Positions 1 to 64,000 of a DNA stretch of 64,000 bases are shown here, one piece after another. The stretch comes from an uncultured Nitrospirota bacterium (GTDB taxonomy: Bacteria > Nitrospirota > Nitrospiria > Nitrospirales > UBA8639). Location: assembly GCA_942491685.1 (NCBI GenBank), contig CALOBY010000004.1, positions 425,965-489,964 of the forward strand, in the 5' to 3' direction. A program made the translations under genes and the position numbers. The notes under the pieces are model-generated. The model did not search any database, was not told where the DNA came from, and saw nothing but the letters and a program-made list of their open reading frames with translations. Position 1 is the first letter of the stretch. The number at the start of each line of letters is the position of its first letter.

Positions 1-138
1 AGATATCATGGGTATTTCAAATATTTCCCCATATGGGCTTTGGGTATGTACCGGAATGTCAAAATGACGGGAGAAGCCAAGGCCGACCAATTGCGTAAAG
101 CTGCCCAAGCCTCGAGGCGCCAACGGAAATTGGGATAA
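1..138 (+). CDS. shc: Squalene-hopene cyclase, 3' end only (truncated by window edge)
   Basis: Frame 1 reads RYHGYFKYFPIWALGMYR...KLG*, matching the conserved SHC C-terminal motif (Y.YHGY.KYFP.WAL..Y). It lies directly upstream of hpnG and other hopanoid genes. Confidence 0.85.
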   Translation, partial: RYHGYFKYFPIWALGMYRNVKMTGEAKADQLRKAAQASRRQRKLG

Positions 139-192
139 CTCTTGCCTGCACCACGCACTTTTTCTTTAATGCCATGACGTCAGGAGCCGGTT

Positions 193-963
193 CTGAGCAG
201 AATCGCTATACTGACCGCAACGAGGATTGAATTCAATGCCGTTGCGCGGGCGCTCCCATTTTCTCACCAAGTTTCCCGACAGGGGTATCTTGCCGTTGAA
301 AGTCATGAGGGCGGCTTATATGTTCTCCTTATTCAATCAGGTATTGGCCCTGGAAAGGCTCGCGTAGGGGCTCAACAATTGCTTGCGGGGGCATCATGGG
401 ATGTCGTCATTTCTACTGGGTTTGCAGGGGATCTATGTTCGGGGCCTATTGGGTCTATACTTATTGGGTCTGAGGTACGGTATTGGCCGCCTCGGAGCCC
501 TAATATCGAATCCACATCTCCAGGAATTCTCTGTCATCCGGATTGGGTGAAGGCGGCGTTGAGGGTTGATTGGAGGGGGCAAGCGCGATTACGCACTGGA
601 CCGTTTGTGAGCGTGGATCATGTCCTCACGCATGCAAGGGACAAACAAGCGTTAGAGGAAAGCACTGGGGCAGTGGGGGTTGATATGGAAAGTGCGGCAA
701 TTGGGGAAGTGGTTCAGAGTAAGTCCCTTCCTTTTTTGATTATCAGGGCCATTTCTGATGGAGCCAATGAGGATTTGCCGGTAGATTTCAACCTCTTCCT
801 CAAGCCATCTGGATGGGCACCTGGGATCTTTCATATATTGACGACCCCACGATCCTGGAAAGGCTTCCTTGATCTCTATCGCCATTCGAAGGTTGCGTCA
901 GAACAACTGACTAAATATTTCGAGGGATTTTTTTCTGCAATTTCAACGAAAACGGCATCCTGA
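193..963 (+). CDS. hpnG: HpnG-like purine nucleoside phosphorylase / MTA-SAH nucleosidase family (hopanoid side-chain pathway)
   Basis: The frame is open from 178, after TGA at 175-177. It reads (L)SRIAILTATRIEF...QSGIGPGKA...ISTGFAG...GAVGVDMESAAI...IIRAISD, all PNP/UDP_1 motifs. A CTG start at 193 after AGGAG (182-186) is likely; the ORF track start at 379 is too late. Confidence 0.8.
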   Translation: MSRIAILTATRIEFNAVARALPFSHQVSRQGYLAVESHEGGLYVLLIQSGIGPGKARVGAQQLLAGASWDVVISTGFAGDLCSGPIGSILIGSEVRYWPPRSPNIESTSPGILCHPDWVKAALRVDWRGQARLRTGPFVSVDHVLTHARDKQALEESTGAVGVDMESAAIGEVVQSKSLPFLIIRAISDGANEDLPVDFNLFLKPSGWAPGIFHILTTPRSWKGFLDLYRHSKVASEQLTKYFEGFFSAISTKTAS

Positions 964-990
964 AATTCTGAAAGTGGCGGGTTGTACTTT

Positions 991-1758
991 ATGAACCTCA
1001 TTCAAGGCATTGGAGCGCGCGTCGTTGCCCAAATAGAAGAAATGGGTGCCATGCTCCTGTTTTTGGTGCGATCCTTTGGGTGGTTATTTCGTCCCCCATT
1101 GCGGGTGTTTCAGATTACAAAGCAAATGCATTTTGTGGGGTACAAATCAACATTTGTGGTTATTCTCACGGCGCTTTTTACGGGAATGGTGTTGGCTCTT
1201 CAGGGCTATTACTCTTTGAGAAAATTCGGGTCAGAAGGGCTGTTGGGTTCGGCTGTAGCATTAAGCATGATCCGGGAATTGGGTCCGGTCCTGGCTGCAT
1301 TGATGGTGACGGCGCGTGCCGGATCTGCAATGACGGCGGAGATCGGGATAATGCGCATTACCGAACAAATCGATGCGTTAGAAACTATGGCCATTAATTC
1401 CCTCCAATATCTTATTACGCCAAAGATCGTCGCCTCACTCATTTCTGTTCCCTTGTTGGTCGCTCTCTTTGATGTCGTGGGTATCGGCGGGGGGTACATG
1501 GTTGGAGTCAAGCTCTTAGGGGTCAGTGGCGGGTCGTATTGGAGTTCCATTGAATCCGCCGTAGAGTGGAGAGACGTGTATGGCGGCATTCTGAAATCAA
1601 TTAGTTTTGGCATAATCATCAGTTGGGTGTGTTGTTATAAGGGCTACTTTACGAAAATGAGTGCGGAAGGATTGGGGAAAGCCACAACTGAATCTGTGGT
1701 GTTGGCTTCTGTGCTCATTTTAGTGTGGGATTATTTTTTAACATCGGTTCTTTTATAA
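991..1758 (+). CDS. mlaE: MlaE-family ABC transporter permease
   Basis: RELGPVLAALMVTARAGSAMTAEIGIMRITEQIDALETM is the MlaE signature; multiple TM helices. Start is ATG 991 or TTG 982. Confidence 0.93.
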   Translation: MNLIQGIGARVVAQIEEMGAMLLFLVRSFGWLFRPPLRVFQITKQMHFVGYKSTFVVILTALFTGMVLALQGYYSLRKFGSEGLLGSAVALSMIRELGPVLAALMVTARAGSAMTAEIGIMRITEQIDALETMAINSLQYLITPKIVASLISVPLLVALFDVVGIGGGYMVGVKLLGVSGGSYWSSIESAVEWRDVYGGILKSISFGIIISWVCCYKGYFTKMSAEGLGKATTESVVLASVLILVWDYFLTSVLL

Positions 1759-1776
1759 AGGATAATCTGTCCAGGC

Positions 1777-2529
1777 ATGGGATCCTCTGCCATTATTCAA
1801 TTAAAGGGAGTTGAGAAAACACTTGGGGGGCAACCTGTTCTTCGAGGGGTGGATTTGGATATTCCCAAAGGGGATATCACCACGATTATTGGTCCCAGCG
1901 GTGAAGGGAAAAGTGTGTTGTTGAAACACATCATTGGATTGATGAGGCCGGATCGGGGACAAGTTCTCGTGGCAGGGGTTGATCTTGCCAAAATTCACGC
2001 CCAAGAATTGAATGAGGTTCGTAAGAAATTTGCGATGTTATTTCAGTCTGCAGCATTATTTGATTCCCTCAATGTGTTTGATAACGTCGCCTTCCCCCTG
2101 AGAGAGAAGCGGTTGGTGTCTGAAGGCGATATTCAACGATATGTGCCGGAGATGTTAGAGCGAGTGGGGTTAGGGAAGATGGGACACAAATTCCCATCTG
2201 AATTAAGTGGGGGAATGAAAAAACGAGCCGGTTTAGCTAGGGCTTTGGTTATAGGACCGGAAATTATTCTATTTGATGAGCCAACGACGGGTTTGGATCC
2301 CTTGATGGCCCATGCGATTCATGATCTTATTCTAGCGATGCATAAAGCCTTTGGATTTACGGCGATCATGGTGAGTCATGAAATTCCCAAAATCTTCCCC
2401 ATCTCGGATTGGGTCGCTATGCTTAAGAATGGTAGAATTTTGGCAATGGCGCGTTCTGCGGAATTTCAACGGCTGTCCGATCCTTTAGTCCAAGAATTCA
2501 TTTCAGTCCCGAATGCAACCATGATATGA
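1777..2529 (+). CDS. mlaF: MlaF-family ABC transporter ATP-binding protein
   Basis: Walker A GPSGEGKS, signature LSGGMKKR, Walker B ILFDEPTTGLDP; lies between mlaE and mlaD. Confidence 0.93.
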   Translation: MGSSAIIQLKGVEKTLGGQPVLRGVDLDIPKGDITTIIGPSGEGKSVLLKHIIGLMRPDRGQVLVAGVDLAKIHAQELNEVRKKFAMLFQSAALFDSLNVFDNVAFPLREKRLVSEGDIQRYVPEMLERVGLGKMGHKFPSELSGGMKKRAGLARALVIGPEIILFDEPTTGLDPLMAHAIHDLILAMHKAFGFTAIMVSHEIPKIFPISDWVAMLKNGRILAMARSAEFQRLSDPLVQEFISVPNATMI

Positions 2530-2613
2530 CACAGACAATGAGGCCTGTTGGATGGTTGACCTTTTTCCTAAGGAGTTCTCAATGAACAAACCATGTTCTT
2601 GCCAGGTGATGAT

Positions 2614-3060
2614 ATGATGGAACGCGGGAAATTGGAGTTTGTTGTAGGGGTCTTTGTGCTAGTCGGCATTGTTTGCTTAAGCTATTTGGCGATTAAGTTG
2701 GGGAAATTGGAACTGGTCGGTGGGGATTATTATGAACTGACTGCCGATTTTTCATCTAGTTCAGGGTTAAAAAAAGGGGCATCCGTTGAAATTGCCGGGG
2801 TCGAAGTCGGTCGGGTGAAGTCGATCGAACTGAAAGAAGATCAGGCGCAAGTGGTCTTGGCGATAGAAGATGGAATCACGGTGTATAATGATGCAATTGC
2901 CTCCATCAAAACTCGAGGGATCATCGGGGAAAAATTTATGGGGCTTTCCCCAGGAGGGGCTGGTGAGCCTCTCCCGAAGGGTGGAACGATTGTGGATACC
3001 GAATCTGGTATCGATTTAGAACAAGTCATTAGCCAATTTATTCATGGAAATGTGGAATAA
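2614..3060 (+). CDS. mlaD: MlaD / single-MCE-domain lipid transport protein
   Basis: N-terminal TM helix, then GLKKGASVEIAGVEVGRV and IKTRGIIGEKF (MCE motifs). Start could be 2593, 2614 or 2617. Confidence 0.92.
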   Translation: MMERGKLEFVVGVFVLVGIVCLSYLAIKLGKLELVGGDYYELTADFSSSSGLKKGASVEIAGVEVGRVKSIELKEDQAQVVLAIEDGITVYNDAIASIKTRGIIGEKFMGLSPGGAGEPLPKGGTIVDTESGIDLEQVISQFIHGNVE

Positions 3061-3076
3061 TGATCTTTAGGGGAAG

Positions 3077-3778
3077 GTGGGTGGAGGAGCTATGACTAGG
3101 ATTTTGTCTTTGTTGCCTAAGATAGGTAACCGTAATCGGTTCCGTAGGGGCTACTTGATGAGACAAGTTCAACCCCGAATATTTGTAGCAGTGTTAGCGT
3201 GGGTTGTGCTTTTGCCTTTGGCGTATGCTCCAGCTGGGGCTGAAGGAACCCCAACGCAGGCTGTAAAAGAGACGATTGATGAGGTGATTGCTGTGTTAGG
3301 AGATGCGGCGTTGAAAGATGCCGCACGGGAAACGGAGCGCCGTGGGAAATTAGAAGCCATTATTGGAAAACGTTTCGATTATGAGGAAATGGCCAAGCGC
3401 ACATTGGCCTCAGAATGGAAAAAAATTAATACCGACCAACAACAAGAATTTGTGGCCCTGTTTCAACAGTTTTTATCGCGGTCTTATGCGGGGAACATTG
3501 ATGGCTATTCGGGAGAACAGGTGGAGTATCTGAAGGAGCGTTTGAAGGGGGATTTTGCGGAAGTTCAAACAAAGGTCGTGTCTCCGAAAGTTCAAATCCC
3601 CTTGGATTACCGGCTGCTCAAAAAAAACGAAAAATGGGGCGTGTATGATGTGATTATTGACGGTGTGAGTTTGACCAAAAATTATCGAGGGCAATTTTCA
3701 CGAATCATCAAATCTTCTTCCTTCGACGGATTACTCGACAAGCTTCGCTCGAAGACTGACTTGGCCGCCTCTTCGTAG
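3077..3778 (+). CDS. mlaC: MlaC/Ttg2D/HpnM-family periplasmic lipid-binding protein
   Basis: FDYEEMAKRTLA..W, YDVIIDGVSLTKNYRGQF (MlaC family) and a signal-like N-terminus. The true start is uncertain. Confidence 0.88.
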   Translation: MGGGAMTRILSLLPKIGNRNRFRRGYLMRQVQPRIFVAVLAWVVLLPLAYAPAGAEGTPTQAVKETIDEVIAVLGDAALKDAARETERRGKLEAIIGKRFDYEEMAKRTLASEWKKINTDQQQEFVALFQQFLSRSYAGNIDGYSGEQVEYLKERLKGDFAEVQTKVVSPKVQIPLDYRLLKKNEKWGVYDVIIDGVSLTKNYRGQFSRIIKSSSFDGLLDKLRSKTDLAASS

Positions 3779-3790
3779 GGAGCCGGCTCA

Positions 3791-4999
3791 ATGGGGTCAT
3801 TCCGTGTGTCGTCCCTGACAGCGTTCATCTGTCTGGTCGTAGCCGCAAGTTTCCTTCCTTCCTCCGCCCGGGCTGAAAAATCCTTCTTCGTGGTACCTGC
3901 CATTTCGACTTCAAAAAATGATGGGCGAGATTTTGGGCTTATTATGCCGGTATTGGATTCAGATGAAGAAGGGAATCTTCGTTCGGTCTTCGCACCCATG
4001 GTGATTCATAATTCGTTTCTAGGGGTTCGCGGGACGCTCAACTATTATCAATACTGGTCAGGCGGAAGGCAAATGGAGGCCATGGGTTCGTACACGGAGG
4101 AGATTGAACGAAAGCTCAAATTCCGTTACCAGGATCCTGGTTTTATTGAGGGACTGTTTTTTGTCGATATTGGAGCCCAATTTTTTAAAAATGCCACAAA
4201 GCGGTTTTTTGGTCTTGGGCAAGTGACACCGGAATCGAATGAAAGCAATTATACGGGGCGGGAAATTCAGGTCCATTGGAATTTCGGGGTTCATCTCAAC
4301 GATGTGACGCGATTGTCGGTGAATCAGCGATTTCGTGATGTGGAAATTCAGCCGGGTGGAGTAGATGATGAACCCTATTCAAAAGATCAGTTCTCTTCAA
4401 TTGCTGGAATTGACGGAGCGACGATCCTCGCCCATCGATTGGTCTTTCACTATGATTCCCGTGACAATCTTACCACTCCAACAGCGGGGGCTCGGATTGA
4501 AGGGTTTGCTGAGTTGGCGCAAAATTTTGATCGACGACAAATCGATGATCAGCTGTATTTTCGATACGGTATTGATGTTCGGCAGTTTTTTCCGAGTCCG
4601 TCCAAGCGATATATTTTCCTCATCCGAGGGCGCTTGGAATTAAGCTTCGGGGATGGGATCCCATTTTTTGAACAAAGTTCATTAGGTGGCGAGAATAACC
4701 TTCGTGGATACGGGCGGGACCGGTTCATTGATAAACATATGGTGGTGGTCAATATTGAAGAGCGTATTCACTTGTTTCACATCAACATGTTCAACGTGAA
4801 TGTGGAATTTGAAGTGGCACCATTTGTGGATATGGGTCGAACGTACCGTGATTTCTCTTACAGGCAATTTAATGAGTGGGAAATCTCACCTGGAGTAGGA
4901 TTTCGAGGGATTGTACGCCCTAATTTAATTGCCCGGGTCGATTGGGGATACAGTCGAGAGGGTGGAGCCGTCTTTGCGGGCCTGGATTATCCGTTTTAG
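3791..4999 (+). CDS. Omp85/BamA-TamA-family outer-membrane beta-barrel without recognisable POTRA domains
   Basis: Signal peptide (..PSSARA|EK), LRGYGRDRF loop-6 motif (VRGF/Y-like) and C-terminal beta-signal GLDYPF. At 402 aa it is essentially barrel only. Confidence 0.75.
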   Translation: MGSFRVSSLTAFICLVVAASFLPSSARAEKSFFVVPAISTSKNDGRDFGLIMPVLDSDEEGNLRSVFAPMVIHNSFLGVRGTLNYYQYWSGGRQMEAMGSYTEEIERKLKFRYQDPGFIEGLFFVDIGAQFFKNATKRFFGLGQVTPESNESNYTGREIQVHWNFGVHLNDVTRLSVNQRFRDVEIQPGGVDDEPYSKDQFSSIAGIDGATILAHRLVFHYDSRDNLTTPTAGARIEGFAELAQNFDRRQIDDQLYFRYGIDVRQFFPSPSKRYIFLIRGRLELSFGDGIPFFEQSSLGGENNLRGYGRDRFIDKHMVVVNIEERIHLFHINMFNVNVEFEVAPFVDMGRTYRDFSYRQFNEWEISPGVGFRGIVRPNLIARVDWGYSREGGAVFAGLDYPF

Positions 5000-5002
5000 G
5001 TA

Positions 5003-5776
5003 TTGGCAAAAGGGGAAATATTGTTGGGCTCAAAGAGGAGTAGGCATCTGATCTTCTGCTTTTCTCTGATTGTGTTCATTTTTGTTTCTTCTCTTGAGGG
5101 TTTGGGTACGCCAATTCATGAATCGGAATCTCCTCAGAGTTTAGAGAAAGAACTCCAGGCCTTACTAGCACCTGATCGTCAGGAACCTCACGATCCAGCG
5201 ATGTGGTTGAGGCTGGCCAGTATATATCTAGATCTTGGGTATGGGCTGTATGTCGGCCGTGAAAAGAAATTACACGCATTTCAGGAAGGCGCTCATTGGG
5301 CCAAGAAAGCGTTAGAGCAACAAGAGTCTTCAGCTGAACCCCATTTTCTATATGCGGCCAATCTGGGGAAGGCTGTTCAGATACAAGGCGTTCTAGCTGC
5401 CGCTCTCGCCCTGTCAGACTTACGATTTCATGTCAATCGAATATTGGTGTTGGATGAGCGCCATGCACCAGCGCATCACATTTTAGGGCGAATGTATGAG
5501 GAACTGCCCTGGTTTTTGGGTGGTGATTCCCAATTGGCTGGCCGGTACCTCAAGAGGGCCATCGCACTGGATACTCACTATGTTCCTGCTCGATTGGATC
5601 TGGGAAGGTGGTATTTGCGTCATGGACATGTTGAAGAGGCAGCAAAGGAATTCTTGAGTGTTCTGAGTACCCCGCCCCTCAAGAAGCAATGGATTTGGGA
5701 GCGAATTCATCGACCGCAAGCGGAAATGTTGCTGCAGCAGATTCGAGTTGGTGAATCTTCCCGCCCTGCCGAGTGA
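5003..5776 (+). CDS. Tetratricopeptide-repeat protein with N-terminal hydrophobic anchor
   Basis: Helical TPR-like repeats (AHHILGRMYEELP, ARLDLGRWYL) and a TM/signal segment. The start is uncertain. Confidence 0.65.
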   Translation: MAKGEILLGSKRSRHLIFCFSLIVFIFVSSLEGLGTPIHESESPQSLEKELQALLAPDRQEPHDPAMWLRLASIYLDLGYGLYVGREKKLHAFQEGAHWAKKALEQQESSAEPHFLYAANLGKAVQIQGVLAAALALSDLRFHVNRILVLDERHAPAHHILGRMYEELPWFLGGDSQLAGRYLKRAIALDTHYVPARLDLGRWYLRHGHVEEAAKEFLSVLSTPPLKKQWIWERIHRPQAEMLLQQIRVGESSRPAE

Positions 5777-6241
5777 ACGGAAGCCCCCATCATTAGGCCG
5801 ATTCTACAATTTCCTATTCCCAAGAAGTGGTCCTCGAAATTTGTTGAGGGATTTTGTATTTCAAATCCTCTCTCAAAAAGGGCTCGTGATTACAAGACCT
5901 CCCTTCCTCTAACAGTGAAGGCTTGGTATTGTTTGAGGTTGGAATTTCCATTAGCTGTCTGGCCCGCCCGGTTCCCTCTCACGCTGTGCGCCATTGATGG
6001 TGAAATCTTTTTGGTTCGTCAGGAAGATTGTGAGGACCCTTCATGGTACATCATGCTTCGGGCAACTTGTGCCCAAAAATGAACGTTAGTTCCGGTGTGG
6101 GTTTTCATTGAAGCTACTGTATGAACGGAGCATGGTAAAAGCCACGAGGTGGGAAGCCAACATGGTGTCGATGGATAGGAATTCCAGCAAAGATGTAGAG
6201 CTACGGTCTAGTTTATATCCTGAATACCAATAAATAATAAG

Positions 6242-8905
6242 ATGTCATTTTTTTCTTTCCATTGGTTCTCTGCGGTTCTTGGTCGCGTGGCGGACGTAGT
6301 AAAACGTAAGGCGTGGTGGGTTGTCACAATGGCCGCAATCGCCACTGGTATTTCTTTTTTGTTTGCTTTCGTGTATTTGGGAATCAATACCAACACCACG
6401 GAAATGCTTGCGGCTGATGTCCCAATTCAAGAGGCTAGCGAGCATTATAAAAAGATTTTCCCCCAGAATACGGATTCCATTCTTCTTGTTGTCGAGGCCA
6501 GTACCCCGGAGATGGCGCACGCGGCCGTCACAGCGCTCGATGGAAGATTGAGAAAAGAGGAGGAGTACATTAAGTCGGTGTACACCCCTTTCGGGGGGGA
6601 ATTTTTTGAAAAGCATGCCCTTTTGTATCTTGATCTTTTTGAACTTGAAGAATTGTCGAAAGTCGCATCAATGTTCAAGCCGCAGATCCAAACATTTATG
6701 CAGGACCGCACGATTTATGGGCTGTTTTCGATGTTAAGTGATCGTGAGCCTCAATTTGATTGGGTGAAGGAGCCGCTCCTGAACTCTCTTTTTAAAAGGA
6801 TGGCCGAAGGCATCCAAGCGAGTTTGATGGGGGTAGATTATGTTCTGGCGTGGCATTCAGTCATGCTGAAATTGGAGGCGCATGAATTTCCAATACGAAG
6901 ATTTGTTTTTCTTCAACCCCACTTGGATTACACAAAAATGCTTCCTGCCGAAACGGCCCTTCGGGTAATACGCCGTGTGATTCAAGAGTCGGGTCTCTCT
7001 GCCATTCCAGGAGTTCGTATTCGAGTTACCGGTGAAGTGGCGCTAGCACATGAAGAATTGTCAGTTGTCGGTCAACGTGCCGGAATTGCGGCCATTCTTT
7101 CGCTTATCATGGTTTGTGGCACTCTGACTCTGGCTTTTCATTCCTGGCGGTTTATGGTCGTCACGTTGCTCACATTACTCGTGGGGTTATCGCTCAGCGC
7201 GGCATTTGCGACGGCTGCTGTGGGCCAACTTAATATTCTGTCTATGGCAGTGGCGGTTCTGTTTATCGGCCTTGCCGTAGACTATGCCATTCATTTGTGT
7301 CTCCGGTACCAGGAGCTTGTGGGATTAGGAAGCGAACCCTTTGATGCAATGAAAAGGAGTCTCCAGGAGGTAGGCCCGGCCCTCATGTTATGTGCGTTGA
7401 CTACCGGATTGGGTTTTTATTCTTTTGTTCCGACCAACTATACAGGCATGTCGGAATTGGGGTTGATTTCAGGCACGAGTATGTTCATTGGTTTGGTGGT
7501 GACTCTTACCGTGTTACCGGCAATTTTGTGGACATTTCCCTCCTTGAAGAAAGATTGCTGTCCCCCTTCTACTCATCAGGGGTGGAAGGCTCTCTATCAA
7601 TTTCCTATTCGTCATGGCCAGGCCATTCGGTGGGGAACTGTGGTGGTTTTTTTTGGCGCCGTGTTTTTGCTTCCCCAGGCTTCCTTTGATTGGAATCCTC
7701 ACAATATACGCGATCCACATGTTGAATCAGTTCAAACGATGGACGATCTTCTCGAGGACTCAAAAGGAGGGGCGTGGTCCCTTACCCTCTTATCTACTGT
7801 GGATCAGGTCGCTGAGTCTGTGTCCAGGCTCGGTGCTTTGGAGTCGGTTGAAAAGGTGGTGACGATTGATGATTTCATTCCTTCTCAACAATTCGAAAAA
7901 TTATTCGTGCTCGCCGGCCTTGCTGATGGAATGTTCCCCCAGCAATCAGGTTCGGTCCCCACATCTTCTGATACTGGAGTTGAGGCAACTTTTTCAGCGA
8001 TACAATCTTTTTTGGCCGTTTTAGAAAAGCGTATTCAAATGTTGGGATTGAGTGATCGAGAGAGTGTGCCCATCCAGCTACAAGATGTGATGAGAAATTT
8101 TATCGCGAAGTTCAACACCATCGATCATGATGCGAAGAAGGATCTTTTGGCACGGCTGGATAAGAGTTTGTTGGGTTCATTACCGACCGATCCCTTAACG
8201 ATGTACTCCATGACGATGTCGACAGGTCTCATCACACAAAAAAAATTGCCAAAGGATTTGCTCGAACGCTGGGTGGGAAAAGAGGGAGCCTACCGGCTGG
8301 AAGTGTACCCCAAAAAAGACCTGAGGAATGTTTCGGCCTTGGAGCAGTTTGTCAAGGAAGTTCGCAGCATTGCCCCGGGAGTGACGGGATTGCCGGCTAT
8401 CTATTTAGATGGAGGTAATGAGGTGGCCGGGGCGTTCCAACAAGCATTTATTTCAGCATTGCTGGTGATCCTCGTCATCCTGGCTATTGTCCTTCGAAAT
8501 ATCTGGGATATTCTTTTCGTGATCCTTCCGTTGAGTCTGGCCGCGCTTTGTCTGGTAGGGTATACGGTTATTTTCGATATGCCCTTTAACTATGCCAATG
8601 TCATTGCTCTCCCGTTAATTTTCGGTCTGGGCGCAGATAGTGGGATTCATATTGTGGAACGAATGCGGAGGAGTCCGGCCGCATGTGAAGCCTTTTTAAG
8701 GTCGGGGACTATTCGAGGTGTGTTCTTTAGTAGTGTGACGACCATGCTCAGTTTCAGTAATTTGGCCTATACCTCACATGTGGGCATTGCTAGTATGGGG
8801 CAATTATTAAGCCTGGGCATCTTATTGACATTAATCGGCTGCTTAGTCGTCTTGCCAGCTTTTCTCTATCGTAGAAATGAAAAAGTACATGATGAGGCGA
8901 CCTAG
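6242..8905 (+). CDS. hpnN: HpnN-like MMPL/RND hopanoid transporter
   Basis: Two MMPL halves with GLAVDYAIH and GLGADSGIHIVER motifs, 887 aa, inside the hopanoid cluster. Confidence 0.88.
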   Translation: MSFFSFHWFSAVLGRVADVVKRKAWWVVTMAAIATGISFLFAFVYLGINTNTTEMLAADVPIQEASEHYKKIFPQNTDSILLVVEASTPEMAHAAVTALDGRLRKEEEYIKSVYTPFGGEFFEKHALLYLDLFELEELSKVASMFKPQIQTFMQDRTIYGLFSMLSDREPQFDWVKEPLLNSLFKRMAEGIQASLMGVDYVLAWHSVMLKLEAHEFPIRRFVFLQPHLDYTKMLPAETALRVIRRVIQESGLSAIPGVRIRVTGEVALAHEELSVVGQRAGIAAILSLIMVCGTLTLAFHSWRFMVVTLLTLLVGLSLSAAFATAAVGQLNILSMAVAVLFIGLAVDYAIHLCLRYQELVGLGSEPFDAMKRSLQEVGPALMLCALTTGLGFYSFVPTNYTGMSELGLISGTSMFIGLVVTLTVLPAILWTFPSLKKDCCPPSTHQGWKALYQFPIRHGQAIRWGTVVVFFGAVFLLPQASFDWNPHNIRDPHVESVQTMDDLLEDSKGGAWSLTLLSTVDQVAESVSRLGALESVEKVVTIDDFIPSQQFEKLFVLAGLADGMFPQQSGSVPTSSDTGVEATFSAIQSFLAVLEKRIQMLGLSDRESVPIQLQDVMRNFIAKFNTIDHDAKKDLLARLDKSLLGSLPTDPLTMYSMTMSTGLITQKKLPKDLLERWVGKEGAYRLEVYPKKDLRNVSALEQFVKEVRSIAPGVTGLPAIYLDGGNEVAGAFQQAFISALLVILVILAIVLRNIWDILFVILPLSLAALCLVGYTVIFDMPFNYANVIALPLIFGLGADSGIHIVERMRRSPAACEAFLRSGTIRGVFFSSVTTMLSFSNLAYTSHVGIASMGQLLSLGILLTLIGCLVVLPAFLYRRNEKVHDEAT

Positions 8906-9020
8906 CGAGTCATGTGCTGAAACAGACAGATCCTGAGGGTTATCGGGTATGCCATGCCTGGCATGAAGCTCCAGGGTATGGTAAATTTCAAGTCCCCCCT
9001 CTGATAAGAAAGAGACTTTT

Positions 9021-10664
9021 TTGTCAGAACCTTCAATGTGCAGCCTCCCGTCGGTAACTGTTCGGACGTTTCGGCCAACGAACGTTCGTCGCATTCTATG
9101 CGTATTCCCTGCCTATACAAAAGCCTTTGGAACCTTTGACCATGCCTTTCCACTGATGGGGCCTGTGAAGGCCTTCATGCCGCCACAAGGAATTCTTCTC
9201 ATCGCGGCGCTTGTGCCGAAAGAGTGGGAAGTCCGGTTCATCGATGAAAATATCCGTCAGGTCCTGGATAGCGAGTTTGCCTGGGCTGATGCGGTTATGA
9301 TATCGGGCATGCATATCCAACGGAAACAAATCCAGGATATAACCAGTCGTGCCCATCATGCAGGTAAGATTGCGGTGCTGGGCGGTCCCTCTGTTTCTGC
9401 TTCACCCGAAGATTATCAAACCCTCGATTACTTACATTGCGGAGAAGTTGGGGATGCGACCCTCCAATTATTCCGTCAAATTGACAAGTCTGTCACTCGG
9501 CCAAAAGAGCAAATCATCTACCGGACAATGGATCGGCTTCCCATGACCGATTTCCCGACTCCTGCTTATCGATTGATCAATGTTCGTCAGTATCTGCTTG
9601 GGTGTGTTCAGTATTCCAGTGGCTGTCCCTTTACCTGCGAGTTCTGTGATATCCCTGCTCTCTACGGAAGAAACCCGCGACTCAAAACACCTGAACAAAT
9701 CCTTGTTGAGCTGGATGAGCTGGCCGATGGTGGAACGCCTTCCATTTATTTCGTTGATGATAATTTTATTGCTAATCCTCGAGCGGCGCGTGAGTTGTTG
9801 CCGCATTTGGTGGAATGGCAGAAGCGCCGGGACTATACCGTTCGCCTCTCCTGTGAACTCACGTTTAATGTAGTGGAGTATCCTGAGATTTTAACTATGA
9901 TGCGAGAGGCATTTATGACCAATATATTTATTGGTATTGAGACGGTGGATCCAGATGCCTTGCGAGCCATGAGCAAAAAACAGAACGTCCGGACCCCGAT
10001 GCTTGATGCGGTTGAAACGGTCAATAGTTATGGGATTGAAATTGCCGCCGGAATCATTATCGGATTGGATACCGACACACCGGAGACCATTGATGCGATT
10101 TTGGAGTTTATTCATGCTTCTCAAATTCCCATTGTGACACCTAATTTGCTTGTTGCTCTTCCTCACACACCTCTTTATGAGCGGCTGGAAAAGGCTAACC
10201 GCCTTAATTCTGGCGAAGGCCGCGATTCGAACATTGAGTATCTTCAGCCCTATGAGGAGGTCGTGGTCAACTGGAAGCGGGTCATTCGTGAGACGTACGA
10301 GCCCAGGAATATTTACGCCCGCTATGCTGCACAAGGGACAAAAACTTATCCCCACCGCAAGCGACCCACTCGTCCATTAGATCAACTGACTTGGCCGAAT
10401 CTTCGTCGTGCAATCGAAATCTTTGCCCGTACGGCCTGGCGGGTCGGGATTTGTAGCGATTATCGAAAGGAGTTTTGGAAGATGACGAGACGGGAGTTGC
10501 GTCAGGGTAATGTCGAATCGGTCTTTCAAATCGCCATGGTTGCCCATCATCTCATCACCTTTGGACGGGAGTGCCTCACGCGGGATGTTCAGGCTTCTGC
10601 ATATTCTGCTCGTGGGCGTGATTTCAGCCTGTCATTTGGCATTATCTTTGGTCCGTTGCGATAG
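9021..10664 (+). CDS. hpnP: B12-dependent radical SAM hopanoid C-2 methylase
   Basis: RRILCVFPAYTKAFGTF...AFMPPQGILLIAA, SGMHIQR, GGPSVS, QYSSGCPFTCEFCDIPALYGRNPRLKTPEQI and YFVDDNFI closely follow HpnP as I know it from Rhodopseudomonas; CxxxCxxC is present. Start is TTG 9021 or ATG 9036. Confidence 0.88.
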   Translation: MSEPSMCSLPSVTVRTFRPTNVRRILCVFPAYTKAFGTFDHAFPLMGPVKAFMPPQGILLIAALVPKEWEVRFIDENIRQVLDSEFAWADAVMISGMHIQRKQIQDITSRAHHAGKIAVLGGPSVSASPEDYQTLDYLHCGEVGDATLQLFRQIDKSVTRPKEQIIYRTMDRLPMTDFPTPAYRLINVRQYLLGCVQYSSGCPFTCEFCDIPALYGRNPRLKTPEQILVELDELADGGTPSIYFVDDNFIANPRAARELLPHLVEWQKRRDYTVRLSCELTFNVVEYPEILTMMREAFMTNIFIGIETVDPDALRAMSKKQNVRTPMLDAVETVNSYGIEIAAGIIIGLDTDTPETIDAILEFIHASQIPIVTPNLLVALPHTPLYERLEKANRLNSGEGRDSNIEYLQPYEEVVVNWKRVIRETYEPRNIYARYAAQGTKTYPHRKRPTRPLDQLTWPNLRRAIEIFARTAWRVGICSDYRKEFWKMTRRELRQGNVESVFQIAMVAHHLITFGRECLTRDVQASAYSARGRDFSLSFGIIFGPLR

Positions 10665-10955
10665 ACGGTGCCGGTGATGTCGTGTGGATTCTCATACACT
10701 AAACTTTGGCCGTATAAGGGAAGAGGGTTTTTCTGGCTCAGGGGGTGATTGGCAGCGGCCTCCTGTATACGAATGGGTAGTCGCCACTCTCTAACTTGAT
10801 CGTTCTTTCCTCCTCGGTGAAGTGGAAGTCCTGTTAATTCCCTAACGCTTGACAGTGTTATGTAGCTATGGGAAGATTTTTTGCAGTATGTAGGCATACG
10901 AGTTCTCTCCATTTTTTCCTCCAAAATCGCTAGGTTTGATCAGAAAGGATCGCTT

Positions 10956-12851
10956 ATGTCCTTGTTAAAAAGGATTGAAAGTCCAACCGATTTAAAAAAA
11001 CTTTCTCCGGAACAATTTCCCGAATTGTGCCAGGAAATTCGGGAACTGATAATCGAGGTGATTTCTGGAGTGGGAGGACATCTGGCATCCAACCTTGGTG
11101 TGGTCGAACTGACCGTCGCGCTGCATTACTTACTTAACACTCCCCAGGATAAAATTATTTGGGATACCAGCAACCAGGCCTATACGCATAAACTGCTGAC
11201 CGGACGACGCGAACAATTTCACACCATCCGGCAATTTGGGGGTATGAGCGGTTTTTGTAAACGCGAAGAAAGTGCTTACGACACTTTCAATGCCGGACAT
11301 GCAGGGACGGGAGTTTCTGCTGCAGTGGGATTTGTCGAGGCCCGAGAGCAATTGAAAGGATCACAGAAAGTGGTCTGTGTGCTTGGCGATGGAGCATTGA
11401 CCTCCGGGATGACCCTGGAAGGGCTACAGCATGCGGGAGATATGGGTCGAGACCTTGTGGTGATCTTAAATGATAATCAAATGTCTATTTCCCGAAATGT
11501 TGGGGCCATATCCGCCTATCTCAATCGCACCTTTACGGGAGAGTTTTATACGCGGTTTCGTGAGGAAACCTCACAATTATTAGATACGATCCCCCAAATT
11601 GGCGAGAATGTGAAGCGGATGGCGATGCGGGCTGAGGAATTAGCGAAGGGCTTCCTTCTCCCGGGGTTGTTATTTGAAGAATTAGGCTTTCGCTATGTTG
11701 GTCCGATTGATGGCCATAACTTTGAGCATTTATTGCCGACCTTGGGAAATGTCTTAAAGCTTAAAGGCCCGACACTGTTGCATGTCATTACGAAAAAAGG
11801 GTTGGGTTTTGAGCCGGCAATGAAGGATCCTGTCTGGTTTCATGCCTGTTCGCCCTTTGATGGAAAAACTGGAACACCGGTGAAAAAGGGCGGATTCCAA
11901 TCCTACAGTTCAATTGCTGCGAATACCTTGATTCGACAGGCTCGGAAAGATCGGCGAGTCGTGGCAATTACCGCCGCCATGTGTGAAGGTACGGGGATGT
12001 CAAGTTTTCAAAAAGAATTCCCCTCGCGACTGATTGATGTGGGCATAGCCGAGCAACATGCTGTCACCTATGCGGCAGGGCTTGCGGCCGAAAATATGCG
12101 TCCCGTGATTTGTATGTATTCGACCTTTCTTCAGAGGGCCTATGATCAAGTTGTGCATGATGTGGCGACCCAAAATCTCCCTGTGATGTTTTGTATTGAC
12201 CGAGGGGGGTTGGTTGCGGAGGATGGCACCACACATCATGGTGCATTTGATTTTGCCTATCTCCGTCATGTTCCGAATATGGTAATTATGGCACCAAAAG
12301 ATGAGAATGAATTGCAGCATATGGTCCAAACAGGATTGGTATACGATGGACCGACGGCGGTCCGTTATCCACGGGGAAGCAGCTTGGGCGTGCCGTTAGA
12401 TCCTGAGCCGATTCCTTTGGATATTGGACAAGCGGAGTTGTTATCTGAGGGCACGGATGTGGCGATTCTGGCCATAGGTGTGACAGTATCCGAGGCCATG
12501 AAAGCTGCCGAACAATTGAAAGATGAGGGTGTGTCGGTGGCGGTGGTCAACGCGCGATTTGTTAAGCCGCTCGATAAAGACCTGATTCGCGATATAGCGA
12601 AAAAGGTGAAATGTTTGGTGACGGTGGAAGAAGGGTGTCGTATGGGCGGATTTGGTTCGGCGGTACTTGAATTCCTTTCTGAGGAAGAATGTTGGGATCT
12701 TCCGACAAAGGTGTTAGGATTGCCGGATTGGTATATTGAGCAAGGCCCACAAGAATTACTTCGCGAAAAATACGGCTTGACGGCCGATGGTATTTATGAT
12801 CAAACCAAAGCCCTCTATGATCGAGTCAGGCTGCAAACCGCCATTCGTTAG
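10956..12851 (+). CDS. dxs: 1-deoxy-D-xylulose-5-phosphate synthase
   Basis: GGHLASNLGVVELT, GDGALTSG...LNDNQMSI, DVGIAEQHAV, YSTFLQRAYDQ, EDGTTHHG. ATG 10956 follows AAAGGA. Confidence 0.97.
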   Translation: MSLLKRIESPTDLKKLSPEQFPELCQEIRELIIEVISGVGGHLASNLGVVELTVALHYLLNTPQDKIIWDTSNQAYTHKLLTGRREQFHTIRQFGGMSGFCKREESAYDTFNAGHAGTGVSAAVGFVEAREQLKGSQKVVCVLGDGALTSGMTLEGLQHAGDMGRDLVVILNDNQMSISRNVGAISAYLNRTFTGEFYTRFREETSQLLDTIPQIGENVKRMAMRAEELAKGFLLPGLLFEELGFRYVGPIDGHNFEHLLPTLGNVLKLKGPTLLHVITKKGLGFEPAMKDPVWFHACSPFDGKTGTPVKKGGFQSYSSIAANTLIRQARKDRRVVAITAAMCEGTGMSSFQKEFPSRLIDVGIAEQHAVTYAAGLAAENMRPVICMYSTFLQRAYDQVVHDVATQNLPVMFCIDRGGLVAEDGTTHHGAFDFAYLRHVPNMVIMAPKDENELQHMVQTGLVYDGPTAVRYPRGSSLGVPLDPEPIPLDIGQAELLSEGTDVAILAIGVTVSEAMKAAEQLKDEGVSVAVVNARFVKPLDKDLIRDIAKKVKCLVTVEEGCRMGGFGSAVLEFLSEEECWDLPTKVLGLPDWYIEQGPQELLREKYGLTADGIYDQTKALYDRVRLQTAIR

Positions 12852-12860
12852 TTTTACTCA

Positions 12861-14045
12861 ATGCATATAACTCGACGAAATACCCGTCAAATACAGGTAG
12901 GATCGGTCAAAATTGGTGGCGGGGCACCAATTTCCGTCCAGTCTATGACCATCCCACATCCAAGGGATGTGGTGGGAACTCTTGAGCAAATTCATCGTTT
13001 GGAAGAGGCCGGTTGCGAACTCATTCGAGTGGCCGTTCCTGATATGGAAGCGGCTGATGCTCTTCCAAAAATCAAAGCGCAAATGAAGGTCCCTCTCATA
13101 GCGGATATTCACTTTGATCATCGTTTGGCTTTAAAGGCGGCGGAAGTTGTGGACTGTGTCCGTATCAATCCAGGGAATATTGGTCCATGGTGGAAAACGG
13201 AAGAGGTCATTAAAGCCGTTAATGACAATGGTATTCCACTGAGAGTGGGCGTCAATGGGGGCTCTCTTGAAAAGCCATTATTAGATAAGTATGGCTATCC
13301 CACAGCGGAAGCTTTGGCAGAGTCGGCACTCAATGCTGTTCACGCCTTAGAGGACGTGGGATTTACCAATATGAAAGTGTCGTTGAAAGCTTCTGATGTG
13401 CATATGGCCATTGATGCCTATTGGCTTTTTGCGCAGCAATCCAATTGTCCGCTTCATATTGGGATTACGGAGGCAGGCACTGCTGCGACGGGTGCCGTCA
13501 AGTCTGCGGTAGGATTGGGGTGGTTGTTGTCCCAAGGTATCGGGGACACCTTGCGCGTTTCGTTGGCCGCTGACCCAGTCGAGGAAGTCAAAGTTGGGTT
13601 TGAAATATTGAAGTCGCTGGAACTCCGCCATCGTGGAGTGAATGTCATTGCCTGTCCGACTTGTGGCCGTGTGGAAATTGATGTGGTCAAGATGGCGAAT
13701 GAACTGGAGCATCGGTTGGGGCATATTAACAATCCCATTACTGTTTCGGTGTTAGGGTGTGTGGTCAATGGGATTGGTGAAGGCAAGGAAGCCGATATTG
13801 GCATTGCGGGTGGCCAAGGTGTGGGAATTGTCTTCAAAAAGGGTAAACTCTATAAACGGGTGCCTTCCGAAGAATTAATGGATACGTTAATCGAAGAAGT
13901 CGAAGCCATGGCCAAAGAGCAAAATAGCGATGGCCAACAAGGCATTGGTTCACAACCTTCTCCTTTATTGTCCCCGCTTGGAGAATTGTCGTTATCCTCC
14001 CCTAAATCGTCCTCTCGTGAGATTCCTGTATTGCCTCTGAAGTAA
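12861..14045 (+). CDS. ispG: (E)-4-hydroxy-3-methylbut-2-enyl-diphosphate synthase (flavodoxin)
   Basis: PISVQSMT, PLIADIHF, RINPGNIG, RVGVNGGS, IACPTCGR and GCVVNGIGE ([4Fe-4S] cysteines). Confidence 0.97.
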   Translation: MHITRRNTRQIQVGSVKIGGGAPISVQSMTIPHPRDVVGTLEQIHRLEEAGCELIRVAVPDMEAADALPKIKAQMKVPLIADIHFDHRLALKAAEVVDCVRINPGNIGPWWKTEEVIKAVNDNGIPLRVGVNGGSLEKPLLDKYGYPTAEALAESALNAVHALEDVGFTNMKVSLKASDVHMAIDAYWLFAQQSNCPLHIGITEAGTAATGAVKSAVGLGWLLSQGIGDTLRVSLAADPVEEVKVGFEILKSLELRHRGVNVIACPTCGRVEIDVVKMANELEHRLGHINNPITVSVLGCVVNGIGEGKEADIGIAGGQGVGIVFKKGKLYKRVPSEELMDTLIEEVEAMAKEQNSDGQQGIGSQPSPLLSPLGELSLSSPKSSSREIPVLPLK

Positions 14046-14135
14046 TGTTTGCCGGACTTCGGAGACAGTAACAAGAGGGTACTCTCTGGTTGCAGTTGTG
14101 TAGAAGAAAAGCAACTTCGTATAATGGGTGATGAA

Positions 14136-14211
14136 GGCGCCGTACCCAAGTGGCTAAGGGAGCAGTCTGCAAAACTGCGATTCAGCGGTTCGAACCCGCT
14201 CGGCGCCTCCA
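14136..14211 (+). tRNA. tRNA-Cys (GCA)
   Basis: Acceptor stem GGCGCCG/CGGCGCC, anticodon arm GCAGT-CTGCAAA-ACTGC, GGTTCGAACCC T-arm, U73 discriminator, encoded CCA. Confidence 0.96.
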
Positions 14212-14347
14212 TTTTTTATCGAATACCAGAGAGGAAAAGAAGTCACATGGCATATAATTTTGCTATCGGGCAATTTTCTAGAACAAATGGGACTTGTCTG
14301 AGCGGTCGAAAGGAAAGCCTTGATCCTTTTTGGGGAATGAATTAACG

Positions 14348-15364
14348 ATGGCTGTACCTCTTTCGCAAATGTACACGGTGTCACAGTATGCCTTGTCGAA
14401 CCATGTTCGAGGGGTGAAGCGCTATCCGTTAGTGCTCATGTTGGAGCCCCTATTCCGGTGTAATTTAGAATGTGCGGGGTGTGGGAAAATTCAATATCCG
14501 GATCATATTCTCAATCGACGGCTGACCCCTGAGCAATGCTGGGCGGCCGCCGATGAGTGTGGAGCGCCCATTGTGAGCATTCCGGGAGGAGAGCCCCTTA
14601 TTCATCCAGAAATGCCTGCGATCGTTGAGGGGCTAGTGCAGAGAAAAAAATATGTCTATTTGTGCACCAACGCCATCCTCCTTGAGCGAAAAATTCAGGA
14701 CTATACCCCCTCCAAATATCTGACCTTTAGTATCCATATGGATGGCCTGAAGGAAGAACATGATCATGCAGTCTGTCGTGAGGGAGTCTATGATGTGGCC
14801 GTCAAAGCGATTCGTACGGCATTAGCTAAAGGGTTTCGAGTCACCACCAATACGACTCTCTTTGATGATGCCGAACCTTTACGTGTTCGTCGATTTTTCG
14901 ATGAAATGATGGAGCTGGGCGTGGAAGGTATGATGATTTCGCCAGGATACAGTTACGATAAAGCTCCTGATCAAAAAAGCTTCTTAAAGCGGGACCGAAC
15001 GCGATCGCTGTTTTCCCAGTTGTTGACACAGCGGAAGCGGCACTGGCAGTTCAATCAATCTCCCCTGTTCTTGGAGTTTCTCATGGGCAAGCGGGATTAT
15101 GAATGTACGCCATGGGGCAACCCCACGTACAATATCTTTGGCTGGCAACGCCCGTGTTATTTATTGCAGGAAGGATATGTCTCCACGTTTCGAGAATTAA
15201 TGGACGAAACCGATTGGGATCGATATGGAACCGGGCGGCATGAACAATGTCGAGATTGTATGGTGCATTGCGGCTATGAAGCTTCAGCGGTCAAGGACAC
15301 CTTCGGTTCATGGGGAGGATTTTTCGGAACTGTCCGAGCCACGCTTTTCCCCAATGCGGTCTAA
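14348..15364 (+). CDS. hpnH: Adenosylhopane synthase (hopanoid radical SAM protein)
   Basis: YPLVLMLEPLFRCNLECAGCGKI, SIPGGEPLIHP, ECTPWGNPT and CRDCMVHCGYEASAV are HpnH motifs. Confidence 0.95.
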   Translation: MAVPLSQMYTVSQYALSNHVRGVKRYPLVLMLEPLFRCNLECAGCGKIQYPDHILNRRLTPEQCWAAADECGAPIVSIPGGEPLIHPEMPAIVEGLVQRKKYVYLCTNAILLERKIQDYTPSKYLTFSIHMDGLKEEHDHAVCREGVYDVAVKAIRTALAKGFRVTTNTTLFDDAEPLRVRRFFDEMMELGVEGMMISPGYSYDKAPDQKSFLKRDRTRSLFSQLLTQRKRHWQFNQSPLFLEFLMGKRDYECTPWGNPTYNIFGWQRPCYLLQEGYVSTFRELMDETDWDRYGTGRHEQCRDCMVHCGYEASAVKDTFGSWGGFFGTVRATLFPNAV

Positions 15365-15409
15365 GTCTGCTCATTGATGAGCTAAGATTCCTGCCTCCCG
15401 CCACCCCGG

Positions 15410-15781
15410 TTGAATCCCCAAGAAAGTGTACGAGTGATGAACGATCCTTTGTCTACGGAAAGTCACCCGCCATCCTGGGAAGGATATCGCCTGAAAACGG
15501 ATAACGAAACTGCCTTGCAAGAAGCCATGGAGCGTGTGTGCGACTATCGAGGGGATGTGACCATCTATCGTAAGACCGGAGAGCCCATCATCGGATACGT
15601 ATTCGATCGACAAGAAGGAGTTCCTCATCCGCATATAAAAATGTATCTGGCTAACCAGTCAGATCCATTTATCGTGCCGTATCACGAAATTGCTGAGGTG
15701 GAATTCAGTGGCGAGGATACGGCCTTTGGTCGGTCGTGGGATGATTGGGTCAATAAGTGGCAAAAACCTCAGAAAAATTAA
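15410..15781 (+). CDS. Hypothetical protein downstream of hpnH (small beta-rich, possibly Sm/SH3-like)
   Basis: 123-aa ORF, co-oriented with hpnH, with a natural-looking sequence (DYRGDVTI...GYVFDR...SWDDWV). Confidence 0.6.
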   Translation: MNPQESVRVMNDPLSTESHPPSWEGYRLKTDNETALQEAMERVCDYRGDVTIYRKTGEPIIGYVFDRQEGVPHPHIKMYLANQSDPFIVPYHEIAEVEFSGEDTAFGRSWDDWVNKWQKPQKN

Positions 15782-16097
15782 TCTTCTCCAGTTTCTTTTT
15801 TTTCTCTTTCCCTAATTTTTCCTCACCGTTAAAATCTGCTTCCTTTTCCTGCGCGATCCCATGAAAATGTGTGCATACTCGTAGACTGTGAACCCCGTCC
15901 CAATCGAAGAATTGATTGACGCTTGGCGCAAGTCTGTGATAGAAAGCCAGGTCTTTTTTCGGGGCCAAGAGGTCCGGTAATACATGGGTGTCCTTGGGTT
16001 ATTTGAGGTCGTAGGGAAAGGGCATTTTGAAAAGAGGGCATCAGATTTCACTGTTGGCAATTATTACGAACCAAACTTATTCCGTAGGCGAGGGGGA

Positions 16098-16640
16098 ATG
16101 ATGAACGAATACCGAAAACTAAAAAGTCTGTTGGTTGTTGGCTCAGCCGTTTTGGGACTGTCGCTATCTGCTTGTGGCGGTGGGGAAGAAGGTCCGCCAA
16201 AGCCTCCACCACCAGCCCCGCCTGAATATGCTGACAAGCATATGCCGGATGGATATTGGAATAATCCCGATATTATTGCCGAAGGTGAAAAAATCTATAC
16301 GGGTCAACATAATATCGATGTGAACTGCGCCAGTTGTCATGGGAAAAACGGGAAGCCGGTGAAGGCAGGAGCCCGAGATTTTCGAAGGACTGAACAAATG
16401 GAGCTCTATTCTGATGCTGTCTGGTTTTGGCGTGTCAATGAAGGTGTGAAGGGCACAAAAATGAAAGCCTGGAAGAGCAAACTTTCTGAAGACGAAATTT
16501 GGAAGGTCATTGCCTTTGAATCAACTTTTGGTCTTAAGGGTAAGGAATATGATGTGGCTGCCAAAAAGTGGGTGGCGGCTGGATCGGCAGGTTCCGCTCC
16601 AGCAGCAACTGATGCACCAGCGGGGGATGCGGCCCACTAA
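16098..16640 (+). CDS. Monoheme cytochrome c lipoprotein
   Basis: Lipobox LSA-C, heme motif CASCH, distal Met in KMKAW. Start ATG 16098 or 16101 after GAGGGGG. Confidence 0.9.
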   Translation: MMNEYRKLKSLLVVGSAVLGLSLSACGGGEEGPPKPPPPAPPEYADKHMPDGYWNNPDIIAEGEKIYTGQHNIDVNCASCHGKNGKPVKAGARDFRRTEQMELYSDAVWFWRVNEGVKGTKMKAWKSKLSEDEIWKVIAFESTFGLKGKEYDVAAKKWVAAGSAGSAPAATDAPAGDAAH

Positions 16641-16697
16641 TCAAAGCCAAACAGTAATCCCAAGAACGAGAAGAACGATAAAGGAGGGGGACGACCC

Positions 16698-18383
16698 TTG
16701 AAAACCTTACATCGAAGTATATGGATGGTCTTAGGCTTGCTCATTGGTGGGGCAGCGATAGCGTATGGGCAGGAGGTTCCTGCCCCACCGGTTGATTTTC
16801 CCTATGCGGGAAATCGTACAGCCGTGTGGGTCGTCGCGAATCTCCACATCTTATTTGCTGCCTTTATATTGGGGGCCCCTATATTTGCCGTTGTGGCGGA
16901 ATGGCTAGGGTATAAAAACAACGATCCAAAGTATGATCGTCTGGCCAAGGAAGTGATTAAGGTTACCGTCATTCTCTATAGTATGACCGCATTGACTGGG
17001 GGATTGTTTATCTTTGTCCTTTTGGGCACATATCCGACCTTTTCAACGTGGTTGATTCAGCATTTTTTCCTCGTGTTTGCGGTCATCTACCCTCTGCTAT
17101 TTATCCTCGAAACCATAATCCTCTATACCTACTTCTATTCCTGGGATTCTATGAAAGGTTCGTTAAAGGGCCGTCATATTGCCTTAGGAATTCTTTTGAA
17201 CATCGTTGGAACGGTCACGTTATTTGTCATTGATGGCCCCACTGCCTTTATGAACACTCCAGCCAAGGCCGCAGAAGGGGTGTCCCTTGTTGAGTTTGTC
17301 ACGAATGCAGGTTTATGGGACAAAATGGCCAACTATAGTTGGATGCCGCTTAACCTGCACCGGTTGGTCGGGAATGTCACGTTTGGAGGATTTATCGCCG
17401 GGCTGATTGCGGCCTATATGTATATGAGGTCCAAGACAGATGAAGAGCGATCCTATTATGACTGGATGGGGTTCGTGGGCAATATGATTGGAGTGGGAGC
17501 GCTGTTGTTGCTCCCATTTATGGGTTACCTCCTTGCTTACGAGCTTTGTGACTATGATGCCTCAATTTGTCCCTATATGATGGCCGACCAGTTGTCGATG
17601 TTCTTTGAAATGCAGGGCGCGATGATTGGGCTCATCTTTCTTGCCAGTAATTATTATATTTGGTTAAGCCTTAAACGCATTGAAGGTGTTGAGGAGATAC
17701 GAATATCCGGATTTGTGGCTCTTGCGGTGCTGGTCATGCCAGCCGTGATGGGTATGGCCTGGAAGATGTTCCCTCCTCCTGAGTGGCAATCTCTTATTTT
17801 CCTAGCGGGAACTATCTTGGTTCCTGTTATTTTAGGACGAATTCCAGGGTTGAGTAACTTCACCGTTTCGGCCTTCACCATGGTAAAAGTAGGGTTTCTT
17901 ATGATTGTGGTGGCTGATGCTATTTGGATGACGCCCCATGGCTTTGTGGCCACGCAGGGGTTGGCGACTCATGAGGTGGAACTCCCAGAGTGGGCTCAGG
18001 AGTTGGCGCTCATGCCCGCAAAAAATGCCGCAGCCTTTACCTTGGTGTTTCTCACAATCGTCAATTACATTATGTACAATCGTGCTATTAAAAGGGGCAC
18101 GATCATTTGGGGAAAGATCGATTTCGCTTCACAATTCGTCCTGATTTTCCTGGCATTCAGCGCAATTTGGACGATGGGTTTGATGGGAACGGTTCGGTCG
18201 CTCACCAGAAAATATTTTCATGTCTATAACCTTGTGCAAGATTTCACTCCAGAAGCGTTTACGCCTACCTTGTCCTATTCGGCGTGGTGGATCACAGGAG
18301 TGACGATTGTATTTTATGCTGTGGTCAGTTTTGCAATCCTGGTCACGCTTAAACCGGCAAGTGCAAAGGCTGAGGCGCCGTAA
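16698..18383 (+). CDS. Cytochrome bd-like oxidase subunit I homologue (copy 1)
   Basis: CydA-like pattern ANLHILFAAF...YDRLAKE...NLHRLVGN with many TM helices; no cydB adjacent. Confidence 0.82.
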   Translation: MKTLHRSIWMVLGLLIGGAAIAYGQEVPAPPVDFPYAGNRTAVWVVANLHILFAAFILGAPIFAVVAEWLGYKNNDPKYDRLAKEVIKVTVILYSMTALTGGLFIFVLLGTYPTFSTWLIQHFFLVFAVIYPLLFILETIILYTYFYSWDSMKGSLKGRHIALGILLNIVGTVTLFVIDGPTAFMNTPAKAAEGVSLVEFVTNAGLWDKMANYSWMPLNLHRLVGNVTFGGFIAGLIAAYMYMRSKTDEERSYYDWMGFVGNMIGVGALLLLPFMGYLLAYELCDYDASICPYMMADQLSMFFEMQGAMIGLIFLASNYYIWLSLKRIEGVEEIRISGFVALAVLVMPAVMGMAWKMFPPPEWQSLIFLAGTILVPVILGRIPGLSNFTVSAFTMVKVGFLMIVVADAIWMTPHGFVATQGLATHEVELPEWAQELALMPAKNAAAFTLVFLTIVNYIMYNRAIKRGTIIWGKIDFASQFVLIFLAFSAIWTMGLMGTVRSLTRKYFHVYNLVQDFTPEAFTPTLSYSAWWITGVTIVFYAVVSFAILVTLKPASAKAEAP

Positions 18384-18439
18384 AATCGCCTTTTCCTGAG
18401 GAAGCTAATAAGTCTGTATTTTGAAAGAAAAGGAATCGT

Positions 18440-19252
18440 ATGGCTAATCAAAGCTTCGCGAAAAGTGTGCTGAAAAAAGCAACCATCGGTATTATCGTAG
18501 GGGTAATTTTAGTGGTTGTCGCACAACAGACGCATTTTCCTCCCATCTTTCAACTCATGTTTTTTATCTATGCTATGTTGGGGGCTTTAGTGTTTATCCT
18601 TTTGGATGCCCCTCCTATGAAGCGTTTAGAAGGGGGAAAAGCCCTGGGAGCGCTTATTGTTTTTTATGTTTTGTTGTCCGGTTTGTATATCGCAGGGGCC
18701 TCCATTCTCCCTCAGTTCGATCCTGCGGATGAGGCGGGGAAAATTGAAAAAATGCTGAAAAGGCCCAGATTAGAATGGGCCAAGAATCAACCGAGCGAGG
18801 TCACGAAAAAAGTAAAAGAGTTAAATGAGAGGGTGAAATCTCTCTCGACTCAATTAGCCTCATTGGGAGGTGCCGCAAAGGTAGAAGTAGTAGATACATC
18901 AAGTGGTAGTGGGGGTGCTGCGGCTTCCGGGGACATTATCGCGCTTGGAAAGGAACAGTGGGAGCTTCAGGAATGTTACAACTGCCACAAGCTGTTTGGT
19001 GCCGGGGGTAAAAAACGAGGGCCGGTACTGGATAATATTGGAAATCTAATGACTCCTGAGGCCCTTAGAGAGAAAATTCTGAACCCGAAAAGTTGGATGG
19101 CAGAAGGGTTTGACAAGCAATATAAAAAGGGAAAAATGCCGGATAAATATCGGGATCTGATGTTCCCCGAGGAAATTGATGCGCTTGTGGCGTTTCTTGC
19201 ATCATTAAAAGATGCCTCCGTGGATACCCCGAAGCCAATTAAGATGAATTAA
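18440..19252 (+). CDS. Membrane-anchored monoheme cytochrome c
   Basis: Three N-terminal TM helices, CYNCH, GPVLD and KMP motifs. Confidence 0.88.
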   Translation: MANQSFAKSVLKKATIGIIVGVILVVVAQQTHFPPIFQLMFFIYAMLGALVFILLDAPPMKRLEGGKALGALIVFYVLLSGLYIAGASILPQFDPADEAGKIEKMLKRPRLEWAKNQPSEVTKKVKELNERVKSLSTQLASLGGAAKVEVVDTSSGSGGAAASGDIIALGKEQWELQECYNCHKLFGAGGKKRGPVLDNIGNLMTPEALREKILNPKSWMAEGFDKQYKKGKMPDKYRDLMFPEEIDALVAFLASLKDASVDTPKPIKMN

Positions 19253-19274
19253 GAACGTGTAGGACCAGCGAAAT

Positions 19275-20219
19275 ATGCAGCCAAAACTCACAGCTAAGGC
19301 CTTATGCGGGGATCAGGAAGTCGGAAAGATTTCCAAGGTTATCGTTGATCCCTTGTCTCATGAAATCAGTCATGTGGTCGTCAAGGAGTCTGAGGCTCAA
19401 GGTGTTGATCGTCAAATTCCTATAGGCCAGGTCCAGCAGGTGGTCAGTGAGGAGGAAATTATCCTTCGATGTTCACCGGATGAGTTTGCTCAATTCCCGG
19501 TCATTGATCGTGATCAATATGTCACCATTCACGAGGTTGAGATTGCCCATCTAGAGGATCATCTCCATGTTGAACCTGGGGAAGTGTTAGTCCCTCTCCC
19601 TCGCCTGGAGCAAGGCGTTCCTAGAAGAACGTTTTTCAATAATATGACCCATGCCATTGGAACCCTTATTGCGCTTCCTCTAGCCTATCCGGTCTTGAAG
19701 TATCTGATGAAGCCGATGTTTAAGCCGTTTGATAATCAATGGTTTTCGGTGGGCAACATTAAGAAAGTGAAGCAGGAAAATGTCGGATTCCAGTTTAAAT
19801 TTACTCGTGGGTTTAAAGAAGCCTTTATGCCGGAGCAACAAATAGAAAAAAATATCTGGGTTGTGAAAGCCACGCCAGAAGTTCAAAAAGCAGTGTACGG
19901 CGGGAACGATGTTAAATTTTTCGATAATAAAGGGGATGTTCTTCACGTGAATAAGTCGAACTCCCCTTATATTGGATTTTCCGGGAAATGCCCTCATTTG
20001 GGCTGTGGGTATAAGTGGAGAAAAACAAAAAGTAATCCAGATGGCATTTTTCTCTGTCCATGTCATTTGAGCTTGTACGATGAGGCCGGGAAGGTCATTG
20101 ACGGCCCGGCTCCCCGGGGATTAGATGTCCTGCCAATGAAAGTGGATGCCGCCGGAGAAATTCAGATCATTGATATTGAGTATAAGGCCGGCGTGAAAAA
20201 TCAAATTCGTCTTCTATAA
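19275..20219 (+). CDS. Rieske [2Fe-2S] subunit of a cytochrome bc complex with N-terminal PRC-barrel-like domain
   Basis: CPHLGC and CPCH Rieske boxes, GPAPRGL, internal RRTFF plus TM helix. The N-terminus (VGKISKVIVDP...SHVVV) is PRC-barrel-like. Confidence 0.92.
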   Translation: MQPKLTAKALCGDQEVGKISKVIVDPLSHEISHVVVKESEAQGVDRQIPIGQVQQVVSEEEIILRCSPDEFAQFPVIDRDQYVTIHEVEIAHLEDHLHVEPGEVLVPLPRLEQGVPRRTFFNNMTHAIGTLIALPLAYPVLKYLMKPMFKPFDNQWFSVGNIKKVKQENVGFQFKFTRGFKEAFMPEQQIEKNIWVVKATPEVQKAVYGGNDVKFFDNKGDVLHVNKSNSPYIGFSGKCPHLGCGYKWRKTKSNPDGIFLCPCHLSLYDEAGKVIDGPAPRGLDVLPMKVDAAGEIQIIDIEYKAGVKNQIRLL

Positions 20220-20256
20220 TTAGTCTTCACCAAAACTACATCAAGGATATTTATTC

Positions 20257-21369
20257 ATGCAGCAGGATTCTCAACCCGTGAATCAACCAAATCCTTTTGA
20301 AAAGGTCGTGGAATTTGTTGATGAACGGGTAGGTCTGAAGACCATCCAAGCGAAAATGCTGAATGAGCCGATCCCCGGGGGGTCACGCTGGGCGTATGCC
20401 TTCGGCTCGGTTCTCCTCTTCATTTTCATCCTGCAGGTGGTTACGGGTATCCTGTTGATGTTTTATTACGTCCCCAGTACGGACCATGCTTATGATAGTA
20501 CGCAATACATCATCCATGAGGTAGATTACGGCTGGTTTCTCCTGAGCTATCACTTCTGGGGATCATCTGCGATGGTAGTGATGGTATTTGCCCATATGTC
20601 GCAAGTCTTCTTATGGGGAGCCTATAAAAAGCCTAGAGAGCTGATATGGCTTGTCGGTTTGGCCCTTTTTGGCATTGTCATGGGATTTGGGTTTACCGGA
20701 TATCTTTTGCCATGGGATCAACGGGCTTACTGGGCCACGGTGGTTGGTGTGGAAATTATGGACAAAACCCCAATTGTTGGGGATTTTATGGCCAGATTCC
20801 TCAAAGGGGGACCTACGCCTGGGCAAATGACACTCAGTCGATTTTTTGTGATTCATGTGATGGTGTTACCGGCGGCGTTGGCTGGATTGGCCGGGCTGCA
20901 TATTTTCCTTTTTAGAAAAGCAGGGCCTGCAGGGCCTTTCAGGGGAACGCCAGAGGAGCTCAAGGCGAAGACGGATTACTTTTTCCCAAGGCAGATATGG
21001 AAAGATATTGTGGCCATGGCAACGGTGTTCCTGATTATCTGTTCATTAGCCTTTATTGAGCCGGTTGTTTTACTCCAACAGGCGACGCCTGATCCTGGGG
21101 ATTATCATCCAGAGCCAGAATGGTATTTTCTTTTTCTATTTCAGCTTCTTCGCTTGAAAATGTTTGGGGGGGAGTTTGGTCAGTTCCTTGGCGCGATAGC
21201 AATACCGGGGGCCTTTATGGCCTTTTTGGCAGCGTTGCCTTTCATTGACACCAATCCAGAGCGAAACCTTTTTAAGCGGCCTGCAGCGCTCATTGGTTGG
21301 ATTTTGATCATGGTGATTATTTTGGTGTTTACCGTATCAGCAATAATCAATCGTGAATTCTTGCACTGA
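20257..21369 (+). CDS. petB: Cytochrome b of a bc complex (b6 plus subunit IV-type fusion)
   Basis: GFTGYLLPWDQRAYW, HFWGSS, VHMSQV-equivalent (AHMSQV), RFFVIH and the PEWY motif. Confidence 0.93.
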   Translation: MQQDSQPVNQPNPFEKVVEFVDERVGLKTIQAKMLNEPIPGGSRWAYAFGSVLLFIFILQVVTGILLMFYYVPSTDHAYDSTQYIIHEVDYGWFLLSYHFWGSSAMVVMVFAHMSQVFLWGAYKKPRELIWLVGLALFGIVMGFGFTGYLLPWDQRAYWATVVGVEIMDKTPIVGDFMARFLKGGPTPGQMTLSRFFVIHVMVLPAALAGLAGLHIFLFRKAGPAGPFRGTPEELKAKTDYFFPRQIWKDIVAMATVFLIICSLAFIEPVVLLQQATPDPGDYHPEPEWYFLFLFQLLRLKMFGGEFGQFLGAIAIPGAFMAFLAALPFIDTNPERNLFKRPAALIGWILIMVIILVFTVSAIINREFLH

Positions 21370-21383
21370 TTTATTGGACGGCT

Positions 21384-22253
21384 ATGTCGAATACTAAATT
21401 GGGACTCCTCGTTTTTTGGCCAACATTTTGGACTGGATTTCCACTGAAGTTGGTTTTTGCCATGCTAATGTTGGCTGCACATATGCACCCATGGTCCGGT
21501 TCAGGGCTTTTTTTGCTGCTACTCATTTCTATTCCAATAGACATTTGGGCATTGGGGCTTTGCGCAAAAACTGTATTTATTGATCGATTGAATGTTGATC
21601 CACAGCCGGGGTTTGCCGCCAATCTCTGGGCGCGCTGGGCTGTTTTTACGGCTATTGCTCTGCCTTTAATCAAGATGGTCGTTTCCGGTGCAACGGAGAT
21701 TTCAAAATCGGTAACCTCCAGTATTGTACATTTTATCAAGGAAAGTATTTGGCCTACGCTGCCTGTCGCCGAACAAATTACCCTTGAATTAGTCATGTGG
21801 GGAAGCGCCGCATCGGTTGTACTCATTGTCTGTATCATGGGTTGGCTGTTTGGTCTTGGCTGGCTTACTCAACCCTTTGTGAGAAATGCGAAATCTTTAG
21901 ATGGTACCGAAGCTGAGCGAGCAAATTTCTGGGATGCTCTTCGGATCCCCGCAGATCAGCCCTTATTGTTAACAGCTTTCACAGGGGCGGGAGTGGTTTT
22001 GGTTTTTGTCTTCTGGTCTTTGTTGCCCGCATCAACTCCTCATCCGCATGAAGAGTATGAATTTATTTCAAAGGGATCAAAAGCAGAGAGGGTGGAAACA
22101 AGGAAGGTTTTAAAAGAAGCGGAGCAAGTGCTTGCAAAAGCCGAACTGGTTGTGAAAAAGCTTGAGGAAGAAAAAAGTGGTGAATCAAAAGAGTCAAGTG
22201 GGGAAAAGGTAAAAGAACCGGTGGCAGAAGAAGCGCCGGAAAAAAAGAAATAG
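21384..22253 (+). CDS. Multi-pass membrane protein of unknown function within the respiratory cluster
   Basis: About five to six hydrophobic segments, a PHPH motif and a charged C-terminal tail; co-oriented with its neighbours. Confidence 0.7.
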   Translation: MSNTKLGLLVFWPTFWTGFPLKLVFAMLMLAAHMHPWSGSGLFLLLLISIPIDIWALGLCAKTVFIDRLNVDPQPGFAANLWARWAVFTAIALPLIKMVVSGATEISKSVTSSIVHFIKESIWPTLPVAEQITLELVMWGSAASVVLIVCIMGWLFGLGWLTQPFVRNAKSLDGTEAERANFWDALRIPADQPLLLTAFTGAGVVLVFVFWSLLPASTPHPHEEYEFISKGSKAERVETRKVLKEAEQVLAKAELVVKKLEEEKSGESKESSGEKVKEPVAEEAPEKKK

Positions 22254-22365
22254 CTAAAATACGGACTGCTAAAAACGTACTAAGCTAGCAAGTGAAATAC
22301 GGCATAGGGTATAAAGGTCTGAAATTGGTTCTTGGGTCTAAAAATGAACGAGTGAAGGGGGCCTA

Positions 22366-24249
22366 GTGATGAGATCGGCCAACCGAATAGAACAATCGAC
22401 CATTAAAAATTTTCTGGGGAAAATGCCAACTATCTTTAAGTGGGTAAGCTTCCTTTCGGTGTTGTTGCTTCCGGTGATCGCGATGGCTGCCGGGGCGGAA
22501 ACGAAAGCAATGTCGGTGGAATATCGGGATGTTCCCGGAATTGGCAGTCGGAATCTTGTTTGGGTTGTCGCGCAACAACATCTTCTCTTGGCGGGATTCG
22601 TCCTGGGGGTTCCGATTTTTGGTTGGGTGTGCGAGTTGGTTGGATGGAAAACAAAAGAAGCCCGTTATGACAAATTAGCCAAAGAGTTTACTAAACTCCT
22701 GACCTCGGCATATGCCACCACCGCGTTGTTTGGAGGAATTCTCCTGTTCTTGTTGATTGGGCTCTATCCCAAATTGATGGCCTATCTCACTGATATGTTT
22801 TTCCCATCTTTTCTCGTCTATTGCCTATTGTTTTTAGCTGAAACCGCTACCCTCTACATGTATTGGTACGGGTGGGATTATATGCAGGGGAATAAGAAGG
22901 TCTTTCACTTATTTTTGGGATTCCTTCTGAACTTATTTGCCATTGGAATTATGATCGTTCCTAATTCTTGGGCCACCTTCCAAGCAAGTCCAGTGGTGGT
23001 AGGGGATGGGGATGCTTGGACTCGAGCCTGGATGGCCATGCAGAACCCCACGTGGTGGCCGGTTAATATTCATCGTCTCATTGCCAATGTGGTGCTCGGT
23101 GGGTTTATCGTCGGGGCGTATGCAGGAATTCGTTACCTATTGGCTGTTTCTCAGGAAGAGCGAGAGCATTACGATTGGATGGGATATGTCGGGAACTTTA
23201 TCGGGGTATTTGGCATGCTCCCTCTCCCATTCGCTGGATATTGGTTGATGCGGGAGGTGTATCAATACAATCAGCAGATGGGGATTACCCTCATGGGTGG
23301 TTTCCTTGCATGGTTGTTTATTCTTCAGGCCATGCTTATCGGCGTACTATTTCTTGGGGCAAATTATTATTTTTGGATGGGAATTACCTATCGTATACCC
23401 GGGTCTGAAAATTCGTACAAGAAGCCGATTATGGCTATGCTCGTCGTCCTCTTATTATGTTTAGGTGTTTGGATGACTCCGCATTCCTTGGTGGCGAGCT
23501 TAGCGGAAGCGCAAAAAATGGGAGGCACACATCATCCTTTACTCGGGGTTTTTGGGGTCATGTCTGCCAAAATGACCGTCTCCAATTTAATGATCCTTGT
23601 CACCTTCATGAGTTTTATTATGTATTGGCGCGCGGGGAAGCAAGAAACGGCTGGTTGGGCTAAAGCCGCTAAGGCCATTATGGGTGCTCTGCTTTTTGTT
23701 GGAGGTGTTGCGGTAATTGTCCTTGGGGTGTGGGGCTATTTTGTTCCGGCAATTATCCGGATCAATTATTTCTCCGTCGCACAGGTATTGATCGTCTTAT
23801 TTATTATGGTGACGTTTACACCTTTGACAGCGTTGTTAATGAAAAGTGCCAAAACGACGACTGAAATGGTGTGGGGAAAAATGCCTATTCGTGCGGGCTA
23901 CAGTCTAGTACTCAATGCGGTAATGGTTATTCTGCTGATGTCTTTAATGGGTTACGCCAGATCTTCTTCACGGGTTCATTGGCATATTTATGGTGTGATG
24001 CGTGACACTTCTGAATATGCATTTTCACCGGCATTAGGGTATGCGGCTGCGTTTATGTCCTTAAATACCTTTGTCTATTGCTTGTTGGTGGCTTTTATTT
24101 TCTGGGTTGCGACATTAGGTGATAAAGCCAAAGCGCAACAGGCCAAAGTGCCCTTGTCTGATGTTCCCGGTGGTGCACCGGCTATGGCTGGTGGATCGCC
24201 AAGTTCAGTGGAAAATATTGGGTCCGGATCTCTGGAAAACCATAGGTGA
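22366..24249 (+). CDS. Cytochrome bd-like oxidase subunit I homologue (copy 2, extra histidines)
   Basis: AQQHLLLAGF, YDKLAKE, NIHRLIAN, WMTPH, GGTHHP and RVHWHIYG; paralogous to 16698-18383. The true start may be about 57 nt downstream (MPTIFKW). Confidence 0.82.
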   Translation: MMRSANRIEQSTIKNFLGKMPTIFKWVSFLSVLLLPVIAMAAGAETKAMSVEYRDVPGIGSRNLVWVVAQQHLLLAGFVLGVPIFGWVCELVGWKTKEARYDKLAKEFTKLLTSAYATTALFGGILLFLLIGLYPKLMAYLTDMFFPSFLVYCLLFLAETATLYMYWYGWDYMQGNKKVFHLFLGFLLNLFAIGIMIVPNSWATFQASPVVVGDGDAWTRAWMAMQNPTWWPVNIHRLIANVVLGGFIVGAYAGIRYLLAVSQEEREHYDWMGYVGNFIGVFGMLPLPFAGYWLMREVYQYNQQMGITLMGGFLAWLFILQAMLIGVLFLGANYYFWMGITYRIPGSENSYKKPIMAMLVVLLLCLGVWMTPHSLVASLAEAQKMGGTHHPLLGVFGVMSAKMTVSNLMILVTFMSFIMYWRAGKQETAGWAKAAKAIMGALLFVGGVAVIVLGVWGYFVPAIIRINYFSVAQVLIVLFIMVTFTPLTALLMKSAKTTTEMVWGKMPIRAGYSLVLNAVMVILLMSLMGYARSSSRVHWHIYGVMRDTSEYAFSPALGYAAAFMSLNTFVYCLLVAFIFWVATLGDKAKAQQAKVPLSDVPGGAPAMAGGSPSSVENIGSGSLENHR

Positions 24250-24255
24250 GGCATT

Positions 24256-24888
24256 ATGAGTGAAGTTGCGTTACTCCAAATAATTGGTCTCTGCGTTGTC
24301 GGAGCCGGAATCCTTATACTCCTGTTTATTAAAGGGATGTTTCTTCGTGTAGTGGGTTTTGTGGCTATGGTGTTAGGGATGTTTAGCTTGATTGCGCTAG
24401 GGGTTCCGCAAATGGCCTCCCTCCCTCCGGCAATTGAAACCTTTGATTTAGCTGAAGTGAAAAGCCCGAGTGACTTAGCGGCGATTGGACAAAAAATATT
24501 TTTTAGTAAAGGGCAGTGTGCCCTCTGTCATTCAATTGGGCCAAGTGAGTCAGCCCGGTGCCCAGATTTGAATGGGATTGGAGCGAAGTTGGCGCCAGAG
24601 TTTATCTATGAAAGTCTGACGCAACCACAGGCCTATATATATTTGGACTTCCGGCATGCAACCAAGCCAGAGGAGTATCCTGCACGTATGCCCCATATCG
24701 ATAAAGATCCTATTGGGCTGACTAAACCTGAAATTTATTCTGTGATTGCATTTCTCCAAAAGATGAGTGGAGAGCCAATTAGTATAAAAGTAGAAGATAT
24801 TATGGAATCTGAGGCCGTGAAGGTTGCGTCAATTGCAGATTCTGCTTCGAAGAATTCTGAGTCCCAAGAGAGTGTCGTAGCTCCGTAA
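24256..24888 (+). CDS. Membrane-anchored monoheme cytochrome c
   Basis: Two N-terminal TM helices, CALCH, RCPDL and ARMP. Confidence 0.88.
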   Translation: MSEVALLQIIGLCVVGAGILILLFIKGMFLRVVGFVAMVLGMFSLIALGVPQMASLPPAIETFDLAEVKSPSDLAAIGQKIFFSKGQCALCHSIGPSESARCPDLNGIGAKLAPEFIYESLTQPQAYIYLDFRHATKPEEYPARMPHIDKDPIGLTKPEIYSVIAFLQKMSGEPISIKVEDIMESEAVKVASIADSASKNSESQESVVAP

Positions 24889-24918
24889 GGCGAAGAACCG
24901 GAGCACAGGAGGAATGAA

Positions 24919-25644
24919 ATGAAAGGTCCAATTGCAAGCGGAGCCATACTTATGGCTGGGATGTTTATCTTCCTGAAGTTTATTCTTCCCATGGTGACGG
25001 CCCCGTTGCCGGCGAGTTTGATTTATCTCTATTTGGCTTTGACCTTAAGTGGAATCATGATCTTTGGAACCATGAGTGCTTCAGGTTTGGAGTCTCTTAT
25101 GGGTCCTGTATTTAGATTTTTGTCTGGGAAGGGCCAGTCTGGAATTGGGCAAATGGCAAGGTTGGCTGTTCTCGTGCTTTTCCCTTTGTTGGTTGGATGG
25201 CAAACCTATACTCGTTTGGCTCCAAGTGATCTTCCGCCTGCGGAAAATCGAACCATTCATCCCGCTCCTCCTGGAGAGTTCGTCGGTTTAGCAAATCCTT
25301 ATCAGAATAATGAGGCAAACGTGAATATGGGGAAAGGGCTCTATGCAGCCTACTGTTCGCCATGTCATGGGGCGAACTATGATGGCAAAGGTCCTGCCGC
25401 GAAAGGATTTAATCCGCCTCCGGCAAATTTCAGTGATCCTGGAACAATAGCTCAACTCCAAGAATCCTATTTATTTTGGAGAATTAAAAAAGGTGGTGTA
25501 GGATTGCCTGTAGAAGGGATGCCTTGGAAATCGGCTATGCCCCGCTGGGAAGTAGAATTGCCAGATGAGTTTATTTGGAAAATTATCATGGGTGAGTATG
25601 ACGGGGCTCATCAATCTCCTCGTACGTGGGAAGAAGAAGAGTAG
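24919..25644 (+). CDS. Membrane-anchored monoheme cytochrome c
   Basis: Three TM helices, CSPCH, PPPANF and SAMPRW. Confidence 0.88.
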   Translation: MKGPIASGAILMAGMFIFLKFILPMVTAPLPASLIYLYLALTLSGIMIFGTMSASGLESLMGPVFRFLSGKGQSGIGQMARLAVLVLFPLLVGWQTYTRLAPSDLPPAENRTIHPAPPGEFVGLANPYQNNEANVNMGKGLYAAYCSPCHGANYDGKGPAAKGFNPPPANFSDPGTIAQLQESYLFWRIKKGGVGLPVEGMPWKSAMPRWEVELPDEFIWKIIMGEYDGAHQSPRTWEEEE

Positions 25645-25692
25645 CGCGTTCCTATTCCTAAATTGAGAATTGTTTTTTGTGGAGAATATGAC

Positions 25693-26532
25693 ATGTTGAA
25701 AAGACTGAGATTCCTGACAATGGTGATCGTGGTGGGAGTCCCCGGAATACTCGGTTTTGCTGTTGGATTTGCCAGTGACCCCCCGCCGGCGGATCAAGCT
25801 GTCGGAAGTGTTTCTGTTCGGTTGTATCAAGTGGAGGGGACCCTCCCCGCCGATGATCCGAATTCAGCACAATGGTCGTCTGTTCCAGACTCAGAATTCC
25901 AATTGGCTCCCCAAGTACATTGGCCAGAGCGTATTCAGGAAGTCACTGTGCAATCCGTTAAAGTCAAGGGGCTTCATGACGGTGAAAATCTTGCCATTTT
26001 ATTGGAATATGAGGATCCCACAGAAGATGCAGCGGATGCAGCGGCCATTGAATTTATGGTGGGAGATAAAATGGCGCACTTCGCTCATGGGCAACCTATG
26101 CTTCAGGTTGAAGGGGGTCCGGTCAATATTTGGTTTTGGAAGAAAGAAAATGGGCAGGCTTTGGATATGAGTGCAAAGGGTTTTAAGACCTTAAAGACGC
26201 AAGAAAAACAAGATGTCAGGGCTACCGGTGTGTGGAATGGCGGTTCTTGGAAAGTCGTCTTTTCTCGTGCGCTGAAAACGGAAGATGAACAAGATGTCCA
26301 AATAGAGCCTGGAGAATGGCGGAGCGTGGCTTTTGCGTTTTGGGATGGGGCACTGGTGAGCGGAGTGGCGAAGGAAAAGGGCAGTCAAAAAGCGGTGTCT
26401 TCCTGGTGGTCAATTCGCGCAGAGCCGAGTGCGGATAACTCGATTTTTGCATGGGTCATTCTTGGCCTTGCACTGGCTGCAGGATTCGAATTGGTGGTGG
26501 TACGGAAATTGAGAAAGGGCCAATCAGCATGA
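25693..26532 (+). CDS. EbdC/DMSO-reductase type II gamma-like heme b-binding protein with C-terminal TM (NxrC-candidate family)
   Basis: VKVKGLHDGENLAILLEYED, DAAAIEF, GQPM, VNIWFWK, WKVVFSRAL and VAFAFWDG resemble the EB_dh domain; signal peptide and C-terminal TM helix present. Confidence 0.75.
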   Translation: MLKRLRFLTMVIVVGVPGILGFAVGFASDPPPADQAVGSVSVRLYQVEGTLPADDPNSAQWSSVPDSEFQLAPQVHWPERIQEVTVQSVKVKGLHDGENLAILLEYEDPTEDAADAAAIEFMVGDKMAHFAHGQPMLQVEGGPVNIWFWKKENGQALDMSAKGFKTLKTQEKQDVRATGVWNGGSWKVVFSRALKTEDEQDVQIEPGEWRSVAFAFWDGALVSGVAKEKGSQKAVSSWWSIRAEPSADNSIFAWVILGLALAAGFELVVVRKLRKGQSA

Positions 26533-27563
26533 AACCGGGGGCCAGGGGAATGATGGGTAGGACCTTATTGAAAGTGTTGGCCATAGGTTTGGCGTCAGGT
26601 TTGTTATTATATGGCTGCGCCGGAGATGAAAAGTCGGCCAAAGGTAAAAAACTTTATAATCATTATTGCAGTCACTGCCATGGCGAGTCGGGACAACAAG
26701 GAGAGGGCTTCAACTGGGATCGTATGCCTGATCCTCGTCCCAAAAATCTTGCCTCCAATGCGGAAATGTCGACTTTTAGTGACAAAGAAATATTTGATAC
26801 CGTATATCGGGACATGCGGGATACTTCAGATCCTAAAGTTTTAGATGATGATAATTATTTTGCAGTGTCCACCATGCCAACATTTAAATACACTCTGTCC
26901 GAGGAAGAGATTTGGAGTGTAGTCGGTTATGTTCGGACGTTACATGGGATGTCGTTGACTTTTGACCTGGCGGGTCGGAAGAAAGAATTAGAAGAAGTGT
27001 TAGCCGCCGCGCAACAAGAAATGGAAGCCGCAAAAGCCATTTATGAGGCTGCCGTAGAAAAAGCTGAAGCTGAACAGGCTGCCTATGAAGAAACTTTGAC
27101 AGATGCTCAACTGGAGGACTATGAGCCCGAAGAGATTACCCTTCCTGAAGAAGAGGTATTCCTCGTGGCTAATGAAAAATATGAAAAGGCTAAAGCGGCA
27201 GTAGATAACTTTTCAAAACGTCCCAAAAAAACAAGAATTGAGCGTCCTGATCTCACTATTTCTGAGGCGGAACGAGCGGTGCAGGTAGAAAAAGGGAAGG
27301 CCCTCTATGGCGATACCTATGGCTGCCACGGGTGTCATAGTCTCAATGACGAAGGGGGATTAGTGGGCCCTGCATTAGATCGTGCTGGCTTTCGATTAAA
27401 TCCGACTTGGGTCTATCAATGGATTCGAAATCCTCAAGCCATGAAAAAACATACACGAATGCCGAACTTAGGTGTATCAGATCCAGATGCGAGAGCCTTA
27501 ACGTATTATCTGGGAACCCTGCGTGCGCCAAAGCCTGAGGGGCCAGTTCCAGACCCTGAATAA
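26529..27563 (+). CDS. Diheme cytochrome c lipoprotein
   Basis: Lipobox LYG-C, CSHCH and CHGCH, acidic coiled linker; ATGA overlap with the upstream gene. Confidence 0.88.
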   Translation: MKPGARGMMGRTLLKVLAIGLASGLLLYGCAGDEKSAKGKKLYNHYCSHCHGESGQQGEGFNWDRMPDPRPKNLASNAEMSTFSDKEIFDTVYRDMRDTSDPKVLDDDNYFAVSTMPTFKYTLSEEEIWSVVGYVRTLHGMSLTFDLAGRKKELEEVLAAAQQEMEAAKAIYEAAVEKAEAEQAAYEETLTDAQLEDYEPEEITLPEEEVFLVANEKYEKAKAAVDNFSKRPKKTRIERPDLTISEAERAVQVEKGKALYGDTYGCHGCHSLNDEGGLVGPALDRAGFRLNPTWVYQWIRNPQAMKKHTRMPNLGVSDPDARALTYYLGTLRAPKPEGPVPDPE

Positions 27564-27673
27564 AAGAATCTAGGATTTCCTCATACTAGGATTTTGGGTT
27601 ATCCAGGTAAAAGGCCGTTCTTCATCTCTTCCTAGTTATCCAATCAGTTTTTGGCCACTCGTTTTTAAAATCA

Positions 27674-28570
27674 TTATTGGCTTCCTAGAAACGTCCCTGC
27701 TAGCACGATTGCGCCTACCCAGCAATGTTGTTTGAATAATCCCATTGCCTCTGAGGCTGTGATTGGAGAACGAAGGATGATGACTTGGTACCCCAAGATG
27801 GCCGCTACGAGGCCCAGCCCTAAAAAATACTCCGTTCCCAAATGACTGACCTGCCCAACCATTGATAAAAAGAACAACATAAATAAGCCTGCTAGGCCAA
27901 CTCCCAGCCAAGTGGAGGAGCCAAATAAAATAGCTGAGGATTTCAGGCCTATTTTCAAGTCATCCTCCCTATCCTGGATCGCATAAATCGTATCGTAGGC
28001 AATGGCCCAACAAATTGTGGCAGCAAAAAGTAACCAGGTTTCCGCCTCTAATGCATTACGGACGGCCGACCAGGCCATCACTCCTCCCCAGCCAAAAGCC
28101 AGGCCCAGGACAAATTGCGGAATATGAAGTATTCGCTTACAGAAGGGATAGATTCCGGCGAGGGCCAGAGCAACAGGGCTGAGTAGCCAGGTAAGAGGAG
28201 GTAAGAACGATAACAGTCCTATGGCAATAATGAGTAAAATGACTAATAAACCCAGGGCATCTTTTGGCCGTAATTTTCCTGAAGCGAGGGGGCGATCTCG
28301 TGTCCGCTCAACCTGACCATCGAATGTTCGATCGGCCAGGTCATTCATAATGACCCCTGCACTCCGCATCACAAAACTACCCAGGATGAAGATGATCAGC
28401 AGATTGGTTGGGGGCCAACCTTGAGAAGCCAAGACCAATGCCCATAGAGTCGGGAAGAGCAAGAGGAGTGTGCCTGTTTGGTTGAACAGCCGGATGAGAT
28501 GAGCAAAAGCTTGAAGACGAGGGACAATGGAGACTTGAGAAGAATTAGAAGGCTCGGAGGTGGACATCAA
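27674..28570 (-). CDS. ubiA: UbiA-family 4-hydroxybenzoate polyprenyltransferase
   Basis: GTLLLLFPTLWAL, NDLADRTFDGQVERTRDRPLASG and YDTIYAIQDREDDLKIG (two Asp-rich motifs). Confidence 0.88.
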   Translation of the reverse strand: MMSTSEPSNSSQVSIVPRLQAFAHLIRLFNQTGTLLLLFPTLWALVLASQGWPPTNLLIIFILGSFVMRSAGVIMNDLADRTFDGQVERTRDRPLASGKLRPKDALGLLVILLIIAIGLLSFLPPLTWLLSPVALALAGIYPFCKRILHIPQFVLGLAFGWGGVMAWSAVRNALEAETWLLFAATICWAIAYDTIYAIQDREDDLKIGLKSSAILFGSSTWLGVGLAGLFMLFFLSMVGQVSHLGTEYFLGLGLVAAILGYQVIILRSPITASEAMGLFKQHCWVGAIVLAGTFLGSQ

Positions 28571-28601
28571 GACAACACAAGGTCAATTAAGTCCATGTAC
28601 C

Positions 28602-29084
28602 CTATTGAACGGTGAATCGGGTGATACAAAGAATTTTTTCCGGTTGGTGGGAAGGGGAAACGACGACCATCCATTCTCCGACATGAACTGTTGGTTTCAG
28701 GGATTTTAAGCTCCACATCCGATATCCGGAAGAGGGACGAACAGCTAGATTGACCTCCGATACCTTCGTCCATGTCCCATTGACTTGGTGATGCCAGCTA
28801 TGGCGAAGGGTTCCTTCAGCGGTGGCCACAACTTTGGTCCAAAACATAACGAGTGAAGTCTGGGATGTTTTCACGATCGGAATAGCTGCCTGCTCGTTAT
28901 TGTCTTTTTCACAATAGGCAGGGGGTGAGAAAATACCCTCTGGATTTCGATTGGTGACATCTTTGGCCAGGACGACTTTTTCCACCAGAAAGGCTGATTC
29001 AGCATGGCTAGGATTGGAAAGCATCAGGATGCCCCCCATTGCTATCATGGAACAGATAAATATGATGTGAACCGTGCCCCTCAT
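28602..29084 (-). CDS. Exported DUF2914-like Ig-fold protein
   Basis: Signal peptide (..PSHA|ES), V.NRNPEG, H.WHH, YRMWS.K and GEWMV patterns. Confidence 0.65.
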   Translation of the reverse strand: MRGTVHIIFICSMIAMGGILMLSNPSHAESAFLVEKVVLAKDVTNRNPEGIFSPPAYCEKDNNEQAAIPIVKTSQTSLVMFWTKVVATAEGTLRHSWHHQVNGTWTKVSEVNLAVRPSSGYRMWSLKSLKPTVHVGEWMVVVSPSHQPEKILCITRFTVQ

Positions 29085-29326
29085 GATGGCTCCCTTGACC
29101 GTCAGTGTCTCAGAAGTAGCAAATTAGGATATCTTCTCCTTCAAGTCAATGGAAAGAAAAGACCAGCATTTAAATAATGGACATGAGTAAATGACTCTGG
29201 CCAACATCGCATTCATGATCCCTTGAGTTGACGATACCAAGTGTCGAAAGGTATAAACGACCCCAACGGGTTTGGTTCCGTAAGTGTTGTAGATTCATCG
29301 TGCTGTTTTCCTTCCACTTGTTTTAA

Positions 29327-29401
<75 letters not shown>

Positions 29402-29654
29402 TATTTTCCCCCACCAAAAAGTAGGTTTCTTTCCCTAACGCATGTGATGGATGTCTCTAGAGGGTAAGAAGCTCTCATATTTTTCAATGGCTTAGTGAGA
29501 ATTCGTTATTGTTGAGAAAAGAATTGAGCCAATTCTCCAACCAGGTTGAAATAGGTGGAATATCAGTTAAGCTACGAAGAGTTGTTGAAAAGATTGATCA
29601 AAAAAGGTCAAAGGGGTTTCGATTTCTATCCTACCATCGAAAGGAGAATCCTTT

Positions 29655-30086
29655 ATGAATCTTGCAAGTGAATTGGGAATTGGCGAATCTATACCGACTA
29701 CCCAGAATACTCTTGGTTCACAGAAATCTTTTCAAGTCCCGAGTCCAGTCATACAAGCCAAAAAAGAAGTGGTCGCGTTCTTTGGTGCCGGCGTCGAATG
29801 TATCGGAGAAATTTGGTACGAAGGGAATGTGCAAATTGACGGTCGAATGGAAGGCAAGGTTCACACCAAAGGTACTCTGGTTATCGGAGATCAAGCGGAA
29901 ATCAAGGCTAAAATTGAAGCTGGTAGCGTGGTCTGTAAAGGGAAGATTCAAGGAGAAGTTGTGGCAAAAGACTCGATAAAATTGTTGTCGCCTGGATTCA
30001 TTGATGGGACCATGAGTGCCCCTCGGCTTTCTGTGGAATCAGGCGGAGTGTTTAATGGCCGGGTGAGTATGGGAGCTGCTTCATAA
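29655..30086 (+). CDS. Bactofilin (polymer-forming cytoskeletal protein)
   Basis: Repeating beta-helix pattern GEIWYEGNVQIDGRMEGKV...GDQAEIKAKIEAGSVVCKGKIQGEV...GGVFNG; AAGGAG RBS. Confidence 0.9.
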   Translation: MNLASELGIGESIPTTQNTLGSQKSFQVPSPVIQAKKEVVAFFGAGVECIGEIWYEGNVQIDGRMEGKVHTKGTLVIGDQAEIKAKIEAGSVVCKGKIQGEVVAKDSIKLLSPGFIDGTMSAPRLSVESGGVFNGRVSMGAAS

Positions 30087-30501
30087 GGTCAACATCTTTC
30101 TACGCCAAAAGACCTACTCCCTCATTCATTTCCTGTCTCCCCTTTTTGGCTAATCCTTCGCACTCGTAGCGCAGTGATTCTTTCCGTTTGATTTCGATAG
30201 ATCGACGAAACCTTTCATCGTTTCTCTTTAATCAACTACTCTTGCTCAGTAAGGTCCGGGTTGTGCGATGAATCGTCGAGATGGTTGACGACTTCGATTG
30301 GTTGAACCCCAACATACCTACCAGTAAAGATCATCATCTTTCACTGATCGCCATCTTCTCTATTTGTGAGCTGTCGATCTTCTTAACGCCAAATTTCTTG
30401 AGCATGGCAATTCGGTTCAACGACCGTCATGGAAGTCGTGATATTTGGGTTGTTAGCGAGAATTAGTGAACATTAGTTTCAGATGGTTTTTCCCTAGTGT
30501 T

Positions 30502-30517
30502 AGGCACATCATTTGCT
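30502..30517 (+). promoter_or_regulatory. Sigma54 (-24/-12) promoter
   Basis: AGGCACATCATTTGCT fits GG-N10-GC with the GGCAC and TTGC consensus, 40 nt upstream of ATG 30557. Confidence 0.7.
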
Positions 30518-30556
30518 CAAACGGGAAGGTGAACCAACACTCATAGAAGGGGCACC

Positions 30557-30703
30557 ATGAAAACTTGTGAAAAATGTCAAGGTTCGATGGTCGTGGAAAG
30601 AGCTGTGGACTTAGAAGTCGGGTTGAGTATATTGTACTTTGCTTGCTTGAATTGCGGAAAACGCATTCAAGCGGAAAAAGAACCTCAGCCCCTCGTCCAC
30701 TAA
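30557..30703 (+). CDS. 48-aa zinc-ribbon microprotein (not in ORF track)
   Basis: MKTCEKCQGSMVVE...YFACLNCGKRIQ...* has two CxxC pairs, an AGAAGGGG RBS and a sigma54 site upstream. Confidence 0.75.
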   Translation: MKTCEKCQGSMVVERAVDLEVGLSILYFACLNCGKRIQAEKEPQPLVH

Positions 30704-30741
30704 TTTATTGATAAGCCGTCAAGAATACATGGAGGAGAGCG

Positions 30742-30990
30742 ATGCAGCAACAGAGCCGACCCTTAACGCATGATGAAAAGAAAGCCGCCGAAGCCGCATT
30801 CAAAGGTGCACCATTTGATCCGAAATGGTCTGAGGCTGCCAGAAAAGTATATTTAGGCCTTTCCTCAGCGATCGCTAATAAGCGACATGAGGCCTTTGAA
30901 GAAATTCATCCTTCCAAACCAGCCACCATTGCCAAGCGAGTTGCTACGGACATCAAGCCGCGATCACGGGTCAAATCTAGCTTATGGTAG
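30742..30990 (+). CDS. Small hypothetical protein
   Basis: GGAGGAG RBS, 82 aa; followed by a GAGGGCATCC/GGATGTCCTC hairpin near 31015-31040. Confidence 0.7.
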   Translation: MQQQSRPLTHDEKKAAEAAFKGAPFDPKWSEAARKVYLGLSSAIANKRHEAFEEIHPSKPATIAKRVATDIKPRSRVKSSLW

Positions 30991-31210
30991 AAGGAGATAG
31001 CTGATTGAATAGCGAGGGCATCCGTTCCCAGGATGTCCTCACATTACTTCTCCTACCTCTCTCGACTGTAAGACCTTCCTCGTTTACAATTCATGCACCA
31101 TTAATCGGCAAGAATAGAATAACGCACGTCTTTTTCTTGAAACGAGAAAACCTGATTCACTGAGAATGAGGTTTCAAGAAAAAAGGGCTTGTCCTTTGTC
31201 GTAACCTACG

Positions 31211-31768
31211 ATGCCACAAGAAACCATTTACATCGGACTTGGATCAAATCTGGGAGACCGGCACGAGCTCTGTGATCGGGCCCTTGCCCTCATGGCGTTA
31301 CTTCCTCTTTCACAAGTGACAGGCATTTCGTCATATTACGAAACCGAACCAGTCGATCCTGATGGGAGATTGGGAGGTAACTGGTTTTACAATGGGGTGG
31401 TTCGGTTGGAAACCTCATTGATCCCGGCCCGCCTTCTGGATATCTTGCAAGAAACCGAACGAGGGTTGGGCCGTGACAATACTGATCGGCTCGGCCCCAG
31501 AACCATGGACTTCGATATCCTTCTGTTTGGTCAACAGCAAATAGATCTCCCAGGGTTAACCGTGCCTCACTCTCGATTGCATCAGCGTCGGTTTGTCCTA
31601 GAGCCCCTGGTAGAATTGGATCCCACATTGAGGCATCCGACGTTGAACCGCTCTATGATTGAACTATTGGAAACCCTTCAAGACCCCGGCCGTGTGAAGA
31701 AACTCACTATCAAGCCGGGATCAAAATATCGTACTCGACCGGCCTGTTCAGTCCCACCCCTTTCGTGA
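31211..31768 (+). CDS. folK: 2-amino-4-hydroxy-6-hydroxymethyldihydropteridine diphosphokinase
   Basis: YIGLGSNLGDR, SSYYETEPV, GPRTMDFDILL and PHSRLHQRRFVLEPL. Confidence 0.95.
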   Translation: MPQETIYIGLGSNLGDRHELCDRALALMALLPLSQVTGISSYYETEPVDPDGRLGGNWFYNGVVRLETSLIPARLLDILQETERGLGRDNTDRLGPRTMDFDILLFGQQQIDLPGLTVPHSRLHQRRFVLEPLVELDPTLRHPTLNRSMIELLETLQDPGRVKKLTIKPGSKYRTRPACSVPPLS

Positions 31769-32613
31769 GCGCCATGCGTATCGTTCGTTCGATTCGAGGG
31801 CTCCAAGCCTGGAGACGTCAACATGAGAATGAGGAAATCGGGTTTGTCCCAACGATGGGTGCGTTGCACGAAGGTCATCTCTCCTTAATTCGTCAGGCCA
31901 GAAAACATTGCTCACAAGTAGTCGTCAGCATCTTTGTGAATCCCTTACAATTCGGGCCAACTGAGGATTTAAGTCGCTATCCTCGTCCCGTGAAAAGTGA
32001 CCAGAAGTTGTGTCGAGAAGCCGGGATCGATCTGCTCTTTAGGCCCTCGCATGAAGAATTTTATCCTAAAGATTTTCAAACATCCGTGAAAGTGAATCGA
32101 CTCAGTGAGCGCTGGGAGGGGAAGGCGCGTCCCACCCATTTTGAAGGGGTGGCGACGGTTGTGACAAAGTTACTGTGTTTAGTTCGCCCGCGTCGGGCGT
32201 TTTTCGGGCAGAAAGATTATCAACAACTGTTGGTCATCAAACAATTAGTGCAGGATCTGAATATTGCCACAACAATTATCCGGTGTCCGACCATTCGGGA
32301 ATCGGATGGCCTCGCCCTGAGTTCACGGAATCGTTATCTCTCAGAAAGTGAACGCGCTCAAGCAGTTGGTGTTTCCTCGGCTTTAGCTCACGGAGTGCGA
32401 ATGATAAAGGGAGGGGCACGCCATGTTCCGACCATTCAAAGGACTATGAGGAACGTGCTGGAAAAATGGAAAGGACTCACGATCGAATATCTGGCTGTCT
32501 GTGATGCAGGAAGTTTAGAACCTCTGGCAAAAGCGAAGGGGAATATGGTGCTTGTTGCAGCGGTTCAGCTCGGCCACGTTCGGCTCATTGATAATATGCT
32601 GGTGAAGGTATAA
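31765..32613 (+). CDS. panC: Pantoate--beta-alanine ligase
   Basis: FVPTMGALHEGHLSL, SIFVNPLQF, FGQKDYQQ, RESDGLALSSRN and RLIDN. Confidence 0.97.
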   Translation: MSAMRIVRSIRGLQAWRRQHENEEIGFVPTMGALHEGHLSLIRQARKHCSQVVVSIFVNPLQFGPTEDLSRYPRPVKSDQKLCREAGIDLLFRPSHEEFYPKDFQTSVKVNRLSERWEGKARPTHFEGVATVVTKLLCLVRPRRAFFGQKDYQQLLVIKQLVQDLNIATTIIRCPTIRESDGLALSSRNRYLSESERAQAVGVSSALAHGVRMIKGGARHVPTIQRTMRNVLEKWKGLTIEYLAVCDAGSLEPLAKAKGNMVLVAAVQLGHVRLIDNMLVKV

Positions 32614-32629
32614 AGAATTGGGAACCGGA

Positions 32630-33277
32630 TTACGAATCTTGAATCAATTCATTGGGAAGTTCATTCGGATTCGCTTCGCCTCTTTTGGCAGGAAAGGTCT
32701 CAGCTAACACCTCCCCGCACGTCGTAATGGCATGACACAGAGATTCGACCGGGTTGCCTTTTTGGAAGCCTCGGCGGATGACGTTGACCATATCATCCCA
32801 AACCTGTTGGGGAACCTGATCAAGAATGGGGTGATCGGTCAATACCTCAATCCGATGCTCTAATAAGGAAACAAGAATAAGCACTCCGGTTCCCAGTTCG
32901 GTTCGATGTAGCCCATGTTCGAGAAAGGCCTGGTGAGCACGAACATTTACTTTGTAGGCCTTTCGTTCGTTTGATGTCAGTAGTCGAATCACTCCCTCAA
33001 ATGTTCCTAACCAATATCCCAAACCAAAAGATAATATTACGGAGAGTAGGAGCCAACCCCCATTCATGGCATGCCATCCCCACGGCATCCATTCCCATTC
33101 AATAACTAATAGGGTGCTGAGCATCAAAAAGGCGCAGCCAATCCCGGCCCGATATTGGGCTTCACGGTATCGGGCCGAACGGGTAATGATCATCGGTACG
33201 ATTTCTCCTCGTGTCCCGCGTTCGGCTTCAGCCACAGCCTCACGTATTCGTGCTTGATCCTGTTCAGAAAAAGACAT
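32630..33277 (-). CDS. TPM-domain membrane protein (LemA operon)
   Basis: EAERGTRGEIVP, GVLILVSLLEHRIEVLTD and NPNELPN. Confidence 0.8.
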   Translation of the reverse strand: MSFSEQDQARIREAVAEAERGTRGEIVPMIITRSARYREAQYRAGIGCAFLMLSTLLVIEWEWMPWGWHAMNGGWLLLSVILSFGLGYWLGTFEGVIRLLTSNERKAYKVNVRAHQAFLEHGLHRTELGTGVLILVSLLEHRIEVLTDHPILDQVPQQVWDDMVNVIRRGFQKGNPVESLCHAITTCGEVLAETFPAKRGEANPNELPNELIQDS

Positions 33278-34219
33278 TCACCACCCTCCAGAGGCTCCGC
33301 CTCCACCAAAGCTCCCACCTCCGCCTCCAAACCCTCCTCCAAAACCACCCCCACTCCCACCAAACCCGCCTGACCCACCAAAAGGGCCGCCTCGGGTACG
33401 AGGCCAACCCAACCCGAAATCATGAGCCAACGGGTTGTGGGAAGAATGGCCACCAGCACGAGAAAAGAGATTCACTAGGAATAGAGCCGTGATGCCAGCC
33501 AGCATCGCGATGAGTAATGCTGCAGAAATGCCTACCATAAAGGCAATGAATCCACCAATAACACTCCCGTTGAGACGGCGTCCTGCTCCAAAGAACAGCC
33601 CCACAATGGTGCCGATCGCCACAGCAATAAAAAATTTCCCCAACTGACCCACTGCGGGTTCGGCGTTTAAAGATGGGGAATTGGTATACGTTCCTTCAAT
33701 GGTCGCCAGAATCGCTTGCGTGCCCGCGACAACGCCTCCTGGGAAATCTCCGGCCCGGAAGCGCGGCACCACTTCGTGTCGAATGATTCGTGAACTTTTG
33801 GCGTCCGTCAATGTGCCTTCCAAACCGTAGCCGACTTCAAGACGAATTTTTTTGTCTTGAATCGCGATCAGAAAAAGAACGCCATTGTCGGTCCCCTTTT
33901 TCCCAAGTGCCCACGTGGTCGCGACCTGGTGCGAAAAATCTTCTATGGGAGAGCCTTCTAAAGAAGGAATGGTGAGGACCGCGACTTGATTAGAAGTCGT
34001 ACCTTCATGAGCAGCGAGAATTGAATTGAGTTCAGAAAGAACGCTTGGCGAAAGGATGTGGGCACGGTCGACTACCCGGCCGGTGAGGGGAGGCACATCC
34101 AGGCCCCAGGCAGAGGGTAGGATGAGAAACACGCTCAAGATTCCTAAGCCAACAAGGTAGCGAGCACACCATCGTGGCGACCGGCTTCTCTGGAATAGCA
34201 TCATGAACGTGGGTTTCAA
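33278..34219 (-). CDS. TPM-domain (YgcG-like) protein with Gly-rich tail
   Basis: LGKKGTDNGVLFLIA, RLEVGYGLEGTLTD and C-terminal FGGGGASGGW. Confidence 0.9.
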   Translation of the reverse strand: MKPTFMMLFQRSRSPRWCARYLVGLGILSVFLILPSAWGLDVPPLTGRVVDRAHILSPSVLSELNSILAAHEGTTSNQVAVLTIPSLEGSPIEDFSHQVATTWALGKKGTDNGVLFLIAIQDKKIRLEVGYGLEGTLTDAKSSRIIRHEVVPRFRAGDFPGGVVAGTQAILATIEGTYTNSPSLNAEPAVGQLGKFFIAVAIGTIVGLFFGAGRRLNGSVIGGFIAFMVGISAALLIAMLAGITALFLVNLFSRAGGHSSHNPLAHDFGLGWPRTRGGPFGGSGGFGGSGGGFGGGFGGGGGSFGGGGASGGW

Positions 34220-34225
34220 TGTCGG

Positions 34226-34822
34226 TTAAAATTTTACCTCAGGAGGAGTGGAAACCGCTTTTTCATCCGCGACTGAAAAGTTGGGTTTAACTTCAAGGCC
34301 CAAGAGATACTTTGCGGTTAAATTCGTCGGGAAAAATCGAACGCCTTTGTTATATTCCGCCACGGTTTCGATATAGCGTTTCCGAGCGACCGTAATACGA
34401 TTTTCCGTTCCTTCTAGTTGGCTTTGGAGATCGCGAAAATTCTCATTGGCTTTCAGGTCAGGATATTTTTCCACGACGACCATGAGTCGAGATAAGGCTG
34501 ACGTGAGCCCTTGTTGGGCTTCCTGAAATTTCTGAAATAGAGTGGGATCGTTGAGGGCTTCTGGAGTCAGTGTGATGCCGGCCACCTGGGAGCGGGCTTG
34601 CGTCACGCCCTCCAAGGTCTCCTTTTCATGGGCCGCGTAGCCCTTCACGGTCGCCACCAGATTGGGAATGAGATCGGCCCGTCGTTGGTATTGATTCAGG
34701 ACTTCACTCCAGGCCGCCGTCGTTTGCTCATCTAAGCCTTGGAGATCGTTATACCCGCACCCGCTTAGGGGTAATACCAACAGAATAACTCCAAACACGA
34801 ACTTCTTGAGCAATCGTTGCAT
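34226..34822 (-). CDS. lemA: LemA-family lipoprotein
   Basis: LSG-CGYN lipobox, YQRRADLIPNLV, EKYPDLKA and LEGTENRITVAR; GAAGGAGG RBS before ATG 34822. Confidence 0.93.
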   Translation of the reverse strand: MQRLLKKFVFGVILLVLPLSGCGYNDLQGLDEQTTAAWSEVLNQYQRRADLIPNLVATVKGYAAHEKETLEGVTQARSQVAGITLTPEALNDPTLFQKFQEAQQGLTSALSRLMVVVEKYPDLKANENFRDLQSQLEGTENRITVARKRYIETVAEYNKGVRFFPTNLTAKYLLGLEVKPNFSVADEKAVSTPPEVKF

Positions 34823-35082
34823 TGTTGAATCCTCCTTCAAAAGAGTAAGCCTGCTTATCTACTCACAGGTATACACCAAATAGATAACCATTTATTTTGA
34901 GAAAACAAGAAGAAGTTGACGGGTCTAGTCAACAAAGAAGAATGCCGAAGGGGTGCATTATTGTGGCAGTGTCAGTAATAAAGAGCAAATCAATGCACAG
35001 GAAGTTGAATCGCTGATTTATCTCATCACAATTGTGACGAGCGAAGGCAGATTCGGATAGGTCCCTCGTGAATCCTACGCAA

Positions 35083-35469
35083 TCAGTCCAATTCAGTAGT
35101 CGACTGATTCTTAATAATTGGTTGAATGTCGGCTGGAGAGTAGGTGGGGGGTTTGACCCATTTGCCGTCTTCGCGTTTGTAGCCGCCGACTTTGCTCATG
35201 TTGGAGCGATGGACTTCTTTGAAGACGGGTTCCATATCGATGCCTAGAGAGACAGCGGTACCGTAGACCACGTACAACAAATCCGCCAGTTCTTTCGCCA
35301 TATTGGGCAAGTCCTTGTTGTGCATCGCTTCTTGGAGTTCCTGGAACTCTTCCTCGATGAGACGGGTTCTCAGGGTTTGAGTGGCTTCATCAGGAATAGA
35401 CGGGGTTGTGGCGATAGGAATTTCAAACTGTGTATGGAATTCTTGAACCATTTTTTGTGCGTCGTTCAA
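35083..35469 (-). CDS. MazG-like / PRA-PH nucleoside triphosphate pyrophosphohydrolase
   Basis: RLIEEEFQEL, KELADLLYVVYG, EVHRSNMSK and REDGKWVKP. Confidence 0.85.
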   Translation of the reverse strand: MNDAQKMVQEFHTQFEIPIATTPSIPDEATQTLRTRLIEEEFQELQEAMHNKDLPNMAKELADLLYVVYGTAVSLGIDMEPVFKEVHRSNMSKVGGYKREDGKWVKPPTYSPADIQPIIKNQSTTELD

Positions 35470-35619
35470 TGTGTACTTCCTCCCCTGCCCCCCTCCTTAC
35501 AAAGAAGGGGGAAATGTTTAAATATTCTTAATGAAAGAAGCTCCGTTATTGCCATGACGGAGAAAAGATAGATTCCTGCCAAGCGCTTGCAGGAATGACG
35601 AGAGGGATTTCATAGCAAA

Positions 35620-36975
35620 CTAGAATGCGAGGATCAAATAGATGTCGTTGACGTTGGTCTGGGTCGGGCCGGTGATGATGTGGCCGCCAACCTGGTTGAA
35701 AAAAGAATAGCTGTCATGTTTCTCTAGCATGGTTTCAATGGAGAGCCCCTTTTTCTTGGCTCGTTGAAGCGTCTTTCCATCAACTATGGCTCCAGCAACC
35801 GCTGTTGGGCCATCCGTGCCGTCGGTCCCAAACCCTGCCACGATAACGTCAGGCAGTCCAGCAATTTCCTGCGCTGCGGCTAACACGCATTCCTGTGCTC
35901 GGCCGCCTTTCCCCTTCCCTGTGACCGTCACAGTGGGTTCTCCGCCGACAATCAAGCAAGCTGGTGGACGAATGGGATTGCCAAATGCACGAATGTCTTT
36001 AGCCATGGCCCCAAGAATGGCTCCCAGCTCCTTAGCTTCACCCTGTAAAGGAGAATCAAGAAGATGGGGGCGGAGGCCCAATCGTTTGGCTTCCTTGGCC
36101 ATGCCCTCAATAGCCGTTTGATTATTGGCCAGAATGATCGAGTGATGACCTGGAGCATGCCGTCTGTGACTTTTCCATGTTTCAGGGTGATGTCCCTGGA
36201 TGCCCTGCCCTAGATGCGTTCGAATGCGGTCGGGAACCCTATTCCAAATTTGATACTGTTCCAGGATCGCGTTGGCCTCTTGGAAGGTCGTTGGGTCTGG
36301 CATCGTAGGGCCGGAACCGATGGTGGGTAAATCATCGCCCAAGACATCAGATAGAGCCACAGTTAAAATTTTTGCGGACGTGGCTTGAGCGAGTTGTCCG
36401 CCTTTCACGGCAGAGAGGTGTTTTCGGACGGTGTTAATCTCTTGGATCGTTGCGCCTGCTCGCAAAAGCAGGTTCGTCGTGCGTCGTTTATCATTCAGTG
36501 TCAGGCCAGGAGCGGGTGCACACAGCAAGCTGGACGCTCCACCGGAAAGAAGGACGATGAGTAAATCTTTTTTGGTGAGTGTTCTGGCCATGGTGAGAAT
36601 GTGTTTGGTCGCTCGAACCCCGCGTGCATCGGGGAGCGGGTGGCCGGCTTCTACAATCTGAATACGTTGCGTGGGTGCTTTGTAGCCATCTTTGACGATG
36701 ACTACTCCGCCTTCTACATATTCCCCTAGAATTCGTTCGAGCATGTGCGCCATGTGAGCTGACGCTTTCCCGGCGCCCACACATACGATCCGCTGGTATC
36801 GTGATAAGTCGTATGGCTGCCCGTTGACGGACAGGTGGCGACCGTTTCTGCGGATCGATTGTTCCATGGCTTGGCTGGGGTCAGCGGCTTTTAACCCAGT
36901 TTGAATGAGCGCATTCAGGATCCTTTTGACTTGGGTATTAGGGGTCTGGATGAGCATGATGTGGCTATGGCTCAA
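35620..36975 (-). CDS. Glycerate kinase type 2 (MOFRL / TtuD-like)
   Basis: GAGKAS, GHPLPD, LSGGASSL, KGGQLA, GSGPT, GTDGTDGP and TGPTQTNVND. Confidence 0.9.
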   Translation of the reverse strand: MSHSHIMLIQTPNTQVKRILNALIQTGLKAADPSQAMEQSIRRNGRHLSVNGQPYDLSRYQRIVCVGAGKASAHMAHMLERILGEYVEGGVVIVKDGYKAPTQRIQIVEAGHPLPDARGVRATKHILTMARTLTKKDLLIVLLSGGASSLLCAPAPGLTLNDKRRTTNLLLRAGATIQEINTVRKHLSAVKGGQLAQATSAKILTVALSDVLGDDLPTIGSGPTMPDPTTFQEANAILEQYQIWNRVPDRIRTHLGQGIQGHHPETWKSHRRHAPGHHSIILANNQTAIEGMAKEAKRLGLRPHLLDSPLQGEAKELGAILGAMAKDIRAFGNPIRPPACLIVGGEPTVTVTGKGKGGRAQECVLAAAQEIAGLPDVIVAGFGTDGTDGPTAVAGAIVDGKTLQRAKKKGLSIETMLEKHDSYSFFNQVGGHIITGPTQTNVNDIYLILAF

Positions 36976-37014
36976 TCGGGTAAGGTGAGTGACCGCAGTC
37001 GGCGAACTGAATGG

Positions 37015-39456
37015 TTAGTGGAGATCTGAATCGGAAAATTCTGAAAGCTGAAGGCTGTGTGCAGAGGCGTCAGGGGTCTCGAGAGGGAGAATGCTGAGGC
37101 TACGATGTAAGGTCGTACTGAGGCCAATCAATGAATAGGGTTTGGTGATGACACCGTGAAAGCCATAGGATTGGTAATTACCCATAATAGGATCGTTCGA
37201 ATATCCGCTGGACACAAAGGCGACTACCTTCGGATCAATCTCGCGTAGGCGAAGAATCGCCTCTTTGCCTCCCATACTTCCCGGAACCGTTAAGTCTAAA
37301 ATGACAGCAGAAAAAGGAACCTCCTTGTTTTGTGCCTGTCGGTAGAGCTCGATGGCTTCATGCCCATTCTTGGCGAGTTCACATTGGTAGCCACAGTGTA
37401 AGAGCATTTCCTTGGCCAACAGGCGTATCGGTTCTTCGTCATCCATCACCAGAATAGTCCCGTGTCCATGTTGGAGAGGGACGGTCCCCAACTTGATGGG
37501 CTTGGCTCCGCTGGCACAGGCTGGAAAATAAATGGAAAATTTGGTTCCCACCTTCGTTTGAGATTCCACCGCAATATGTCCTCCGTGCTTGTGCACAATG
37601 GCATACGTGGAAGCCAGCCCGAGTCCTTGCCCCTCCGCTTTGGTTGAAAAGTAGGGATCGAAAATTTTATGGAGTTGTTCTTGTTCGATGCCGATGCCTT
37701 CATCGGAAATGGTGACGTACAGGTAAGGGCCTGGTGGGAGCGGGAGTGGTGAGGAATCAGGTGTGGTGTTGATCACCACATTGGCTGCTTTAATAACCAA
37801 GGTCCCCCCGTTGGGCATAGCCTGCAGCGCGTTGATGACGATGTTGTGGATGACTTGGCTGATTTGGCCTGGATCGGCTTCAATGGGCCAGAGAGTCGTT
37901 GGGAGATGCCGTTCACATAACACCGAGGACCCGGAAAGTGCAAAACCTGACGATTCAATAATGATGTCCCTGAGAGAAATCAGCTGTTTAATGGGATCTC
38001 CGCCCTTGGCAAAGGCAAGGAGTTGTTGGGTGAGATCTTTGGCCCGCCACGTGGCCTGTTCCGCGCGGGTCAGGTAGGTTTCTCCAAGCGGCGGTAATTT
38101 CATGCTGTGTTGGGTCAGCGTAATGTTCCCCAGAATACTGGTCAGCAGATTGTTGAAATCGTGAGCAATGCCTCCGGCAAGGGTCCCAATGGCATCCATT
38201 TTTTGTGAACGTAATAATTGGGTTTCCAGGTGTTGTTTTTCTTCGTCCATTTTTCGGCGTTCAGTCACGTCGCGCGTCACGCCGGCGAATCCCTGTGGAC
38301 GACCTTCTTCATCCAGTAACAGGCTTGCTCGTACTTCAGCCCAGACCGTACTGCCATCTTTACAGCGATGCTCAAGTTCCAATAAGAGGGAGGGGCAGGT
38401 TTCCCCTGGTTCTTGATTAAATCGGGCGAGCTCTTGGTGCATGGCTAATTGTGCTTTTTCTAAAGAGGATGGCGTCAAGCATTCTTCCAACGACATGGCC
38501 ATAACTTCTTCGGCCGAAAACCCTCGTAAATCCTTAATCGAGGGACTGACATAGGAAAAACGACTACCATCCAGTTCCATCATCCAAATGACATCCGAAA
38601 TATGTTCGGTCACAAACTGGTATCGAAACTCAGATGTTTTGAGCGCAGTGGTCCGAGCTTCGACTGAGGTTTCGAGATACTTTTGGTGTTCCCATAATTC
38701 CTTTTCGACTCTGACTCGGTGAGCAACTTCTTTCCTGAGCGATTCATTTAAGGCCTCAGCCCGATCCCGGGCTTCTGTGAGGTTTCTAATCAAGGTTAAA
38801 TTTTCTTGGTGTAACGTCAAGGATTCGAGAATCATCCTTTGGTTGCGTTTGGCCGTCATCGTCATAAGAGTGATTAAGAGAAGTCCCATGGTCCCCATAC
38901 TCATGTGCAACGAGTCTCCTCGAGACAACAAGACGAAGATTATCGGTGCGCTGGTAGGGATGGAAAACACGAGGAAGGCAGGGAAATAGGAGGCATAGAG
39001 CGCCGTAGCTCCTGCGATCATTCCTCCAAAGACGAAGGTTAAAAAAACTTCATGTCCGATGGAAGCAGTCTGATACAGGACGATTCCCCCAATCCCCCAT
39101 ATACAGCCGGAGGCCAAATTACCGATGAGGAACCAATTCACCCATTGATTTCTCGTGCTATCTTGGAGCGTTTCCTGCTGATAGCGATACAGCAAGAAGC
39201 CCCATAACCCATTAATGATAAGGAGACTGATGAGCCATAAGATGAGCGTGTGTTGAGGTATGATCGTCCATAACAGGGTTACGAGGATGAAGCCATTGAT
39301 GAGAGAACCCCAAATACCGTAAGGCGCGAGCGAAAACAGTTGATGCACCTGTTGATTAAATAAAAGGTGTGATGATGGTTCCGTTAAGGGGGACCCAGGA
39401 GGTAAAGAATTAGAGGGGTTGGGAGGGGTGCTGTTATGGGGTTGTGAGTGACGCAT
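37015..39456 (-). CDS. Membrane-bound hybrid sensor histidine kinase (TM sensor-PAS-HisKA-HATPase-REC)
   Basis: Five to six N-terminal TM helices, PAS (HRCKDGSTVW), H-box AGGIAHDFNNLL, GLGL G-box, and REC with MDDE and LDLTVPG. Confidence 0.92.
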   Translation of the reverse strand: MRHSQPHNSTPPNPSNSLPPGSPLTEPSSHLLFNQQVHQLFSLAPYGIWGSLINGFILVTLLWTIIPQHTLILWLISLLIINGLWGFLLYRYQQETLQDSTRNQWVNWFLIGNLASGCIWGIGGIVLYQTASIGHEVFLTFVFGGMIAGATALYASYFPAFLVFSIPTSAPIIFVLLSRGDSLHMSMGTMGLLLITLMTMTAKRNQRMILESLTLHQENLTLIRNLTEARDRAEALNESLRKEVAHRVRVEKELWEHQKYLETSVEARTTALKTSEFRYQFVTEHISDVIWMMELDGSRFSYVSPSIKDLRGFSAEEVMAMSLEECLTPSSLEKAQLAMHQELARFNQEPGETCPSLLLELEHRCKDGSTVWAEVRASLLLDEEGRPQGFAGVTRDVTERRKMDEEKQHLETQLLRSQKMDAIGTLAGGIAHDFNNLLTSILGNITLTQHSMKLPPLGETYLTRAEQATWRAKDLTQQLLAFAKGGDPIKQLISLRDIIIESSGFALSGSSVLCERHLPTTLWPIEADPGQISQVIHNIVINALQAMPNGGTLVIKAANVVINTTPDSSPLPLPPGPYLYVTISDEGIGIEQEQLHKIFDPYFSTKAEGQGLGLASTYAIVHKHGGHIAVESQTKVGTKFSIYFPACASGAKPIKLGTVPLQHGHGTILVMDDEEPIRLLAKEMLLHCGYQCELAKNGHEAIELYRQAQNKEVPFSAVILDLTVPGSMGGKEAILRLREIDPKVVAFVSSGYSNDPIMGNYQSYGFHGVITKPYSLIGLSTTLHRSLSILPLETPDASAHSLQLSEFSDSDLH

Positions 39457-39678
39457 TGAATGCCCGCTCCAGATGATACAAGGTCAGGTAGGTGGAGAAC
39501 GCGGAACCCATTTAATGCTAGGTTGGAAAAATATTCTATATTATTGCGATAGACTGCCCATTTTGCCCATTATTGTCAAATCTGGTGGTCATTCCTGGGC
39601 CCATGGTGGCCAAGCGATTTGAGGAAAAGAGTCCTATGCGAATTGTTCGTTCAAAACTGAATAAATGTCTATGGTAGG

Positions 39679-40368
39679 ATGCTGCCCATGCGCGCCATGC
39701 CGATTTTGCAACAGACGATTTCCGATTGCACTCGTTGTCCTCGGTTAACCACGTATCGTCAAGAGGTGGCACGAGAAAAGGTCAAGCGTTTTAAGGATTG
39801 GGTCTACTGGGGCCGGCCGATTCCTGGGTTTGGGGATCCAAAAGCCAGCGTCTATGTCCTCGGGTTAGCCCCGGCCGCGCATGGGGGCAATCGTACCGGG
39901 CGTGTTTTTACGGGAGACCGAAGTGGTGATTGGTTATATGAAGCGCTCCATGCTTTTGGCTTTGCCAATCAACCCGAATCCATACATCGTGATGATGGTC
40001 TCACACTACAGAACTGTTTTGTGGCCGCTGCCGTGCGGTGTGCGCCCCCGGCCAATAAACCGACGAAAGACGAGTTCGAAACCTGCCGGGCCTTTGTTAT
40101 GGAAGAACTGCGGTTATTAGGACAGGTGCAGGTTGTCGTCGCGCTGGGGAAAATTGCCTTTGATGAATATGTGCGAACCTGTCAGTCCATGGGTCGCCAG
40201 ATCCCGGCACCCAGACCAAAGTTTACTCATGGGGCTGAATATGCGTTGCCTTGGAACGTGACATTGCTGGGCTCGTACCATCCAAGCCAGCAAAATACGT
40301 TTACGGGGACGTTGACTCGCTCCATGTTTCATTCGGTCTTTCGTCGCGCCAAGAACCTGATTGCGTAG
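39679..40368 (+). CDS. Uracil-DNA glycosylase, family 5 (UdgB-like, Fe-S)
   Basis: CTRCPRL, GLAPAAHGGNRTGRVFTGD, VRCAPPANKP and YHPSQQN. Confidence 0.9.
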   Translation: MLPMRAMPILQQTISDCTRCPRLTTYRQEVAREKVKRFKDWVYWGRPIPGFGDPKASVYVLGLAPAAHGGNRTGRVFTGDRSGDWLYEALHAFGFANQPESIHRDDGLTLQNCFVAAAVRCAPPANKPTKDEFETCRAFVMEELRLLGQVQVVVALGKIAFDEYVRTCQSMGRQIPAPRPKFTHGAEYALPWNVTLLGSYHPSQQNTFTGTLTRSMFHSVFRRAKNLIA

Positions 40369-40402
40369 GGGGTGGTCAGGCGAGGCGGAGACGAACTGCC
40401 GG

Positions 40403-41056
40403 TTATTTAGTGGAGGATTTTCGGGCCTCCCAATCAGCTAAGAATTTTTTTAACCCGATATCCGTGAGCGGATGTTTGACGAGTTGTTGGAAGACACTGT
40501 AGGGCATCGTGCAAATATGTCCCCCGAGGAGTGCAGCTTGGACCACATGCTGCGGATGACGGACGCTCGCCACGAGCACTTGGGTGGAATACTCATAATT
40601 TTCATAAATGGTTAAAATTTGTTCGATAAGGTCCATGCCGTCTGAGCTGATGTCATCAAGACGACCGATAAATGGCGAGACGCACCAGGCTCCCGCTTTA
40701 GCAGCCAAGAGGGCCTGAGTGGGCGAAAAACACAGGGTCACATTGACGCGAATCCCCTCGCTGGCCATGAGCTTCGTGGCCTTCAGTCCTTCTGGGATGA
40801 GTGGAACTTTCACCACGATATTTTTATGAATTTTGGCCAGTTCACGCCCTTCCTTGACCATCGCGTCGGCCTCGACACTGACGACCTCGGCACTAATTGG
40901 GCCATCCACGAGGCTGCAAATTTCCACGAGGAGGTCTTTGAAATCTCGGCCTTCCTTCGAGACGAGTGAAGGATTGGTGGTGATACCATCGACGAGACCA
41001 TAGCTGGCCGCTTCTCGAATTTCGTTCACATTGCCGGTATCCAAATACAGTTTCAT
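40403..41056 (-). CDS. tal: Transaldolase (short FSA/TalC type)
   Basis: [13 protein letters not shown] (Schiff-base Lys), [17 protein letters not shown] and ASVRHP. Confidence 0.92.
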
Positions 41057-41256
41057 GACCGACTCCTTTGGTAGAAGAAAAATCTCGTAATTGAAGAGCT
41101 GGAGTCATTGTAATCAAGAACCCGGGTTTGGACAATTAGGTGGGGAAACTTCGCGTTTTCACTTGAGGGTTTGACGGATGGAGAATCGAAGACTAGAATT
41201 TTTAGAACGTTCTGTTCAGGCGTCACGAGGAGGGAACTGGTGAAAAGGAGGCAAAC

Positions 41257-41568
41257 GTGATTCGACGATATGTGATGGTGGGTCTGCTGGGGTTCGTGTT
41301 CGCCGGCTGTGGCGGCAATCCGTATTTAGAGGCCTCGCTAGATCCGGCAAAGTTCGAAGGGAAAGACCAGGCCTGGTTTGAAGAAAACTGGGGAAAACCC
41401 AGTGCGAAAACCTCGCGGTTTTTTGGGGGGGAAAGTTGGATCTATTCTCGTATTGCTGGCGGAGAAACTCATTTCCCATTTTTTAATTTCTCTCCGAACC
41501 AGTGCCAAATCACATTGGATTTTGATAAAGATCAAAAGCTGGACGATTACTCGTATACGGATTGTTAG
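41257..41568 (+). CDS. Small lipoprotein, possibly BamE/SmpA-like fold
   Basis: AGGAGG RBS, GTG start, lipobox FAG-C, and a WGKP...W.Y...ITLDFD pattern. Confidence 0.7.
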   Translation: MIRRYVMVGLLGFVFAGCGGNPYLEASLDPAKFEGKDQAWFEENWGKPSAKTSRFFGGESWIYSRIAGGETHFPFFNFSPNQCQITLDFDKDQKLDDYSYTDC

Positions 41569-41691
41569 TCTCCGTCTATCTTGGGACCAATCAAGATATC
41601 CTTGGATTGTTCGCGCATCCAGAATCCTGTCACAATTTGTTCAGACGAGGGGCTTTCTCTACCGTGAGACCTGTCTGACAAGAAAGGTATC

Positions 41692-42480
41692 GTGTCACGC
41701 CGAATTGTTGTGTGTCAGACGCAGGAAGACTTGTTCGAAGCCGCGGCTCAAATCGTCGTGCAGTCTGCACCTTTCAGATCAGATCGCGCCCAGTCGTATT
41801 CGATCGCGCTGTCAGGTGGTTCAACGCCGCAACGGTTGTTTGCGCGATTAGCGGCTGATCCTTACCGGTCACAAATTGATTGGTCATCGATCCACGTGTT
41901 CTGGGGGGATGAACGAAACGTGCCTCCGGATCATGGGGATAGCAACTTTCGCATGGCCAAAGAACATTTATTAGATCGTGTGCCTATTCCTCTTGACCAG
42001 GTGTTTCGCATGGAAGGGGAGCGTCCAGCGCAGGAAGCGGCGATTCGATATGAAGACGTGTTGCAACGGGCCTTTTCTCTGAAAAACAAAGGAGTTTTCC
42101 CTCGGTTTGACTTAATTTTACTAGGCATGGGGCCTGATGGTCATACGGCCTCGTTATTTCCCGACACAGCGGTTCTGGAGGAAACGACACGTTGGGTAGG
42201 GGCTCCGTGGATAGAAAAATTGCACACGCATCGTATTACCCTCACTCCGCCAGTCCTGAATGCCGCTCGCCGGATTGTTTTTGTGGTGAGCGGAGCCGAC
42301 AAAGCCCAGGCTGCGCAGGCCGTATTAGAGGGACCTGTTCAGATCCGTCAGTACCCGTCGCAAGTGGTGAATCCGGTCCAGGGAGAAGTGATCTGGCTGA
42401 TGGATCGTGAGGCGTCAAGTCGCCTCCAGCACACTCCTCTCATCGAATGGGAAGGGGACAAAGGGATGGTTATCGGATGA
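41692..42480 (+). CDS. pgl: 6-phosphogluconolactonase
   Basis: IALSGGSTP, FWGDERNVP, SNFRM, LGMGPDGHTASLFP and RITLT. Confidence 0.95.
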   Translation: MSRRIVVCQTQEDLFEAAAQIVVQSAPFRSDRAQSYSIALSGGSTPQRLFARLAADPYRSQIDWSSIHVFWGDERNVPPDHGDSNFRMAKEHLLDRVPIPLDQVFRMEGERPAQEAAIRYEDVLQRAFSLKNKGVFPRFDLILLGMGPDGHTASLFPDTAVLEETTRWVGAPWIEKLHTHRITLTPPVLNAARRIVFVVSGADKAQAAQAVLEGPVQIRQYPSQVVNPVQGEVIWLMDREASSRLQHTPLIEWEGDKGMVIG

Positions 42481-42872
42481 CTCCTTCTAAAGCACCATTG
42501 GCGTTTATTCATGCACTACACAAGCACCCGGTGAGCTGCGAAGGTCAGAATTGTCCCTCTTCTGTAGAGGTGAACGATATTTCCCAACCCGCTGACCGAG
42601 TCAAAACCTTTCACTTGCAGTGCAGTGTGTGCCATTGGGAACAAACGGTGTCCGGTTCGCGACAAGTGGATCCGCCATGGGATGAGGGCTCGCTCATGGA
42701 AATCACGGAAGAGCATTTGTTGCATCTGGAGCCCGTCTGTCCATACGACCAGGCACCATTAGAATTTCATTCTCTGCCCAATCCCCGTAGGCGGGCTCGA
42801 TATCGAATCACGTGCTTTTATTGTGGGCGCCAAGAAGAATTGGATTGGCCCCCTGAAGAAGCCAAGCGGTAG
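42477..42872 (+). CDS. Cys-rich hypothetical protein (probable Zn binding)
   Basis: ATGA overlap with the pgl stop; CEGQNC, CSVC, CPYD and CFYC motifs. Confidence 0.7.
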   Translation: MTPSKAPLAFIHALHKHPVSCEGQNCPSSVEVNDISQPADRVKTFHLQCSVCHWEQTVSGSRQVDPPWDEGSLMEITEEHLLHLEPVCPYDQAPLEFHSLPNPRRRARYRITCFYCGRQEELDWPPEEAKR

Positions 42873-42975
42873 GTTGTGGTTGTGTCGAGACTGTTTGGTG
42901 TTCTTGTGCTCTTCGGAGTTCTCCAAACGGGATCTTCCCCGCTGTCATATCACATAGTCCCTCGTGTTCCTCTGA

Positions 42976-43731
42976 ATGAAAAAAATTAAAAAGAAGAAAT
43001 CAGCCAGCCAGGCCTTGCCCGCCTTTTTGATTGGTTGGACACATGGAGGGCCTCCCCCTCCTGGGTATTTGGCTGCCTGGTTTGACCAACGTTATGGGGG
43101 ACCGTTACAGATTCGATTTCTTTCGTCGAATGGCCATCATCATTTTGAGGCTGTGCATACCAATTGGAATGCGCAGGTCCAATTGGCGCCTGCGGCTCAG
43201 GTCGTAGAGCAGTGGCAAGGGCGCTTGCAGTGGGATCATCGGCATCTTGCCCAACTGCTGGTTCCGTCAAAGGCGCAGGCCGATCGCCAAGACGAGGTGC
43301 TTCATCTTGCTCGAGTCGCCAGAGGTCTTACCTTACTGATGGAGGGGACGAGCTATGATGTGGCCACGGGCACCTATTTAAATCCTTCGGATTGGAAGGA
43401 TCGCGACCTCACCGTGTTTCAGATTGAAGATCATGTGCAGGTCGAACAACAGGAACAGATCGAGCAGATGCGGATGTGGTGGCATACCCGTGGTCTCACG
43501 AAATTCGGATTAGATGACATTGAACTGTTTCAGTCCCTCGGATTATCAGAGCGAACAATCAAGCCCATGTTGCAAGGGGTTGCTCTTCAATTGATGGCTT
43601 ATGGAAAAAATCCAAAGATTGGAGAGCATGTTTGCTTTGGGGAACACGGAGAGCAGGTCGAGGTTGTTCGCCATCGGACGGATCCTTGGTACGGCGTGCC
43701 CTTGGCCTTTCGAGAGATTCGAATAGCCTAA
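42976..43731 (+). CDS. Hypothetical protein
   Basis: 251-aa ORF with plausible composition and a WWHTRGLTKFGLDDIEL motif; function not recognised. Confidence 0.6.
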   Translation: MKKIKKKKSASQALPAFLIGWTHGGPPPPGYLAAWFDQRYGGPLQIRFLSSNGHHHFEAVHTNWNAQVQLAPAAQVVEQWQGRLQWDHRHLAQLLVPSKAQADRQDEVLHLARVARGLTLLMEGTSYDVATGTYLNPSDWKDRDLTVFQIEDHVQVEQQEQIEQMRMWWHTRGLTKFGLDDIELFQSLGLSERTIKPMLQGVALQLMAYGKNPKIGEHVCFGEHGEQVEVVRHRTDPWYGVPLAFREIRIA

Positions 43732-43755
43732 AGGCTCAGGATCACGTGGGGGTGT

Positions 43756-44298
43756 TTATCGAGGGGCAGCGACGACGGTGATTCGAGTTTTTGCACCAGC
43801 CACGAGCGCGCGGTCGCATGGCTTCAGGTCGGTATCAATTGCCACATGGGGTGTATACCCGGGACGACTCAACAGGTGTTGAGTCAGGGCTTCGCCTGAA
43901 TCGATCGGGCGGGGCATTCGATAGATGTAGATGAGTCCACGGTCTTCAATTTTATACCACCCACGCCCCAAAGTTTTTGTATAAAACGCGATAATGGTTT
44001 CAGGAGAATCCGGACTGAGCAGGACGGCCGAAGGAAACGTCTTATACTGTTTCCCTTGGATGGTGGCTGTCCCGCTGGGAATGGCACTGACCAATTTTGC
44101 GCGGGGGTAGGGGGGCACCATAAAAAAGTTCGCGGGAGGTGTCCAATTTTTGAGAAATGATTCGTGTAAGGTCGTGAGCTGACATTGGGGGTTCTGTCGA
44201 ACGGCAGAAAAATCGGCCAGCGGGGCGTAGGAGTTGGCCTGTGCCACGTTAGGCAATAAAAAAAGCCAAATTACAAGAACAAACCACCATTTCTTCAT
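43756..44298 (-). CDS. Exported hypothetical protein
   Basis: AGGAG RBS, signal peptide MKKWWFVLVIWLFLLPNVAQA, two Cys. Confidence 0.7.
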   Translation of the reverse strand: MKKWWFVLVIWLFLLPNVAQANSYAPLADFSAVRQNPQCQLTTLHESFLKNWTPPANFFMVPPYPRAKLVSAIPSGTATIQGKQYKTFPSAVLLSPDSPETIIAFYTKTLGRGWYKIEDRGLIYIYRMPRPIDSGEALTQHLLSRPGYTPHVAIDTDLKPCDRALVAGAKTRITVVAAPR

Positions 44299-44464
44299 GA
44301 AAAACTCCTTGAGCTGTGCCAGGTAGCAAATTCAAAGTGAAAAAGTATCATCGCGAAAGTTGGCAGGACAGTCAACTGGTTTGGGTCCCACCATTGATGT
44401 TTAAAAAAAGAAAAATGTTCCTGTTCTTTTATGCCGCAGCATCTGCATTCGCCTTTTCTGCTTC

Positions 44465-44707
44465 TTAGCGCAAAAACCTAGTTAGCCACATAGCTAAAAA
44501 CAACAAAAGCAGGAAGCCTACTGTAGAAGTAATGACCTCTTGACTTACAGTGGGTTTTTCTTCTGGGTACTTACCAAGTGTTAGCAATTTAACCATGGGG
44601 AAACCTGTATAAAAACAGAGCACCCACCAAATGATTTCCACAACGAAATAAACGACGGCTCTAAATGCTACCCGAAAAAAGGCTTCACCAATTTCATCAA
44701 CTGGCAT
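44465..44707 (-). CDS. Small membrane protein
   Basis: AGGAGG RBS, two hydrophobic segments, GKYP motif. Confidence 0.6.
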   Translation of the reverse strand: MPVDEIGEAFFRVAFRAVVYFVVEIIWWVLCFYTGFPMVKLLTLGKYPEEKPTVSQEVITSTVGFLLLLFLAMWLTRFLR

Positions 44708-44809
44708 TTAGGCGACCTCCTGGTACCCTCCTGCAACTAATATTTAGCGCTAGGCTTTTTCAACTACCCGCTGTTTTTGAAGAGCACTTTGAAGGAGGGC
44801 CTCTGATTG

Positions 44810-45748
44810 TTACGAAATTGTGGGAGGCTTCCCAGGGTTTTTATTGATCACATTCATAGCCAAAGCAATCATTGAGCCCACATCTGAGACAGAGGCAGGG
44901 AGGACTAAGGTATTACTGGTTTTAGCCAACTCGCCAAATTCTCCAATATATTGTTCGGCGACACGAAGTTGTACAGCCTCGTAGCCTCCAGGGTTCTGAA
45001 TGGCTTCGGCCACTTTCCGAATCCCCTCTGAGGTGGCGGTGGCAATGGCTAGTATGGCTTGGGCCTCACCTTCTGCTTCATTGATTTGTTGTTGACGCTT
45101 GGCTTCTGAAGCCTTAATGACTTGCTGTTTTTCCCCTTCGGCTTCGTTAATCGCGGCATCGCGTTGACCTTCTGATGTCAAGACGACGGCTCGCTTTTCC
45201 CGTTCCGCACGCATCTGCTTTTCCATGGCATTAACTACGTCCTGCGGGGGGTTGATATTTTTAATTTCATACCGCATGACTTTCACGCCCCAAGGTGCCG
45301 AAGCTTTGTCTAATTCGTTGACCACCGAAATATTTATGGTCGAGCGTTCCTCGAACGTTCGATCAAGATCTATTTTCCCGATTTCGCTTCGCAGGGTCGT
45401 TTGAGCCAGTTGAGAAATCGCGAATCGAAAATCCGTAATTCCATAGGAGGCGCGTTCCGCATCCAGAACTTTGATGTAGAGCACGCCATCTACTCCCACC
45501 TGGACATTGTCGCGGGTAATACAAATTTGTTCAGGAACATCCAGAGCGAGTTCCTTTAGTGAATGTCGATACCGAATCACATCAATAAATGGAACCAAAA
45601 TATGGAGGCCGGCATTGAGGGTGGAAGAATATTTTCCCAACCGTTCCACCACGTAGGCGCTTTGCTGGGGCACCACGACGGCTGTTTTTTTCAAGATGAG
45701 TAAGACCAGACCAGCAAAAACTAGGGTCGCTAATAATTCCCCGGACAT
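44810..45748 (-). CDS. SPFH/band-7 (QmcA/paraslipin-like) protein
   Basis: VVERLGKY, QICITRDNV, LAQTTLRSEIG, WGVKVMRYEI and AEREKRA. Confidence 0.93.
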   Translation of the reverse strand: MSGELLATLVFAGLVLLILKKTAVVVPQQSAYVVERLGKYSSTLNAGLHILVPFIDVIRYRHSLKELALDVPEQICITRDNVQVGVDGVLYIKVLDAERASYGITDFRFAISQLAQTTLRSEIGKIDLDRTFEERSTINISVVNELDKASAPWGVKVMRYEIKNINPPQDVVNAMEKQMRAEREKRAVVLTSEGQRDAAINEAEGEKQQVIKASEAKRQQQINEAEGEAQAILAIATATSEGIRKVAEAIQNPGGYEAVQLRVAEQYIGEFGELAKTSNTLVLPASVSDVGSMIALAMNVINKNPGKPPTIS

Positions 45749-45749
45749 A

Positions 45750-46211
45750 TTATTCCTCCTGTGTCATCGATTCGGCTTGAATCCATAGGGTCAGTCCATC
45801 CACGCGTACAATCTTGGCTAGGGTCTGTTTCTCAAGGAGAGTTGTACCCGCATTTCTGGCGTTCCAGGTAGATCCGCGAAGTTCCACTTTGCCAACGGCC
45901 TGTGGGGGAAGAGGTTCTAACACCGTCGCTAGTTCGCCAATCATGGAATCCACGTCTGGCTCCTCTTGCCCATCCAGACTTCTATTGGCCTGCAAGGGCT
46001 TCTTCATGACGAAGAGGGAAATGACACCTAAAATGGCGAACAGAAACCATTGAAGCCAAGCCGCCTCGGCAAGTCCGGCCCAGGTGAGTCCGCTGACCAG
46101 TAACGCGGCCACTCCGAAAAATAAGAAATAAAAATTTCCTAGCCCGCCTAAGGTTAGTATTTCAACGCCAACGAGACTAAACCCTAAAATGGACCAGTGC
46201 CACCAGAGCAT
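45750..46211 (-). CDS. NfeD-family C-terminal-domain membrane protein
   Basis: TM helices followed by GKVELRGSTWNA...VDGLTL; canonical partner upstream of SPFH. Confidence 0.88.
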   Translation of the reverse strand: MLWWHWSILGFSLVGVEILTLGGLGNFYFLFFGVAALLVSGLTWAGLAEAAWLQWFLFAILGVISLFVMKKPLQANRSLDGQEEPDVDSMIGELATVLEPLPPQAVGKVELRGSTWNARNAGTTLLEKQTLAKIVRVDGLTLWIQAESMTQEE

Positions 46212-46700
46212 GGTGTGTACACTCCTTTGTCATGGGTGTCGTTATTTTTGGTTCTATGTCGTTGTCTATGGTATCGGTTGCTGGGAAGCGGGAACTAAAG
46301 CAGAGTGGGCGGCAATCTTTGCCGGGTGCCTAAGGCCCCTCTTATGAAATGCTACCATATTTTTTGGAAAAGGTCTTGGTTTGCTGAGGGAAGTAATGGA
46401 ACGGGGGTAAGGTGTAATTGAAAGCATTAGGGAGCACCTTCTGGCTAATGCGAGTCATATTGTGTGGTTTACGAGGTGTGGAGATAGGCACTTTGCGATT
46501 TCCTGTACGAACCGGAATTTTGTATATTCATGATTGATGCCGGGTTTCGGCCCGGCAGCCGAGATCCTTTTGTTTCGGCAAAAGGACCCAAAGCCATCGA
46601 AGGGATGCCCGTCAGTATTAGATTGCAAGGAAGCAAACAAAGGGAAAGTGGACCAACCCGCGGAGCGTGTCTATTTTTTGATGGGTTGAGACTGATGACC

Positions 46701-47357
46701 TTAGCTTGCTAATTCCAGGCATTGTTCGATCATGGCTTGAAGGTGTTTGTTCTGGCCAAATGAGATATCTTGGACGTGCCCTTTCCGGTCGAAGAGGATG
46801 GAGGAGGGGGTGCCTTGCAGCGAGAAGCGCTCGAAGGTTTCGGCTTTCATGGTTTTCTGTTTCAAATAATTTCTCACTTGTTGAAGGACGGTTTGTTTTC
46901 TGTCTTCTCCCAATTCGTCAAAATCAGGCAGGGCGTTACGGGAATAACGAAGAATTCTCTCCTGAGTGACCGGTTCCTGGTCGGTCGTGACACGATCCAT
47001 GCCGACTGCAAATGGTAATTGCCATTCAAGTTTGCCATCAGTGACCATTCCTTGCTGCGTTAGGGTGTGCAGGGTTTCGCCAATCACTTCACCTCTTTTG
47101 ACCAATCGCTCCAAATTTTCCAGGGTATTTTTGTCATAATCCTCAAATGCGGTAGCCAAGCCAATGACGACCAAACCTTTTGCTTGATACGTTTTGTGTA
47201 ATTGGATGGCATGAGGTAGAGCATACAAAAAGCACCCTGGGCAATTGACTTGAAAGACTTCGACGAAGACCACAGAGCCGATTAGGTCTGTCAGATTGAT
47301 GGGGCCACCTTGCACCCAGGTGTCTACCGATATGTCAGATAATGAATAGGTATTCAT
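46701..47357 (-). CDS. Thioredoxin-fold / TlpA-like redoxin
   Basis: VEVFQVNCPGCF, VIGLATAFE and LQGTPSSILFD. Start re-assigned to ATG 47357 to avoid overlap with tusA. Confidence 0.78.
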   Translation of the reverse strand: MNTYSLSDISVDTWVQGGPINLTDLIGSVVFVEVFQVNCPGCFLYALPHAIQLHKTYQAKGLVVIGLATAFEDYDKNTLENLERLVKRGEVIGETLHTLTQQGMVTDGKLEWQLPFAVGMDRVTTDQEPVTQERILRYSRNALPDFDELGEDRKQTVLQQVRNYLKQKTMKAETFERFSLQGTPSSILFDRKGHVQDISFGQNKHLQAMIEQCLELAS

Positions 47358-47427
47358 GATGCTCAAAGAAAAGGCCGCTAGTACGTGTGCACCAACGGCC
47401 TTCCAGGTAATCGTTGAAAAAGAAATT

Positions 47428-47670
47428 CTAGGCTTTTTTGACGTAGGCCTTATAGATCGTTTTGTCTCCTCCGGGTTCTTCTTCCAACCCGACCCATTCG
47501 TGCCCGGTGGTTTCACACCAGGCCGGCATATCTTTTTTGATCCCTTCATCATCAGATGCCACTTCCAGGACTTGACCTGAGGCTAGCTCTTTAATTTTTT
47601 TGGACGTTAAAATAATAGGCATGGGGCAGAAATATCCGAGGGTATCGAGTTTCACATCGGCTGGTATCAT
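47428..47670 (-). CDS. tusA: TusA-family sulfurtransferase
   Basis: LDTLGYFCPMP, LEVASDDEG, DMPAWC; 80 aa. Confidence 0.9.
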   Translation of the reverse strand: MIPADVKLDTLGYFCPMPIILTSKKIKELASGQVLEVASDDEGIKKDMPAWCETTGHEWVGLEEEPGGDKTIYKAYVKKA

Positions 47671-47697
47671 AGCGTGTCCTTCTTGATTGAGTTCAAA

Positions 47698-48228
47698 TTA
47701 AATGAATAAATTGACGGAGCCATGTCTGGCCTCAGCAAGATAGGTGCTGACACCGGCGAGTTGGTCGACTCCTTCAATCAGTGTATCTTTTGAAATACCC
47801 ATCATGCCTAGAGTGGTCGTACAAGCGATCATTTTCACGCCAAGATCCTGAGCTGTTTCCAATAGTTCTGCAATGCCGGGCATGCGATTGTTTTTCATGA
47901 CTTTTTTCATCATGCTGGTGCCCAGTCCGCCAAAATGGAATCTGGACAAGGGCAAATTGTCCGTTCCACCCTTATTGATCCAGCCAAATGCTCGACGCAT
48001 CCAGTCCTTGGCCGAGCTGGTCGATCCCGGTTTGCGAATAATATTGAGTCCCCAAAAGGTGAAAAACATCGTGACTTTCATGCCCATGGCTGCGGCACCG
48101 GTGGCAATAATGAAGGCGGCCATGGCTTTATCCATATCACCGCTGAGGCAGACGATGGTGACACTTTCTGGTTTTTTCTCTTTTAACTCGGCGAGTGCTG
48201 TCGCGGGCTCAATTTGTGTGGCATTCAT
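47698..48228 (-). CDS. DsrE/DsrF/DrsH-like (DsrE2/YrkE-type) sulfur carrier
   Basis: SGDMDKAMAAFIIATGAAAMG, MFFTFWGL, MIACTTT and AGVSTYL. Confidence 0.88.
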   Translation of the reverse strand: MNATQIEPATALAELKEKKPESVTIVCLSGDMDKAMAAFIIATGAAAMGMKVTMFFTFWGLNIIRKPGSTSSAKDWMRRAFGWINKGGTDNLPLSRFHFGGLGTSMMKKVMKNNRMPGIAELLETAQDLGVKMIACTTTLGMMGISKDTLIEGVDQLAGVSTYLAEARHGSVNLFI

Positions 48229-48589
48229 GGGAATCCCCTTTGTCTGGGAGAGAATGGTTTATATCCTTTACTGTGGTCTCTGTTTTGCTGAAATTGTGAC
48301 AGGAGTATAGCAGGATATGAGTTCCTTTGAGATACGGTTCCTCAGAATTTTACAGAAAACCCTTGGAAATCAACTCGTTCGACTATAATATGCGATTTTT
48401 GGGAGTGTCAAGGAAGTGTGCCTGTCCGTGTGGTTCAGACTCAGATTTGTCCTTCGTCGTCATTTCTGCGGAGGTAGGAATTCAGGATGATATTTTTTCC
48501 TGATGGATCCCTGTTAGAAACCGGCGAGGATGACTGCATCCTGTCCGCAAACAGATTTCCAAGCTTGTAGAAATAGAAGGAAGGTCGTG

Positions 48590-49501
48590 ATGCGTCGATT
48601 AGTTGAGAGCGTGCCCAATATCAGCGAAGGTCGGGATCAAGGGGTCATCGCCAAATTGATTGCTGGCATTGAAGCTGTTCCATCCGTGTCCCTGTTGGAT
48701 GTGCATGTCGATCCTGATCACAACCGCTCGGTGTTCACGATAGTTGGGGAACCTGATGCCATGGAAACTGCACTATTTGGGTTAGTTCAACAGGCTCAAC
48801 ATCTTATTGATCTCAACCGGCATCAAGGAGAACATCCGAGAATTGGAGCCGTTGATGTCATTCCCTGGATTCCTTTTCAAGGGGTCCTCATGGACGATTG
48901 CGTGAAGTATGCGAATGCTCTCGGAGCACGAATAGGGCAGGAACTTCAGATTCCCGTCTATCTTTATGAGCAGGCTCAACGAATGCCCGCCCGAGCGAAA
49001 TTAGAAAGCATCCGTCGGGGCGGGTTGCCAGCGTTGGGCAAGCGCATGGCACTCGATCATAATTGGCTACCGGATTATGGGTCAGCCATGATTCATCCCA
49101 CGGCGGGAGCGATCGTAGTGGGTGCGCGGTTTTTCCTCATTGCGTTCAATGTCGTACTCGAGAGCGTTGATCTGGAGATGACCCGGTCTATCGCCAAGTC
49201 CATTCGAACCTCGAATGGCGGGTTGCCTGCCCTTAAGGCCATGGGAGTGCCGTTAGCCAGTCGAGGATTAGTCCAGGTATCGATGAATCTCACTGACTAT
49301 CGAGAAACATCATTACGCCGGGCCTTTTATCGTGTGTATCGAGAGGCCAAACGATGGGAGGTCGACATCGTAGAAAGTGAAATTGTGGGGTTGGTTCCTC
49401 GTGCGGCGTGGGATGAAAAATTGGCGCACGATCTCAAGTTACGGTCGATGAAATCCGATCCCGTATTAGAATATCGTCTAGAACAATTCCCTATATTTTG
49501 A
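48590..49501 (+). CDS. Stand-alone glutamate formiminotransferase
   Basis: ESVPNISEGR, DPDHNRSVFT, HQGEHPRIGAVDVIP, PTAGAIVVGAR, QVSMNLTDY and ESEIVGL. Confidence 0.9.
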   Translation: MRRLVESVPNISEGRDQGVIAKLIAGIEAVPSVSLLDVHVDPDHNRSVFTIVGEPDAMETALFGLVQQAQHLIDLNRHQGEHPRIGAVDVIPWIPFQGVLMDDCVKYANALGARIGQELQIPVYLYEQAQRMPARAKLESIRRGGLPALGKRMALDHNWLPDYGSAMIHPTAGAIVVGARFFLIAFNVVLESVDLEMTRSIAKSIRTSNGGLPALKAMGVPLASRGLVQVSMNLTDYRETSLRRAFYRVYREAKRWEVDIVESEIVGLVPRAAWDEKLAHDLKLRSMKSDPVLEYRLEQFPIF

Positions 49502-49569
49502 TACATTGGAATCTACATTCTCTTATATACTATGAGACACAATTCGTCCGATATGAAGGAGGTGTTGCT

Positions 49570-50007
49570 ATGAATCCAACAGCTGAGGGTCGTGCGGCAT
49601 TGCGAGAGAGCAAGTTTGGGCATTTAACGGTCGGCTCCATTATGGAGGCGCAGGTACAAAGTGCTACGAAAGATACGGGGGCGGAAATGTTGGCCGCCTA
49701 TATGATGGAGGGATTTGGGTCAGTTCCCATCGTTGATGATCATAGCAAGCTGGTGGGCATTGTCTCCGAATTTGATTTGCTGGCCGCCCTTCGCAAAGGG
49801 AAAAAACTAGAGGATGTGACGGCCGGCGATATTCTGACGGCCAATCCTGTTTCAGTGACCAAAGATACCGACGTAATGACTTTGGTCGATGTCCTCCAAA
49901 ACAATCATCTCATTCGTGTTCCTGTTGTCGACAATAAAGGCAACCTCATCGGTATTGTGGCGCGCCGGGACCTGCTACGGGGTTATTTGCAAACATCCGG
50001 GAGTTGA
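49570..50007 (+). CDS. CBS-pair protein
   Basis: GSVPIVD...LVGIVSEFDL and RVPVVD...LIGIVARRDLL; GAAGGAGG RBS. Confidence 0.88.
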   Translation: MNPTAEGRAALRESKFGHLTVGSIMEAQVQSATKDTGAEMLAAYMMEGFGSVPIVDDHSKLVGIVSEFDLLAALRKGKKLEDVTAGDILTANPVSVTKDTDVMTLVDVLQNNHLIRVPVVDNKGNLIGIVARRDLLRGYLQTSGS

Positions 50008-50139
50008 TGCTTCCCGAAGAGTTGTGCTACTCCTTTCTCACCGTGCGTTGTTTTCGTATTTCCTTTACACAGTGAAAGATGCCCTGCGTATTCCCTGATT
50101 GGGGATACGAGTGGGTGTTGTGCGTTTGCGTGGATTGCG

Positions 50140-50940
50140 ATGAACGATCGAGTGAATCAGATTGTCAGCGCCCCTTGGTTTGAGCGTGTCATTATTGCGT
50201 TCATCCTGATTAACGGGGTGATTTTGGGTATGGAAACCTCCCCGGCTCTGGTGGAGCACTATGGGGGGCTCATGCATTGGGGCAATCATGTCATCCTTGG
50301 GATCTTTATTCTTGAGGCTTGTCTGAAAATGATCGCGGTAGCTCCTCACGTCGATCGATACTTTCGGGATGGGTGGAACGTCTTTGATTTTTCCGTCATC
50401 GTCTTTTCGTTGATTCCCGCAACCGGTGATTTTGCGATGATTGCCCGGTTAGCTCGCTTGCTGCGGGTCGTACGCCTGGTCTCGACCATTCCCGAGCTCC
50501 GGTTAATAGTTTCGACGTTGGTGCGATCCATTCCGAGCATGATCCATGTCATGACTCTCATGGGGGTGATTTTTTATATCTATGCCATTACGGGGTATCA
50601 GTTGTTCCATGAACATGACCCGACACATTGGCGATCATTGGGTATCTCGTTGCTCACCCTGTTTCGCGTGGTCACGTTGGAGGACTGGACGGATGTCATG
50701 TATACCGCCATGGAGTTTCACCCGTTATCCTGGGTGTATTTTGTTAGCTTTGTGGTTCTGGGGACGTTTGTGGTGATCAATTTATTTATAGCTGTGGTCA
50801 TTAATAATCTGGACGAAGCCAAAGCCGAACGCCTTGCTGAATTACAAGGCCCGGTCACACAAAAAGAAATTCTCAATGATTTGCGAGAAACACAACAGGC
50901 TCTGAAACGTTTAGAGGCTCGGTTAGAAAGAACGTCTTAA
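50140..50940 (+). CDS. Bacterial voltage-gated cation channel (BacNav family), selectivity filter TLEDWTD
   Basis: S4 RLARLLRVVRLVS, WNVFDF, pore VTLEDWTDVMY, NLFIAVVINN and a C-terminal coiled coil. Confidence 0.92.
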   Translation: MNDRVNQIVSAPWFERVIIAFILINGVILGMETSPALVEHYGGLMHWGNHVILGIFILEACLKMIAVAPHVDRYFRDGWNVFDFSVIVFSLIPATGDFAMIARLARLLRVVRLVSTIPELRLIVSTLVRSIPSMIHVMTLMGVIFYIYAITGYQLFHEHDPTHWRSLGISLLTLFRVVTLEDWTDVMYTAMEFHPLSWVYFVSFVVLGTFVVINLFIAVVINNLDEAKAERLAELQGPVTQKEILNDLRETQQALKRLEARLERTS

Positions 50941-50994
50941 AAATAATGGAGGCTTTGGAAGCGTTGAATGGTCGAAAGTGGTTAGGCATAGGGC

Positions 50995-51032
50995 AAAAAA
51001 AGAGCGGCTTGCCGTACAGCAAGCCGCTCTTT
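50995..51032 (-). terminator. Rho-independent terminator between the convergent channel and autotransporter genes
   Basis: Perfect stem AAAGAGCGGCTTGC-N6-GCAAGCCGCTCTTT, with a 7-T run on the minus strand. Confidence 0.85.
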
Positions 51033-51052
51033 AAACCCATTCGATTGAGTCC

Positions 51053-52330
51053 TTAACTGCCCTCAATTCTCACGCCGATGGTTCCGGCGTAGTTGTCGAA
51101 TTGGCTGTGGCCAACCAAGGCCTTAAAGTTCACGAAGGGTTGAATCCCATTAGGCAGGACCAATACGGTGCCCATACCTAAAGTGAAAAAATTTCTATCA
51201 GGTTTATCGTTGTTAAAGCTAAACTTAGTTGGGTTCGCTCGGTTGTCCTCGATAAATTGGACGTCAATAGATCGTTGATCATTCTCAAACTCATGAATAT
51301 AGTCTGCCGTGGCTTGCGGAACCCAGACACCATAGGACGTATTGATTGCCATGGTTCCCTGAAGGCCAATGGTGGTTTGGAGGGATTTGACAGTTTGGTC
51401 GTCAAACTCTAGGCCGATGCCTCCGCCGCCACTTTCTTTATAATCACCAATAGAATTACGGGAATAGTTCACTCCCACCCGTGGACCAACGGTAATATTT
51501 CCGATTATGTGGTCATAGCCTGTCAACGCTTGGATTTGAAATTCATTTCCATCTGAATCGCTACGGGCATTGCCCCCGAATGGAGTGCCGCCAAGTGTCA
51601 CGTATTGGACCTGTCTTTTTACATCGTAGTTATGCCTGGAATACCCTAGACTGACATCAACAAACATGGCTGGTATAGGCATGACGGAACCATAAGCCAG
51701 GAAGCCATAGGAATCGGTGTCGAAATTTCCCCCGCCGTCAAAGTCTCCATCGCGATTTGTATAATTGAAGGCGCCGCCGGCTAAGAACATGTTATTAAAT
51801 CGATAGTCTGCCCCGACCGTTGCACCCAACACCGTTGAATCAAACCCATCCCCAAATGTTGTTCTATCCCTATTCAACGCCTCGAAATTTCCAGAAACAA
51901 AGAGGCCTAAACCGCTCGGCAAATTAATAGTCGCTTGATTCCCAGTCGATTCCCCTTCCAGCCGGTCTAGTCTTCGGTTTTCTACCGTGGCTCCTAATGA
52001 TTGAGCGGATCCCGTTCCCCCGCCAGCAGAACCTCCAGGTCCAGATGGAATATCGTTGCAGAGGGCAGTCAGGTTAGGGCCCAAACCAGGAACGGCACCT
52101 CCACCGGTCAGATTTTGACATTGGAGATCAAGTTGATTAGCTATCGCTTGGTCCAGGGTAGTTGCGGCAAGGGTGGAATTCGGCAAACAAAAAGTGGCAG
52201 CTAACAGGGTGGTTCCTAAGAAACCATATGCCCCGGTAATTTTGATCAAGGGACGGCAAGAGGTTGAGAACCGAGAACCCTTTTCCCTTGAAGAAAAATC
52301 ATCTAGCGGGTTGTCATGCATCGTATCCAT
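51053..52330 (-). CDS. Autotransporter beta-domain outer-membrane protein with very short passenger
   Basis: GGAGG RBS before ATG 52330, long signal peptide, a passenger with two Cys, then a barrel (TVGADYRF, GPRVGVNY, WVPQATADYIHEF, C-terminal GTIGVRI). Confidence 0.82.
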   Translation of the reverse strand: MDTMHDNPLDDFSSREKGSRFSTSCRPLIKITGAYGFLGTTLLAATFCLPNSTLAATTLDQAIANQLDLQCQNLTGGGAVPGLGPNLTALCNDIPSGPGGSAGGGTGSAQSLGATVENRRLDRLEGESTGNQATINLPSGLGLFVSGNFEALNRDRTTFGDGFDSTVLGATVGADYRFNNMFLAGGAFNYTNRDGDFDGGGNFDTDSYGFLAYGSVMPIPAMFVDVSLGYSRHNYDVKRQVQYVTLGGTPFGGNARSDSDGNEFQIQALTGYDHIIGNITVGPRVGVNYSRNSIGDYKESGGGGIGLEFDDQTVKSLQTTIGLQGTMAINTSYGVWVPQATADYIHEFENDQRSIDVQFIEDNRANPTKFSFNNDKPDRNFFTLGMGTVLVLPNGIQPFVNFKALVGHSQFDNYAGTIGVRIEGS

Positions 52331-52514
52331 TTCACACCTCCCCAGAATACGGACCAAATAATAGTAGTAAAATTCCTTACGGTTGAAAAAGACACTGATT
52401 ATAAAGCCTGATAGGCCTGGTTTCAATATAAAAGAGACCACCAGTGTTGATCCGTTAAGTGCTGACTCAGTACACTGTCATGCATAAGTGATTGTAAAGA
52501 TTCACTCAATACCT

Positions 52515-54755
52515 ATGGCTCCCACATTTTCCCCAAAGAATATCTTCGTCGTTCTTTTCCTTGCCATGTTGAATGCTGCCTTACTGTCTTCATGTAGAAC
52601 GAATTCTGGCCAAGATTCTCTCACTGGAGGGGGAAATTCCGATGTAAGGTCTTCCGCAACTGTTGGGGGAGGGGATGATTTTCTGGCTGTGGATTGCCTA
52701 CTGCCAGGCCAAATGCGACGTCTTGGGACGCGTGTGACGTTTTTGACCGCCCGCCGCCCAGCACGAACGACAGCCGAAGACTGCGCCATACGTGGCGGCG
52801 AATACACTCTCCATGATCGGGCTGACTATCAGACTTCACTGAAGTTGTGGCTTGATGCGGCTCAAGAAGGCGATGCGAAAGCTCAATATTACGTAGGTAC
52901 CATTTATGAGAAAGGGCCGAAAGGCATACCGGATTACGCTTTGGCTGCAGTCTGGTATCAAAAAGCTGCCGAACAGGACCATCGACAGGCGGCGATGAAC
53001 TTGGGCCGCCTCTATGAAAAAGGGTTGGGCGTACCCCACAATGCCTCAACAGCCTTTCAATGGTATGGCCGGGCGTCAGGGTTAGGGGAATCAGGTTTAT
53101 CGATGCTGATGAATGTAGAAGCGAGTCAACGCATCCAGCATTTGGAAAAAGCTATGGGAGAGAAGGAAAAAGAGATACTTCGATTGCGAGCACATATTAA
53201 TGAGATAACCCAAGAGCTTAGTCAATTGCGGAATCAACTTCGCCAGCAATCATCAGAGGCCGAAATCGAGCATCAAAAGTTACATACGTTGGAAGAGGAA
53301 TATCAAAAGATTCAGGTTCAGGTACAGGCTGAGCGAGAACAACATGCACGAGATCAAGAGGAACTTCATCAACTCAAAAGTCTTCTGACGAAAAAAACCG
53401 GTTCGGCGGAAAGCATGCGTAATCGAATTCAGGTATTAGAAGTGTCTTTGGCGCAGTCTAACCAGGATGCTAGGCGGGAACAAATTCAAAAGGCCATGCA
53501 AGCGATACAGGTAAAACTCGATCGACAAAAAGTGATTGTGAACGAGCGGAATCAGGAAGTCGAGCGACTGCACCAGCATATTGCCTTATTGGAAAAAGAA
53601 GCGGATGAACGGAACCAGGAATTGAGGCAGACTCCTAGCGTTGATTTAGGATTTGAAGGACCGACGATAGAAATCGTGGATCCCCCGATGCCCCCGACTA
53701 GGGGTATCAATGTGGTCGGGGACGTGCCCATTATTCCAGCTGTGGTTGGCGTCCCACGTCACCTTGCCGGACGGGTCATTGCTCCCGCAGGCTTGCGTAC
53801 TTTCACCATAAACGGGCATGCCGTTCAAGTGGATGATCATGGTATTTTCGCGATGGATTTTCCTCCAATTTCTGAAGCCCATGGGACCCTACCGGTTCAA
53901 ATCATGGCAGTCGATATCCAAAATAAACATGCGGCCAAGAAAATAACCTTGGTGGCTGGTAAAACGGTGGTCGCGGCGCCGGAAATTTCCGACGAAGATA
54001 TGGAAGTTTTTGGGAATTACTATGCGTTGGTCATCGGCAACGATAAATATGAGCATTGGAATCCACTCAGAAATGCAATATCCGATGCTCAGGCAGTGGC
54101 TGAAGTCCTTGGAACCCGTTATGGATTCAAGGTGACCTTTCTGAAAAATGCTACGCGGAGAGATATATTGAAGGGGCTCAACAACTTTAGAAAAACACTT
54201 AAAGAAAATGACAACCTCCTAGTCTACTATGCCGGACATGGGCATTTGGAAAAAGATATCGATCGAGGTTATTGGATTCCTGTGGATGCGGAAATCGATG
54301 ATACCTCTCAATGGATTCTCACTCCCAGTATTACAGATCTTCTGGAGCTGATGTCTGCGAAGCACATACTTGTCGTCGCAGATTCCTGCTTTGCCGGGAA
54401 AATGACCCGGTCGAGTCTGGCGCAACTGCGCCCTGGTCTCTCGGAAGAGAAGCGAATGAAAATGCTCAAGACTGTGGCAAAAAAACGAGTGCGCACGGCG
54501 TTGACTTCTGGAGGGGAACATCCGGTCTTAGATGTTGGAGAAGGAGGACATTCGGTGTTTACAGGAGCCTTCATCACTGTCCTCGGTGAAAATCAAGCCA
54601 TCCTGGAGACCGAACGCCTGTTCCTTGCTATTCGCACCAGAGTGGTGAGTGCTGCGGGAGAATTTAAAATGGAACAAATTCCCACCTATTGGCCTATCCA
54701 ATTTGCTGGCCATGAGAGCCTCGGAGATTTCATCTTCATCCCACAACAAAGCTAG
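52515..54755 (+). CDS. Lipoprotein with Sel1-like repeats, coiled coil and C-terminal caspase-like (peptidase C14) domain
   Basis: Lipobox LSS-C; Sel1 repeats (AQYYVGTIYEKG, AAMNLGRLYEKGLG); YALVIGNDKY; catalytic YYAGHG and VADSCFAG. Confidence 0.88.
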   Translation: MAPTFSPKNIFVVLFLAMLNAALLSSCRTNSGQDSLTGGGNSDVRSSATVGGGDDFLAVDCLLPGQMRRLGTRVTFLTARRPARTTAEDCAIRGGEYTLHDRADYQTSLKLWLDAAQEGDAKAQYYVGTIYEKGPKGIPDYALAAVWYQKAAEQDHRQAAMNLGRLYEKGLGVPHNASTAFQWYGRASGLGESGLSMLMNVEASQRIQHLEKAMGEKEKEILRLRAHINEITQELSQLRNQLRQQSSEAEIEHQKLHTLEEEYQKIQVQVQAEREQHARDQEELHQLKSLLTKKTGSAESMRNRIQVLEVSLAQSNQDARREQIQKAMQAIQVKLDRQKVIVNERNQEVERLHQHIALLEKEADERNQELRQTPSVDLGFEGPTIEIVDPPMPPTRGINVVGDVPIIPAVVGVPRHLAGRVIAPAGLRTFTINGHAVQVDDHGIFAMDFPPISEAHGTLPVQIMAVDIQNKHAAKKITLVAGKTVVAAPEISDEDMEVFGNYYALVIGNDKYEHWNPLRNAISDAQAVAEVLGTRYGFKVTFLKNATRRDILKGLNNFRKTLKENDNLLVYYAGHGHLEKDIDRGYWIPVDAEIDDTSQWILTPSITDLLELMSAKHILVVADSCFAGKMTRSSLAQLRPGLSEEKRMKMLKTVAKKRVRTALTSGGEHPVLDVGEGGHSVFTGAFITVLGENQAILETERLFLAIRTRVVSAAGEFKMEQIPTYWPIQFAGHESLGDFIFIPQQS

Positions 54756-55370
54756 TGTCCAAGATGAGACTTCGGACTTGAGGACCTGGTTTTTTTATCG
54801 AAATCACGGGTATCTCTTTGTTCTAAACTCCCCGATCAGGGGAGTTTCCATAATAAATTAACCCAGCCTTGAACCATCAGATGGTCTTTTTCGGCACATT
54901 GGGTAGGCTCAGGAAGCATGACAGGTTTTCTGCGTACCTGGGCTCAAAAGCCAGAAAAGAGATTCCCGGTAAAAATTTTCTATTGAACGGTTGTGGCCTC
55001 TAACGAGGCCAACCGTCCGATTGTCTGTTCAGACATCCTCACGATTATCGATCTGACCCAATCTATTCCATGTGGGTGAAAATTCCCACATTTAGGTCAA
55101 ACGCAACTGAAATAGTATATCTGAGTGAGAATAGAAGGTGGCCTTTCGAAGAAATATTGGTCAAAAATGTACATCGCTTTCTTGCCCCAATGGGTCATCG
55201 GTTTTCAAAGTTGGCTGGGTAGACATCATTCATTCCTGGTTTCCCGGCAGCATGTCTTTTCCAAATCACTTTGAAGTGTACAACTTTCCGTGAAGCTGCC
55301 ACTGGACAAACAAACGCTGCAAGAGCACTCACTTGAATGGTAAGAAACCTCGAATGAATCAATCAGGAAA

Positions 55371-55574
55371 TTACTGAAGGGGATAGTTGAGAAAGGTCCG
55401 GCGGGATGAAGTTTTCCACTTTTGCAGGAAGTCAAGGACTTCAAAGAGACGAGTTGAGCCTTGGGCCGCACAATCAATCGCCCCGTTTTTATGTACCCTC
55501 CAGATGCCATCTCCTTCGCGAAGAAGATACATACCTTCTTCACATGATCGACTAATCCCCATCGCCTGGTTCAT
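55371..55574 (-). CDS. 67-aa hypothetical protein
   Basis: AAAGGAGAG RBS; start overlaps the end of the upstream 81-aa gene. It could be degenerate. Confidence 0.5.
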   Translation of the reverse strand: MNQAMGISRSCEEGMYLLREGDGIWRVHKNGAIDCAAQGSTRLFEVLDFLQKWKTSSRRTFLNYPLQ

Positions 55575-55797
55575 CTTGTCTCTCTCCTTTACGAAGTCTG
55601 TGTTGAGACATCGCTAAAACTTTGGTGCAGTCGGCGCAACAGACCTCTTGTTCTTGGACGGAAACCAATCGAATGTAATGCTGACACTGGACACAATACA
55701 GATATCCTTGTCCGTAAAAGCGATAAGGGTAAGTGGGCCATAAACCCTCCCAATTCACCGTTTCGATCGGGATCATGGAAGCTGTAAGTGAAGCCAT
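55552..55797 (-). CDS. 81-aa CxxC...CxxC zinc-finger microprotein
   Basis: AGGAGG RBS; YCVQCQH...VCCADCTKVLA. Confidence 0.7.
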   Translation of the reverse strand: MASLTASMIPIETVNWEGLWPTYPYRFYGQGYLYCVQCQHYIRLVSVQEQEVCCADCTKVLAMSQHRLRKGERQDEPGDGD

Positions 55798-55830
55798 GGT
55801 AGAAATCCTCCTGCGAATATGAGGGTCAAT

Positions 55831-55911
55831 TCATTGCCGCCATAACCAAAACATGGAACCCAGTCCTAAAAGGCTTAATCCAGTGATGCTAATGATCAAC
55901 ATGATCTCCAT
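55831..55911 (-). CDS. 26-aa single-TM micropeptide (not in ORF track)
   Basis: MEIMLIISITGLSLLGLGSMFWLWRQ*; GAAAGG RBS; lies between the sigma54 site and the Zn-finger gene. Confidence 0.5.
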   Translation of the reverse strand: MEIMLIISITGLSLLGLGSMFWLWRQ

Positions 55912-55966
55912 GGTGTTGCCTTTCTGTTGAGGCAGTCGTTGGGGATCTCCTCATGGTTCAAGTTAG

Positions 55967-55982
55967 AGCAACCTTGATGCCA
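55967..55982 (-). promoter_or_regulatory. Sigma54 (-24/-12) promoter
   Basis: Minus strand TGGCATCAAGGTTGCT fits GG-N10-GC. Confidence 0.7.
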
Positions 55983-56330
55983 AAAATAATCGCGACTACC
56001 TGTGGTGACAGAGTCTATATCCGATTATTTTCAAAGGAAAATACTAAATAATGGAAGGATAGTGTTGGGGGCTGTGAGGGAATGAAAAGGAGGGTGTACA
56101 TGGTTAGATAAGCCATGTACCTTTTTCGTCAAACGTTGTGATGCGGGTCTTTTTCTCCTAAGGCCCGAAAATATTGAGATCATCATCATGGCGTTTGAGA
56201 TCTTGTTCAACGATCGCCGGGTCGATCCTTTCAGCGCACGCAACTGTCCAGGCCCTGCCCCTTCAAAGAAAGCTTCCTTCGCCCAACGGTATCTCCGGCT
56301 TCGATCTTCCGTGTTCTTTGACGGGGCGTA

Positions 56331-57944
56331 TTACCGTTGTGAAGGCAGTCGTCGCGTTGGTGATTTCAATCCAGTGGGTGGTTGAAGTCTTTCTCTTGTC
56401 GCATTTGGCGTCGAAATGGCTGAAGAAGTCGTAATGCCATTCGGGCTCAATTGAATAAACTGATTGCCTGATCGAAGGATCAACCGTTCCTGACCACTAG
56501 TGGCATCGAACAGGATCTCATTGGTCATTCCTGATACTGAGCGATTCTGAAAGAGTGCGTGAAACTGATTGTCTGGTAATGAAGTAGGTGGCAGGTCCTT
56601 TCCGTTCCACATGTTTCCTAAGATCACAGGACGATTGGGGTCGCCATGCTCGAAGGCCACTACCACTTCGTCGTTAATCTCTGGGATCCACATGGCGCCG
56701 GTCCCGTTCCCGGTCGCCAGCTGCGCCACTCGGACCCAGCCCGCGTCCCCTTCCGTCTGGTTGCTGAAGGCCGGGTTTCGCCAGGGGAACCGTACGCGCA
56801 CCCGACCAAATTCATCCACGTGCTTCGACTCTCCTTGTGGCCCAACCACGATTCCAGGCAGGGCGCCGGCAATCTTGGGCCGTGGCGTCCCGGGAGCCGG
56901 GCGAAAAATAATGTTAGCAGGTAGGCAGGTAAATGAATTGTGGTAGCCTTTTGGCGTACTGTGATGTTCCACACCAGTAATCACATATTCCTGATTGAAA
57001 TCCTTGCGTGGGTGTCTGGTCATTGAGAACCGGTAGCCAGCCCGCATGTGCATGTAGGTGGATGTTCCTCCACAAGATTGCCCTTCCGTGACTCGTGCTG
57101 CTAACCGTGTGGTGGCAAACTGCTGTGACTCTTGGGGTGTGTCCACTGCGGCGGGGAACACCCCTTCCACTAAATCACGAAAGAATGGAGATTGAGCCGT
57201 GGCCGTCAAATTGACATTCGGAGTTTTCCAATGGACATCTCCAGCTTGAATCCGGCCGGAATGGAGAGCCAACCCTCGCGAAAAGGACGTGATGGATGGA
57301 CCCTTGGGAGACGCAAACATCAATTGGCCTGGAGATAAAATGGGGAAGGCGGTGTTGGAATCACCTAAGACCACCTTCACATCGGGGCCGGAAGGTTCAA
57401 AATGATAGTGAATCCCTTCGTTCTCTAAAAGCCGGGAAAAGTAGGTGAAATCACTTTCCTGATATTGAATAGAAATTTCTCTAGATGAACCTGAGCCTCC
57501 GAGTCGTATTTCAAAATCCGAAATCCCGGCGTCATTCATCACGATAGTCATAATTTGTACCGCATTCATGTCGGCAAAGGTGCGACTGGTCATGCGATAG
57601 GACAGCCGTTTCAGTGGAGGCACTAAATGTAGGCGATACTGGCCTTGTCGACCTGTTGCACCAGACTGTTCGATGGTCTCGATCATGCCTTCTACCGTCC
57701 GACCTTTGGCCACTGTGAGCTTCAAGACTTGGCCTACAATATTGGCAAAGTTTAAGGCTGGATGTGGAACAGATACTTCAAGATCAAACCTAAACGGTTG
57801 TGAAATATGCTCTGTGCCGGAAAATTGCACAACGCGAGCTTGAGATAGAGCGGCCAAGTCAGAATTTGTGGCGGCCAGCACATTTAAGGGCAGGCCAAGG
57901 ACGAGGGCAGTCAGTCTCAAGATCCAGAATATTTTCGTTTTCAT
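56331..57944 (-). CDS. vgrG: VgrG-like spike hub protein (gp27-like plus gp5 OB-fold) with N-terminal signal peptide and truncated C-terminus
   Basis: GTEHISQPFRFDL, QYQESDFTYFSRLLENEGIHYHF, DEFGRVRVRFPW, WVRVAQ, PEINDEVVVAFEHGDPNRPVILG and NEILFD..SGQERL. N-terminus MKTKIFWILRLTALVLGLPLNVLA|A. Confidence 0.9.
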   Translation of the reverse strand: MKTKIFWILRLTALVLGLPLNVLAATNSDLAALSQARVVQFSGTEHISQPFRFDLEVSVPHPALNFANIVGQVLKLTVAKGRTVEGMIETIEQSGATGRQGQYRLHLVPPLKRLSYRMTSRTFADMNAVQIMTIVMNDAGISDFEIRLGGSGSSREISIQYQESDFTYFSRLLENEGIHYHFEPSGPDVKVVLGDSNTAFPILSPGQLMFASPKGPSITSFSRGLALHSGRIQAGDVHWKTPNVNLTATAQSPFFRDLVEGVFPAAVDTPQESQQFATTRLAARVTEGQSCGGTSTYMHMRAGYRFSMTRHPRKDFNQEYVITGVEHHSTPKGYHNSFTCLPANIIFRPAPGTPRPKIAGALPGIVVGPQGESKHVDEFGRVRVRFPWRNPAFSNQTEGDAGWVRVAQLATGNGTGAMWIPEINDEVVVAFEHGDPNRPVILGNMWNGKDLPPTSLPDNQFHALFQNRSVSGMTNEILFDATSGQERLILRSGNQFIQLSPNGITTSSAISTPNATRERLQPPTGLKSPTRRLPSQR

Positions 57945-58010
57945 CACAAGATTCCTTCCTAGCAAATAAAGAGAGCCTTACAGAAAATTCTAAAGCCACA
58001 ACATGGCAAC

Positions 58011-58973
58011 TTACTTATCCCAGAGGTCACACACGAACCTGGTGCTGTCGATATAAATGCCACGCTTCCCGCGAAAGGCTTTGCCGACTTTTCCGGAAGG
58101 GCAGAAAAAGTTACCTGAGGGGGAGCTACTAAAATTTCCAATTACTTTGCATCTGCCCCCGGTACAACTTACGCTTTCCGAATAAATTGTCGCTTTTTGG
58201 CTTTGATTCCATTGACTACAGAATAAAAGAATTCCATTGACGAACTGGCCGGAAAAACCCTTGACTCCCTGAACGACCTTGCCATTTTCACAACGACCAA
58301 CTTGAGCAATTCCCCCACTACCCCCAACCGGTCCTCTGGTGAATTCATTTCCCAAAGCCCCGGTTTGAGAGTTTACTTGTTGACAAATGATTCCCAGAGC
58401 ATCCAACCACATTCCGCTTTTGTAAATTCCCCCAACCATGACGGAGCCACTGCCACAATCGAGATTATACGAATAGTTACCTCCTCCCCCTCCAAAAAGG
58501 GGGGTGGAGTATTCCGTCGAGGCGGTCCTTTGGGTGGAGGAAAGCGTTTTTAGGCGTTGAATGGTGAAAAGCGAAAGAGTGCCTCTGGAGCGAATACCAC
58601 TATAGGTGCCGATCGCTTCCAACCGCTTTCCATCAGGAATCAACAAGGCAAGGTGGTAGGTGTCAGGTTGGTCTCCCTCAGCCGAAATCGCCAAAGGAGC
58701 GGTGAGCGATTCTTCATGGGTCGCCGACTGCGCTTCCAAGAGCAACGAATCCACCGCCTGTCCTTCGCTCGGGGTGACCCGCAGCCATTTGTCAGCCGCA
58801 CCCACGGCATAGGTACCGGCGTCGAGCACAATGTTGCTGCCTTCGGCATTCAGAAAATGCACCGGTTGATCCAAAGTGATGCTGGTGTCGGCTAGGGCTG
58901 TGGGAATGTCAGCCAGAAACCACGCCAGGAACGCGCTGGCCAGAGACAAGTAAAAGGGAAGTGTCTGTCGCAT
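58011..58973 (-). CDS. Secreted protein: shared N-terminal domain plus Cys-containing beta-prism (jacalin/VMO-I-like) domain
   Basis: Signal peptide, LDQPVHFL...GTYSGIRSRG, then three repeats of G.GG...C..G.V..G...G..(LD/VN/ID)...C. Confidence 0.8.
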   Translation of the reverse strand: MRQTLPFYLSLASAFLAWFLADIPTALADTSITLDQPVHFLNAEGSNIVLDAGTYAVGAADKWLRVTPSEGQAVDSLLLEAQSATHEESLTAPLAISAEGDQPDTYHLALLIPDGKRLEAIGTYSGIRSRGTLSLFTIQRLKTLSSTQRTASTEYSTPLFGGGGGNYSYNLDCGSGSVMVGGIYKSGMWLDALGIICQQVNSQTGALGNEFTRGPVGGSGGIAQVGRCENGKVVQGVKGFSGQFVNGILLFCSQWNQSQKATIYSESVSCTGGRCKVIGNFSSSPSGNFFCPSGKVGKAFRGKRGIYIDSTRFVCDLWDK

Positions 58974-59022
58974 GACATCTCCTTTGTAAAAAGAATGGAT
59001 GAGATTATTTTTGAATTGTTGG

Positions 59023-59946
59023 TTATTTCATGTTCTCAATAATCTTTCTCTGCGCATCCGAGTTTTTCTTCATGATCTGAGACATGGCTTGCTGTGCTTG
59101 AGAAAATTTGGACATGGCCGTTTGAAGTTGGAAATTCAAGTCCTTCGAGGCATTTTCTAAGGTCTGTAATTCCTGTTTCAACCGCTGCGTCAACTGTTGC
59201 CATTGGGTTTTTCGTTGTTGGTTGCGTTCCTGTGCCAACTTTTTTTGTGTGTCTTGTAAGTGTTGACGAATTTTTTGTTTTTTGGTGTTCCCGTCTTGGA
59301 TCTTTGCTCGATAGAACTGTAAATCTTTTTGAGTGGCTAAATATGATTGCCGTAAAACTTCAACCATGAGGGCATTGGCATTGAGCGAATGAGGAAGCTG
59401 ATTCTTCGATTGAGTTGGCTGTTTGCCTTGTCCCACCAGTTTATTCCATTCCTTTTGTAAGGAGGATTTCGGCGCCTTCTTTGTCAGTGATTTAGCGAAT
59501 GATTTCACCTGTTTCCTAAAGGGCGGCTTGAAGGTTTTTCTTAGATTGTGAAGGCTCATCCCACGCGTTTGAATGCCGCTATACGAGCCCATCGCCTCTA
59601 GTCCGTTATGGTCTGGAATCGCCAAAGCCAGATAGACTCCTTCGTCGGGAATCGGAATGGCCATTCCTATTGGCAACTCGACTTCGTCAGGAAACGGGGT
59701 AGGCTGCGCTTGTAGAGAAATAGATGTTTGGCCATCCTGAGCCTGGAGCCGTAACTCGTCTCCCTGTCTTTCTAGTTCGTACGTTCCGGGTGGAACCACG
59801 ACATCATTGCCTTCTGGAGTCAGGAAGTGAACCGCCTGGTCCAGCATGATCGCCATCGAAGATTCTGATGCCAGCGCCGGTAATGTTCCAAGAAGAAATG
59901 TTACGAATAAGAGTCCAAGTAATTTGATCGAGTATTTCTTCGTCAT
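59023..59946 (-). CDS. Secreted protein: shared N-terminal domain plus coiled-coil C-terminus
   Basis: GAGG RBS at ATG 59946, signal peptide, LDQAVHFL...GSYSGIQTRG, Q/K-rich coiled coil ending ...MSQIMKKNSDAQRKIIENMK. Confidence 0.8.
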   Translation of the reverse strand: MTKKYSIKLLGLLFVTFLLGTLPALASESSMAIMLDQAVHFLTPEGNDVVVPPGTYELERQGDELRLQAQDGQTSISLQAQPTPFPDEVELPIGMAIPIPDEGVYLALAIPDHNGLEAMGSYSGIQTRGMSLHNLRKTFKPPFRKQVKSFAKSLTKKAPKSSLQKEWNKLVGQGKQPTQSKNQLPHSLNANALMVEVLRQSYLATQKDLQFYRAKIQDGNTKKQKIRQHLQDTQKKLAQERNQQRKTQWQQLTQRLKQELQTLENASKDLNFQLQTAMSKFSQAQQAMSQIMKKNSDAQRKIIENMK

Positions 59947-59969
59947 GTTCTTGCCTCGCGATTTGCTGG

Positions 59970-61301
59970 TTAATATCCTATGGGGGTTGGTATTTGTCCG
60001 CCTGCGCAGGATCCGCCTATGACAGGACCTACCGGCACGAACGGGGGTGCAAAGGAGGGTACGGGCCCAGAACCCATGACGTTCATCAACTGGCATCCAC
60101 TGAGACAGGTTGCATGTCGTCCACCGATATCCGTGGCGAACCCCTGGACGGCAATCTTGGCTTCTTTGTCGCTCGATGGGACGCCTAATCGAGATAAAAC
60201 CTTTTTAGCTAAAAGGGGTGGCGTCATCGCTTTCGTTCCAGCGGAGGGCATCGACGAAAGAGGAAATGGAACGTTTGGCATGGGAGGAGCCTGTGCTCCA
60301 GGAAAGGCTGTAAATGCCGGATACATGGGAAGGCCAGGGATGATAACGTTCTTCGCCCAAAGGTTCCACGTTTCTTTGAAAGCCTGGTCCCAACCATCAG
60401 CTACGGATTTAGACGCGCCTGCCGCCTTCAACGCTTTTGATATTTTGCCCTGAAACGAGTATCGGCTTTTCAGGACACCGGGTGTTCCGATGGCCGATAC
60501 CGCCATGACCTTACAATAGTTTCTATCGATATAGGCCTGACTGAGCCAGGTTGCTGCCTCCGCTCGGGCTGCAGCAATGGCCGTTTGACTCCACAGAGTC
60601 CATTTCCCGGATCCGCCGGTCACGGTTTGTCTGGCTTTCTGAATTCCACTCTTCACATTTGATACGACCTGGCTGGTTTTTTTCTCAACGGCTTTCTTGA
60701 CTTCAAGCGCGGCTTTTCTGGAATTCTGAAGACCTTGTTTCGCGGATGATGCCGCCCTTTGGGTATGTTGTTGTGCTTGTTTTGTCGCTTTTTGTGCGGA
60801 ACTTTTGGCTTGTGAAGCGGCCTTCTTTGCCGTGGACTTGGCTTTCTTATGGGCTTGTTTAGCCTTTTTCTTCACGTTGTTCACGGCATTGTTAAAAAAT
60901 CCCCTCTGTCTAATGCCACTAAAGGTTCCTGTTGATTCCAAACTTTCACCGTTTGGCAGTAACAAAATGATGTGGTGAAGATCCTGACTATCGTCATCGG
61001 TACCTGAGACTGACAAGGCCAACGGCTCTGGTAGTTCTAGCTCATGTGTGCCTTTGTTGGCCTCAATGAGGACGGCGTCATGACGTTCACCGGACATCAG
61101 GCGAATCCATTCTTCAGCCGGCTCAATGCCATACGTACCGGCCTTGACTACTAGATCACTCCCATCGGGTGCCAAAAAATGTACAGGGATGTCCAGTTTA
61201 ATCGTGGTAAGAGGATCCCGTAATGAGGCTGCTGATTTTCCCGTGGTGCTGAACAAAGCGAACGTTACCAAAATAGTAGAAAGAAATTTGAATTTTTTCA
61301 T
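59970..61301 (-). CDS. Secreted protein: shared N-terminal domain, basic helical linker and Pro-rich unknown C-terminal domain
   Basis: GAGG RBS at ATG 61301, signal peptide, LDIPVHFL...GTFSGIRQRG, K/A/Q linker, C-terminal PGLPMYPAF...GPVPSFAPPFVPVGPVIGG. Confidence 0.8.
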   Translation of the reverse strand: MKKFKFLSTILVTFALFSTTGKSAASLRDPLTTIKLDIPVHFLAPDGSDLVVKAGTYGIEPAEEWIRLMSGERHDAVLIEANKGTHELELPEPLALSVSGTDDDSQDLHHIILLLPNGESLESTGTFSGIRQRGFFNNAVNNVKKKAKQAHKKAKSTAKKAASQAKSSAQKATKQAQQHTQRAASSAKQGLQNSRKAALEVKKAVEKKTSQVVSNVKSGIQKARQTVTGGSGKWTLWSQTAIAAARAEAATWLSQAYIDRNYCKVMAVSAIGTPGVLKSRYSFQGKISKALKAAGASKSVADGWDQAFKETWNLWAKNVIIPGLPMYPAFTAFPGAQAPPMPNVPFPLSSMPSAGTKAMTPPLLAKKVLSRLGVPSSDKEAKIAVQGFATDIGGRHATCLSGCQLMNVMGSGPVPSFAPPFVPVGPVIGGSCAGGQIPTPIGY

Positions 61302-63365
61302 GGTTGTGACCTCTTGGCTCATACGGACATAAGGATAAGGTGTGTTTCAGCGCACCGCAGCTTCTGCGAGCTGCACGACACTTTGGTTGTAACGCTCCAA
61401 GGCTTTCCGAGTATCCTCCGTATGGGTGCTGGCTAATATGACGATTTGTTGCTTAGAGGGTAAATACCGCAAAAGAGCCGACAATGGTCCCGCATGCCGT
61501 TGAATGGCCGTATACGTTCGGTTGTTTTTCAAGGCATCTTTGGCCTCATCGATGACCTTGCCGTACGCATAATGGGCTCCGGCTTTCACGCTGCCGACAA
61601 TGATATTGTTGATAGCCAATTTCCAAATGACGTCGGGTGTGATTTTTGCCAGGCCGGACACAATCCCCCCGGCTTCAGGGACGAGACCAGCCACACTCTG
61701 GACGACCGTGCCCACGGTTTGTTCCCCAAAATCCAACACTTCGACAGCAGAGCGGATGAGGAAACTCCCCCCACCTGGCAGTTCACTATCCAGATACTTT
61801 TTCCCCACGACACGAAGGATTTCCATGCCGATATCGATATAGAGGGATTCCGTCCAAGGAGTATTAGGATCCAGCGCGGTTCTGACGGCATTGAGGGCCT
61901 GCCCCCGCTGAGAGGGGTTATTCAACGTTTTAGTGAGGTGTTCAATTTGACTGGCGGCCGCATAGAGATCGCGTGGGTTCAATAACTGGTCTGCCAGGAC
62001 CGCGTTCTTAATGTCAAGGATATCCCCCAACCCTGGAACCACATCACCGAGCAAGGCTTTTGTATCATCTTGCGTGAATCCTCGACTGATAATAGGGCTC
62101 TTGGAAAAGAAACGATCGTCGGAAAAATACTGTTGGGGATTAATGCCTCTTGACTGAATTTTTGCTTGGGCAATTTCTTGAGGCGTCAGGGAAAGGACAG
62201 CTGCCATTAGATCGCCAAGCTGCTTGCTTAAACTGCCAAACAAAATGGGGGCCACTTGATTGTCAAAGATACGTTTCCCTTGGGTGATGGTGGTCTGCTG
62301 GATCTGACCAGATTTTCTCTGAAAGGCCTGGAGATGTGGACGGACAAACTGCATCAGACATCGCCCCCCGGGGCCCTTTTGTGCGATTTTTTCAATGGAC
62401 CGAAAAGCCATGGCGATGACCTGCGGGCCTTGTGGTGCTGAACGAGACGGGTTCCGAATGAACTGCAGTTGTTCCGACATGATGTCGCTAAAACTCTGCT
62501 CCCATTGCTGCATGATGTCCTGGAAGAGTTGGTTCGCAAATTCTGGAGGATTGCTCGTGAATTGTTGAACCATCTGTGGAATGTTGGCCGAGGGTTTTCC
62601 CGATGACTGGGCCAGGCAGGCAAATAAGGGTTCCAAACTGAGTTTTCTAACGGCTTCTAGCGTTTGGATTTCACTTTGGAGTGTGGCGACCAGGGGATTA
62701 TTTTTGATTTGATTCATCCCTGCCTGGGCACTGCTTTGGACATTTCCTGCCACCTGCTTGGCGGTATTCTCCACTTGACGCTTAGCGTGAAGGGCCGCGT
62801 TTCTGGCTGTTTGAAATCCAGCTTTTGCTGTTGAAACTGCCTGCTGCGTTCCTTTTCGTACTTGTTTCTGTGCGTTTCGTGCAGCTTTTTGTGCTTGAGA
62901 GGCCGCCTTCTGTGTTTCTTGCTGAGCGTGTTTCGTTGCCTTTTGTGCGGTGCTTTGGGCCTGAGAAACAGTTTTCCTGGCTGTAGATCGGGCTTTCTTA
63001 TAGGCTTGATTCGTCTGTTTTTTAACGTTATTGATGGCCTGGTCAAAGAACCCCCGAGGTCGGATCCCACTGTAAGTCCCCGTTGATTCTAAGCTCTTAC
63101 CGTTTGGGAGTAAGAGGATGAGGTGATGGCGGTCTCGGCTATCATCTTGAGTATCTGCCACTGACAAGACGAGTGCATCTGGGAGCTCTAACTCATGTTT
63201 GCCGGCCTTAGTTTCAATGAGGAAGGATTCATGACGAATCCCTGGTACCAACCGAAGCCAATCTTCTGCAGCTTCAACCGTATAGGTTCCTGTTGGGATG
63301 ACCTGAGAACTGCCATCTGCCCCAATAAAATGGATCGGTTTGTCAATAGTGATTGACGTCAGTGG
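60600..63365 (-). repeat. Paralogous duplicated segment (shared domain plus K/A/Q linker) in genes 59970-61301 and 61347-63455
   Basis: The two N-terminal domains are 66/106 identical by hand alignment. The linkers align (FF.NA.NNVKK...QA.KKA.STA.K..SQA.S.AQKATK.AQQ.TQ.AAS), and DNA similarity is visible between ~60780-61070 and ~62930-63230. Confidence 0.85.
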
Positions 63366-63455
63366 ATCGGTGATTGTTGCCAAACATACGCCCGATAACA
63401 TCAAGGCTGAGACCAGAGAACACAAGAATGTATAAATCCACTGAGATCGCTTCAT
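61347..63455 (-). CDS. Secreted protein: shared N-terminal domain, basic helical linker and large helical C-terminal domain
   Basis: AGAGGAG RBS, signal peptide, IDKPIHFI...GTYSGIRPRG, K/A/Q linker, then about 470 aa of mostly helical sequence. Confidence 0.82.
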   Translation of the reverse strand: MKRSQWIYTFLCSLVSALMLSGVCLATITDPLTSITIDKPIHFIGADGSSQVIPTGTYTVEAAEDWLRLVPGIRHESFLIETKAGKHELELPDALVLSVADTQDDSRDRHHLILLLPNGKSLESTGTYSGIRPRGFFDQAINNVKKQTNQAYKKARSTARKTVSQAQSTAQKATKHAQQETQKAASQAQKAARNAQKQVRKGTQQAVSTAKAGFQTARNAALHAKRQVENTAKQVAGNVQSSAQAGMNQIKNNPLVATLQSEIQTLEAVRKLSLEPLFACLAQSSGKPSANIPQMVQQFTSNPPEFANQLFQDIMQQWEQSFSDIMSEQLQFIRNPSRSAPQGPQVIAMAFRSIEKIAQKGPGGRCLMQFVRPHLQAFQRKSGQIQQTTITQGKRIFDNQVAPILFGSLSKQLGDLMAAVLSLTPQEIAQAKIQSRGINPQQYFSDDRFFSKSPIISRGFTQDDTKALLGDVVPGLGDILDIKNAVLADQLLNPRDLYAAASQIEHLTKTLNNPSQRGQALNAVRTALDPNTPWTESLYIDIGMEILRVVGKKYLDSELPGGGSFLIRSAVEVLDFGEQTVGTVVQSVAGLVPEAGGIVSGLAKITPDVIWKLAINNIIVGSVKAGAHYAYGKVIDEAKDALKNNRTYTAIQRHAGPLSALLRYLPSKQQIVILASTHTEDTRKALERYNQSVVQLAEAAVR

Positions 63456-63500
63456 GATAGTCCGACTCCTCTTTTTTGGATTTAGGAAAAAGGGGGATTC

Positions 63501-64000
63501 TTAAGGGACAAATACACTTGTGCTTCCAGAAACCACCTTTCCTCCAGACACTGAACTGGTCACATGCGCCACCGATTTGGTGCCATCATTGAGTTTAATT
63601 TGCGGAGCTTTGAGCTTTAGAGTTCCTGCCCCTTCTGCGGCGACATCTTTTCCTCCTTTAAAGGAAAGGTCCTTTCCACTTTCTAACTCAAAGTCATCTC
63701 CTGCGGTAATCACCAAATCTTGGGCGGATGTAATGGTGAGGTCTTTAGCAGTATTGATTGTCAGAGTTGGAGCCTGAATGGTGGTCGAATTTGCAGAAAC
63801 TTGGACAACGGATCTGAGGAGATTTACCTGGGACTGTAGAATCTGAACCTGTTTTTTGAGGGGCATGACTTGTTTGTTCTGGGCTTGTAGGGCACCGACC
63901 TGTTGTTTTAATGATGAAATTTGTTGGTAAAGGTATTCTGGGGTAATTTGCAATTTCTGGACGTTGCTCGGTGGTTGTTGCATTGGCGGTTTTTGTGGCT
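63501..64000 (-). CDS. Coiled-coil plus gp5/gpV-like beta-helix spike protein (5' end probably outside window)
   Basis: The frame stays open to the window edge (..PQKPP-MQQPP). Heptad coiled coil, ~8-residue repeats (TINTAKDL/TITSAQDL/VITAGDDF/ELESGKDL/SFKGGKDV), then IKLNDG..VAHV...SGS..VF. Confidence 0.75.
   Translation of the reverse strand, partial: PQKPPMQQPPSNVQKLQITPEYLYQQISSLKQQVGALQAQNKQVMPLKKQVQILQSQVNLLRSVVQVSANSTTIQAPTLTINTAKDLTITSAQDLVITAGDDFELESGKDLSFKGGKDVAAEGAGTLKLKAPQIKLNDGTKSVAHVTSSVSGGKVVSGSTSVFVP

Follow-up and report, generated by a model that had tools for sequence, protein, structure and literature searches.

Here we show that the constant genomic partner of a gene for a caspase-like lipoprotein, located in the 64,000-nucleotide stretch of DNA that was analysed as a whole (the window), is a short-passenger autotransporter barrel, rather than the array of leader-bearing exported proteins that lies nearby. 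Our favoured, if still tentative, explanation is that the two genes specify a tethered, Arg-specific protease module of the cell envelope, for which the leader proteins would be optional substrates. To our knowledge, almost no bacterial caspase homologue has a known substrate or role, and those that have been characterised are cytoplasmic. The protein described here would be an exported caspase that offers two experimental handles, an outer-membrane barrel partner and a candidate class of substrates with a predicted cut at SGIxxR↓G. Caspase homologues are abundant in bacteria, and the Nitrospirae are among the phyla richest in them (PMC3501461).

The open reading frame of the caspase lipoprotein gene can be read from position 52488 or 52515 to 54755 on the forward strand, and both the database protein and the orthologues begin at the ATG at 52515, which gives a protein of 746 aa with more than 839 full-length homologues. 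Its N-terminus reads MAPTFSPKNIFVVLFLAMLNAALLSS followed by Cys27 (nt 52593-52595), so that a 15-residue hydrophobic core precedes the L-S-S-C27 lipobox, as in lipoproteins. Cys27 is invariant in 22/22 aligned orthologues from the Nitrospirales, while relatives from Stellaceae do not have the lipobox Cys. The protein is thus predicted to be exported; none of the orthologues carries Asp at position +2, which by the rules established for E. coli only would direct it to the outer membrane. The N-terminal module that follows is defined by two invariant Cys residues embedded in equally invariant surroundings (D60 C61 L62 L63 P64 G65 Q66, R68, G71 and R80 R81 P82, then D89 C90 and R93 G94 G95 E96). 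It occurs in 852 representative clusters among 1.84 billion proteins and was succeeded by two Sel1 repeats in 10/10 long matches inspected. Searches of Pfam and the PDB returned no match to this module, and AF2 provides no usable model of it (pLDDT 26-41, below 50). The Sel1 repeats themselves are well supported: PF08238 matches two stretches with 52 bits (cut-off 30.7), PDB Sel1 proteins match at E=6e-70, and the region is modelled with a pLDDT of 80-95. Further downstream, a coiled coil whose length differs among the aligned orthologues leads into an Ig-like domain, which has weak similarity to Glucodextran_B (the Pfam cut-off is reached in the homologue P0202) and FnIII/Ig matches in a fold search. 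The features of the region are collected in the table.

Table. Features of the caspase lipoprotein gene and its neighbourhood (positions in the window).
Feature	Position	Strand	Basis
Short-passenger autotransporter barrel, partner gene	51053..52330	-	Pfam Autotransporter 1.6e-51
Gene for the 746-aa Sel1/coiled-coil/Ig-like/C14 lipoprotein	52515..54755 (stop codon included)	+	ORF, translation, Pfam Sel1 and Peptidase_C14
Signal peptide and lipobox (L-S-S-C27)	52515..52595	+	Read directly off the sequence
Two-Cys N-terminal module, residues 55-104 (C61, C90)	52677..52826	+	Invariant alignment columns
Two Sel1 repeats, residues ~105-190	52827..53084	+	Pfam, PDB, AF2
Coiled-coil stalk, residues 201-372 (~170 residues)	53115..53630	+	Long AF2 helices
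Ig-like beta-sandwich, residues 384-481	53664..53957	+	AF2 strands
Candidate self-cleavage site T395-R396-G397 (flexible loop 390-403)	53697..53705	+	Conservation and AF2
C14 caspase-like domain, residues 499-746	54009..54752	+	Pfam 1e-27
Catalytic H575 and C625; predicted acidic pocket D524, D623, D673	54237-54239 (H575), 54387-54389 (C625)		
VgrG-like gene with signal peptide, convergent to the caspase gene	56331..57965	-	Pfam Phage_GPD and Phage_base_V
Array of four exported proteins with a shared ~105-aa leader ending SGIxxR↓G (candidate substrates)	58011..63455	-	Translations, alignment

The C-terminal domain belongs to peptidase family C14, with PF00656 matching residues 503-725 at 97.8 bits (cut-off 21.4). 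Its catalytic dyad is intact, and the motifs YAGH575G and DSC625F are invariant in the 22 orthologues and in four paralogues; across all four C14 paralogues of the genome D524, D623 and D673 are conserved together with the dyad. D524 aligns with the Asp of the MALT1 'lvD' motif and D623-x-C625 fits the D-x-C motif, and the two acidic residues are predicted to correspond to two of the S1 positions with which MALT1 binds a P1 Arg. Because the predicted S1 pocket is acidic, we expect the enzyme to cleave after Arg. By sequence and fold search the closest solved relatives are MALT1, GSU0716 and Yca1, and the nearest solved structures are Arg-specific paracaspases and metacaspases. Although the AF2 model of the whole lipoprotein is of moderate confidence only, its C-terminal domain has the caspase-haemoglobinase fold and matches metacaspases (7qp0, 4f6o), GSU0716 (3bij), caspase-4 and MALT1 with E values of 3e-6 to 1e-3 and a TM score to the target of about 0.5. 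Orthocaspases are also known to cleave after basic residues (PMC6426788).

A candidate site for self-cleavage is provided by the sequence PPTRGI (residues 393-398), in which R396 is invariant and which lies in a loop with a pLDDT below 50. The pattern x-[TS]-R-G is present in 42/43 full-length orthologues from three phyla, including those of Ca. Nitrospira defluvii, Tectomicrobia and Stellaceae. It is absent from the paralogue type with WD40-SH3-Ig-caspase architecture and is therefore specific to the Sel1/coiled-coil/Ig-like/C14 family. All elements that the initial annotation had read from the DNA, namely the lipobox, the two-Cys module, the Sel1 repeats, the coiled coil, PPTRGI, the beta-rich domain and the His/Cys dyad, were found where it had placed them; only its description of PPTRGI as marking a domain junction needs adjusting, since the motif follows the first Ig-like strand and is not strictly between domains. 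The canonical site of C14 self-cleavage is the linker between p20 and p10, which in this protein (residues 629-676) is also rich in R/K and of low AF2 confidence, making it a second candidate. A precedent for the former position exists in MALT1, which cleaves itself at R149, just before its first Ig domain (PMC4126661).

Upstream, the caspase gene is separated by an intergenic region of 184 bp from the divergently transcribed barrel gene, and a promoter-like TTGAAA-17-TATAAT sequence in this region (52398..52426, reverse strand) faces the barrel gene, agreeing in a pattern scan with the sigma-70-like consensus at 11/12 positions (a near-consensus match, and a consensus match only). The same adjacent and divergent arrangement was observed at 15/16 loci of a sample from the order. 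With one locus counted per species, it was found at 32/45 loci, and a barrel gene lies within 10 kb of the orthologue at 41/45, among them loci of Tectomicrobia, in which the two genes are in tandem (4 bp), and of Stellaceae. The pair is thus found in Nitrospirota, Tectomicrobia and some Alphaproteobacteria, and it is also present in the cultured Ca. Nitrospira defluvii, where the 10 kb around the pair hold no leader gene. Moreover, the genome of the window and two further genomes (G132 and G151) have no PF03797 gene apart from the barrel gene. Among eight orthologue-free genomes tested, PF03797 is absent from seven, and the eighth (G067) encodes just one autotransporter, which is a different protein of 838 aa. 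On the barrel side, the locus is flanked by housekeeping genes in conserved synteny. The opposite flank, beyond the 3' end of the caspase gene, varies, and no conserved gene was found there in leader-free genomes. None of the papers in the collection that we searched brings autotransporters up alongside metacaspases or orthocaspases.

The caspase gene is also linked, less regularly, to genes for exported proteins with a common leader. In the window, the stop codons of the caspase gene (54755) and of the convergent vgrG (56331) are 1,575 bp apart, in line with the roughly 1.6 kb given by the initial annotation, and the array of leader proteins lies 3.3 kb from the caspase gene. The leader ends in the motif G[ST][YF]SGIxxR↓G; its Arg is kept in 35/37 distinct leader domains, and the residue behind it is, with one exception, G, A, S or D. 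In a confident AF2 model (pLDDT 89.9) this Arg lies in a tail, 7 residues past the last strand, and despite the quality of the model the best match of the fold in the PDB reached only E=0.04. All four C14 genes of the genome have a leader gene less than 4 kb away (chance about 3e-8), and in 11 well-assembled genomes 28/66 C14 genes have a leader gene at a distance of up to 10 kb when 1.8 would be expected, counts that are not independent since related genomes share ancestry. In four genomes with a single leader, this leader is 1.2-10.9 kb from the orthologue. Leader genes stand beside the orthologue in at least nine of the 45 species loci, and at three of these (G132/L029, L042 and L048) the leader gene is directly downstream; in L042 its open reading frame begins 4 bp past the caspase stop, and in G132, a close relative, an extra leader gene follows the caspase gene immediately and in the same orientation. 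The linkage recurs at orthologues that are only 44-52% identical and have unrelated flanks, and at the three other, unrelated C14 architectures of the same genome. The adjacency, which the initial annotation had allowed might be coincidental, is thus no isolated case. A C14 domain and a leader were never seen in one open reading frame in the data examined; instead the C14 genes lie in trans to the leaders, often immediately upstream on the same strand. However, S8 subtilases are likewise enriched near leaders (8/35 within 10 kb, with three cases of leader-fused cargo), so these islands are rich in exported hydrolases generally, and this control weakens the claim that the leader association is specific to C14 peptidases.

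Presence and absence across genomes tell against a strict dependence of the enzyme on the leaders. No leader domain is encoded in 18/27 orthologue-bearing genomes, and no leader gene lies within 10 kb at 36/45 species loci, which means that leader removal cannot be the core job of the module. Conversely, 25 leader-bearing genomes have no orthologue, including the most leader-rich ones (24-28 copies). The co-occurrence of this architecture with the shared leader domain, which the initial annotation had suggested as a check, is weak across the order (OR 3.0, p=0.024) and disappears within the genus (OR 0.5, not significant); we therefore discarded genome-level co-occurrence as support and rely on co-localisation. 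We also considered that the 18 orthologue-only genomes might hide divergent leaders, and a broad profile of 24 sequences detected none in 17 of them and a match of E=0.08 in the remaining one. C14 genes as a whole are present in 143/201 genomes of the order, and their presence or absence is for this reason uninformative as evidence.

We envisage that the caspase gene specifies a cysteine endopeptidase (family C14, clan CD) which is exported and anchored by a lipid and which would form the protease half of a two-gene envelope module, the divergent short-passenger autotransporter barrel being the other half. The N-terminal lipid, the two-Cys module and the Sel1 repeats may keep the protein attached to the outer membrane, most likely at the barrel or close to it, and the coiled-coil stalk would present the Ig-caspase unit in the periplasm, where it is expected to cut after Arg. 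The T-R↓G loop at the entry to the Ig-like domain, strictly speaking behind its first strand, would be the likeliest site of self-cleavage or activation, with R149 of MALT1 as precedent. In leader-bearing lineages, the enzyme and other exported C14 paralogues may remove the leader in trans at its terminal Arg, and a precedent for this step is MaOC1, which cleaves a protein encoded by a neighbouring gene (PMC7935541). A broader form of this last idea, in which exported C14 peptidases, the lipoprotein described here among them, are the trans-acting releasing enzymes of Sec-dependent polymorphic exoproteins and, either in the periplasm or on the outer membrane, cut off an undescribed beta leader of ~105 residues behind the Arg that ends it, strikes us as possible but somewhat doubtful. 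If it holds, bacterial caspase homologues would gain a defined extracytoplasmic class of substrates, and a new route of protein maturation would operate alongside or without genes for exported VgrG-like spikes. A true link to the leaders would also explain the maturation of variable exported proteins in these nitrite oxidisers and widen the 'releasing peptidase' concept from action in cis to action in trans.

The surroundings of the gene in the window suggest a narrower role, and the initial annotation had proposed that the enzyme, after self-activation at TR↓G, mainly matures the neighbouring SGIxxR↓G proteins of an exported VgrG-like system. The proximity of vgrG and the array, the leader gene directly behind the caspase gene in G132, the predicted acidic S1 pocket and the conserved Arg of the leaders are all consistent with such a role, but orthologue and leaders do not co-vary, the genomes richest in leaders manage without the orthologue, VgrG is found within 10 kb at only 2/45 species loci, and the caspase gene is convergent with the array and outside its operon. 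Given also that the regular partner is the barrel, we consider a dedicated array maturase quite unlikely. The linkage to leaders might instead be devoid of function, with variable islands inserting repeatedly beside the barrel-caspase pair or simply being inherited there. While the contrast between a housekeeping flank and a variable one, together with the shared ancestry behind our counts, would agree with this, recurrence of the linkage at strongly diverged orthologues in unrelated flanks and at three unrelated C14 architectures of one genome makes it, in our opinion, similarly improbable.

Two further possibilities dispense with the leaders as substrates. The conservation of the pair across three phyla, and the location of another C14 paralogue beside an ECF sigma/anti-sigma pair, would suit an envelope sensing or signalling module in which periplasmic proteolysis reports events at the surface or in the envelope and the position beside secretion-type islands reflects regulation rather than substrate maturation. 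Such a module appears unlikely to us, as neither a kinase nor another transducer is found near the pair in the window or in the Tectomicrobia, Stellaceae and Burkholderiaceae loci examined, the genes that follow the caspase gene differ between loci, and no regulator is linked. Alternatively, the protein could be an effector or surface protease that degrades, for example, foreign or environmental proteins, in which case the leader neighbourhoods would be islands of exported hydrolases bearing no enzyme-substrate relation to it. This agrees with the enrichment of S8 subtilases, some of them fused to leaders as cargo, and with the finding that, in polymorphic toxin systems, a caspase domain at the C-terminus can be the toxin domain (PMC3482391). 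Nevertheless, C14 domains occur in trans and never fused to a leader in the data examined, the predicted lipid anchor and long stalk argue for a cell-bound enzyme, and the strict pairing with the barrel persists in genomes without such islands, which renders an effector very improbable. The tethered envelope protease with optional leader substrates remains our preferred reading.

Several known systems resemble parts of this module. Bacterial orthocaspases such as MaOC1 from Microcystis aeruginosa likewise have a C14 domain of the p20 type in which the His/Cys dyad is intact, but the characterised ones are cytoplasmic, whereas the protein described here, whose activity is predicted from its sequence, combines this domain with a lipobox, two-Cys module, coiled-coil stalk and Ig-like domain and has the barrel as its constant neighbour. 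MALT1, the nearest solved structure by sequence, is Arg-specific, has Asp at the positions aligned with D524 and D623, and shares the Ig-like domain abutting the caspase domain; Gly occupies P1' in many of its substrates. However, MALT1 is a scaffold of the eukaryotic cytosol, carries a death domain and has neither export signal nor membrane partner, and it is only ~24-30% identical to the C14 domain here over part of that domain. Prokaryotic C14 proteins with Sel1 repeats have been recorded in a survey (PMC3501461). Caspase-like clan CD releasing peptidases, for which a role in proteolytic release has been proposed, are associated with polymorphic toxins, secreted proteins with a shared N-terminus and a variable C-terminus (Zhang, Aravind et al. 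2012, PMC3482391). The C14 genes studied here are associated with secreted proteins of this same build, but while the releasing peptidases lie within the toxin polypeptide just upstream of the toxin domain, the C14 peptidase forms the C-terminal domain of a separate, probably membrane-anchored protein and would have to act in trans. SphB1 of Bordetella and NalP of Neisseria, both lipoprotein autotransporter proteases, process further secreted proteins. In them, too, a lipid-anchored protease is combined with an autotransporter barrel and matures other exported proteins in the envelope, although they are subtilisin-type serine proteases built as one chain, and in the present pair one gene encodes a cysteine protease and the other a barrel almost devoid of passenger. 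Finally, PorU, the C-terminal signal peptidase of the type IX secretion system of Bacteroidota, is a clan CD enzyme of family C25. There, too, one clan CD peptidase strips a shared sorting domain from varied cargo outside the cytoplasm, but PorU removes a C-terminal domain, and no T9SS is involved here.

In the spacer between the caspase gene and vgrG (54756-56330), we looked for the remains of a decayed leader gene, and a tblastn search with the G132 leader protein was negative (E >0.6). Only the segment 55359-55985 of this spacer is conserved with G132.

The caspase gene is a genuine ORF by ORF calling and translation (52488/52515-54755, +), and the ATG at 52515, which is the start in database copies and orthologues, gives a protein of 746 aa. 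The initial annotation had described an exported caspase-like lipoprotein with a two-Cys module, Sel1 repeats, a coiled coil and a beta-rich domain, and these observations hold because Pfam, an orthologue alignment, an AlphaFold2 model, and fold and profile searches recover each feature. Pfam detects two Sel1 repeats (52 bits against a cut-off of 30.7) and Peptidase_C14 at residues 503-725 (97.8 bits against 21.4); the protein is a member of Peptidase C14. In an alignment of 22 orthologues (46-85% identity), the lipobox Cys27, the two-Cys block (D60-C61-L-L-P-G-Q-x-R-x-x-G ... R80-R81-P82 ... D89-C90-x-x-R-G-G-E), R396, the catalytic dyad of H575 (YAGHG) and C625 (DSCF), and three Asp residues (D524, D623 and D673) are invariant. 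The model has a mean pLDDT of 66; values drop below 50 across residues 26-103 (the two-Cys module), in the loop containing PPMPPTRGINVVG (390-403) and in the loops flanking the active site (577-603 and 629-676). Fold searches place the C-terminal domain nearest to fungal metacaspases, GSU0716, caspase-4 and MALT1, and the beta domain near FnIII/Ig modules, while in a profile search of PDB sequences the nearest solved member of the caspase family was MALT1. The two-Cys module occurs in 852 representative clusters among 1.84 billion proteins; all ten long matches checked continue into two Sel1 repeats, and five of them carry a C-terminal C14 domain.

In a HMMER alignment, D524 is matched to the Asp of MALT1 'PLVDV', known as D365, which lines the S1 pocket where Arg binds. 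The spacing of D623-S-C625 is the D-x-C layout found in metacaspases and, as D462/C464, in MALT1, and D524, H575, D623, C625 and D673 are common to all four C14 genes of the source genome. Orthocaspases cleave after basic residues (PMC6426788) and MALT1 after Arg (PMC11165066), and together with the shared pocket Asp this makes a predicted Arg/Lys specificity a reasonable inference. The TRG motif (T395-R396-G397), a candidate self-cleavage site previously assigned to a domain junction, is present and lies more precisely in a loop that follows the Ig-like domain's first strand. Of 43 full-length orthologues, 42 retain the pattern x-[TS]-R-G, among them those of N. defluvii, Tectomicrobia and Stellaceae; L053 is the only exception, and TRG was not found in the WD40-SH3-Ig-caspase paralogue type. 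In MALT1, autocleavage takes place at R149, which separates the death domain from the first Ig domain (PMC4126661), and this provides a precedent for self-cleavage ahead of an Ig-caspase unit. We regard self-cleavage at TR|G as somewhat unlikely; a cut in the R/K-rich p20/p10 linker would be just as conventional.

The constant partner of the caspase gene is the barrel gene (51053-52330, -), whose product combines an autotransporter beta domain with a very short passenger that has two Cys. In the order-wide genome sample, 15 of 16 loci around caspase orthologues have its orthologue as divergent neighbour, including all ten from genomes without any leader, the shared front domain of exported proteins that ends SGIxxR|G. 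The 45 full-length loci of a species-level scan, with one genome per species, come from Nitrospirales and Nitrospiraceae (Ca. Nitrospira defluvii, FP929003.1, among them), a single Tectomicrobia MAG and a pair of Stellaceae MAGs. In 32 of them the barrel gene adjoins the caspase gene in divergent orientation, and in nine it lies at another place within 10 kb, as in Tectomicrobia, where the two genes are in tandem 4 bp apart. It was undetected in the other four; one of these, L060, has hardly any upstream flank. PF03797 (Autotransporter) occurs exactly once in the source genome (G000), G132 and G151, always in the barrel gene, and was not found in seven genomes without an orthologue. Across the loci compared, no conserved genes lie 3' of the caspase gene. 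The passenger of about 60 residues has two conserved Cys and a Gly-rich linker, and the caspase N-module, too, has two invariant Cys and no more, so that the two proteins might dock or be joined by a disulfide.

The leader profile matches 34 of 201 genomes of the order, and about 27 have a full-length orthologue. Both occur in nine genomes, the orthologue only in 18 and the leader only in 25. Co-occurrence is weak order-wide (Fisher's test, OR 3.0, p=0.024) and not significant within the genus (OR 0.5). The 18 orthologue-only genomes show no leader even with a broader 24-sequence profile, and genomes with 24-28 leader copies have no orthologue. These distributions exclude an obligate role for the enzyme in leader maturation, as well as any dependence of the leaders on the orthologue. 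In genomes having both, the two genes lie close together (see table; G081 was left out as too fragmented). A leader gene lies within 10 kb of the orthologue in nine of the 45 species-level loci, and in L042 the leader ORF begins 4 bp past the caspase stop. VgrG is near the orthologue in just two of the 45, and the link between leader and caspase thus holds without VgrG. The other three C14 genes of the source genome also adjoin leader genes. In 11 well-assembled genomes, 28 of 66 C14 matches lie within 10 kb of a leader match (1.8 expected) and 12 within 5 kb (1.1 expected), counts that are not phylogenetically independent.

Domains of the caspase protein, other C14 genes of the source genome, and distances between leader genes and orthologues
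Feature	Location or distance	Remark
Sel1 region	residues 105-188	confident in AlphaFold2 model
Long helices	residues 201-372	AlphaFold2 model
Beta domain	residues 384-481	AlphaFold2 model
Caspase fold	from about residue 500	AlphaFold2 model
Bare secreted C14 caspase, 278 aa	C5:311232-312068	OMP-like gene before; leader gene 114 bp after
Lipoprotein C14 caspase, 433 aa	C4:516605-517906	then two genes, two tandem leaders each
Metacaspase-like DSCHSG protein with DUF4384	C4:528579-530960	2.3 kb from double-leader gene
Leader, G132	0.4 kb	same strand as orthologue
Leaders, G048	0.8 kb	flank orthologue on both sides
Leader, G090	1.2 kb	genome's only leader gene
Leader, G036	2.2 kb	only leader gene
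Leader, G188	3.1 kb	only leader gene
Leader, G000 (the window)	3.9 kb	
Leader, G179	10.9 kb	only leader gene
Leader, G151	18 kb	

Arg occupies the same column in 35 of 37 distinct leader domains, and the next residue is G (27), A (5), D (2), S (1) or M (1); because these residues are not nucleophiles, self-cleavage of the SEA or GPS kind is disfavoured. The AF2 model of the leader is confident (pLDDT 89.9), its last strand ends '...ESTGT', and a fold search gave no significant PDB match. The FSGIRQ-R-G tail lies just outside the fold, where confidence falls, as would be expected in this model for a linker cut by a trans-acting protease.

We believe that an exported C14 protease with a barrel partner is very probable. 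The best-supported account of the gene, which we hold tentatively, is composite: a tethered Arg-specific envelope protease whose core function is tied to the autotransporter, with leader proteins as optional substrates where present. Leader removal itself is doubtful, and a maturase dedicated to the array, which the proximity of the genes might suggest and the orthologue-only genomes speak against, is improbable. The pairing with the barrel could also reflect an envelope signalling module, which is unlikely, as no kinase or regulator was found near the caspase-barrel pair in the window or in the Tectomicrobia, Stellaceae and Burkholderiaceae loci examined. The same exported architecture read as an effector or surface protease appears very improbable, and a non-functional island adjacency is, in our view, quite unlikely.

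In our control, the S8 subtilases too proved enriched around leaders (8 of 35 within 10 kb), which shows that exported hydrolases in general abound in leader islands. Three of these eight are leader-S8 fusions in one ORF and therefore cargo, whereas a C14 domain fused to a leader was never found, and C14 genes, unlike S8, are often immediately upstream of a leader and in tandem. None of the four S8 genes of the source genome is within 10 kb of a leader, and three of the 11 leader-bearing genomes tested have no S8 at all; C14 is in all 34 leader-bearing genomes, but is common anyway (143 of 201).

Sel1-bearing prokaryotic C14 proteins have already been recorded in a survey (PMC3501461), and the caspase protein belongs among them. 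It also resembles the caspase-like releasing peptidases of polymorphic toxins (PMC3482391); however, it would act in trans and therefore lacks their defining cis architecture. No paper in the literature searched combines autotransporters with metacaspases or orthocaspases, and what sets the protein apart from known C14 proteins is its barrel partner, its predicted extracytoplasmic location and its candidate class of substrates.

The 184-bp divergent intergenic region contains a near-consensus sigma-70-type promoter (TTGAAA, 17 nt, TATAAT; 52398-52426, -) facing the barrel gene, and no comparable match facing the caspase gene. Full-length relatives outside Nitrospirota (L069 and L070, Stellaceae; L071, Tectomicrobia; 34-42% identity) still adjoin an autotransporter gene, and in the two from Stellaceae a plain signal peptide takes the place of the lipobox. 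In G132, a relative at 85% identity, an extra 363-aa leader-domain gene (L013 7445-8536, -), whose C-terminal domain has a metallopeptidase-like HELAHVWQGQH (HExxH) motif, lies directly 3' of the caspase gene; it is absent from the window, where within 54756-56330 only the small-ORF region 55359-55985 is conserved with G132 (80% identity). Leader-Peptidase_S8 fusions (G086 C4:1182197-1186627; G128 C1:2943419-2945203) place secreted subtilases among leader cargo.

The 278-aa caspase belongs to a compact same-strand trio (C5:310416-313018) with a 263-aa OMP-like protein (ending ...GLVF) and a 278-aa leader-domain protein, and this caspase-leader pair also occurs in G132 (C1:2026243-2027553). The metacaspase-like C14/DUF4384 gene is divergent from what is, judged by sequence, an apparent ECF sigma/anti-sigma pair (C4:527103-530960). 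The 433-aa caspase (locus C4:511448-517906) has a weak PA-IL-like N-domain; in G132, G126, G164 and G172, leader genes lie 400-600 bp from caspases of this type. The two proteins of about 620 aa on the same strand 3' of it have leaders that all end SGIxxR; these are followed by a region rich in Lys and then by a C-terminal domain rich in Gly.

What the first reader, a model, noticed from the sequence alone, without database searches (positions are those of the whole stretch)
56331..64000. Candidate undescribed Sec-exported 'split-spike + polymorphic cargo' system
Seen in sequence: six tightly spaced co-oriented genes (gaps of about 25-65 nt) form one apparent operon running in from beyond the window edge. 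They are a gp5-like beta-helix/apex protein, four secreted proteins sharing one N-terminal domain but with unrelated C-termini, and a VgrG. All five complete genes carry a cleavable Sec-type signal peptide. Established knowledge: T6SS/eCIS VgrG spikes and their cargo assemble in the cytoplasm without signal peptides and need tube, sheath and baseplate genes, none of which are in this window. Inference: a phage-derived spike re-routed through the periplasm and used as a surface-assembled adhesin or weapon with interchangeable cargoes (lectin, filament-like helix, possible membrane-active domain). I do not recognise this architecture as a named system.
Basis: partly seen in the sequence, partly recalled or inferred. 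Interest (0 to 1): 0.92.

Follow-up and report, generated by a model that had tools for sequence, protein, structure and literature searches.

The report
Exported sheathless tail-spike effector operon
A Nitrospirota operon encodes phage-tail tip parts (VgrG hub, spike needles, a tube ring) and a set of variable proteins sharing one front domain, and every one of them carries an export signal. That is the opposite of how all known VgrG-based machines are built, and I found no description of it in the literature searched.

Summary
The operon has eight genes; three lie partly or wholly beyond base 64000. All eight proteins carry export signals. Seven are Sec-type. The eighth, a tandem gp19 tube protein, has a twin-arginine (Tat) motif, SRRDFLTK.

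The signals are conserved, not start-codon artefacts. In the closest VgrG clade (at least 41% identity, Nitrospirota), 78 of 88 clusters have one and eight of the other ten are truncated fragments. Only 2 of the next 32, more distant VgrGs do. Of 70 tandem-gp19 homologues, 46 keep the Tat motif.

The spike is split. The 537-aa VgrG matches residues 9-506 of 698-aa relatives, and a separate 213-aa protein matches their residues 558-698.

The shared N-domain defines a family with no Pfam model: 1091 clusters, with C-termini such as lipases, peptidases and lectins. It co-occurs with signal-bearing VgrG in seven loci.

No sheath or baseplate genes appear in the window, 10 kb upstream, or related loci.

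Best reading: a spike or hub assembled outside the cytoplasm that carries polymorphic effectors. Assembly, outer-membrane passage and target are inferred. No publication was found in nine searches.

The parts
56331..57944 (-). VgrG-like hub/spike base, 537 aa. Signal peptide MKTKIFWILRLTALVLGLPLNVLA|A (window 57870-57944), then a gp27-like domain and a gp5 OB-fold. It lacks the long C-terminal beta-helix.
   Evidence: Pfam Phage_GPD 1.2e-60 and Phage_base_V 2.2e-19. Signal features. Aligns to residues 9-506 of the 698-aa relative P0151 at 53% identity. 78 of 88 clade members have a signal peptide.
58011..58973 (-). Cargo-like protein, 320 aa: signal peptide, shared N-domain (58590-58889), then a weakly jacalin/griffithsin-like C-terminus.
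   Evidence: PDB sequence search gives E 0.0025-0.02 to jacalin-type lectins.
59023..59946 (-). Cargo-like protein, 307 aa (start MTKKYS): signal peptide, shared N-domain (59557-59868), then a Q/K-rich helical C-terminus.
   Evidence: No Pfam family at significance.
59970..61301 (-). Cargo-like protein, 443 aa: signal peptide, shared N-domain (60897-61226), a basic K/Q/A-rich helix region, then a Pro/Gly-rich C-terminus of unknown function.
   Evidence: No PDB sequence match.
61347..63455 (-). Cargo-like protein, 702 aa: signal peptide, shared N-domain (63051-63377), a basic helix region, then a 440-aa C-terminal domain of unknown function.
   Evidence: AF2 model of the N-domain has pLDDT 87 and is all-beta, with no PDB fold match below E 0.001. 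The C-terminus has no PDB sequence match.
63501..64000 (-). 3' part (166 of 194 codons) of a protein with a signal peptide, a coiled coil and a beta-helix 'needle'. The first 28 codons, including the signal peptide MKKISLPLTIVIVLSQISLAIA|A, lie beyond the window (L001 9371-9955).
   Evidence: DUF2345 1.6e-5, below the Pfam cutoff. BLASTP to the 213-aa Gp5_trimer_C protein, E 5e-7.
52488..54755 (+). Neighbouring Sel1-repeat and Peptidase_C14 (caspase-like) protein with a lipoprotein-like N-terminus. Candidate processing protease for the invariant Arg at the end of the N-domain. The association is by synteny only.
   Evidence: Pfam Peptidase_C14 1e-27 and Sel1 8.5e-14. A C14 or related gene lies next to the cluster in L001, L004, L006, L007, L059 and L062.
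51053..52441 (-). Small autotransporter (beta-barrel) gene, divergent from the C14 gene. It sits beside the cluster in two different genomic contexts. Any link to the system is speculative.
   Evidence: Pfam Autotransporter, from called-gene tables.

Best explanation
The operon encodes a sheathless module derived from a phage tail tip. Its subunits are exported one by one across the inner membrane and, I infer, assemble outside the cytoplasm.

Components:
- VgrG (Sec signal), a gp27/gp5-type trimeric hub.
- Two small proteins (Sec signal) with a coiled coil followed by a gp5-type triple beta-helix. They supply the needle that longer relatives carry fused to VgrG.
- A tandem gp19 tube-domain protein (Tat signal). 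It would form a trimeric, pseudo-hexameric ring on the hub, as the duplicated tube proteins of phage T5 do.
- Four Sec-exported effector-like proteins. Each has a roughly 105-aa beta domain, an almost invariant G-[ST]-Y-S-G-[IV]-x-x-R-[GA] hinge, a basic helix, and then a variable C-terminal domain.

I propose that the shared beta domain docks these proteins onto the spike or hub. I also propose that the neighbouring caspase-like C14 lipoprotein cleaves at the invariant Arg to release or activate the C-terminal domains. The loaded complex would then act outside the cell on neighbouring cells or on the matrix.

Shown here: the homologies, the export signals and their conservation, the split spike, the polymorphism of the cargo family, the synteny, and the local absence of sheath and baseplate genes.

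Inferred: assembly, docking, cleavage, passage of the outer membrane, and the target.
For: Domain identities.

Export signals on all eight proteins, including SRRDFLTK on the tube protein.

Conservation of the signals:
- The Tat motif is kept in 46 of 70 tandem-gp19 homologues, down to 31% identity.
- It is present in 17 of 59 copies across phyla in GTDB genomes.
- A signal peptide is present in 78 of 88 VgrGs of the clade, against 2 of 32 more distant VgrGs.
- Related loci carry signal-peptide Hcp genes.

Split spike.

Tube protein fold: the AF2 model's best PDB matches are duplicated tube proteins that form trimeric rings. These are the T5 tail tip 7qg9_G (1.6e-9), T5 pb6, and the P74-26 tube 8ed0. 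Each half matches eCIS and T4 tube proteins with TM 0.65-0.78.

N-domain family:
- 1091 representative clusters, lengths 131-888 aa, 130 of 146 with a hydrophobic N-terminus.
- C-termini include Lipase_3 (4), CARDB (3), Peptidase_M23, Matrixin, Tachylectin, Lcl_C, eCIS_core and PAN.
- The hinge Arg is invariant in 190 of 197 domains, and the following segment is basic.

Co-occurrence of N-domain genes with signal-bearing VgrG, beta-helix or tandem gp19 genes: L001, L004, L005, L006, L059, L061, L062 and L066.

No sheath or baseplate:
- None in the window or 10 kb upstream.
- None among families found at least twice in 120 neighbour genes of 10 loci.

No close phage relative was found.
Against: - No experimental data exist, and signals were judged with my own heuristic rather than SignalP or TatP.
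- No outer-membrane conduit, energy source or immunity genes were identified. Gaps between cargo genes are only 23-49 nt and hold no small ORFs.
- The tandem gp19 gene is deleted in a close relative, leaving a remnant in the 4.01-Mb genome (L062). It is absent in L066. It is therefore not essential to the short-VgrG version.
- An orphan signal-bearing VgrG exists (L065).
- Outside Nitrospirota, Tat-signal tandem gp19 occurs without VgrG, Hcp or N-domain neighbours. The parts need not always work together.
- This operon has no Hcp.
- The rest of the genome could hold a canonical T6SS or eCIS.
- Docking of the N-domain on VgrG, and C14 cleavage, rest on synteny and a conserved motif only.
Confidence: 0.55

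Rival explanations
1. Structural or adhesive role. The exported hub, tube and needle proteins and the N-domain proteins are building blocks or decorations of an extracellular matrix or surface appendage that holds Nitrospirota microcolonies together. They are not a delivery device for toxins.
For: Many C-termini in the N-domain family are binding modules: jacalin-like, Tachylectin, CARDB, WSC, PAN, EGF and Lcl_C. No immunity genes are present. A granular-sludge secretome study found Phage_T4_gp19 and T6SS_HCP domain proteins among abundant extracellular proteins and read them as tube-forming matrix components (PMC12019908). Tat-signal tandem gp19 occurs alone in several phyla.
Against: The family also carries typical antibacterial enzyme domains: Lipase_3 (4 members), Peptidase_M23, Matrixin and eCIS_core. 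A VgrG with an OB-fold and a needle is a membrane-puncturing design. The proteins in the cited secretome study were not shown to be relatives of these.
Confidence: 0.22
2. Ordinary auxiliary VgrG-effector island of a canonical, cytoplasmic T6SS or eCIS encoded elsewhere in the genome. The apparent signal peptides would be mis-called starts or would have no function.
For: Public annotations name these proteins 'type VI secretion system tip protein VgrG'. VgrG islands with downstream effectors are common in T6SS genomes (established knowledge). The rest of the genome could not be searched.
Against: The hydrophobic N-termini with AXA sites are kept in 78 of 88 clade members, while the mature N-terminus A-[TG]-N-P-D-L..AL is conserved right after them. 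They are missing in 30 of 32 more distant VgrGs. A textbook Tat motif is conserved on the tube protein. All eight operon proteins, and the Hcp genes of related loci, have signals. No sheath or baseplate gene lies in about 74 kb here or in the flanks of 10 related loci.
Confidence: 0.05
3. Periplasmic decoy or defence. The exported tail-tip proteins stay in the periplasm and interfere with incoming phage tails or with T6SS spikes from competitors.
For: A periplasmic location is implied by the signals. The homology is to the very parts phages use to cross the envelope.
Against: This does not explain the large polymorphic cargo family with enzyme and lectin domains or the conserved hinge motif. 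No match to known defence systems was sought or seen. There is no precedent.
Confidence: 0.05
4. Decaying remnant of a tailocin or prophage with no present function.
For: The tandem gp19 gene is deleted and the 194-aa gene truncated in a close relative. A 1-nt homopolymer difference truncates the 320-aa gene in another assembly.
Against: Reading frames stay intact across about 88 VgrG clusters and 1091 N-domain clusters. Export signals were acquired and conserved on several unrelated families. Gene order is conserved in several genomes. No capsid, sheath, integrase or tRNA lies nearby. There are no close relatives in phage collections.
Confidence: 0.03

Closest known systems
T6SS VgrG (TssI) spikes with auxiliary effector modules
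   Same: The hub/spike protein is homologous (Phage_GPD plus the gp5 OB-fold). Effector-like genes cluster next to vgrG. Related loci carry Hcp-family genes.
   Different: Every component carries a Sec or Tat signal. No TssB/C sheath, TssE/F/G/K baseplate, TssJ/L/M membrane complex, ClpV or PAAR lies nearby. The needle is encoded separately. The effectors carry their own new N-terminal domain rather than MIX/FIX/PAAR/Rhs markers or adaptor genes.
Extracellular contractile injection systems (Afp, PVC, AlgoCIS, Streptomyces CIS)
   Same: The tube domain is gp19/Afp1/Pvc1-type, with TM 0.65-0.78 per half. A VgrG-like spike is present. One N-domain family member carries the eCIS_core domain.
   Different: No sheath, baseplate wedge, tape measure, terminator or AAA ATPase. 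Those systems assemble in the cytoplasm and are released by lysis. Here the subunits are exported one by one.
Tail-tip complex of siphophage T5 (duplicated tube proteins pb6 and p140 on the pb3 hub); P74-26 tail tube
   Same: These are the best structural matches of the tandem gp19 protein. They are two fused tube domains that form trimeric, pseudo-hexameric rings stacked on a gp27-like hub, with no sheath.
   Different: No sequence similarity was detectable by tblastn. There is no tape measure, distal tail protein, capsid or phage context. The protein here has a Tat signal.
Polymorphic toxin systems (Zhang et al. 2012, PMC3482391)
   Same: The architecture is a conserved N-terminal trafficking domain, then a hinge or possible processing site, then highly variable C-terminal enzyme or binding domains. 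Several paralogues sit in tandem.
   Different: The N-terminal domain is not one of the described trafficking domains and has no Pfam model. No immunity genes follow the cargo genes. The proteins are linked to signal-bearing VgrG, which that survey does not describe.
T4 gp5-gp27 cell-puncturing device
   Same: It has a gp27-like hub, a gp5 OB-fold and a gp5 C-terminal triple beta-helix (Gp5_trimer_C 1.9e-15).
   Different: The beta-helix is on separate polypeptides that start with a signal peptide and a coiled coil. There is no lysozyme domain.

Membership tests
Type VI secretion system | VgrG/TssI spike homologue | tested here: met
   Phage_GPD 1.2e-60 and Phage_base_V 2.2e-19.
Type VI secretion system | Contractile sheath TssB/TssC and ClpV | tested here: not met
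   No such Pfam family in the called genes of the window or 10 kb upstream. None among families seen at least twice in 120 neighbour genes of 10 related loci. The rest of the genome is not testable with these tools.
Type VI secretion system | Baseplate TssE/F/G/K and membrane complex TssJ/L/M | tested here: not met
   Same scans as for the sheath.
Type VI secretion system | Hcp tube protein | tested here: not met
   No T6SS_HCP in this operon. Related loci L003, L004, L006 and L007 have Hcp genes, all with signal peptides.
Type VI secretion system | Components made without signal peptides and assembled in the cytoplasm | tested here: not met
   Sec-type or Tat-type N-termini on all eight operon proteins. 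78 of 88 clade VgrGs have one against 2 of 32 more distant VgrGs. This is a heuristic; SignalP was not available.
Extracellular contractile injection system (Afp/PVC type) | gp19/Afp1-type tube protein | tested here: met
   PF06841 1.7e-21 with two stretches. Foldseek matches to Pvc1, Afp1 and CIS tube proteins. The gene lies just outside the window (L001 8174-9346).
Extracellular contractile injection system (Afp/PVC type) | Sheath, gp25/Baseplate_J wedge, tape measure, tube terminator, AAA ATPase | tested here: not met
   Absent from the window, the upstream flank and related loci.
Polymorphic toxin systems | Conserved N-terminal trafficking region with variable C-terminal domains | tested here: met
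   Four paralogues in the operon. 1091 clusters of 131-888 aa. 32 Pfam families among 86 members, none in more than 4.
Polymorphic toxin systems | Cognate immunity gene directly downstream of each toxin | tested here: not met
   Cargo genes are separated by 23-49 nt with no intervening ORFs.
Polymorphic toxin systems | Recognisable toxin domain in this operon's own C-termini | tested here: inconclusive
   Only weak jacalin-like similarity for the 320-aa protein. No Pfam or PDB sequence match for the others.
Tat substrates | [ST]-R-R-x-F-L-K motif followed by an h-region and an AXA site | tested here: met
   SRRDFLTK, then TALLAGGILTF, then VFA|A. The motif is kept in 46 of 70 homologues.
Tat substrates | Export dependent on TatABC | not testable with these tools
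   Needs a genetic or biochemical assay.
Siphophage tail-tip complex (T5-like) | Duplicated tube-domain protein | tested here: met
   Foldseek 7qg9_G 1.6e-9, 8hrg 2.9e-9, 8ed0 2.5e-7. The trimeric ring state is not testable here.
Siphophage tail-tip complex (T5-like) | Tape measure, distal tail protein, capsid and phage genome context | tested here: not met
   None in the loci. No relative in IMG/VR by pattern scan or in GenBank phages by tblastn.

The most novel reading that the evidence does not exclude
Nitrospirota possess a previously unrecognised kind of phage-tail-derived secretion or delivery apparatus. Its VgrG hub, needle, tube-ring and (in sister loci) Hcp subunits are exported by Sec or Tat and polymerise in the periplasm or on the surface without a sheath. 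The apparatus carries a family of about 1000 clusters of effectors, marked by a new N-terminal domain and released by an Arg-specific caspase-like protease. Tat-exported tandem tube proteins in Chloroflexota, Verrucomicrobiota and other phyla would be related, simpler forms.
Probability: 0.35. Interest if true: 0.95.

Novelty: categorically new. Interest (0 to 1): 0.86.

Why it matters
All known VgrG, Hcp and gp19-based machines are built in the cytoplasm from subunits without signal peptides: phage tails, tailocins, T6SS and eCIS. They work by sheath contraction, or by phage-style ejection after release.

A conserved clade in which the hub, needle, tube ring, Hcp and cargo are each sent through Sec or Tat implies a different biogenesis and probably a different working principle for tail-derived devices.

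It also defines two testable families. One is the Tat-signal tandem tube proteins found in several phyla. The other is an N-terminal cargo domain with no Pfam model and about 1000 clusters.

The system occurs in nitrite oxidisers and their relatives, which matter for the nitrogen cycle and for wastewater biofilms. Little is known there about cell-cell antagonism or adhesion.

In practice, public annotation as 'T6SS tip protein VgrG' would wrongly suggest that these genomes have a T6SS.

Tried and rejected
1. Chance estimate from my signal-peptide heuristic. It flagged 27 of 54 other window ORFs, mostly membrane proteins. It is too unspecific, so I replaced it with conservation within the clade against the outgroup.
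2. Promoter and terminator scan. Counts were no higher than in shuffles, so it does not define the operon ends. The only useful feature is a strong bidirectional hairpin at L001 5167-5204, upstream of the cluster.
3. Fold search of the N-domain model against the PDB. Nothing fell below E 0.001; the best hit was E 0.018 with TM 0.32. No fold could be assigned.
4. PDB sequence searches of the 702- and 443-aa C-termini found no hits.
5. The genome-collection scan with the 25-sequence alignment failed for lack of a conserved stretch. It was repeated with 12 sequences. Only one peptide pattern was used, so the taxonomic survey is incomplete.
6. The viral-contig scan with the N-domain alignment failed for the same reason.
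7. Prophage or tailocin remnant reading. Rejected because there are no tRNA, integrase, capsid or sheath genes and no phage relatives.
8. Nine literature searches found no description of signal-bearing VgrG, Hcp or tube clusters. This covers the held library only.
9. Aggregated Pfam and PHROG scans list only the 25 most frequent families. A sheath gene present in a single related locus could have been missed.

Full report
**What is in the window**

On the minus strand between 56331 and 64000 lie six co-oriented genes separated by 66, 49, 23, 45 and 45 nt.
- The last gene in the direction of transcription (56331-57944, 537 aa) is a VgrG. Pfam gives Phage_GPD 1.2e-60 and Phage_base_V 2.2e-19.
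- The four genes before it encode 320, 307, 443 and 702 aa. After their N-terminal hydrophobic segments they share a domain of about 105 residues with 24 invariant columns. Its motifs include D-x-P-V-H-F, G-T-Y and L-L-L-P-x-G-x-x-L-E-A-x-G-T-Y-S-G-I-R-x-R-G. Beyond it they diverge.
- The 443- and 702-aa proteins also share a K/Q/A-rich stretch.
- The first gene runs off the window edge.

**Completing the operon**

A contig carrying exactly the same 702-aa protein was retrieved (L001, ENA ERZ25072490, 135.9 kb). It is identical to the window over the whole operon. It differs at only six positions, all further downstream. A third contig with the same neighbours was reported but not shown.

L001 adds the following:
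- The edge gene encodes 194 aa: a signal peptide, a coiled coil and a beta-helix. DUF2345 scores 1.6e-5, below the Pfam cutoff.
- Upstream of it, after 24 nt, is a 390-aa protein with two Phage_T4_gp19 tube domains (1.7e-21). Its N-terminus, MQLLPSHNLQTQNNSHSRRDFLTKTALLAGGILTF...VFA|A, is a textbook twin-arginine signal.
- A further 83 nt upstream is a 213-aa protein with a signal peptide, a coiled coil and Gp5_trimer_C (1.9e-15).

The operon therefore has eight genes. All eight products have an n-region, an h-region and an AXA-type N-terminus. Seven are Sec-like and one is Tat-like.

**Are the signals real?**

SignalP was not available. My heuristic is unspecific: it also flags 27 of 54 other window ORFs, many of them membrane proteins. 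I therefore relied on conservation.

*VgrG.* The homologue search shows a sharp break. Eighty-eight clusters share at least 41% identity (443 bits or more) and, where named, come from Nitrospirota or Nitrospirales. The next hits fall to 35% identity or less (265 bits or less).
- In the clade, 78 of 88 have an uncharged hydrophobic segment before the conserved mature start A-[TG]-N-P-D-L-x-A-L...F-[ST]-G-x-E.
- Of the ten without, eight are fragments that start inside the mature protein. One (P0165) begins inside the signal itself, and one (P0166) has a weaker signal that misses the threshold.
- Among the next 32 VgrGs, which are canonical cytoplasmic types, only two have such a segment.

*Tube protein.* Of its 70 homologues, 46 keep [ST]-R-R-x-F-[LF], down to 31% identity. 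A few have Sec-type signals instead. About a dozen proteins of roughly 290 aa have none.

*Survey of GTDB species genomes.* The scan found 54 loci in Nitrospirota, Chloroflexota, Verrucomicrobiota, Methylomirabilota, Acidobacteriota, Actinomycetes, Myxococcota and others. Of 59 gene copies scored, 17 are Tat-type, about 6 Sec-like and 36 signal-less.

*Sister loci.* Here even the Hcp proteins carry signal peptides (L003, L004, L006, L007).

Mis-called starts cannot explain this pattern.

**The spike is split**

The 537-aa VgrG aligns at 53% identity with residues 9-506 of a 698-aa clade member (P0151). Residues 96-213 of the 213-aa protein align with residues 558-698 of that same protein, right to its C-terminus (E 1e-12). 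The 194-aa protein is a paralogue of the 213-aa one (E 5e-7).

Short VgrGs (about 537-540 aa) and long ones (634-698 aa, with DUF2345) form two subgroups of the clade.

**The tube protein**

An AF2 model built on 25 homologues has pLDDT above 90 over the two domains and below 50 over the signal.
- Its best PDB matches are duplicated tube proteins that form trimeric, pseudo-hexameric rings in sheathless tails: the T5 tail tip 7qg9_G (1.6e-9), the DT57C tube, T5 pb6, and the P74-26 tube.
- Each half matches eCIS, T4 and Hcp tube subunits with TM 0.65-0.78.
- A ring stacked on the VgrG trimer is therefore a reasonable inference, but it was not tested.

**The shared N-domain**

- Its AF2 model is confident (pLDDT 87, ten strands). 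It has no PDB neighbour below E 0.001, and the precomputed Pfam field is empty for all listed homologues.
- A profile search of 1.84 billion representatives finds 1091 clusters (894 at E 1e-10 or better). Lengths run from 131 to 888 aa, and the domain starts near residue 33. Of the 146 best hits, 130 have a hydrophobic N-terminus.
- Among 86 longer members the C-termini hit 32 different Pfam families, none in more than four proteins. They include Lipase_3, CARDB, Peptidase_M23, Matrixin, Tachylectin, Lcl_C, WSC, PAN, EGF, lysyl oxidase, eCIS_core and DUF6345. This is the architecture of polymorphic effectors.
- The domain ends in G-[ST]-Y-S-G-[IV]-x-x-R-[GA]. The Arg is present in 190 of 197 domains. 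The next 30 residues are basic, with a median net charge of +3 and some poly-Lys runs.
- In this operon the only hint of cargo function is weak jacalin/griffithsin similarity in the 320-aa protein (E 0.0025-0.02).

**Synteny**

N-domain genes sit beside signal-bearing VgrG, beta-helix and/or tandem gp19 genes in these loci:
- L001 and the window
- L004
- L005 (Nitrospirae SZUA-312)
- L006
- L059 (GCA_030679795.1)
- L061
- L062 (a circular 4.01-Mb genome)
- L066 (GCA_050178505.1)

The composition varies.
- L062 has lost the tandem gp19 gene, leaving a C-terminal remnant at L062 3655-3810, and its 194-aa gene is truncated.
- L066 lacks the tandem gp19 gene.
- L065 has an orphan signal-bearing VgrG.
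- Loci with long VgrGs add signal-peptide Hcp genes and a cytoplasmic CxxCxxCC protein.
- Outside Nitrospirota, Tat-signal tandem gp19 stands without VgrG, Hcp or N-domain neighbours.

A caspase-like Peptidase_C14 gene accompanies the cluster in L001, L004, L006, L007, L059 and L062. In the window it is 52488-54755, with Sel1 repeats and a lipoprotein-like N-terminus. Twice it is paired with a small autotransporter, in different genomic contexts.

**What is absent**

Pfam tables of called genes cover window positions 6.7-64 kb and 10 kb upstream. My scan of the first 6 kb found an Mla system, an Omp85 protein and similar genes. Together they show housekeeping genes and no sheath, baseplate, membrane-complex, ClpV, PAAR, tape-measure or capsid genes.

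Pooled Pfam and PHROG scans of 120 neighbour genes from ten exported-type loci recover gp19 (12), Hcp (6), Phage_GPD (3), Peptidase_C14 (3) and CxxCxxCC (3). They recover no sheath or wedge families among those seen at least twice.

There is no tRNA or integrase at the island. The pattern scan found no tandem-gp19 relative in IMG/VR and tblastn found none in GenBank phages. Phage VgrG-like hits are below 30% identity.

The remainder of the genome could not be searched.

**Mechanism**

I commit to the following, at about 0.55.
1. The subunits cross the inner membrane separately. The tube protein crosses folded, via Tat.
2. The VgrG trimer, the coiled-coil/beta-helix needles and, where present, the tandem-tube ring and Hcp assemble outside the cytoplasm into a sheathless hub and spike.
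3. The N-domain docks the polymorphic proteins onto it.
4. The invariant Arg hinge is a processing site for the neighbouring C14 protease, which would also keep enzyme cargo inactive while it crosses the producer's periplasm.
5. The complex acts outside the cell.

Only the parts list, the signals, the split, the polymorphism and the synteny are shown. Everything else is inference. The main gaps are the lack of an identified outer-membrane route, an energy source and immunity genes.

The chief rival, at about 0.22, is a structural or adhesive matrix role. It is favoured by the many lectin and binding modules and by a report of extracellular gp19 and Hcp domain proteins in sludge granules (PMC12019908). 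A mis-annotated auxiliary island of a canonical T6SS, a periplasmic decoy, and a decaying remnant are each unlikely, for the reasons given under the rivals.

**Comparison with known systems, and novelty**

The parts are homologous to T6SS, eCIS and phage tail-tip parts. However, the defining features of T6SS and eCIS were tested and not met locally: a sheath, a baseplate, and cytoplasmic assembly from signal-less subunits. The cargo logic resembles polymorphic toxin systems, but with a new trafficking domain and no immunity genes. The 2012 survey of those systems does not describe signal-bearing VgrG.

Nine full-text searches found no description.

I rate it categorically new in biogenesis, with the caveat that function is unproven. 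A cautious reader could file it as a radical variant of tail-derived delivery systems.

Noticed in passing
L062 3500-4300 (circular 4.01-Mb relative, ENA ERZ25072999 ctg322005_23x_c): In this close relative (VgrG 76% identical) the tandem gp19 gene is deleted. Only a C-terminal remnant ORF (MFCETIQLPQFPEGG...) is left, and the 194-aa beta-helix gene is truncated to 123 aa. The rest of the operon is intact.
   Followed up: partly
window about 58504 (L001 14952), inside the 320-aa gene: Another assembly of the same strain (L002, Logan ERR9669565) differs from L001 over the operon by a single base. One C is missing from a C6 homopolymer, which truncates the lectin-like gene to 199 aa. Either this is a sequencing error in one assembly or the gene is phase-variable or a pseudogene.
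   Followed up: partly
window 51053-54755; L059 5352-9432: A divergent gene pair lies next to the tail-like cluster in two different genomic contexts. It consists of a small autotransporter and a Sel1/Peptidase_C14 lipoprotein-like gene. This suggests they belong to the system.
   Followed up: partly
L011, L014-L058 (GTDB loci; Actinomycetes, Acidobacteriota, Methylomirabilota, Myxococcota, Nitrosospira sp. Nl5 = L040): 36 of 59 tandem gp19 genes have no signal. The one context examined (P0062) sits among unrelated genes with no other tail genes. The role of these solitary duplicated tube proteins is unknown. Nitrosospira sp. Nl5 is a cultured strain carrying one.
   Followed up: no
L010 1668-2699 (contig labelled 'uncultured archaeon LFW-280_1_1'): A tandem gp19 protein with a Sec-type signal sits on a contig labelled as archaeal. 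The binning or label was not checked.
   Followed up: no
L001 5900-7200 versus L066 4376-5548: L066 has an intact 390-aa gene (N-domain plus DUF928) upstream of the needle genes. The same place in L001 holds only short fragments, including an 87-aa ORF with a weak DUF928 hit and Pro-rich ORFs. This looks like a decayed cargo gene.
   Followed up: partly
L004 13206-13907, L006 17404-18123, L007 18269-18979, L061 10279-10995: A cytoplasmic CxxCxxCC (PF03692) protein is conserved beside the signal-peptide Hcp or VgrG genes in the long-VgrG type of locus. It is the only conserved member without a signal.
   Followed up: no
L006 5083-7632, L007 11834-14365: Conserved signal-peptide proteins of about 845 aa whose mature part starts WKLETHYWLAKE. 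From memory this recalls zinc phospholipase C N-termini; it was not tested. They may be further effectors.
   Followed up: no
window 55371-55797 (minus strand): Two small ORFs lie downstream of vgrG and are kept in the same place in L062. One is 81 aa, Cys-rich and zinc-ribbon-like. The other is 67 aa. Neither has a signal, and their function is unknown.
   Followed up: no
window 15984-27563: A dense cluster of respiratory genes: two cytochrome bd-like oxidase subunit I genes, Rieske/cytochrome b and several c-type cytochromes. This fits a Nitrospirota origin of the window.
   Followed up: no

What the first reader, a model, noticed from the sequence alone, without database searches (positions are those of the whole stretch)
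56331..57944. VgrG with a signal peptide and no needle
Seen: MKTKIFWILRLTALVLGLPLNVLA|ATNS (basic n-region, hydrophobic h-region, VLA cleavage site) precedes an otherwise clear gp27-like hub and gp5 OB-fold. After NEILFD..SGQERLILRS only about 45 residues remain, ending in a Pro/Arg-rich tail, so the triple beta-helix needle is essentially absent. Established: canonical VgrG has no signal peptide and carries the beta-helix at its C-terminus. Inference: a periplasmic or extracellular trimeric hub that recruits a needle and cargo in trans.
Basis: partly seen in the sequence, partly recalled or inferred. Interest (0 to 1): 0.8.

Follow-up and report, generated by a model that had tools for sequence, protein, structure and literature searches.

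The report
Exported, needle-less VgrG spike hub
This nitrite-oxidiser (Nitrospirales) gene encodes a type VI secretion/phage-tail spike protein that carries an export signal and lacks its needle. Its neighbours are tube, needle and cargo proteins that all carry export signals too, so the whole tail-like device appears to be built outside the cytoplasm, which has not been described before.

Summary
Window 56331-57944 (-) encodes a 537-aa VgrG: a gp27-like hub and a gp5 OB-fold, preceded by a textbook Sec signal peptide. It ends after a five-strand beta-helix stub in a 31-aa Pro/Arg tail. No frameshifted needle lies downstream.

All 77 N-terminally complete relatives keep the signal peptide. They form one clade, named only in Nitrospirales/Nitrospiraceae, and about 35 sequence clusters keep the short length.

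In about 20 related loci every tail-like neighbour also carries an export signal:
- Hcp: Sec signal.
- Tandem gp19 tube proteins: twin-arginine (Tat) motif.
- Coiled-coil plus gp5C beta-helix "needle" proteins: Sec signal.
- Many paralogous cargo proteins: Sec signal and a shared ~100-aa N-domain ("effN") fused to lectins, peptidases and other domains.

No sheath, baseplate, TssJLM or ClpV gene was found within 10 kb of any annotated locus. One needle family (needleA) occurs only beside short VgrGs. Together with the short VgrG it tiles the needle-bearing sister VgrGs.

Localisation, assembly and function are untested. I found no published description.

The parts
56331..57944 (-). Short VgrG (537 aa): signal peptide, gp27-like hub, gp5 OB-fold, beta-helix stub and Pro/Arg tail
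57873..57944 (-). Sec-type signal peptide, aa 1-24 (MKTKIFWILRLTALVLGLPLNVLA|A)
   Evidence: Read from the sequence. Conserved in 77 of 77 N-complete clade members and absent from canonical VgrGs. Helix 2-17 in the model.
56958..57815 (-). gp27-like hub domain (PF05954, aa 44-329)
   Evidence: Foldseek matches to VgrG1
56607..56825 (-). gp5-like OB-fold (PF04717, aa 374-446)
56427..56561 (-). Beta-helix stub of five short strands (aa 462-506). The homology with long VgrGs ends shortly after it, near aa 521 of the short VgrG.
56334..56426 (-). Conserved Pro/Arg-rich C-terminal tail (aa 507-537, ...LQPPTGLKSPTRRLPSQR), predicted to be disordered. Its function is unknown; it may be a docking peptide.
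58011..58973 (-). Cargo or receptor-binding candidate: signal peptide, effN beta-sandwich (aa 31-123), SGIRSRG linker and a jacalin-like beta-prism lectin (aa 167-316)
59023..59946 (-). effN protein (307 aa): signal peptide, effN domain and a Lys/Gln-rich helical C-terminus
59970..61301 (-). effN protein (443 aa): signal peptide, effN domain, amphipathic helical repeats and an unknown C-terminal domain
61347..63455 (-). effN protein (702 aa): signal peptide, effN domain, helical repeats and a large unknown C-terminal domain
63501..64000 (-). NeedleB (194 aa; the first 28 codons, including the signal peptide, lie beyond the window end): signal peptide, coiled coil and a DUF2345-like beta-helix. 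Further upstream and outside the window, on the 99.84%-identical contig L001, lie the tandem gp19 tube protein with a Tat motif (L001 2663-3835) and needleA (L001 1938-2579).
52515..54755 (+). C14 caspase-like lipoprotein with Sel1 repeats and a coiled coil. This family occurs in 16 related loci. It is a candidate processing peptidase for the effN linker (inferred).
55371..55797 (-). Two small Cys-rich genes without a signal peptide (81-aa zinc ribbon and a 67-aa protein), conserved downstream of short VgrGs
51053..52330 (-). Small autotransporter (beta-domain PF03797) beside the cluster. It is also present next to Hcp-VgrG in the distant locus L110. Possible outer-membrane partner; the association is weak.

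Best explanation
The ORF encodes the hub subunit of an undescribed tail-like module that is exported by Sec and Tat, has no sheath, and derives from phage-tail/T6SS parts. Named records place it in Nitrospirales.

Shown by sequence and comparison:
- The protein is a genuine VgrG (gp27 hub plus gp5 OB-fold) with a conserved, cleavable-looking Sec signal peptide, only a stub of the beta-helix, and a conserved Pro/Arg tail.
- It sits in an apparent operon with two signal-peptide 'needle' proteins (coiled coil plus gp5C-type beta-helix), a Tat-motif tandem gp19 tube protein, and several signal-peptide proteins that share an N-terminal beta-sandwich (effN) fused to variable domains.
- Sister loci have needle-bearing VgrGs and Hcp proteins that also carry signal peptides.

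Inferred:
- The subunits cross the inner membrane separately, Sec substrates unfolded and the tandem tube protein folded via Tat. They then assemble in the periplasm or at the cell surface.
- The VgrG trimer would form the hub. NeedleA would supply the missing beta-helix in trans. A trimer of the tandem tube protein would form a pseudo-hexameric ring on the hub base.
- effN proteins (lectins, peptidase-like and membrane-active-looking domains) would dock as receptor-binding or cargo modules. The neighbouring caspase-like lipoprotein may process them at the conserved SGIRxRG linker.

Without a sheath the complex cannot contract. The most likely role is a static spike/tail-tip-like carrier that presents or delivers these modules to other cells or polymers.
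For: Identity of the protein.

Signal peptide: conserved in 77 of 77 N-complete relatives with A at -1, while the sequence diverges. The clade is monophyletic against canonical VgrGs. There is also a bit-score gap in the search of 1.84 billion representatives: 845-450 bits against 412 or fewer.

Signals on the partners:
- Hcp: ...AQA|APEFYVS in all clade loci, against MPTPAYL in canonical Hcp.
- Tandem gp19: [ST]RR[DE]F[LM] in nearly all N-complete copies, and SRRDLF in one paralog family.
- Needles: a signal peptide followed by a coiled coil.

Family assignments of the partners: Phage_T4_gp19 as two stretches (E 1.7e-21), Gp5_trimer_C (E 1.9e-15), T6SS_HCP (E 4e-22).

NeedleA is strictly complementary to the short VgrG and tiles the long VgrG with it.

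The effN family has 51 distinct copies in about 20 loci, each behind a signal peptide. One is fused to a jacalin-type lectin.

No sheath, baseplate, TssJLM, ClpV or PAAR Pfam hit appears within 10 kb in the annotated loci or in the rest of the window.

A clade-specific cysteine pair (C291 in 82/82 clade against 0/31 canonical; C340 in 82/82) fits an oxidising compartment.

Short intergenic gaps and no promoter signal fit an operon.
Against: - Nothing is experimental. No signal-peptide predictor such as SignalP could be run, and my crude predictor miscalls about 15% of canonical VgrGs.
- No conserved outer-membrane conduit was identified. There is only an autotransporter in three loci and a CsgG-like lipoprotein in one.
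- No energy source or mechanism for membrane penetration is apparent.
- NeedleA has its coiled coil N-terminal to the beta-helix, so how it would seat on the stub is unclear. No multimer model was possible.
- The close relative L003 lacks the tandem tube gene nearby and has a truncated needleB.
- Short-clade loci lack Hcp.
- No immunity-like genes lie between the effN genes, which argues against classic antibacterial toxins.
- A canonical T6SS exists in the order, in N. marina (PMC8115632). Whether the window's genome also has one could not be checked.
Confidence: 0.6

Rival explanations
1. The proteins are exported but do not form a tail-like machine. On this view the VgrG, Hcp and gp19 homologues were each domesticated as separate periplasmic or surface proteins. 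For example, Hcp rings might act as periplasmic chaperones and VgrG as a scaffold or adhesin base for lectins. The co-localisation would then reflect co-regulation only.
For: There is no sheath, baseplate or PAAR gene. Cluster composition varies: Hcp occurs only in long-clade loci and the tube gene is missing in L003. Lectin-type partners fit adhesion.
Against: Hub, needle and tube homologues co-occur consistently in one apparent operon across about 20 loci. The split relation between short VgrG plus needleA and the long VgrG implies that hub and needle still function together.
Confidence: 0.2
2. The N-terminal helix is an uncleaved signal anchor. The hub is then tethered to the outer face of the inner membrane as part of an envelope-spanning structure, not as a soluble or released complex.
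For: The hydrophobic runs are long, with a median of 19 uncharged residues. A further VgrG group has an N-terminal hydrophobic segment followed by dockerin-like repeats.
Against: Ala is at -1 in 69 of 77 proteins and a small residue is at -3 in most. The mature N-terminus (A-x-N-P-D-L) is conserved immediately after the site, which is the pattern of signal peptidase I substrates.
Confidence: 0.1
3. The start codon is mis-called. The protein would then be an ordinary cytoplasmic orphan VgrG loaded onto a canonical T6SS encoded elsewhere in the genome.
For: Orphan vgrG islands are common (my own knowledge of T6SS genomics). In-frame TTG and GTG codons exist at residues 9, 22, 30 and 37. A canonical T6SS exists in N. 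marina.
Against: - The upstream reading frame stays open and signal-peptide-like in every N-complete relative despite only 25% identity there.
- A Shine-Dalgarno-like run precedes the ATG.
- The next ATG is residue 87, inside the hub domain.
- Neighbouring Hcp, needle and tube proteins independently carry Sec or Tat signals.
- There is no PAAR gene, no adaptor gene and no needle.
Confidence: 0.05
4. The gene is a truncated or decaying VgrG pseudogene, or the product of a sequencing frameshift.
For: The beta-helix is missing, and about 0.5 kb downstream has no long ORF.
Against: No needle-like coding exists in any frame downstream. About 35 sequence clusters keep 534-541 aa and a conserved tail motif. 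An independent assembly that is 99.84% identical has the same ORF.
Confidence: 0.02

Closest known systems
T6SS spike VgrG/TssI (e.g. P. aeruginosa VgrG1, PDB 4mtk)
   Same: gp27-like hub plus gp5 OB-fold. TIGR03361 scores well above its cut-off. It is the best structural match (E 1e-46, TMq 0.77).
   Different: This protein has a Sec signal peptide, only a stub of the beta-helix, a Pro/Arg tail and a clade-specific cysteine pair. No T6SS core genes or PAAR lie nearby. The partner Hcp proteins also carry signal peptides.
eCIS and phage central spikes (Afp8, Pvc8; P2 gpD+gpV; T4 gp27+gp5)
   Same: Similar length (about 500-535 aa) and a short beta-helix (Foldseek E 2e-32 to 7e-28). In phages the hub and needle are often separate polypeptides (my own knowledge of P2 and T4). 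The partner tube is of the gp19 type, like Afp1 and Pvc1/5.
   Different: Those spikes are assembled in the cytoplasm inside a baseplate with a sheath and a PAAR-like tip, none of which is present here. The split point here lies after the OB-fold, and the trans needle carries its own signal peptide and coiled coil.
Non-contractile tail tips (siphophage Dit-Tal-RBP complexes, F-type tailocins)
   Same: This is a functional analogy only: a gp27-like trimer, a tube-like ring, a central fibre, and receptor-binding proteins with a common N-terminal docking domain and variable lectin-like heads. This comparison rests on my own knowledge and was not tested.
   Different: Those complexes are built in the cytoplasm and released by lysis. 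Here every part has a Sec or Tat signal, and no tape-measure or terminator genes were seen.
Polymorphic toxin / cargo systems (Zhang et al. 2012, PMC3482391)
   Same: A conserved N-terminal trafficking-type domain (effN) is fused to highly variable C-terminal domains in tandem paralog arrays. A caspase-family peptidase lies nearby, and that paper lists caspases among the releasing peptidases.
   Different: The effN domain matches no Pfam or PDB family. No immunity genes are evident. Several C-terminal domains look like lectins, not toxins.

Membership tests
T6SS VgrG/TssI | gp27-like hub domain (PF05954 / TIGR03361) | tested here: met
   PF05954 E 1e-60; TIGR03361 360 bits against a cut-off of 186; Foldseek to 4mtk E 1e-46
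T6SS VgrG/TssI | gp5-like OB-fold (PF04717) | tested here: met
   E 2e-19, aa 374-446
T6SS VgrG/TssI | C-terminal trimeric beta-helix needle on the same polypeptide | tested here: not met
   Only strands 462-506, then a disordered tail. The alignment with long forms ends at about aa 521. No needle coding lies downstream.
T6SS VgrG/TssI | Cytoplasmic protein without an N-terminal export signal, loaded onto a cytoplasmic baseplate | tested here: not met
   Conserved Sec-type signal peptide. Localisation itself was not measured.
T6SS VgrG/TssI | Belongs to a genome or locus with the T6SS core (TssB/C, TssE-G/K, TssJLM, ClpV) | tested here: inconclusive
   None within 10 kb in the loci annotated with Pfam or in the other 55 kb of the window. 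Whole genomes could not be scanned, and orphan vgrG islands are common.
eCIS / phage central spike (Afp8/Pvc8 type) | gp27 plus OB with a short beta-helix | tested here: met
   Foldseek to 9qgm, 6j0m and 6rbk, E 2e-32 to 7e-28, targets of 504-535 aa
eCIS / phage central spike (Afp8/Pvc8 type) | Encoded with sheath, baseplate wedge and PAAR-like tip genes | tested here: not met
   No such Pfam families in any neighbourhood
Sec (signal peptidase I) substrate | Basic n-region, uncharged hydrophobic h-region and small residues at -3 and -1 | tested here: met
   MKTK..., LTALVLGLPL, VLA|A in the target. Across the clade, Ala at -1 in 69 of 77 and a median uncharged run of 19.
Sec (signal peptidase I) substrate | Actual translocation and cleavage | not testable with these tools
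   Needs PhoA/Bla fusions, fractionation or N-terminomics
Tat substrate (the partner tandem gp19 protein, outside the window) | Twin-arginine motif S/T-R-R-x-F-L followed by an h-region and AxA | tested here: met
   SRRDFL, TRREFL, SRREFL and similar in nearly all N-complete copies; one paralog family has SRRDLF instead
Polymorphic toxin / cargo system | Shared N-terminal domain with variable C-terminal domains in paralog arrays | tested here: met
   51 distinct effN copies. C-terminal domains include a jacalin lectin, an HExxH domain and helical repeats.
Polymorphic toxin / cargo system | Cognate immunity gene next to each toxin | tested here: not met
   The effN genes follow each other with gaps of 23-49 nt and no intervening conserved small ORFs

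The most novel reading that the evidence does not exclude
This is a new class of bacterial tail-like apparatus. A spike-tube complex derived from T6SS and phage-tail parts would have its subunits exported individually by Sec and Tat and be assembled in the periplasm or on the surface. It would work without sheath, baseplate or ATPase, as a carrier for a polymorphic set of effN-tagged lectins and enzymes. That makes it a delivery or display system mechanistically distinct from all contractile injection systems.
Probability: 0.45. Interest if true: 0.9.

Novelty: new variant of a known kind. Interest (0 to 1): 0.8.

Why it matters
As far as I know, every characterised VgrG/Hcp/gp19-based machine (T6SS subtypes, eCIS, tailocins, phage tails) is assembled in the cytoplasm and driven by a sheath or released by lysis. 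Here the spike, tube, needle and cargo proteins all carry Sec or Tat signals and there is no sheath. That would mean these building blocks can be repurposed on the other side of the inner membrane.

It would open several questions:
- How does such a complex assemble?
- How does it cross or use the outer membrane?
- What does it do for nitrite oxidisers living in dense biofilms?

It also matters for annotation. [quoted passage not shown] In addition, the work defines a new cargo-tagging domain (effN) and an unexplained C-terminal Pro-x-Arg tail.

Tried and rejected
- **Frameshift or hidden needle.** Three-frame translation of 54.9-56.6 kb and tblastn with seven long-VgrG/needle C-termini found nothing downstream. 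The only beta-helix signal is in the needleB gene at 63.6-63.9 kb.
- **Alternative start.** In-frame TTG and GTG codons exist, but the frame and the signal-peptide character are conserved in all relatives.
- **Known defence systems.** PADLOC matches only a generic caspase model.
- **effN fold.**
  - Pfam gives only a sub-threshold BACON_2 hit.
  - A PDB profile search found nothing.
  - The Foldseek PDB list is filled by the jacalin domain.
  - BFVD gave nothing significant.
  - A single-domain homologue search returned only 8 proteins; the alignment search was dominated by the 320-aa lectin family.
- **Promoter and terminator scan.** No better than shuffled sequence.
- **Horizontal-transfer island.** GC content is uniform at 0.46-0.52.
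- **Literature.** Seven searches and four papers read turned up no description of Sec/Tat-targeted VgrG or Hcp. The "T6SS-related cluster" of N. marina is a canonical T6SS, not this module.
- **Outer-membrane conduit.** Pfam on further conserved neighbours found only a DUF4384 lipoprotein, an ECF sigma/anti-sigma pair and a weak phospholipase C-like hit.
- **Technical points.**
  - A naive coordinate-offset comparison of L001 with the window failed because of one indel; blastn gives 99.84% identity.
  - My signal-peptide heuristic gives about 15% false positives on canonical VgrGs, so it was used only alongside alignments.
Full report
**1. The observation**

The finding's coordinates are exactly an ORF on the minus strand, 56331-57944. 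It has an ATG start, and an AGGAAGGAA run sits 9 nt upstream.
- Pfam finds Phage_GPD (aa 44-329, E 1e-60) and Phage_base_V (aa 374-446, E 2e-19).
- NCBIfam TIGR03361 (VgrG) scores 360 bits against a cut-off of 186.
- The first 24 residues, MKTKIFWILRLTALVLGLPLNVLA|A, have the n-, h- and c-regions of a signal peptidase I substrate.
- After ...SGQERLILRS only 45 residues remain.

An AlphaFold2 model built on 38 relatives (pLDDT 84) shows helix 2-17, the hub and OB domains, five short strands at 462-506 and a disordered tail at 507-537. Its best structural match is P. aeruginosa VgrG1 (4mtk, E 1e-46, TMq 0.77). eCIS spikes of similar length (Pvc8, Afp8) also match.

**2. It is not an artefact**

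Translating all three frames downstream, and running tblastn with the C-termini of six needle-bearing VgrGs and with needleA, finds no needle coding between 54.9 and 56.4 kb. A second assembly that is 99.84% identical carries the same ORF.

A search of 5.8 billion proteins returns about 35 clusters at 59-79% identity. All are 534-541 aa and all end in a Pro-rich tail such as ...LVPKR. A sister group of 634-698 aa at about 50% identity carries a full beta-helix ending in ...KGSKITQN.

Both groups have an N-terminal signal peptide. Canonical VgrGs at 35% identity or less do not. In 77 N-complete members:
- Position -1 is Ala in 69 and small in 75.
- The longest uncharged run has a median of 19 and a minimum of 14.
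- Identity is 25% in the signal region against 54% in the mature protein.

This is the pattern expected of a translated, functional signal peptide.

A neighbour-joining tree makes the signal-peptide group monophyletic. In a search of 1.84 billion representatives the clade scores 845-450 bits, and everything else scores 412 bits or less. In GTDB species representatives the clade appears only in Nitrospirales/Nitrospiraceae MAGs. The rest of the window is a Nitrospira-type chromosome with cytochrome bd-like oxidases, an NxrC-like protein and hopanoid genes, and it has no T6SS genes.

**3. The neighbourhood**

Upstream on the same strand, with gaps of 23-66 nt, the window holds four genes for signal-peptide proteins that share a roughly 100-aa N-terminal domain. 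I call this domain effN. It ends in G-[ST]-x-S-G-[IV]-R-x-R-G and is followed by unrelated C-terminal regions.

The gene next to the VgrG is effN plus a jacalin-type beta-prism lectin:
- The AF2 model has pLDDT 87.
- Foldseek matches banana lectin and ZG16 at E about 4e-7, with TMt 0.7-0.79.
- It has more than 100 homologue clusters; every one that carries a source name is from Nitrospirota.

At the window edge lies needleB, made of a signal peptide, a coiled coil and a DUF2345-like beta-helix. Just beyond the edge the near-identical contig L001 shows two more genes:
- A 390-aa protein with an SRRDFL twin-arginine leader and two Phage_T4_gp19 tube domains (E 1.7e-21).
- NeedleA, made of a signal peptide, a coiled coil and Gp5_trimer_C (E 1.9e-15), ending in KGSKVTTN.

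**4. Conservation of the module**

I fetched about 37 clade loci from genomes and metagenomes, plus 54 canonical VgrG loci as controls. I annotated them by BLAST and clustering.
- Short-VgrG loci read: needleA, tandem gp19 (Tat), needleB, several effN genes, short VgrG, zinc-ribbon gene, further effN genes, C14 caspase lipoprotein.
- Long-VgrG loci read: effN and other signal-peptide proteins, Hcp1, CxxCxxCC protein, small membrane protein, long VgrG, Hcp2, tandem gp19 (Tat, often more than one copy), needleB, effN genes, caspase.

Every N-complete clade Hcp begins with a signal peptide and then APEF[YA]VS. Canonical Hcp starts MPTPAYL. Nearly all N-complete tandem gp19 copies carry [ST]RR[DE]F[LM]; one paralog family has SRRDLF instead.

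No sheath, baseplate, TssJLM, ClpV or PAAR family was reported within 10 kb of any Pfam-annotated locus.

Further neighbours include papain- and trypsin-family peptidases, an HExxH domain, weak phospholipase C-like proteins, a DUF4384 lipoprotein and an ECF sigma/anti-sigma pair.

**5. The needle in trans**

NeedleA is present in all six short-VgrG loci that have enough upstream sequence (L001, L003, L007, L008, L095, L112). It is absent from every long-VgrG locus, of which there are at least 11.

Its residues 99-209 align to residues 496-630 of a long VgrG (E 1e-12). The short VgrG aligns to residues 1-523. So short VgrG plus needleA together equal one long VgrG. A split/fused relation of this kind is classic evidence that the two parts work together.

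The direction is open. In the NJ tree the long forms nest among needle-less lineages, which would favour fusion or repeated loss.

**6. Mechanism**

Shown: a conserved set of hub, needle, tube and cargo homologues, each with its own Sec or Tat signal and with no contractile parts.

Inferred:
- The subunits are exported separately and assemble outside the cytoplasm.
- A VgrG trimer forms the hub.
- NeedleA completes the spike.
- A trimer of the tandem tube protein forms a pseudo-hexameric ring.
- effN proteins dock as receptor-binding or cargo modules.
- The caspase-like lipoprotein may cut the invariant SGIRxRG linker.

A cysteine pair is invariant in the clade: C291 occurs in 82/82 clade members against 0/31 canonical VgrGs, and the mature proteins carry 2.06 Cys on average. 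This fits an oxidising compartment, but the distance between the two residues in the model was not checked.

Without a sheath, I favour a static tail-tip-like carrier over an injector. Still unexplained are the route across the outer membrane, how needleA seats despite its N-terminal coiled coil, the lack of immunity genes, and the recurrent C-terminal Pro-x-Arg tails.

**7. Comparison and novelty**

The protein is a homologue of VgrG. It fails two defining features of T6SS VgrG: the needle and cytoplasmic assembly. It resembles eCIS spikes in length but lacks their gene context.

Seven full-text searches and four papers read produced no description of signal-peptide VgrG or Hcp. N. marina's reported T6SS cluster is a canonical one with a 719-aa VgrG and a 151-aa Hcp. 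A canonical T6SS therefore exists in the order, alongside and distinct from this module.

I rate it a new variant of a known kind. There is a substantial chance (about 0.45) that it represents a new class of apparatus.

**8. Verdict**

Confidence in the overall model is 0.6. Export itself I put at about 0.85 and the needle in trans at about 0.6. The cargo role and biological function are less certain.

Noticed in passing
window 56334-56426; L001 3700-3835; L004 8100-8158 and 9880-9911; L008 6470-6522: Many proteins of the module end in a Pro-rich basic tail of the form hydrophobic-P-x-[KR](Q/R)-COOH. Examples are the short VgrGs (...LVPKR), some tandem gp19 proteins (...TPKVMPR, ...TPRLPQKQ), a 667-aa protein (...GPRPIR), a small membrane protein (...RPATPIR) and one needleA. 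It may be a docking or sorting tag. It is unexplained.
   Followed up: partly
window 57072-57074 (C291) and 56925-56927 (C340): C291 is invariant in 82/82 signal-peptide-clade VgrGs and never Cys in 31 canonical ones. C340 is invariant in the clade. Mature clade proteins have on average 2.06 Cys. This may be a periplasmic disulfide, but the 3D distance was not checked.
   Followed up: partly
proteins P0268, P0271, P0356, P0274, P0313, P0317, P0389; loci L168, L169: Outside the Nitrospirales clade there are other short VgrG-like proteins with signal peptides and basic Pro tails. There is also a group with an N-terminal hydrophobic segment plus dockerin-like repeats ahead of the VgrG core. All sit on small contigs without T6SS genes, and their taxonomy is unknown.
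   Followed up: partly
window 52515-54755 (+): A lipoprotein with Sel1 repeats, a long coiled coil and a C14 caspase domain with an intact His/Cys dyad. The family recurs in 16 related loci, sometimes with DUF4384 or CsgG-like lipoproteins.
   Followed up: partly
window 51053-52330 (-); L110 about 8 kb: A small autotransporter (short passenger plus PF03797 barrel) lies beside the cluster here and in L003. A homologue sits directly upstream of Hcp-VgrG in the distant locus L110.
   Followed up: no
L100 3682-4929; L110 equivalent: An ECF sigma factor and a zf-HC2 anti-sigma pair lie next to long-clade clusters, hinting at regulation by envelope stress.
   Followed up: no
window 59970-63455 (-): The two large effN proteins carry about 100 residues of Lys/Ala/Gln-rich amphipathic helical repeats (apolipoprotein-like) between effN and unknown C-terminal domains. 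Pfam finds nothing significant.
   Followed up: no
window 15984-27563 (+): A respiratory gene block typical of Nitrospira: two cytochrome bd-like oxidase subunit I homologues, several c-type cytochromes, Rieske and cytochrome b, and an ethylbenzene-dehydrogenase-gamma-like (NxrC-like) protein.
   Followed up: no
window 982-15364 (+): MlaE/F/C plus an Omp85-family protein. These are followed by an MMPL transporter, a B12-radical SAM enzyme, DXS, IspG and a DUF3463 radical SAM enzyme, which suggests a hopanoid/isoprenoid region. tRNA-Cys lies at 14136-14211 and tRNA-Thr at 29327-29401.
   Followed up: no
L003 2971-4213: In the 76%-identical relative with a complete 4.0-Mb genome, the tandem gp19 gene is missing between needleA and needleB, and needleB is truncated to 123 aa. 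The module therefore varies between close relatives.
   Followed up: no
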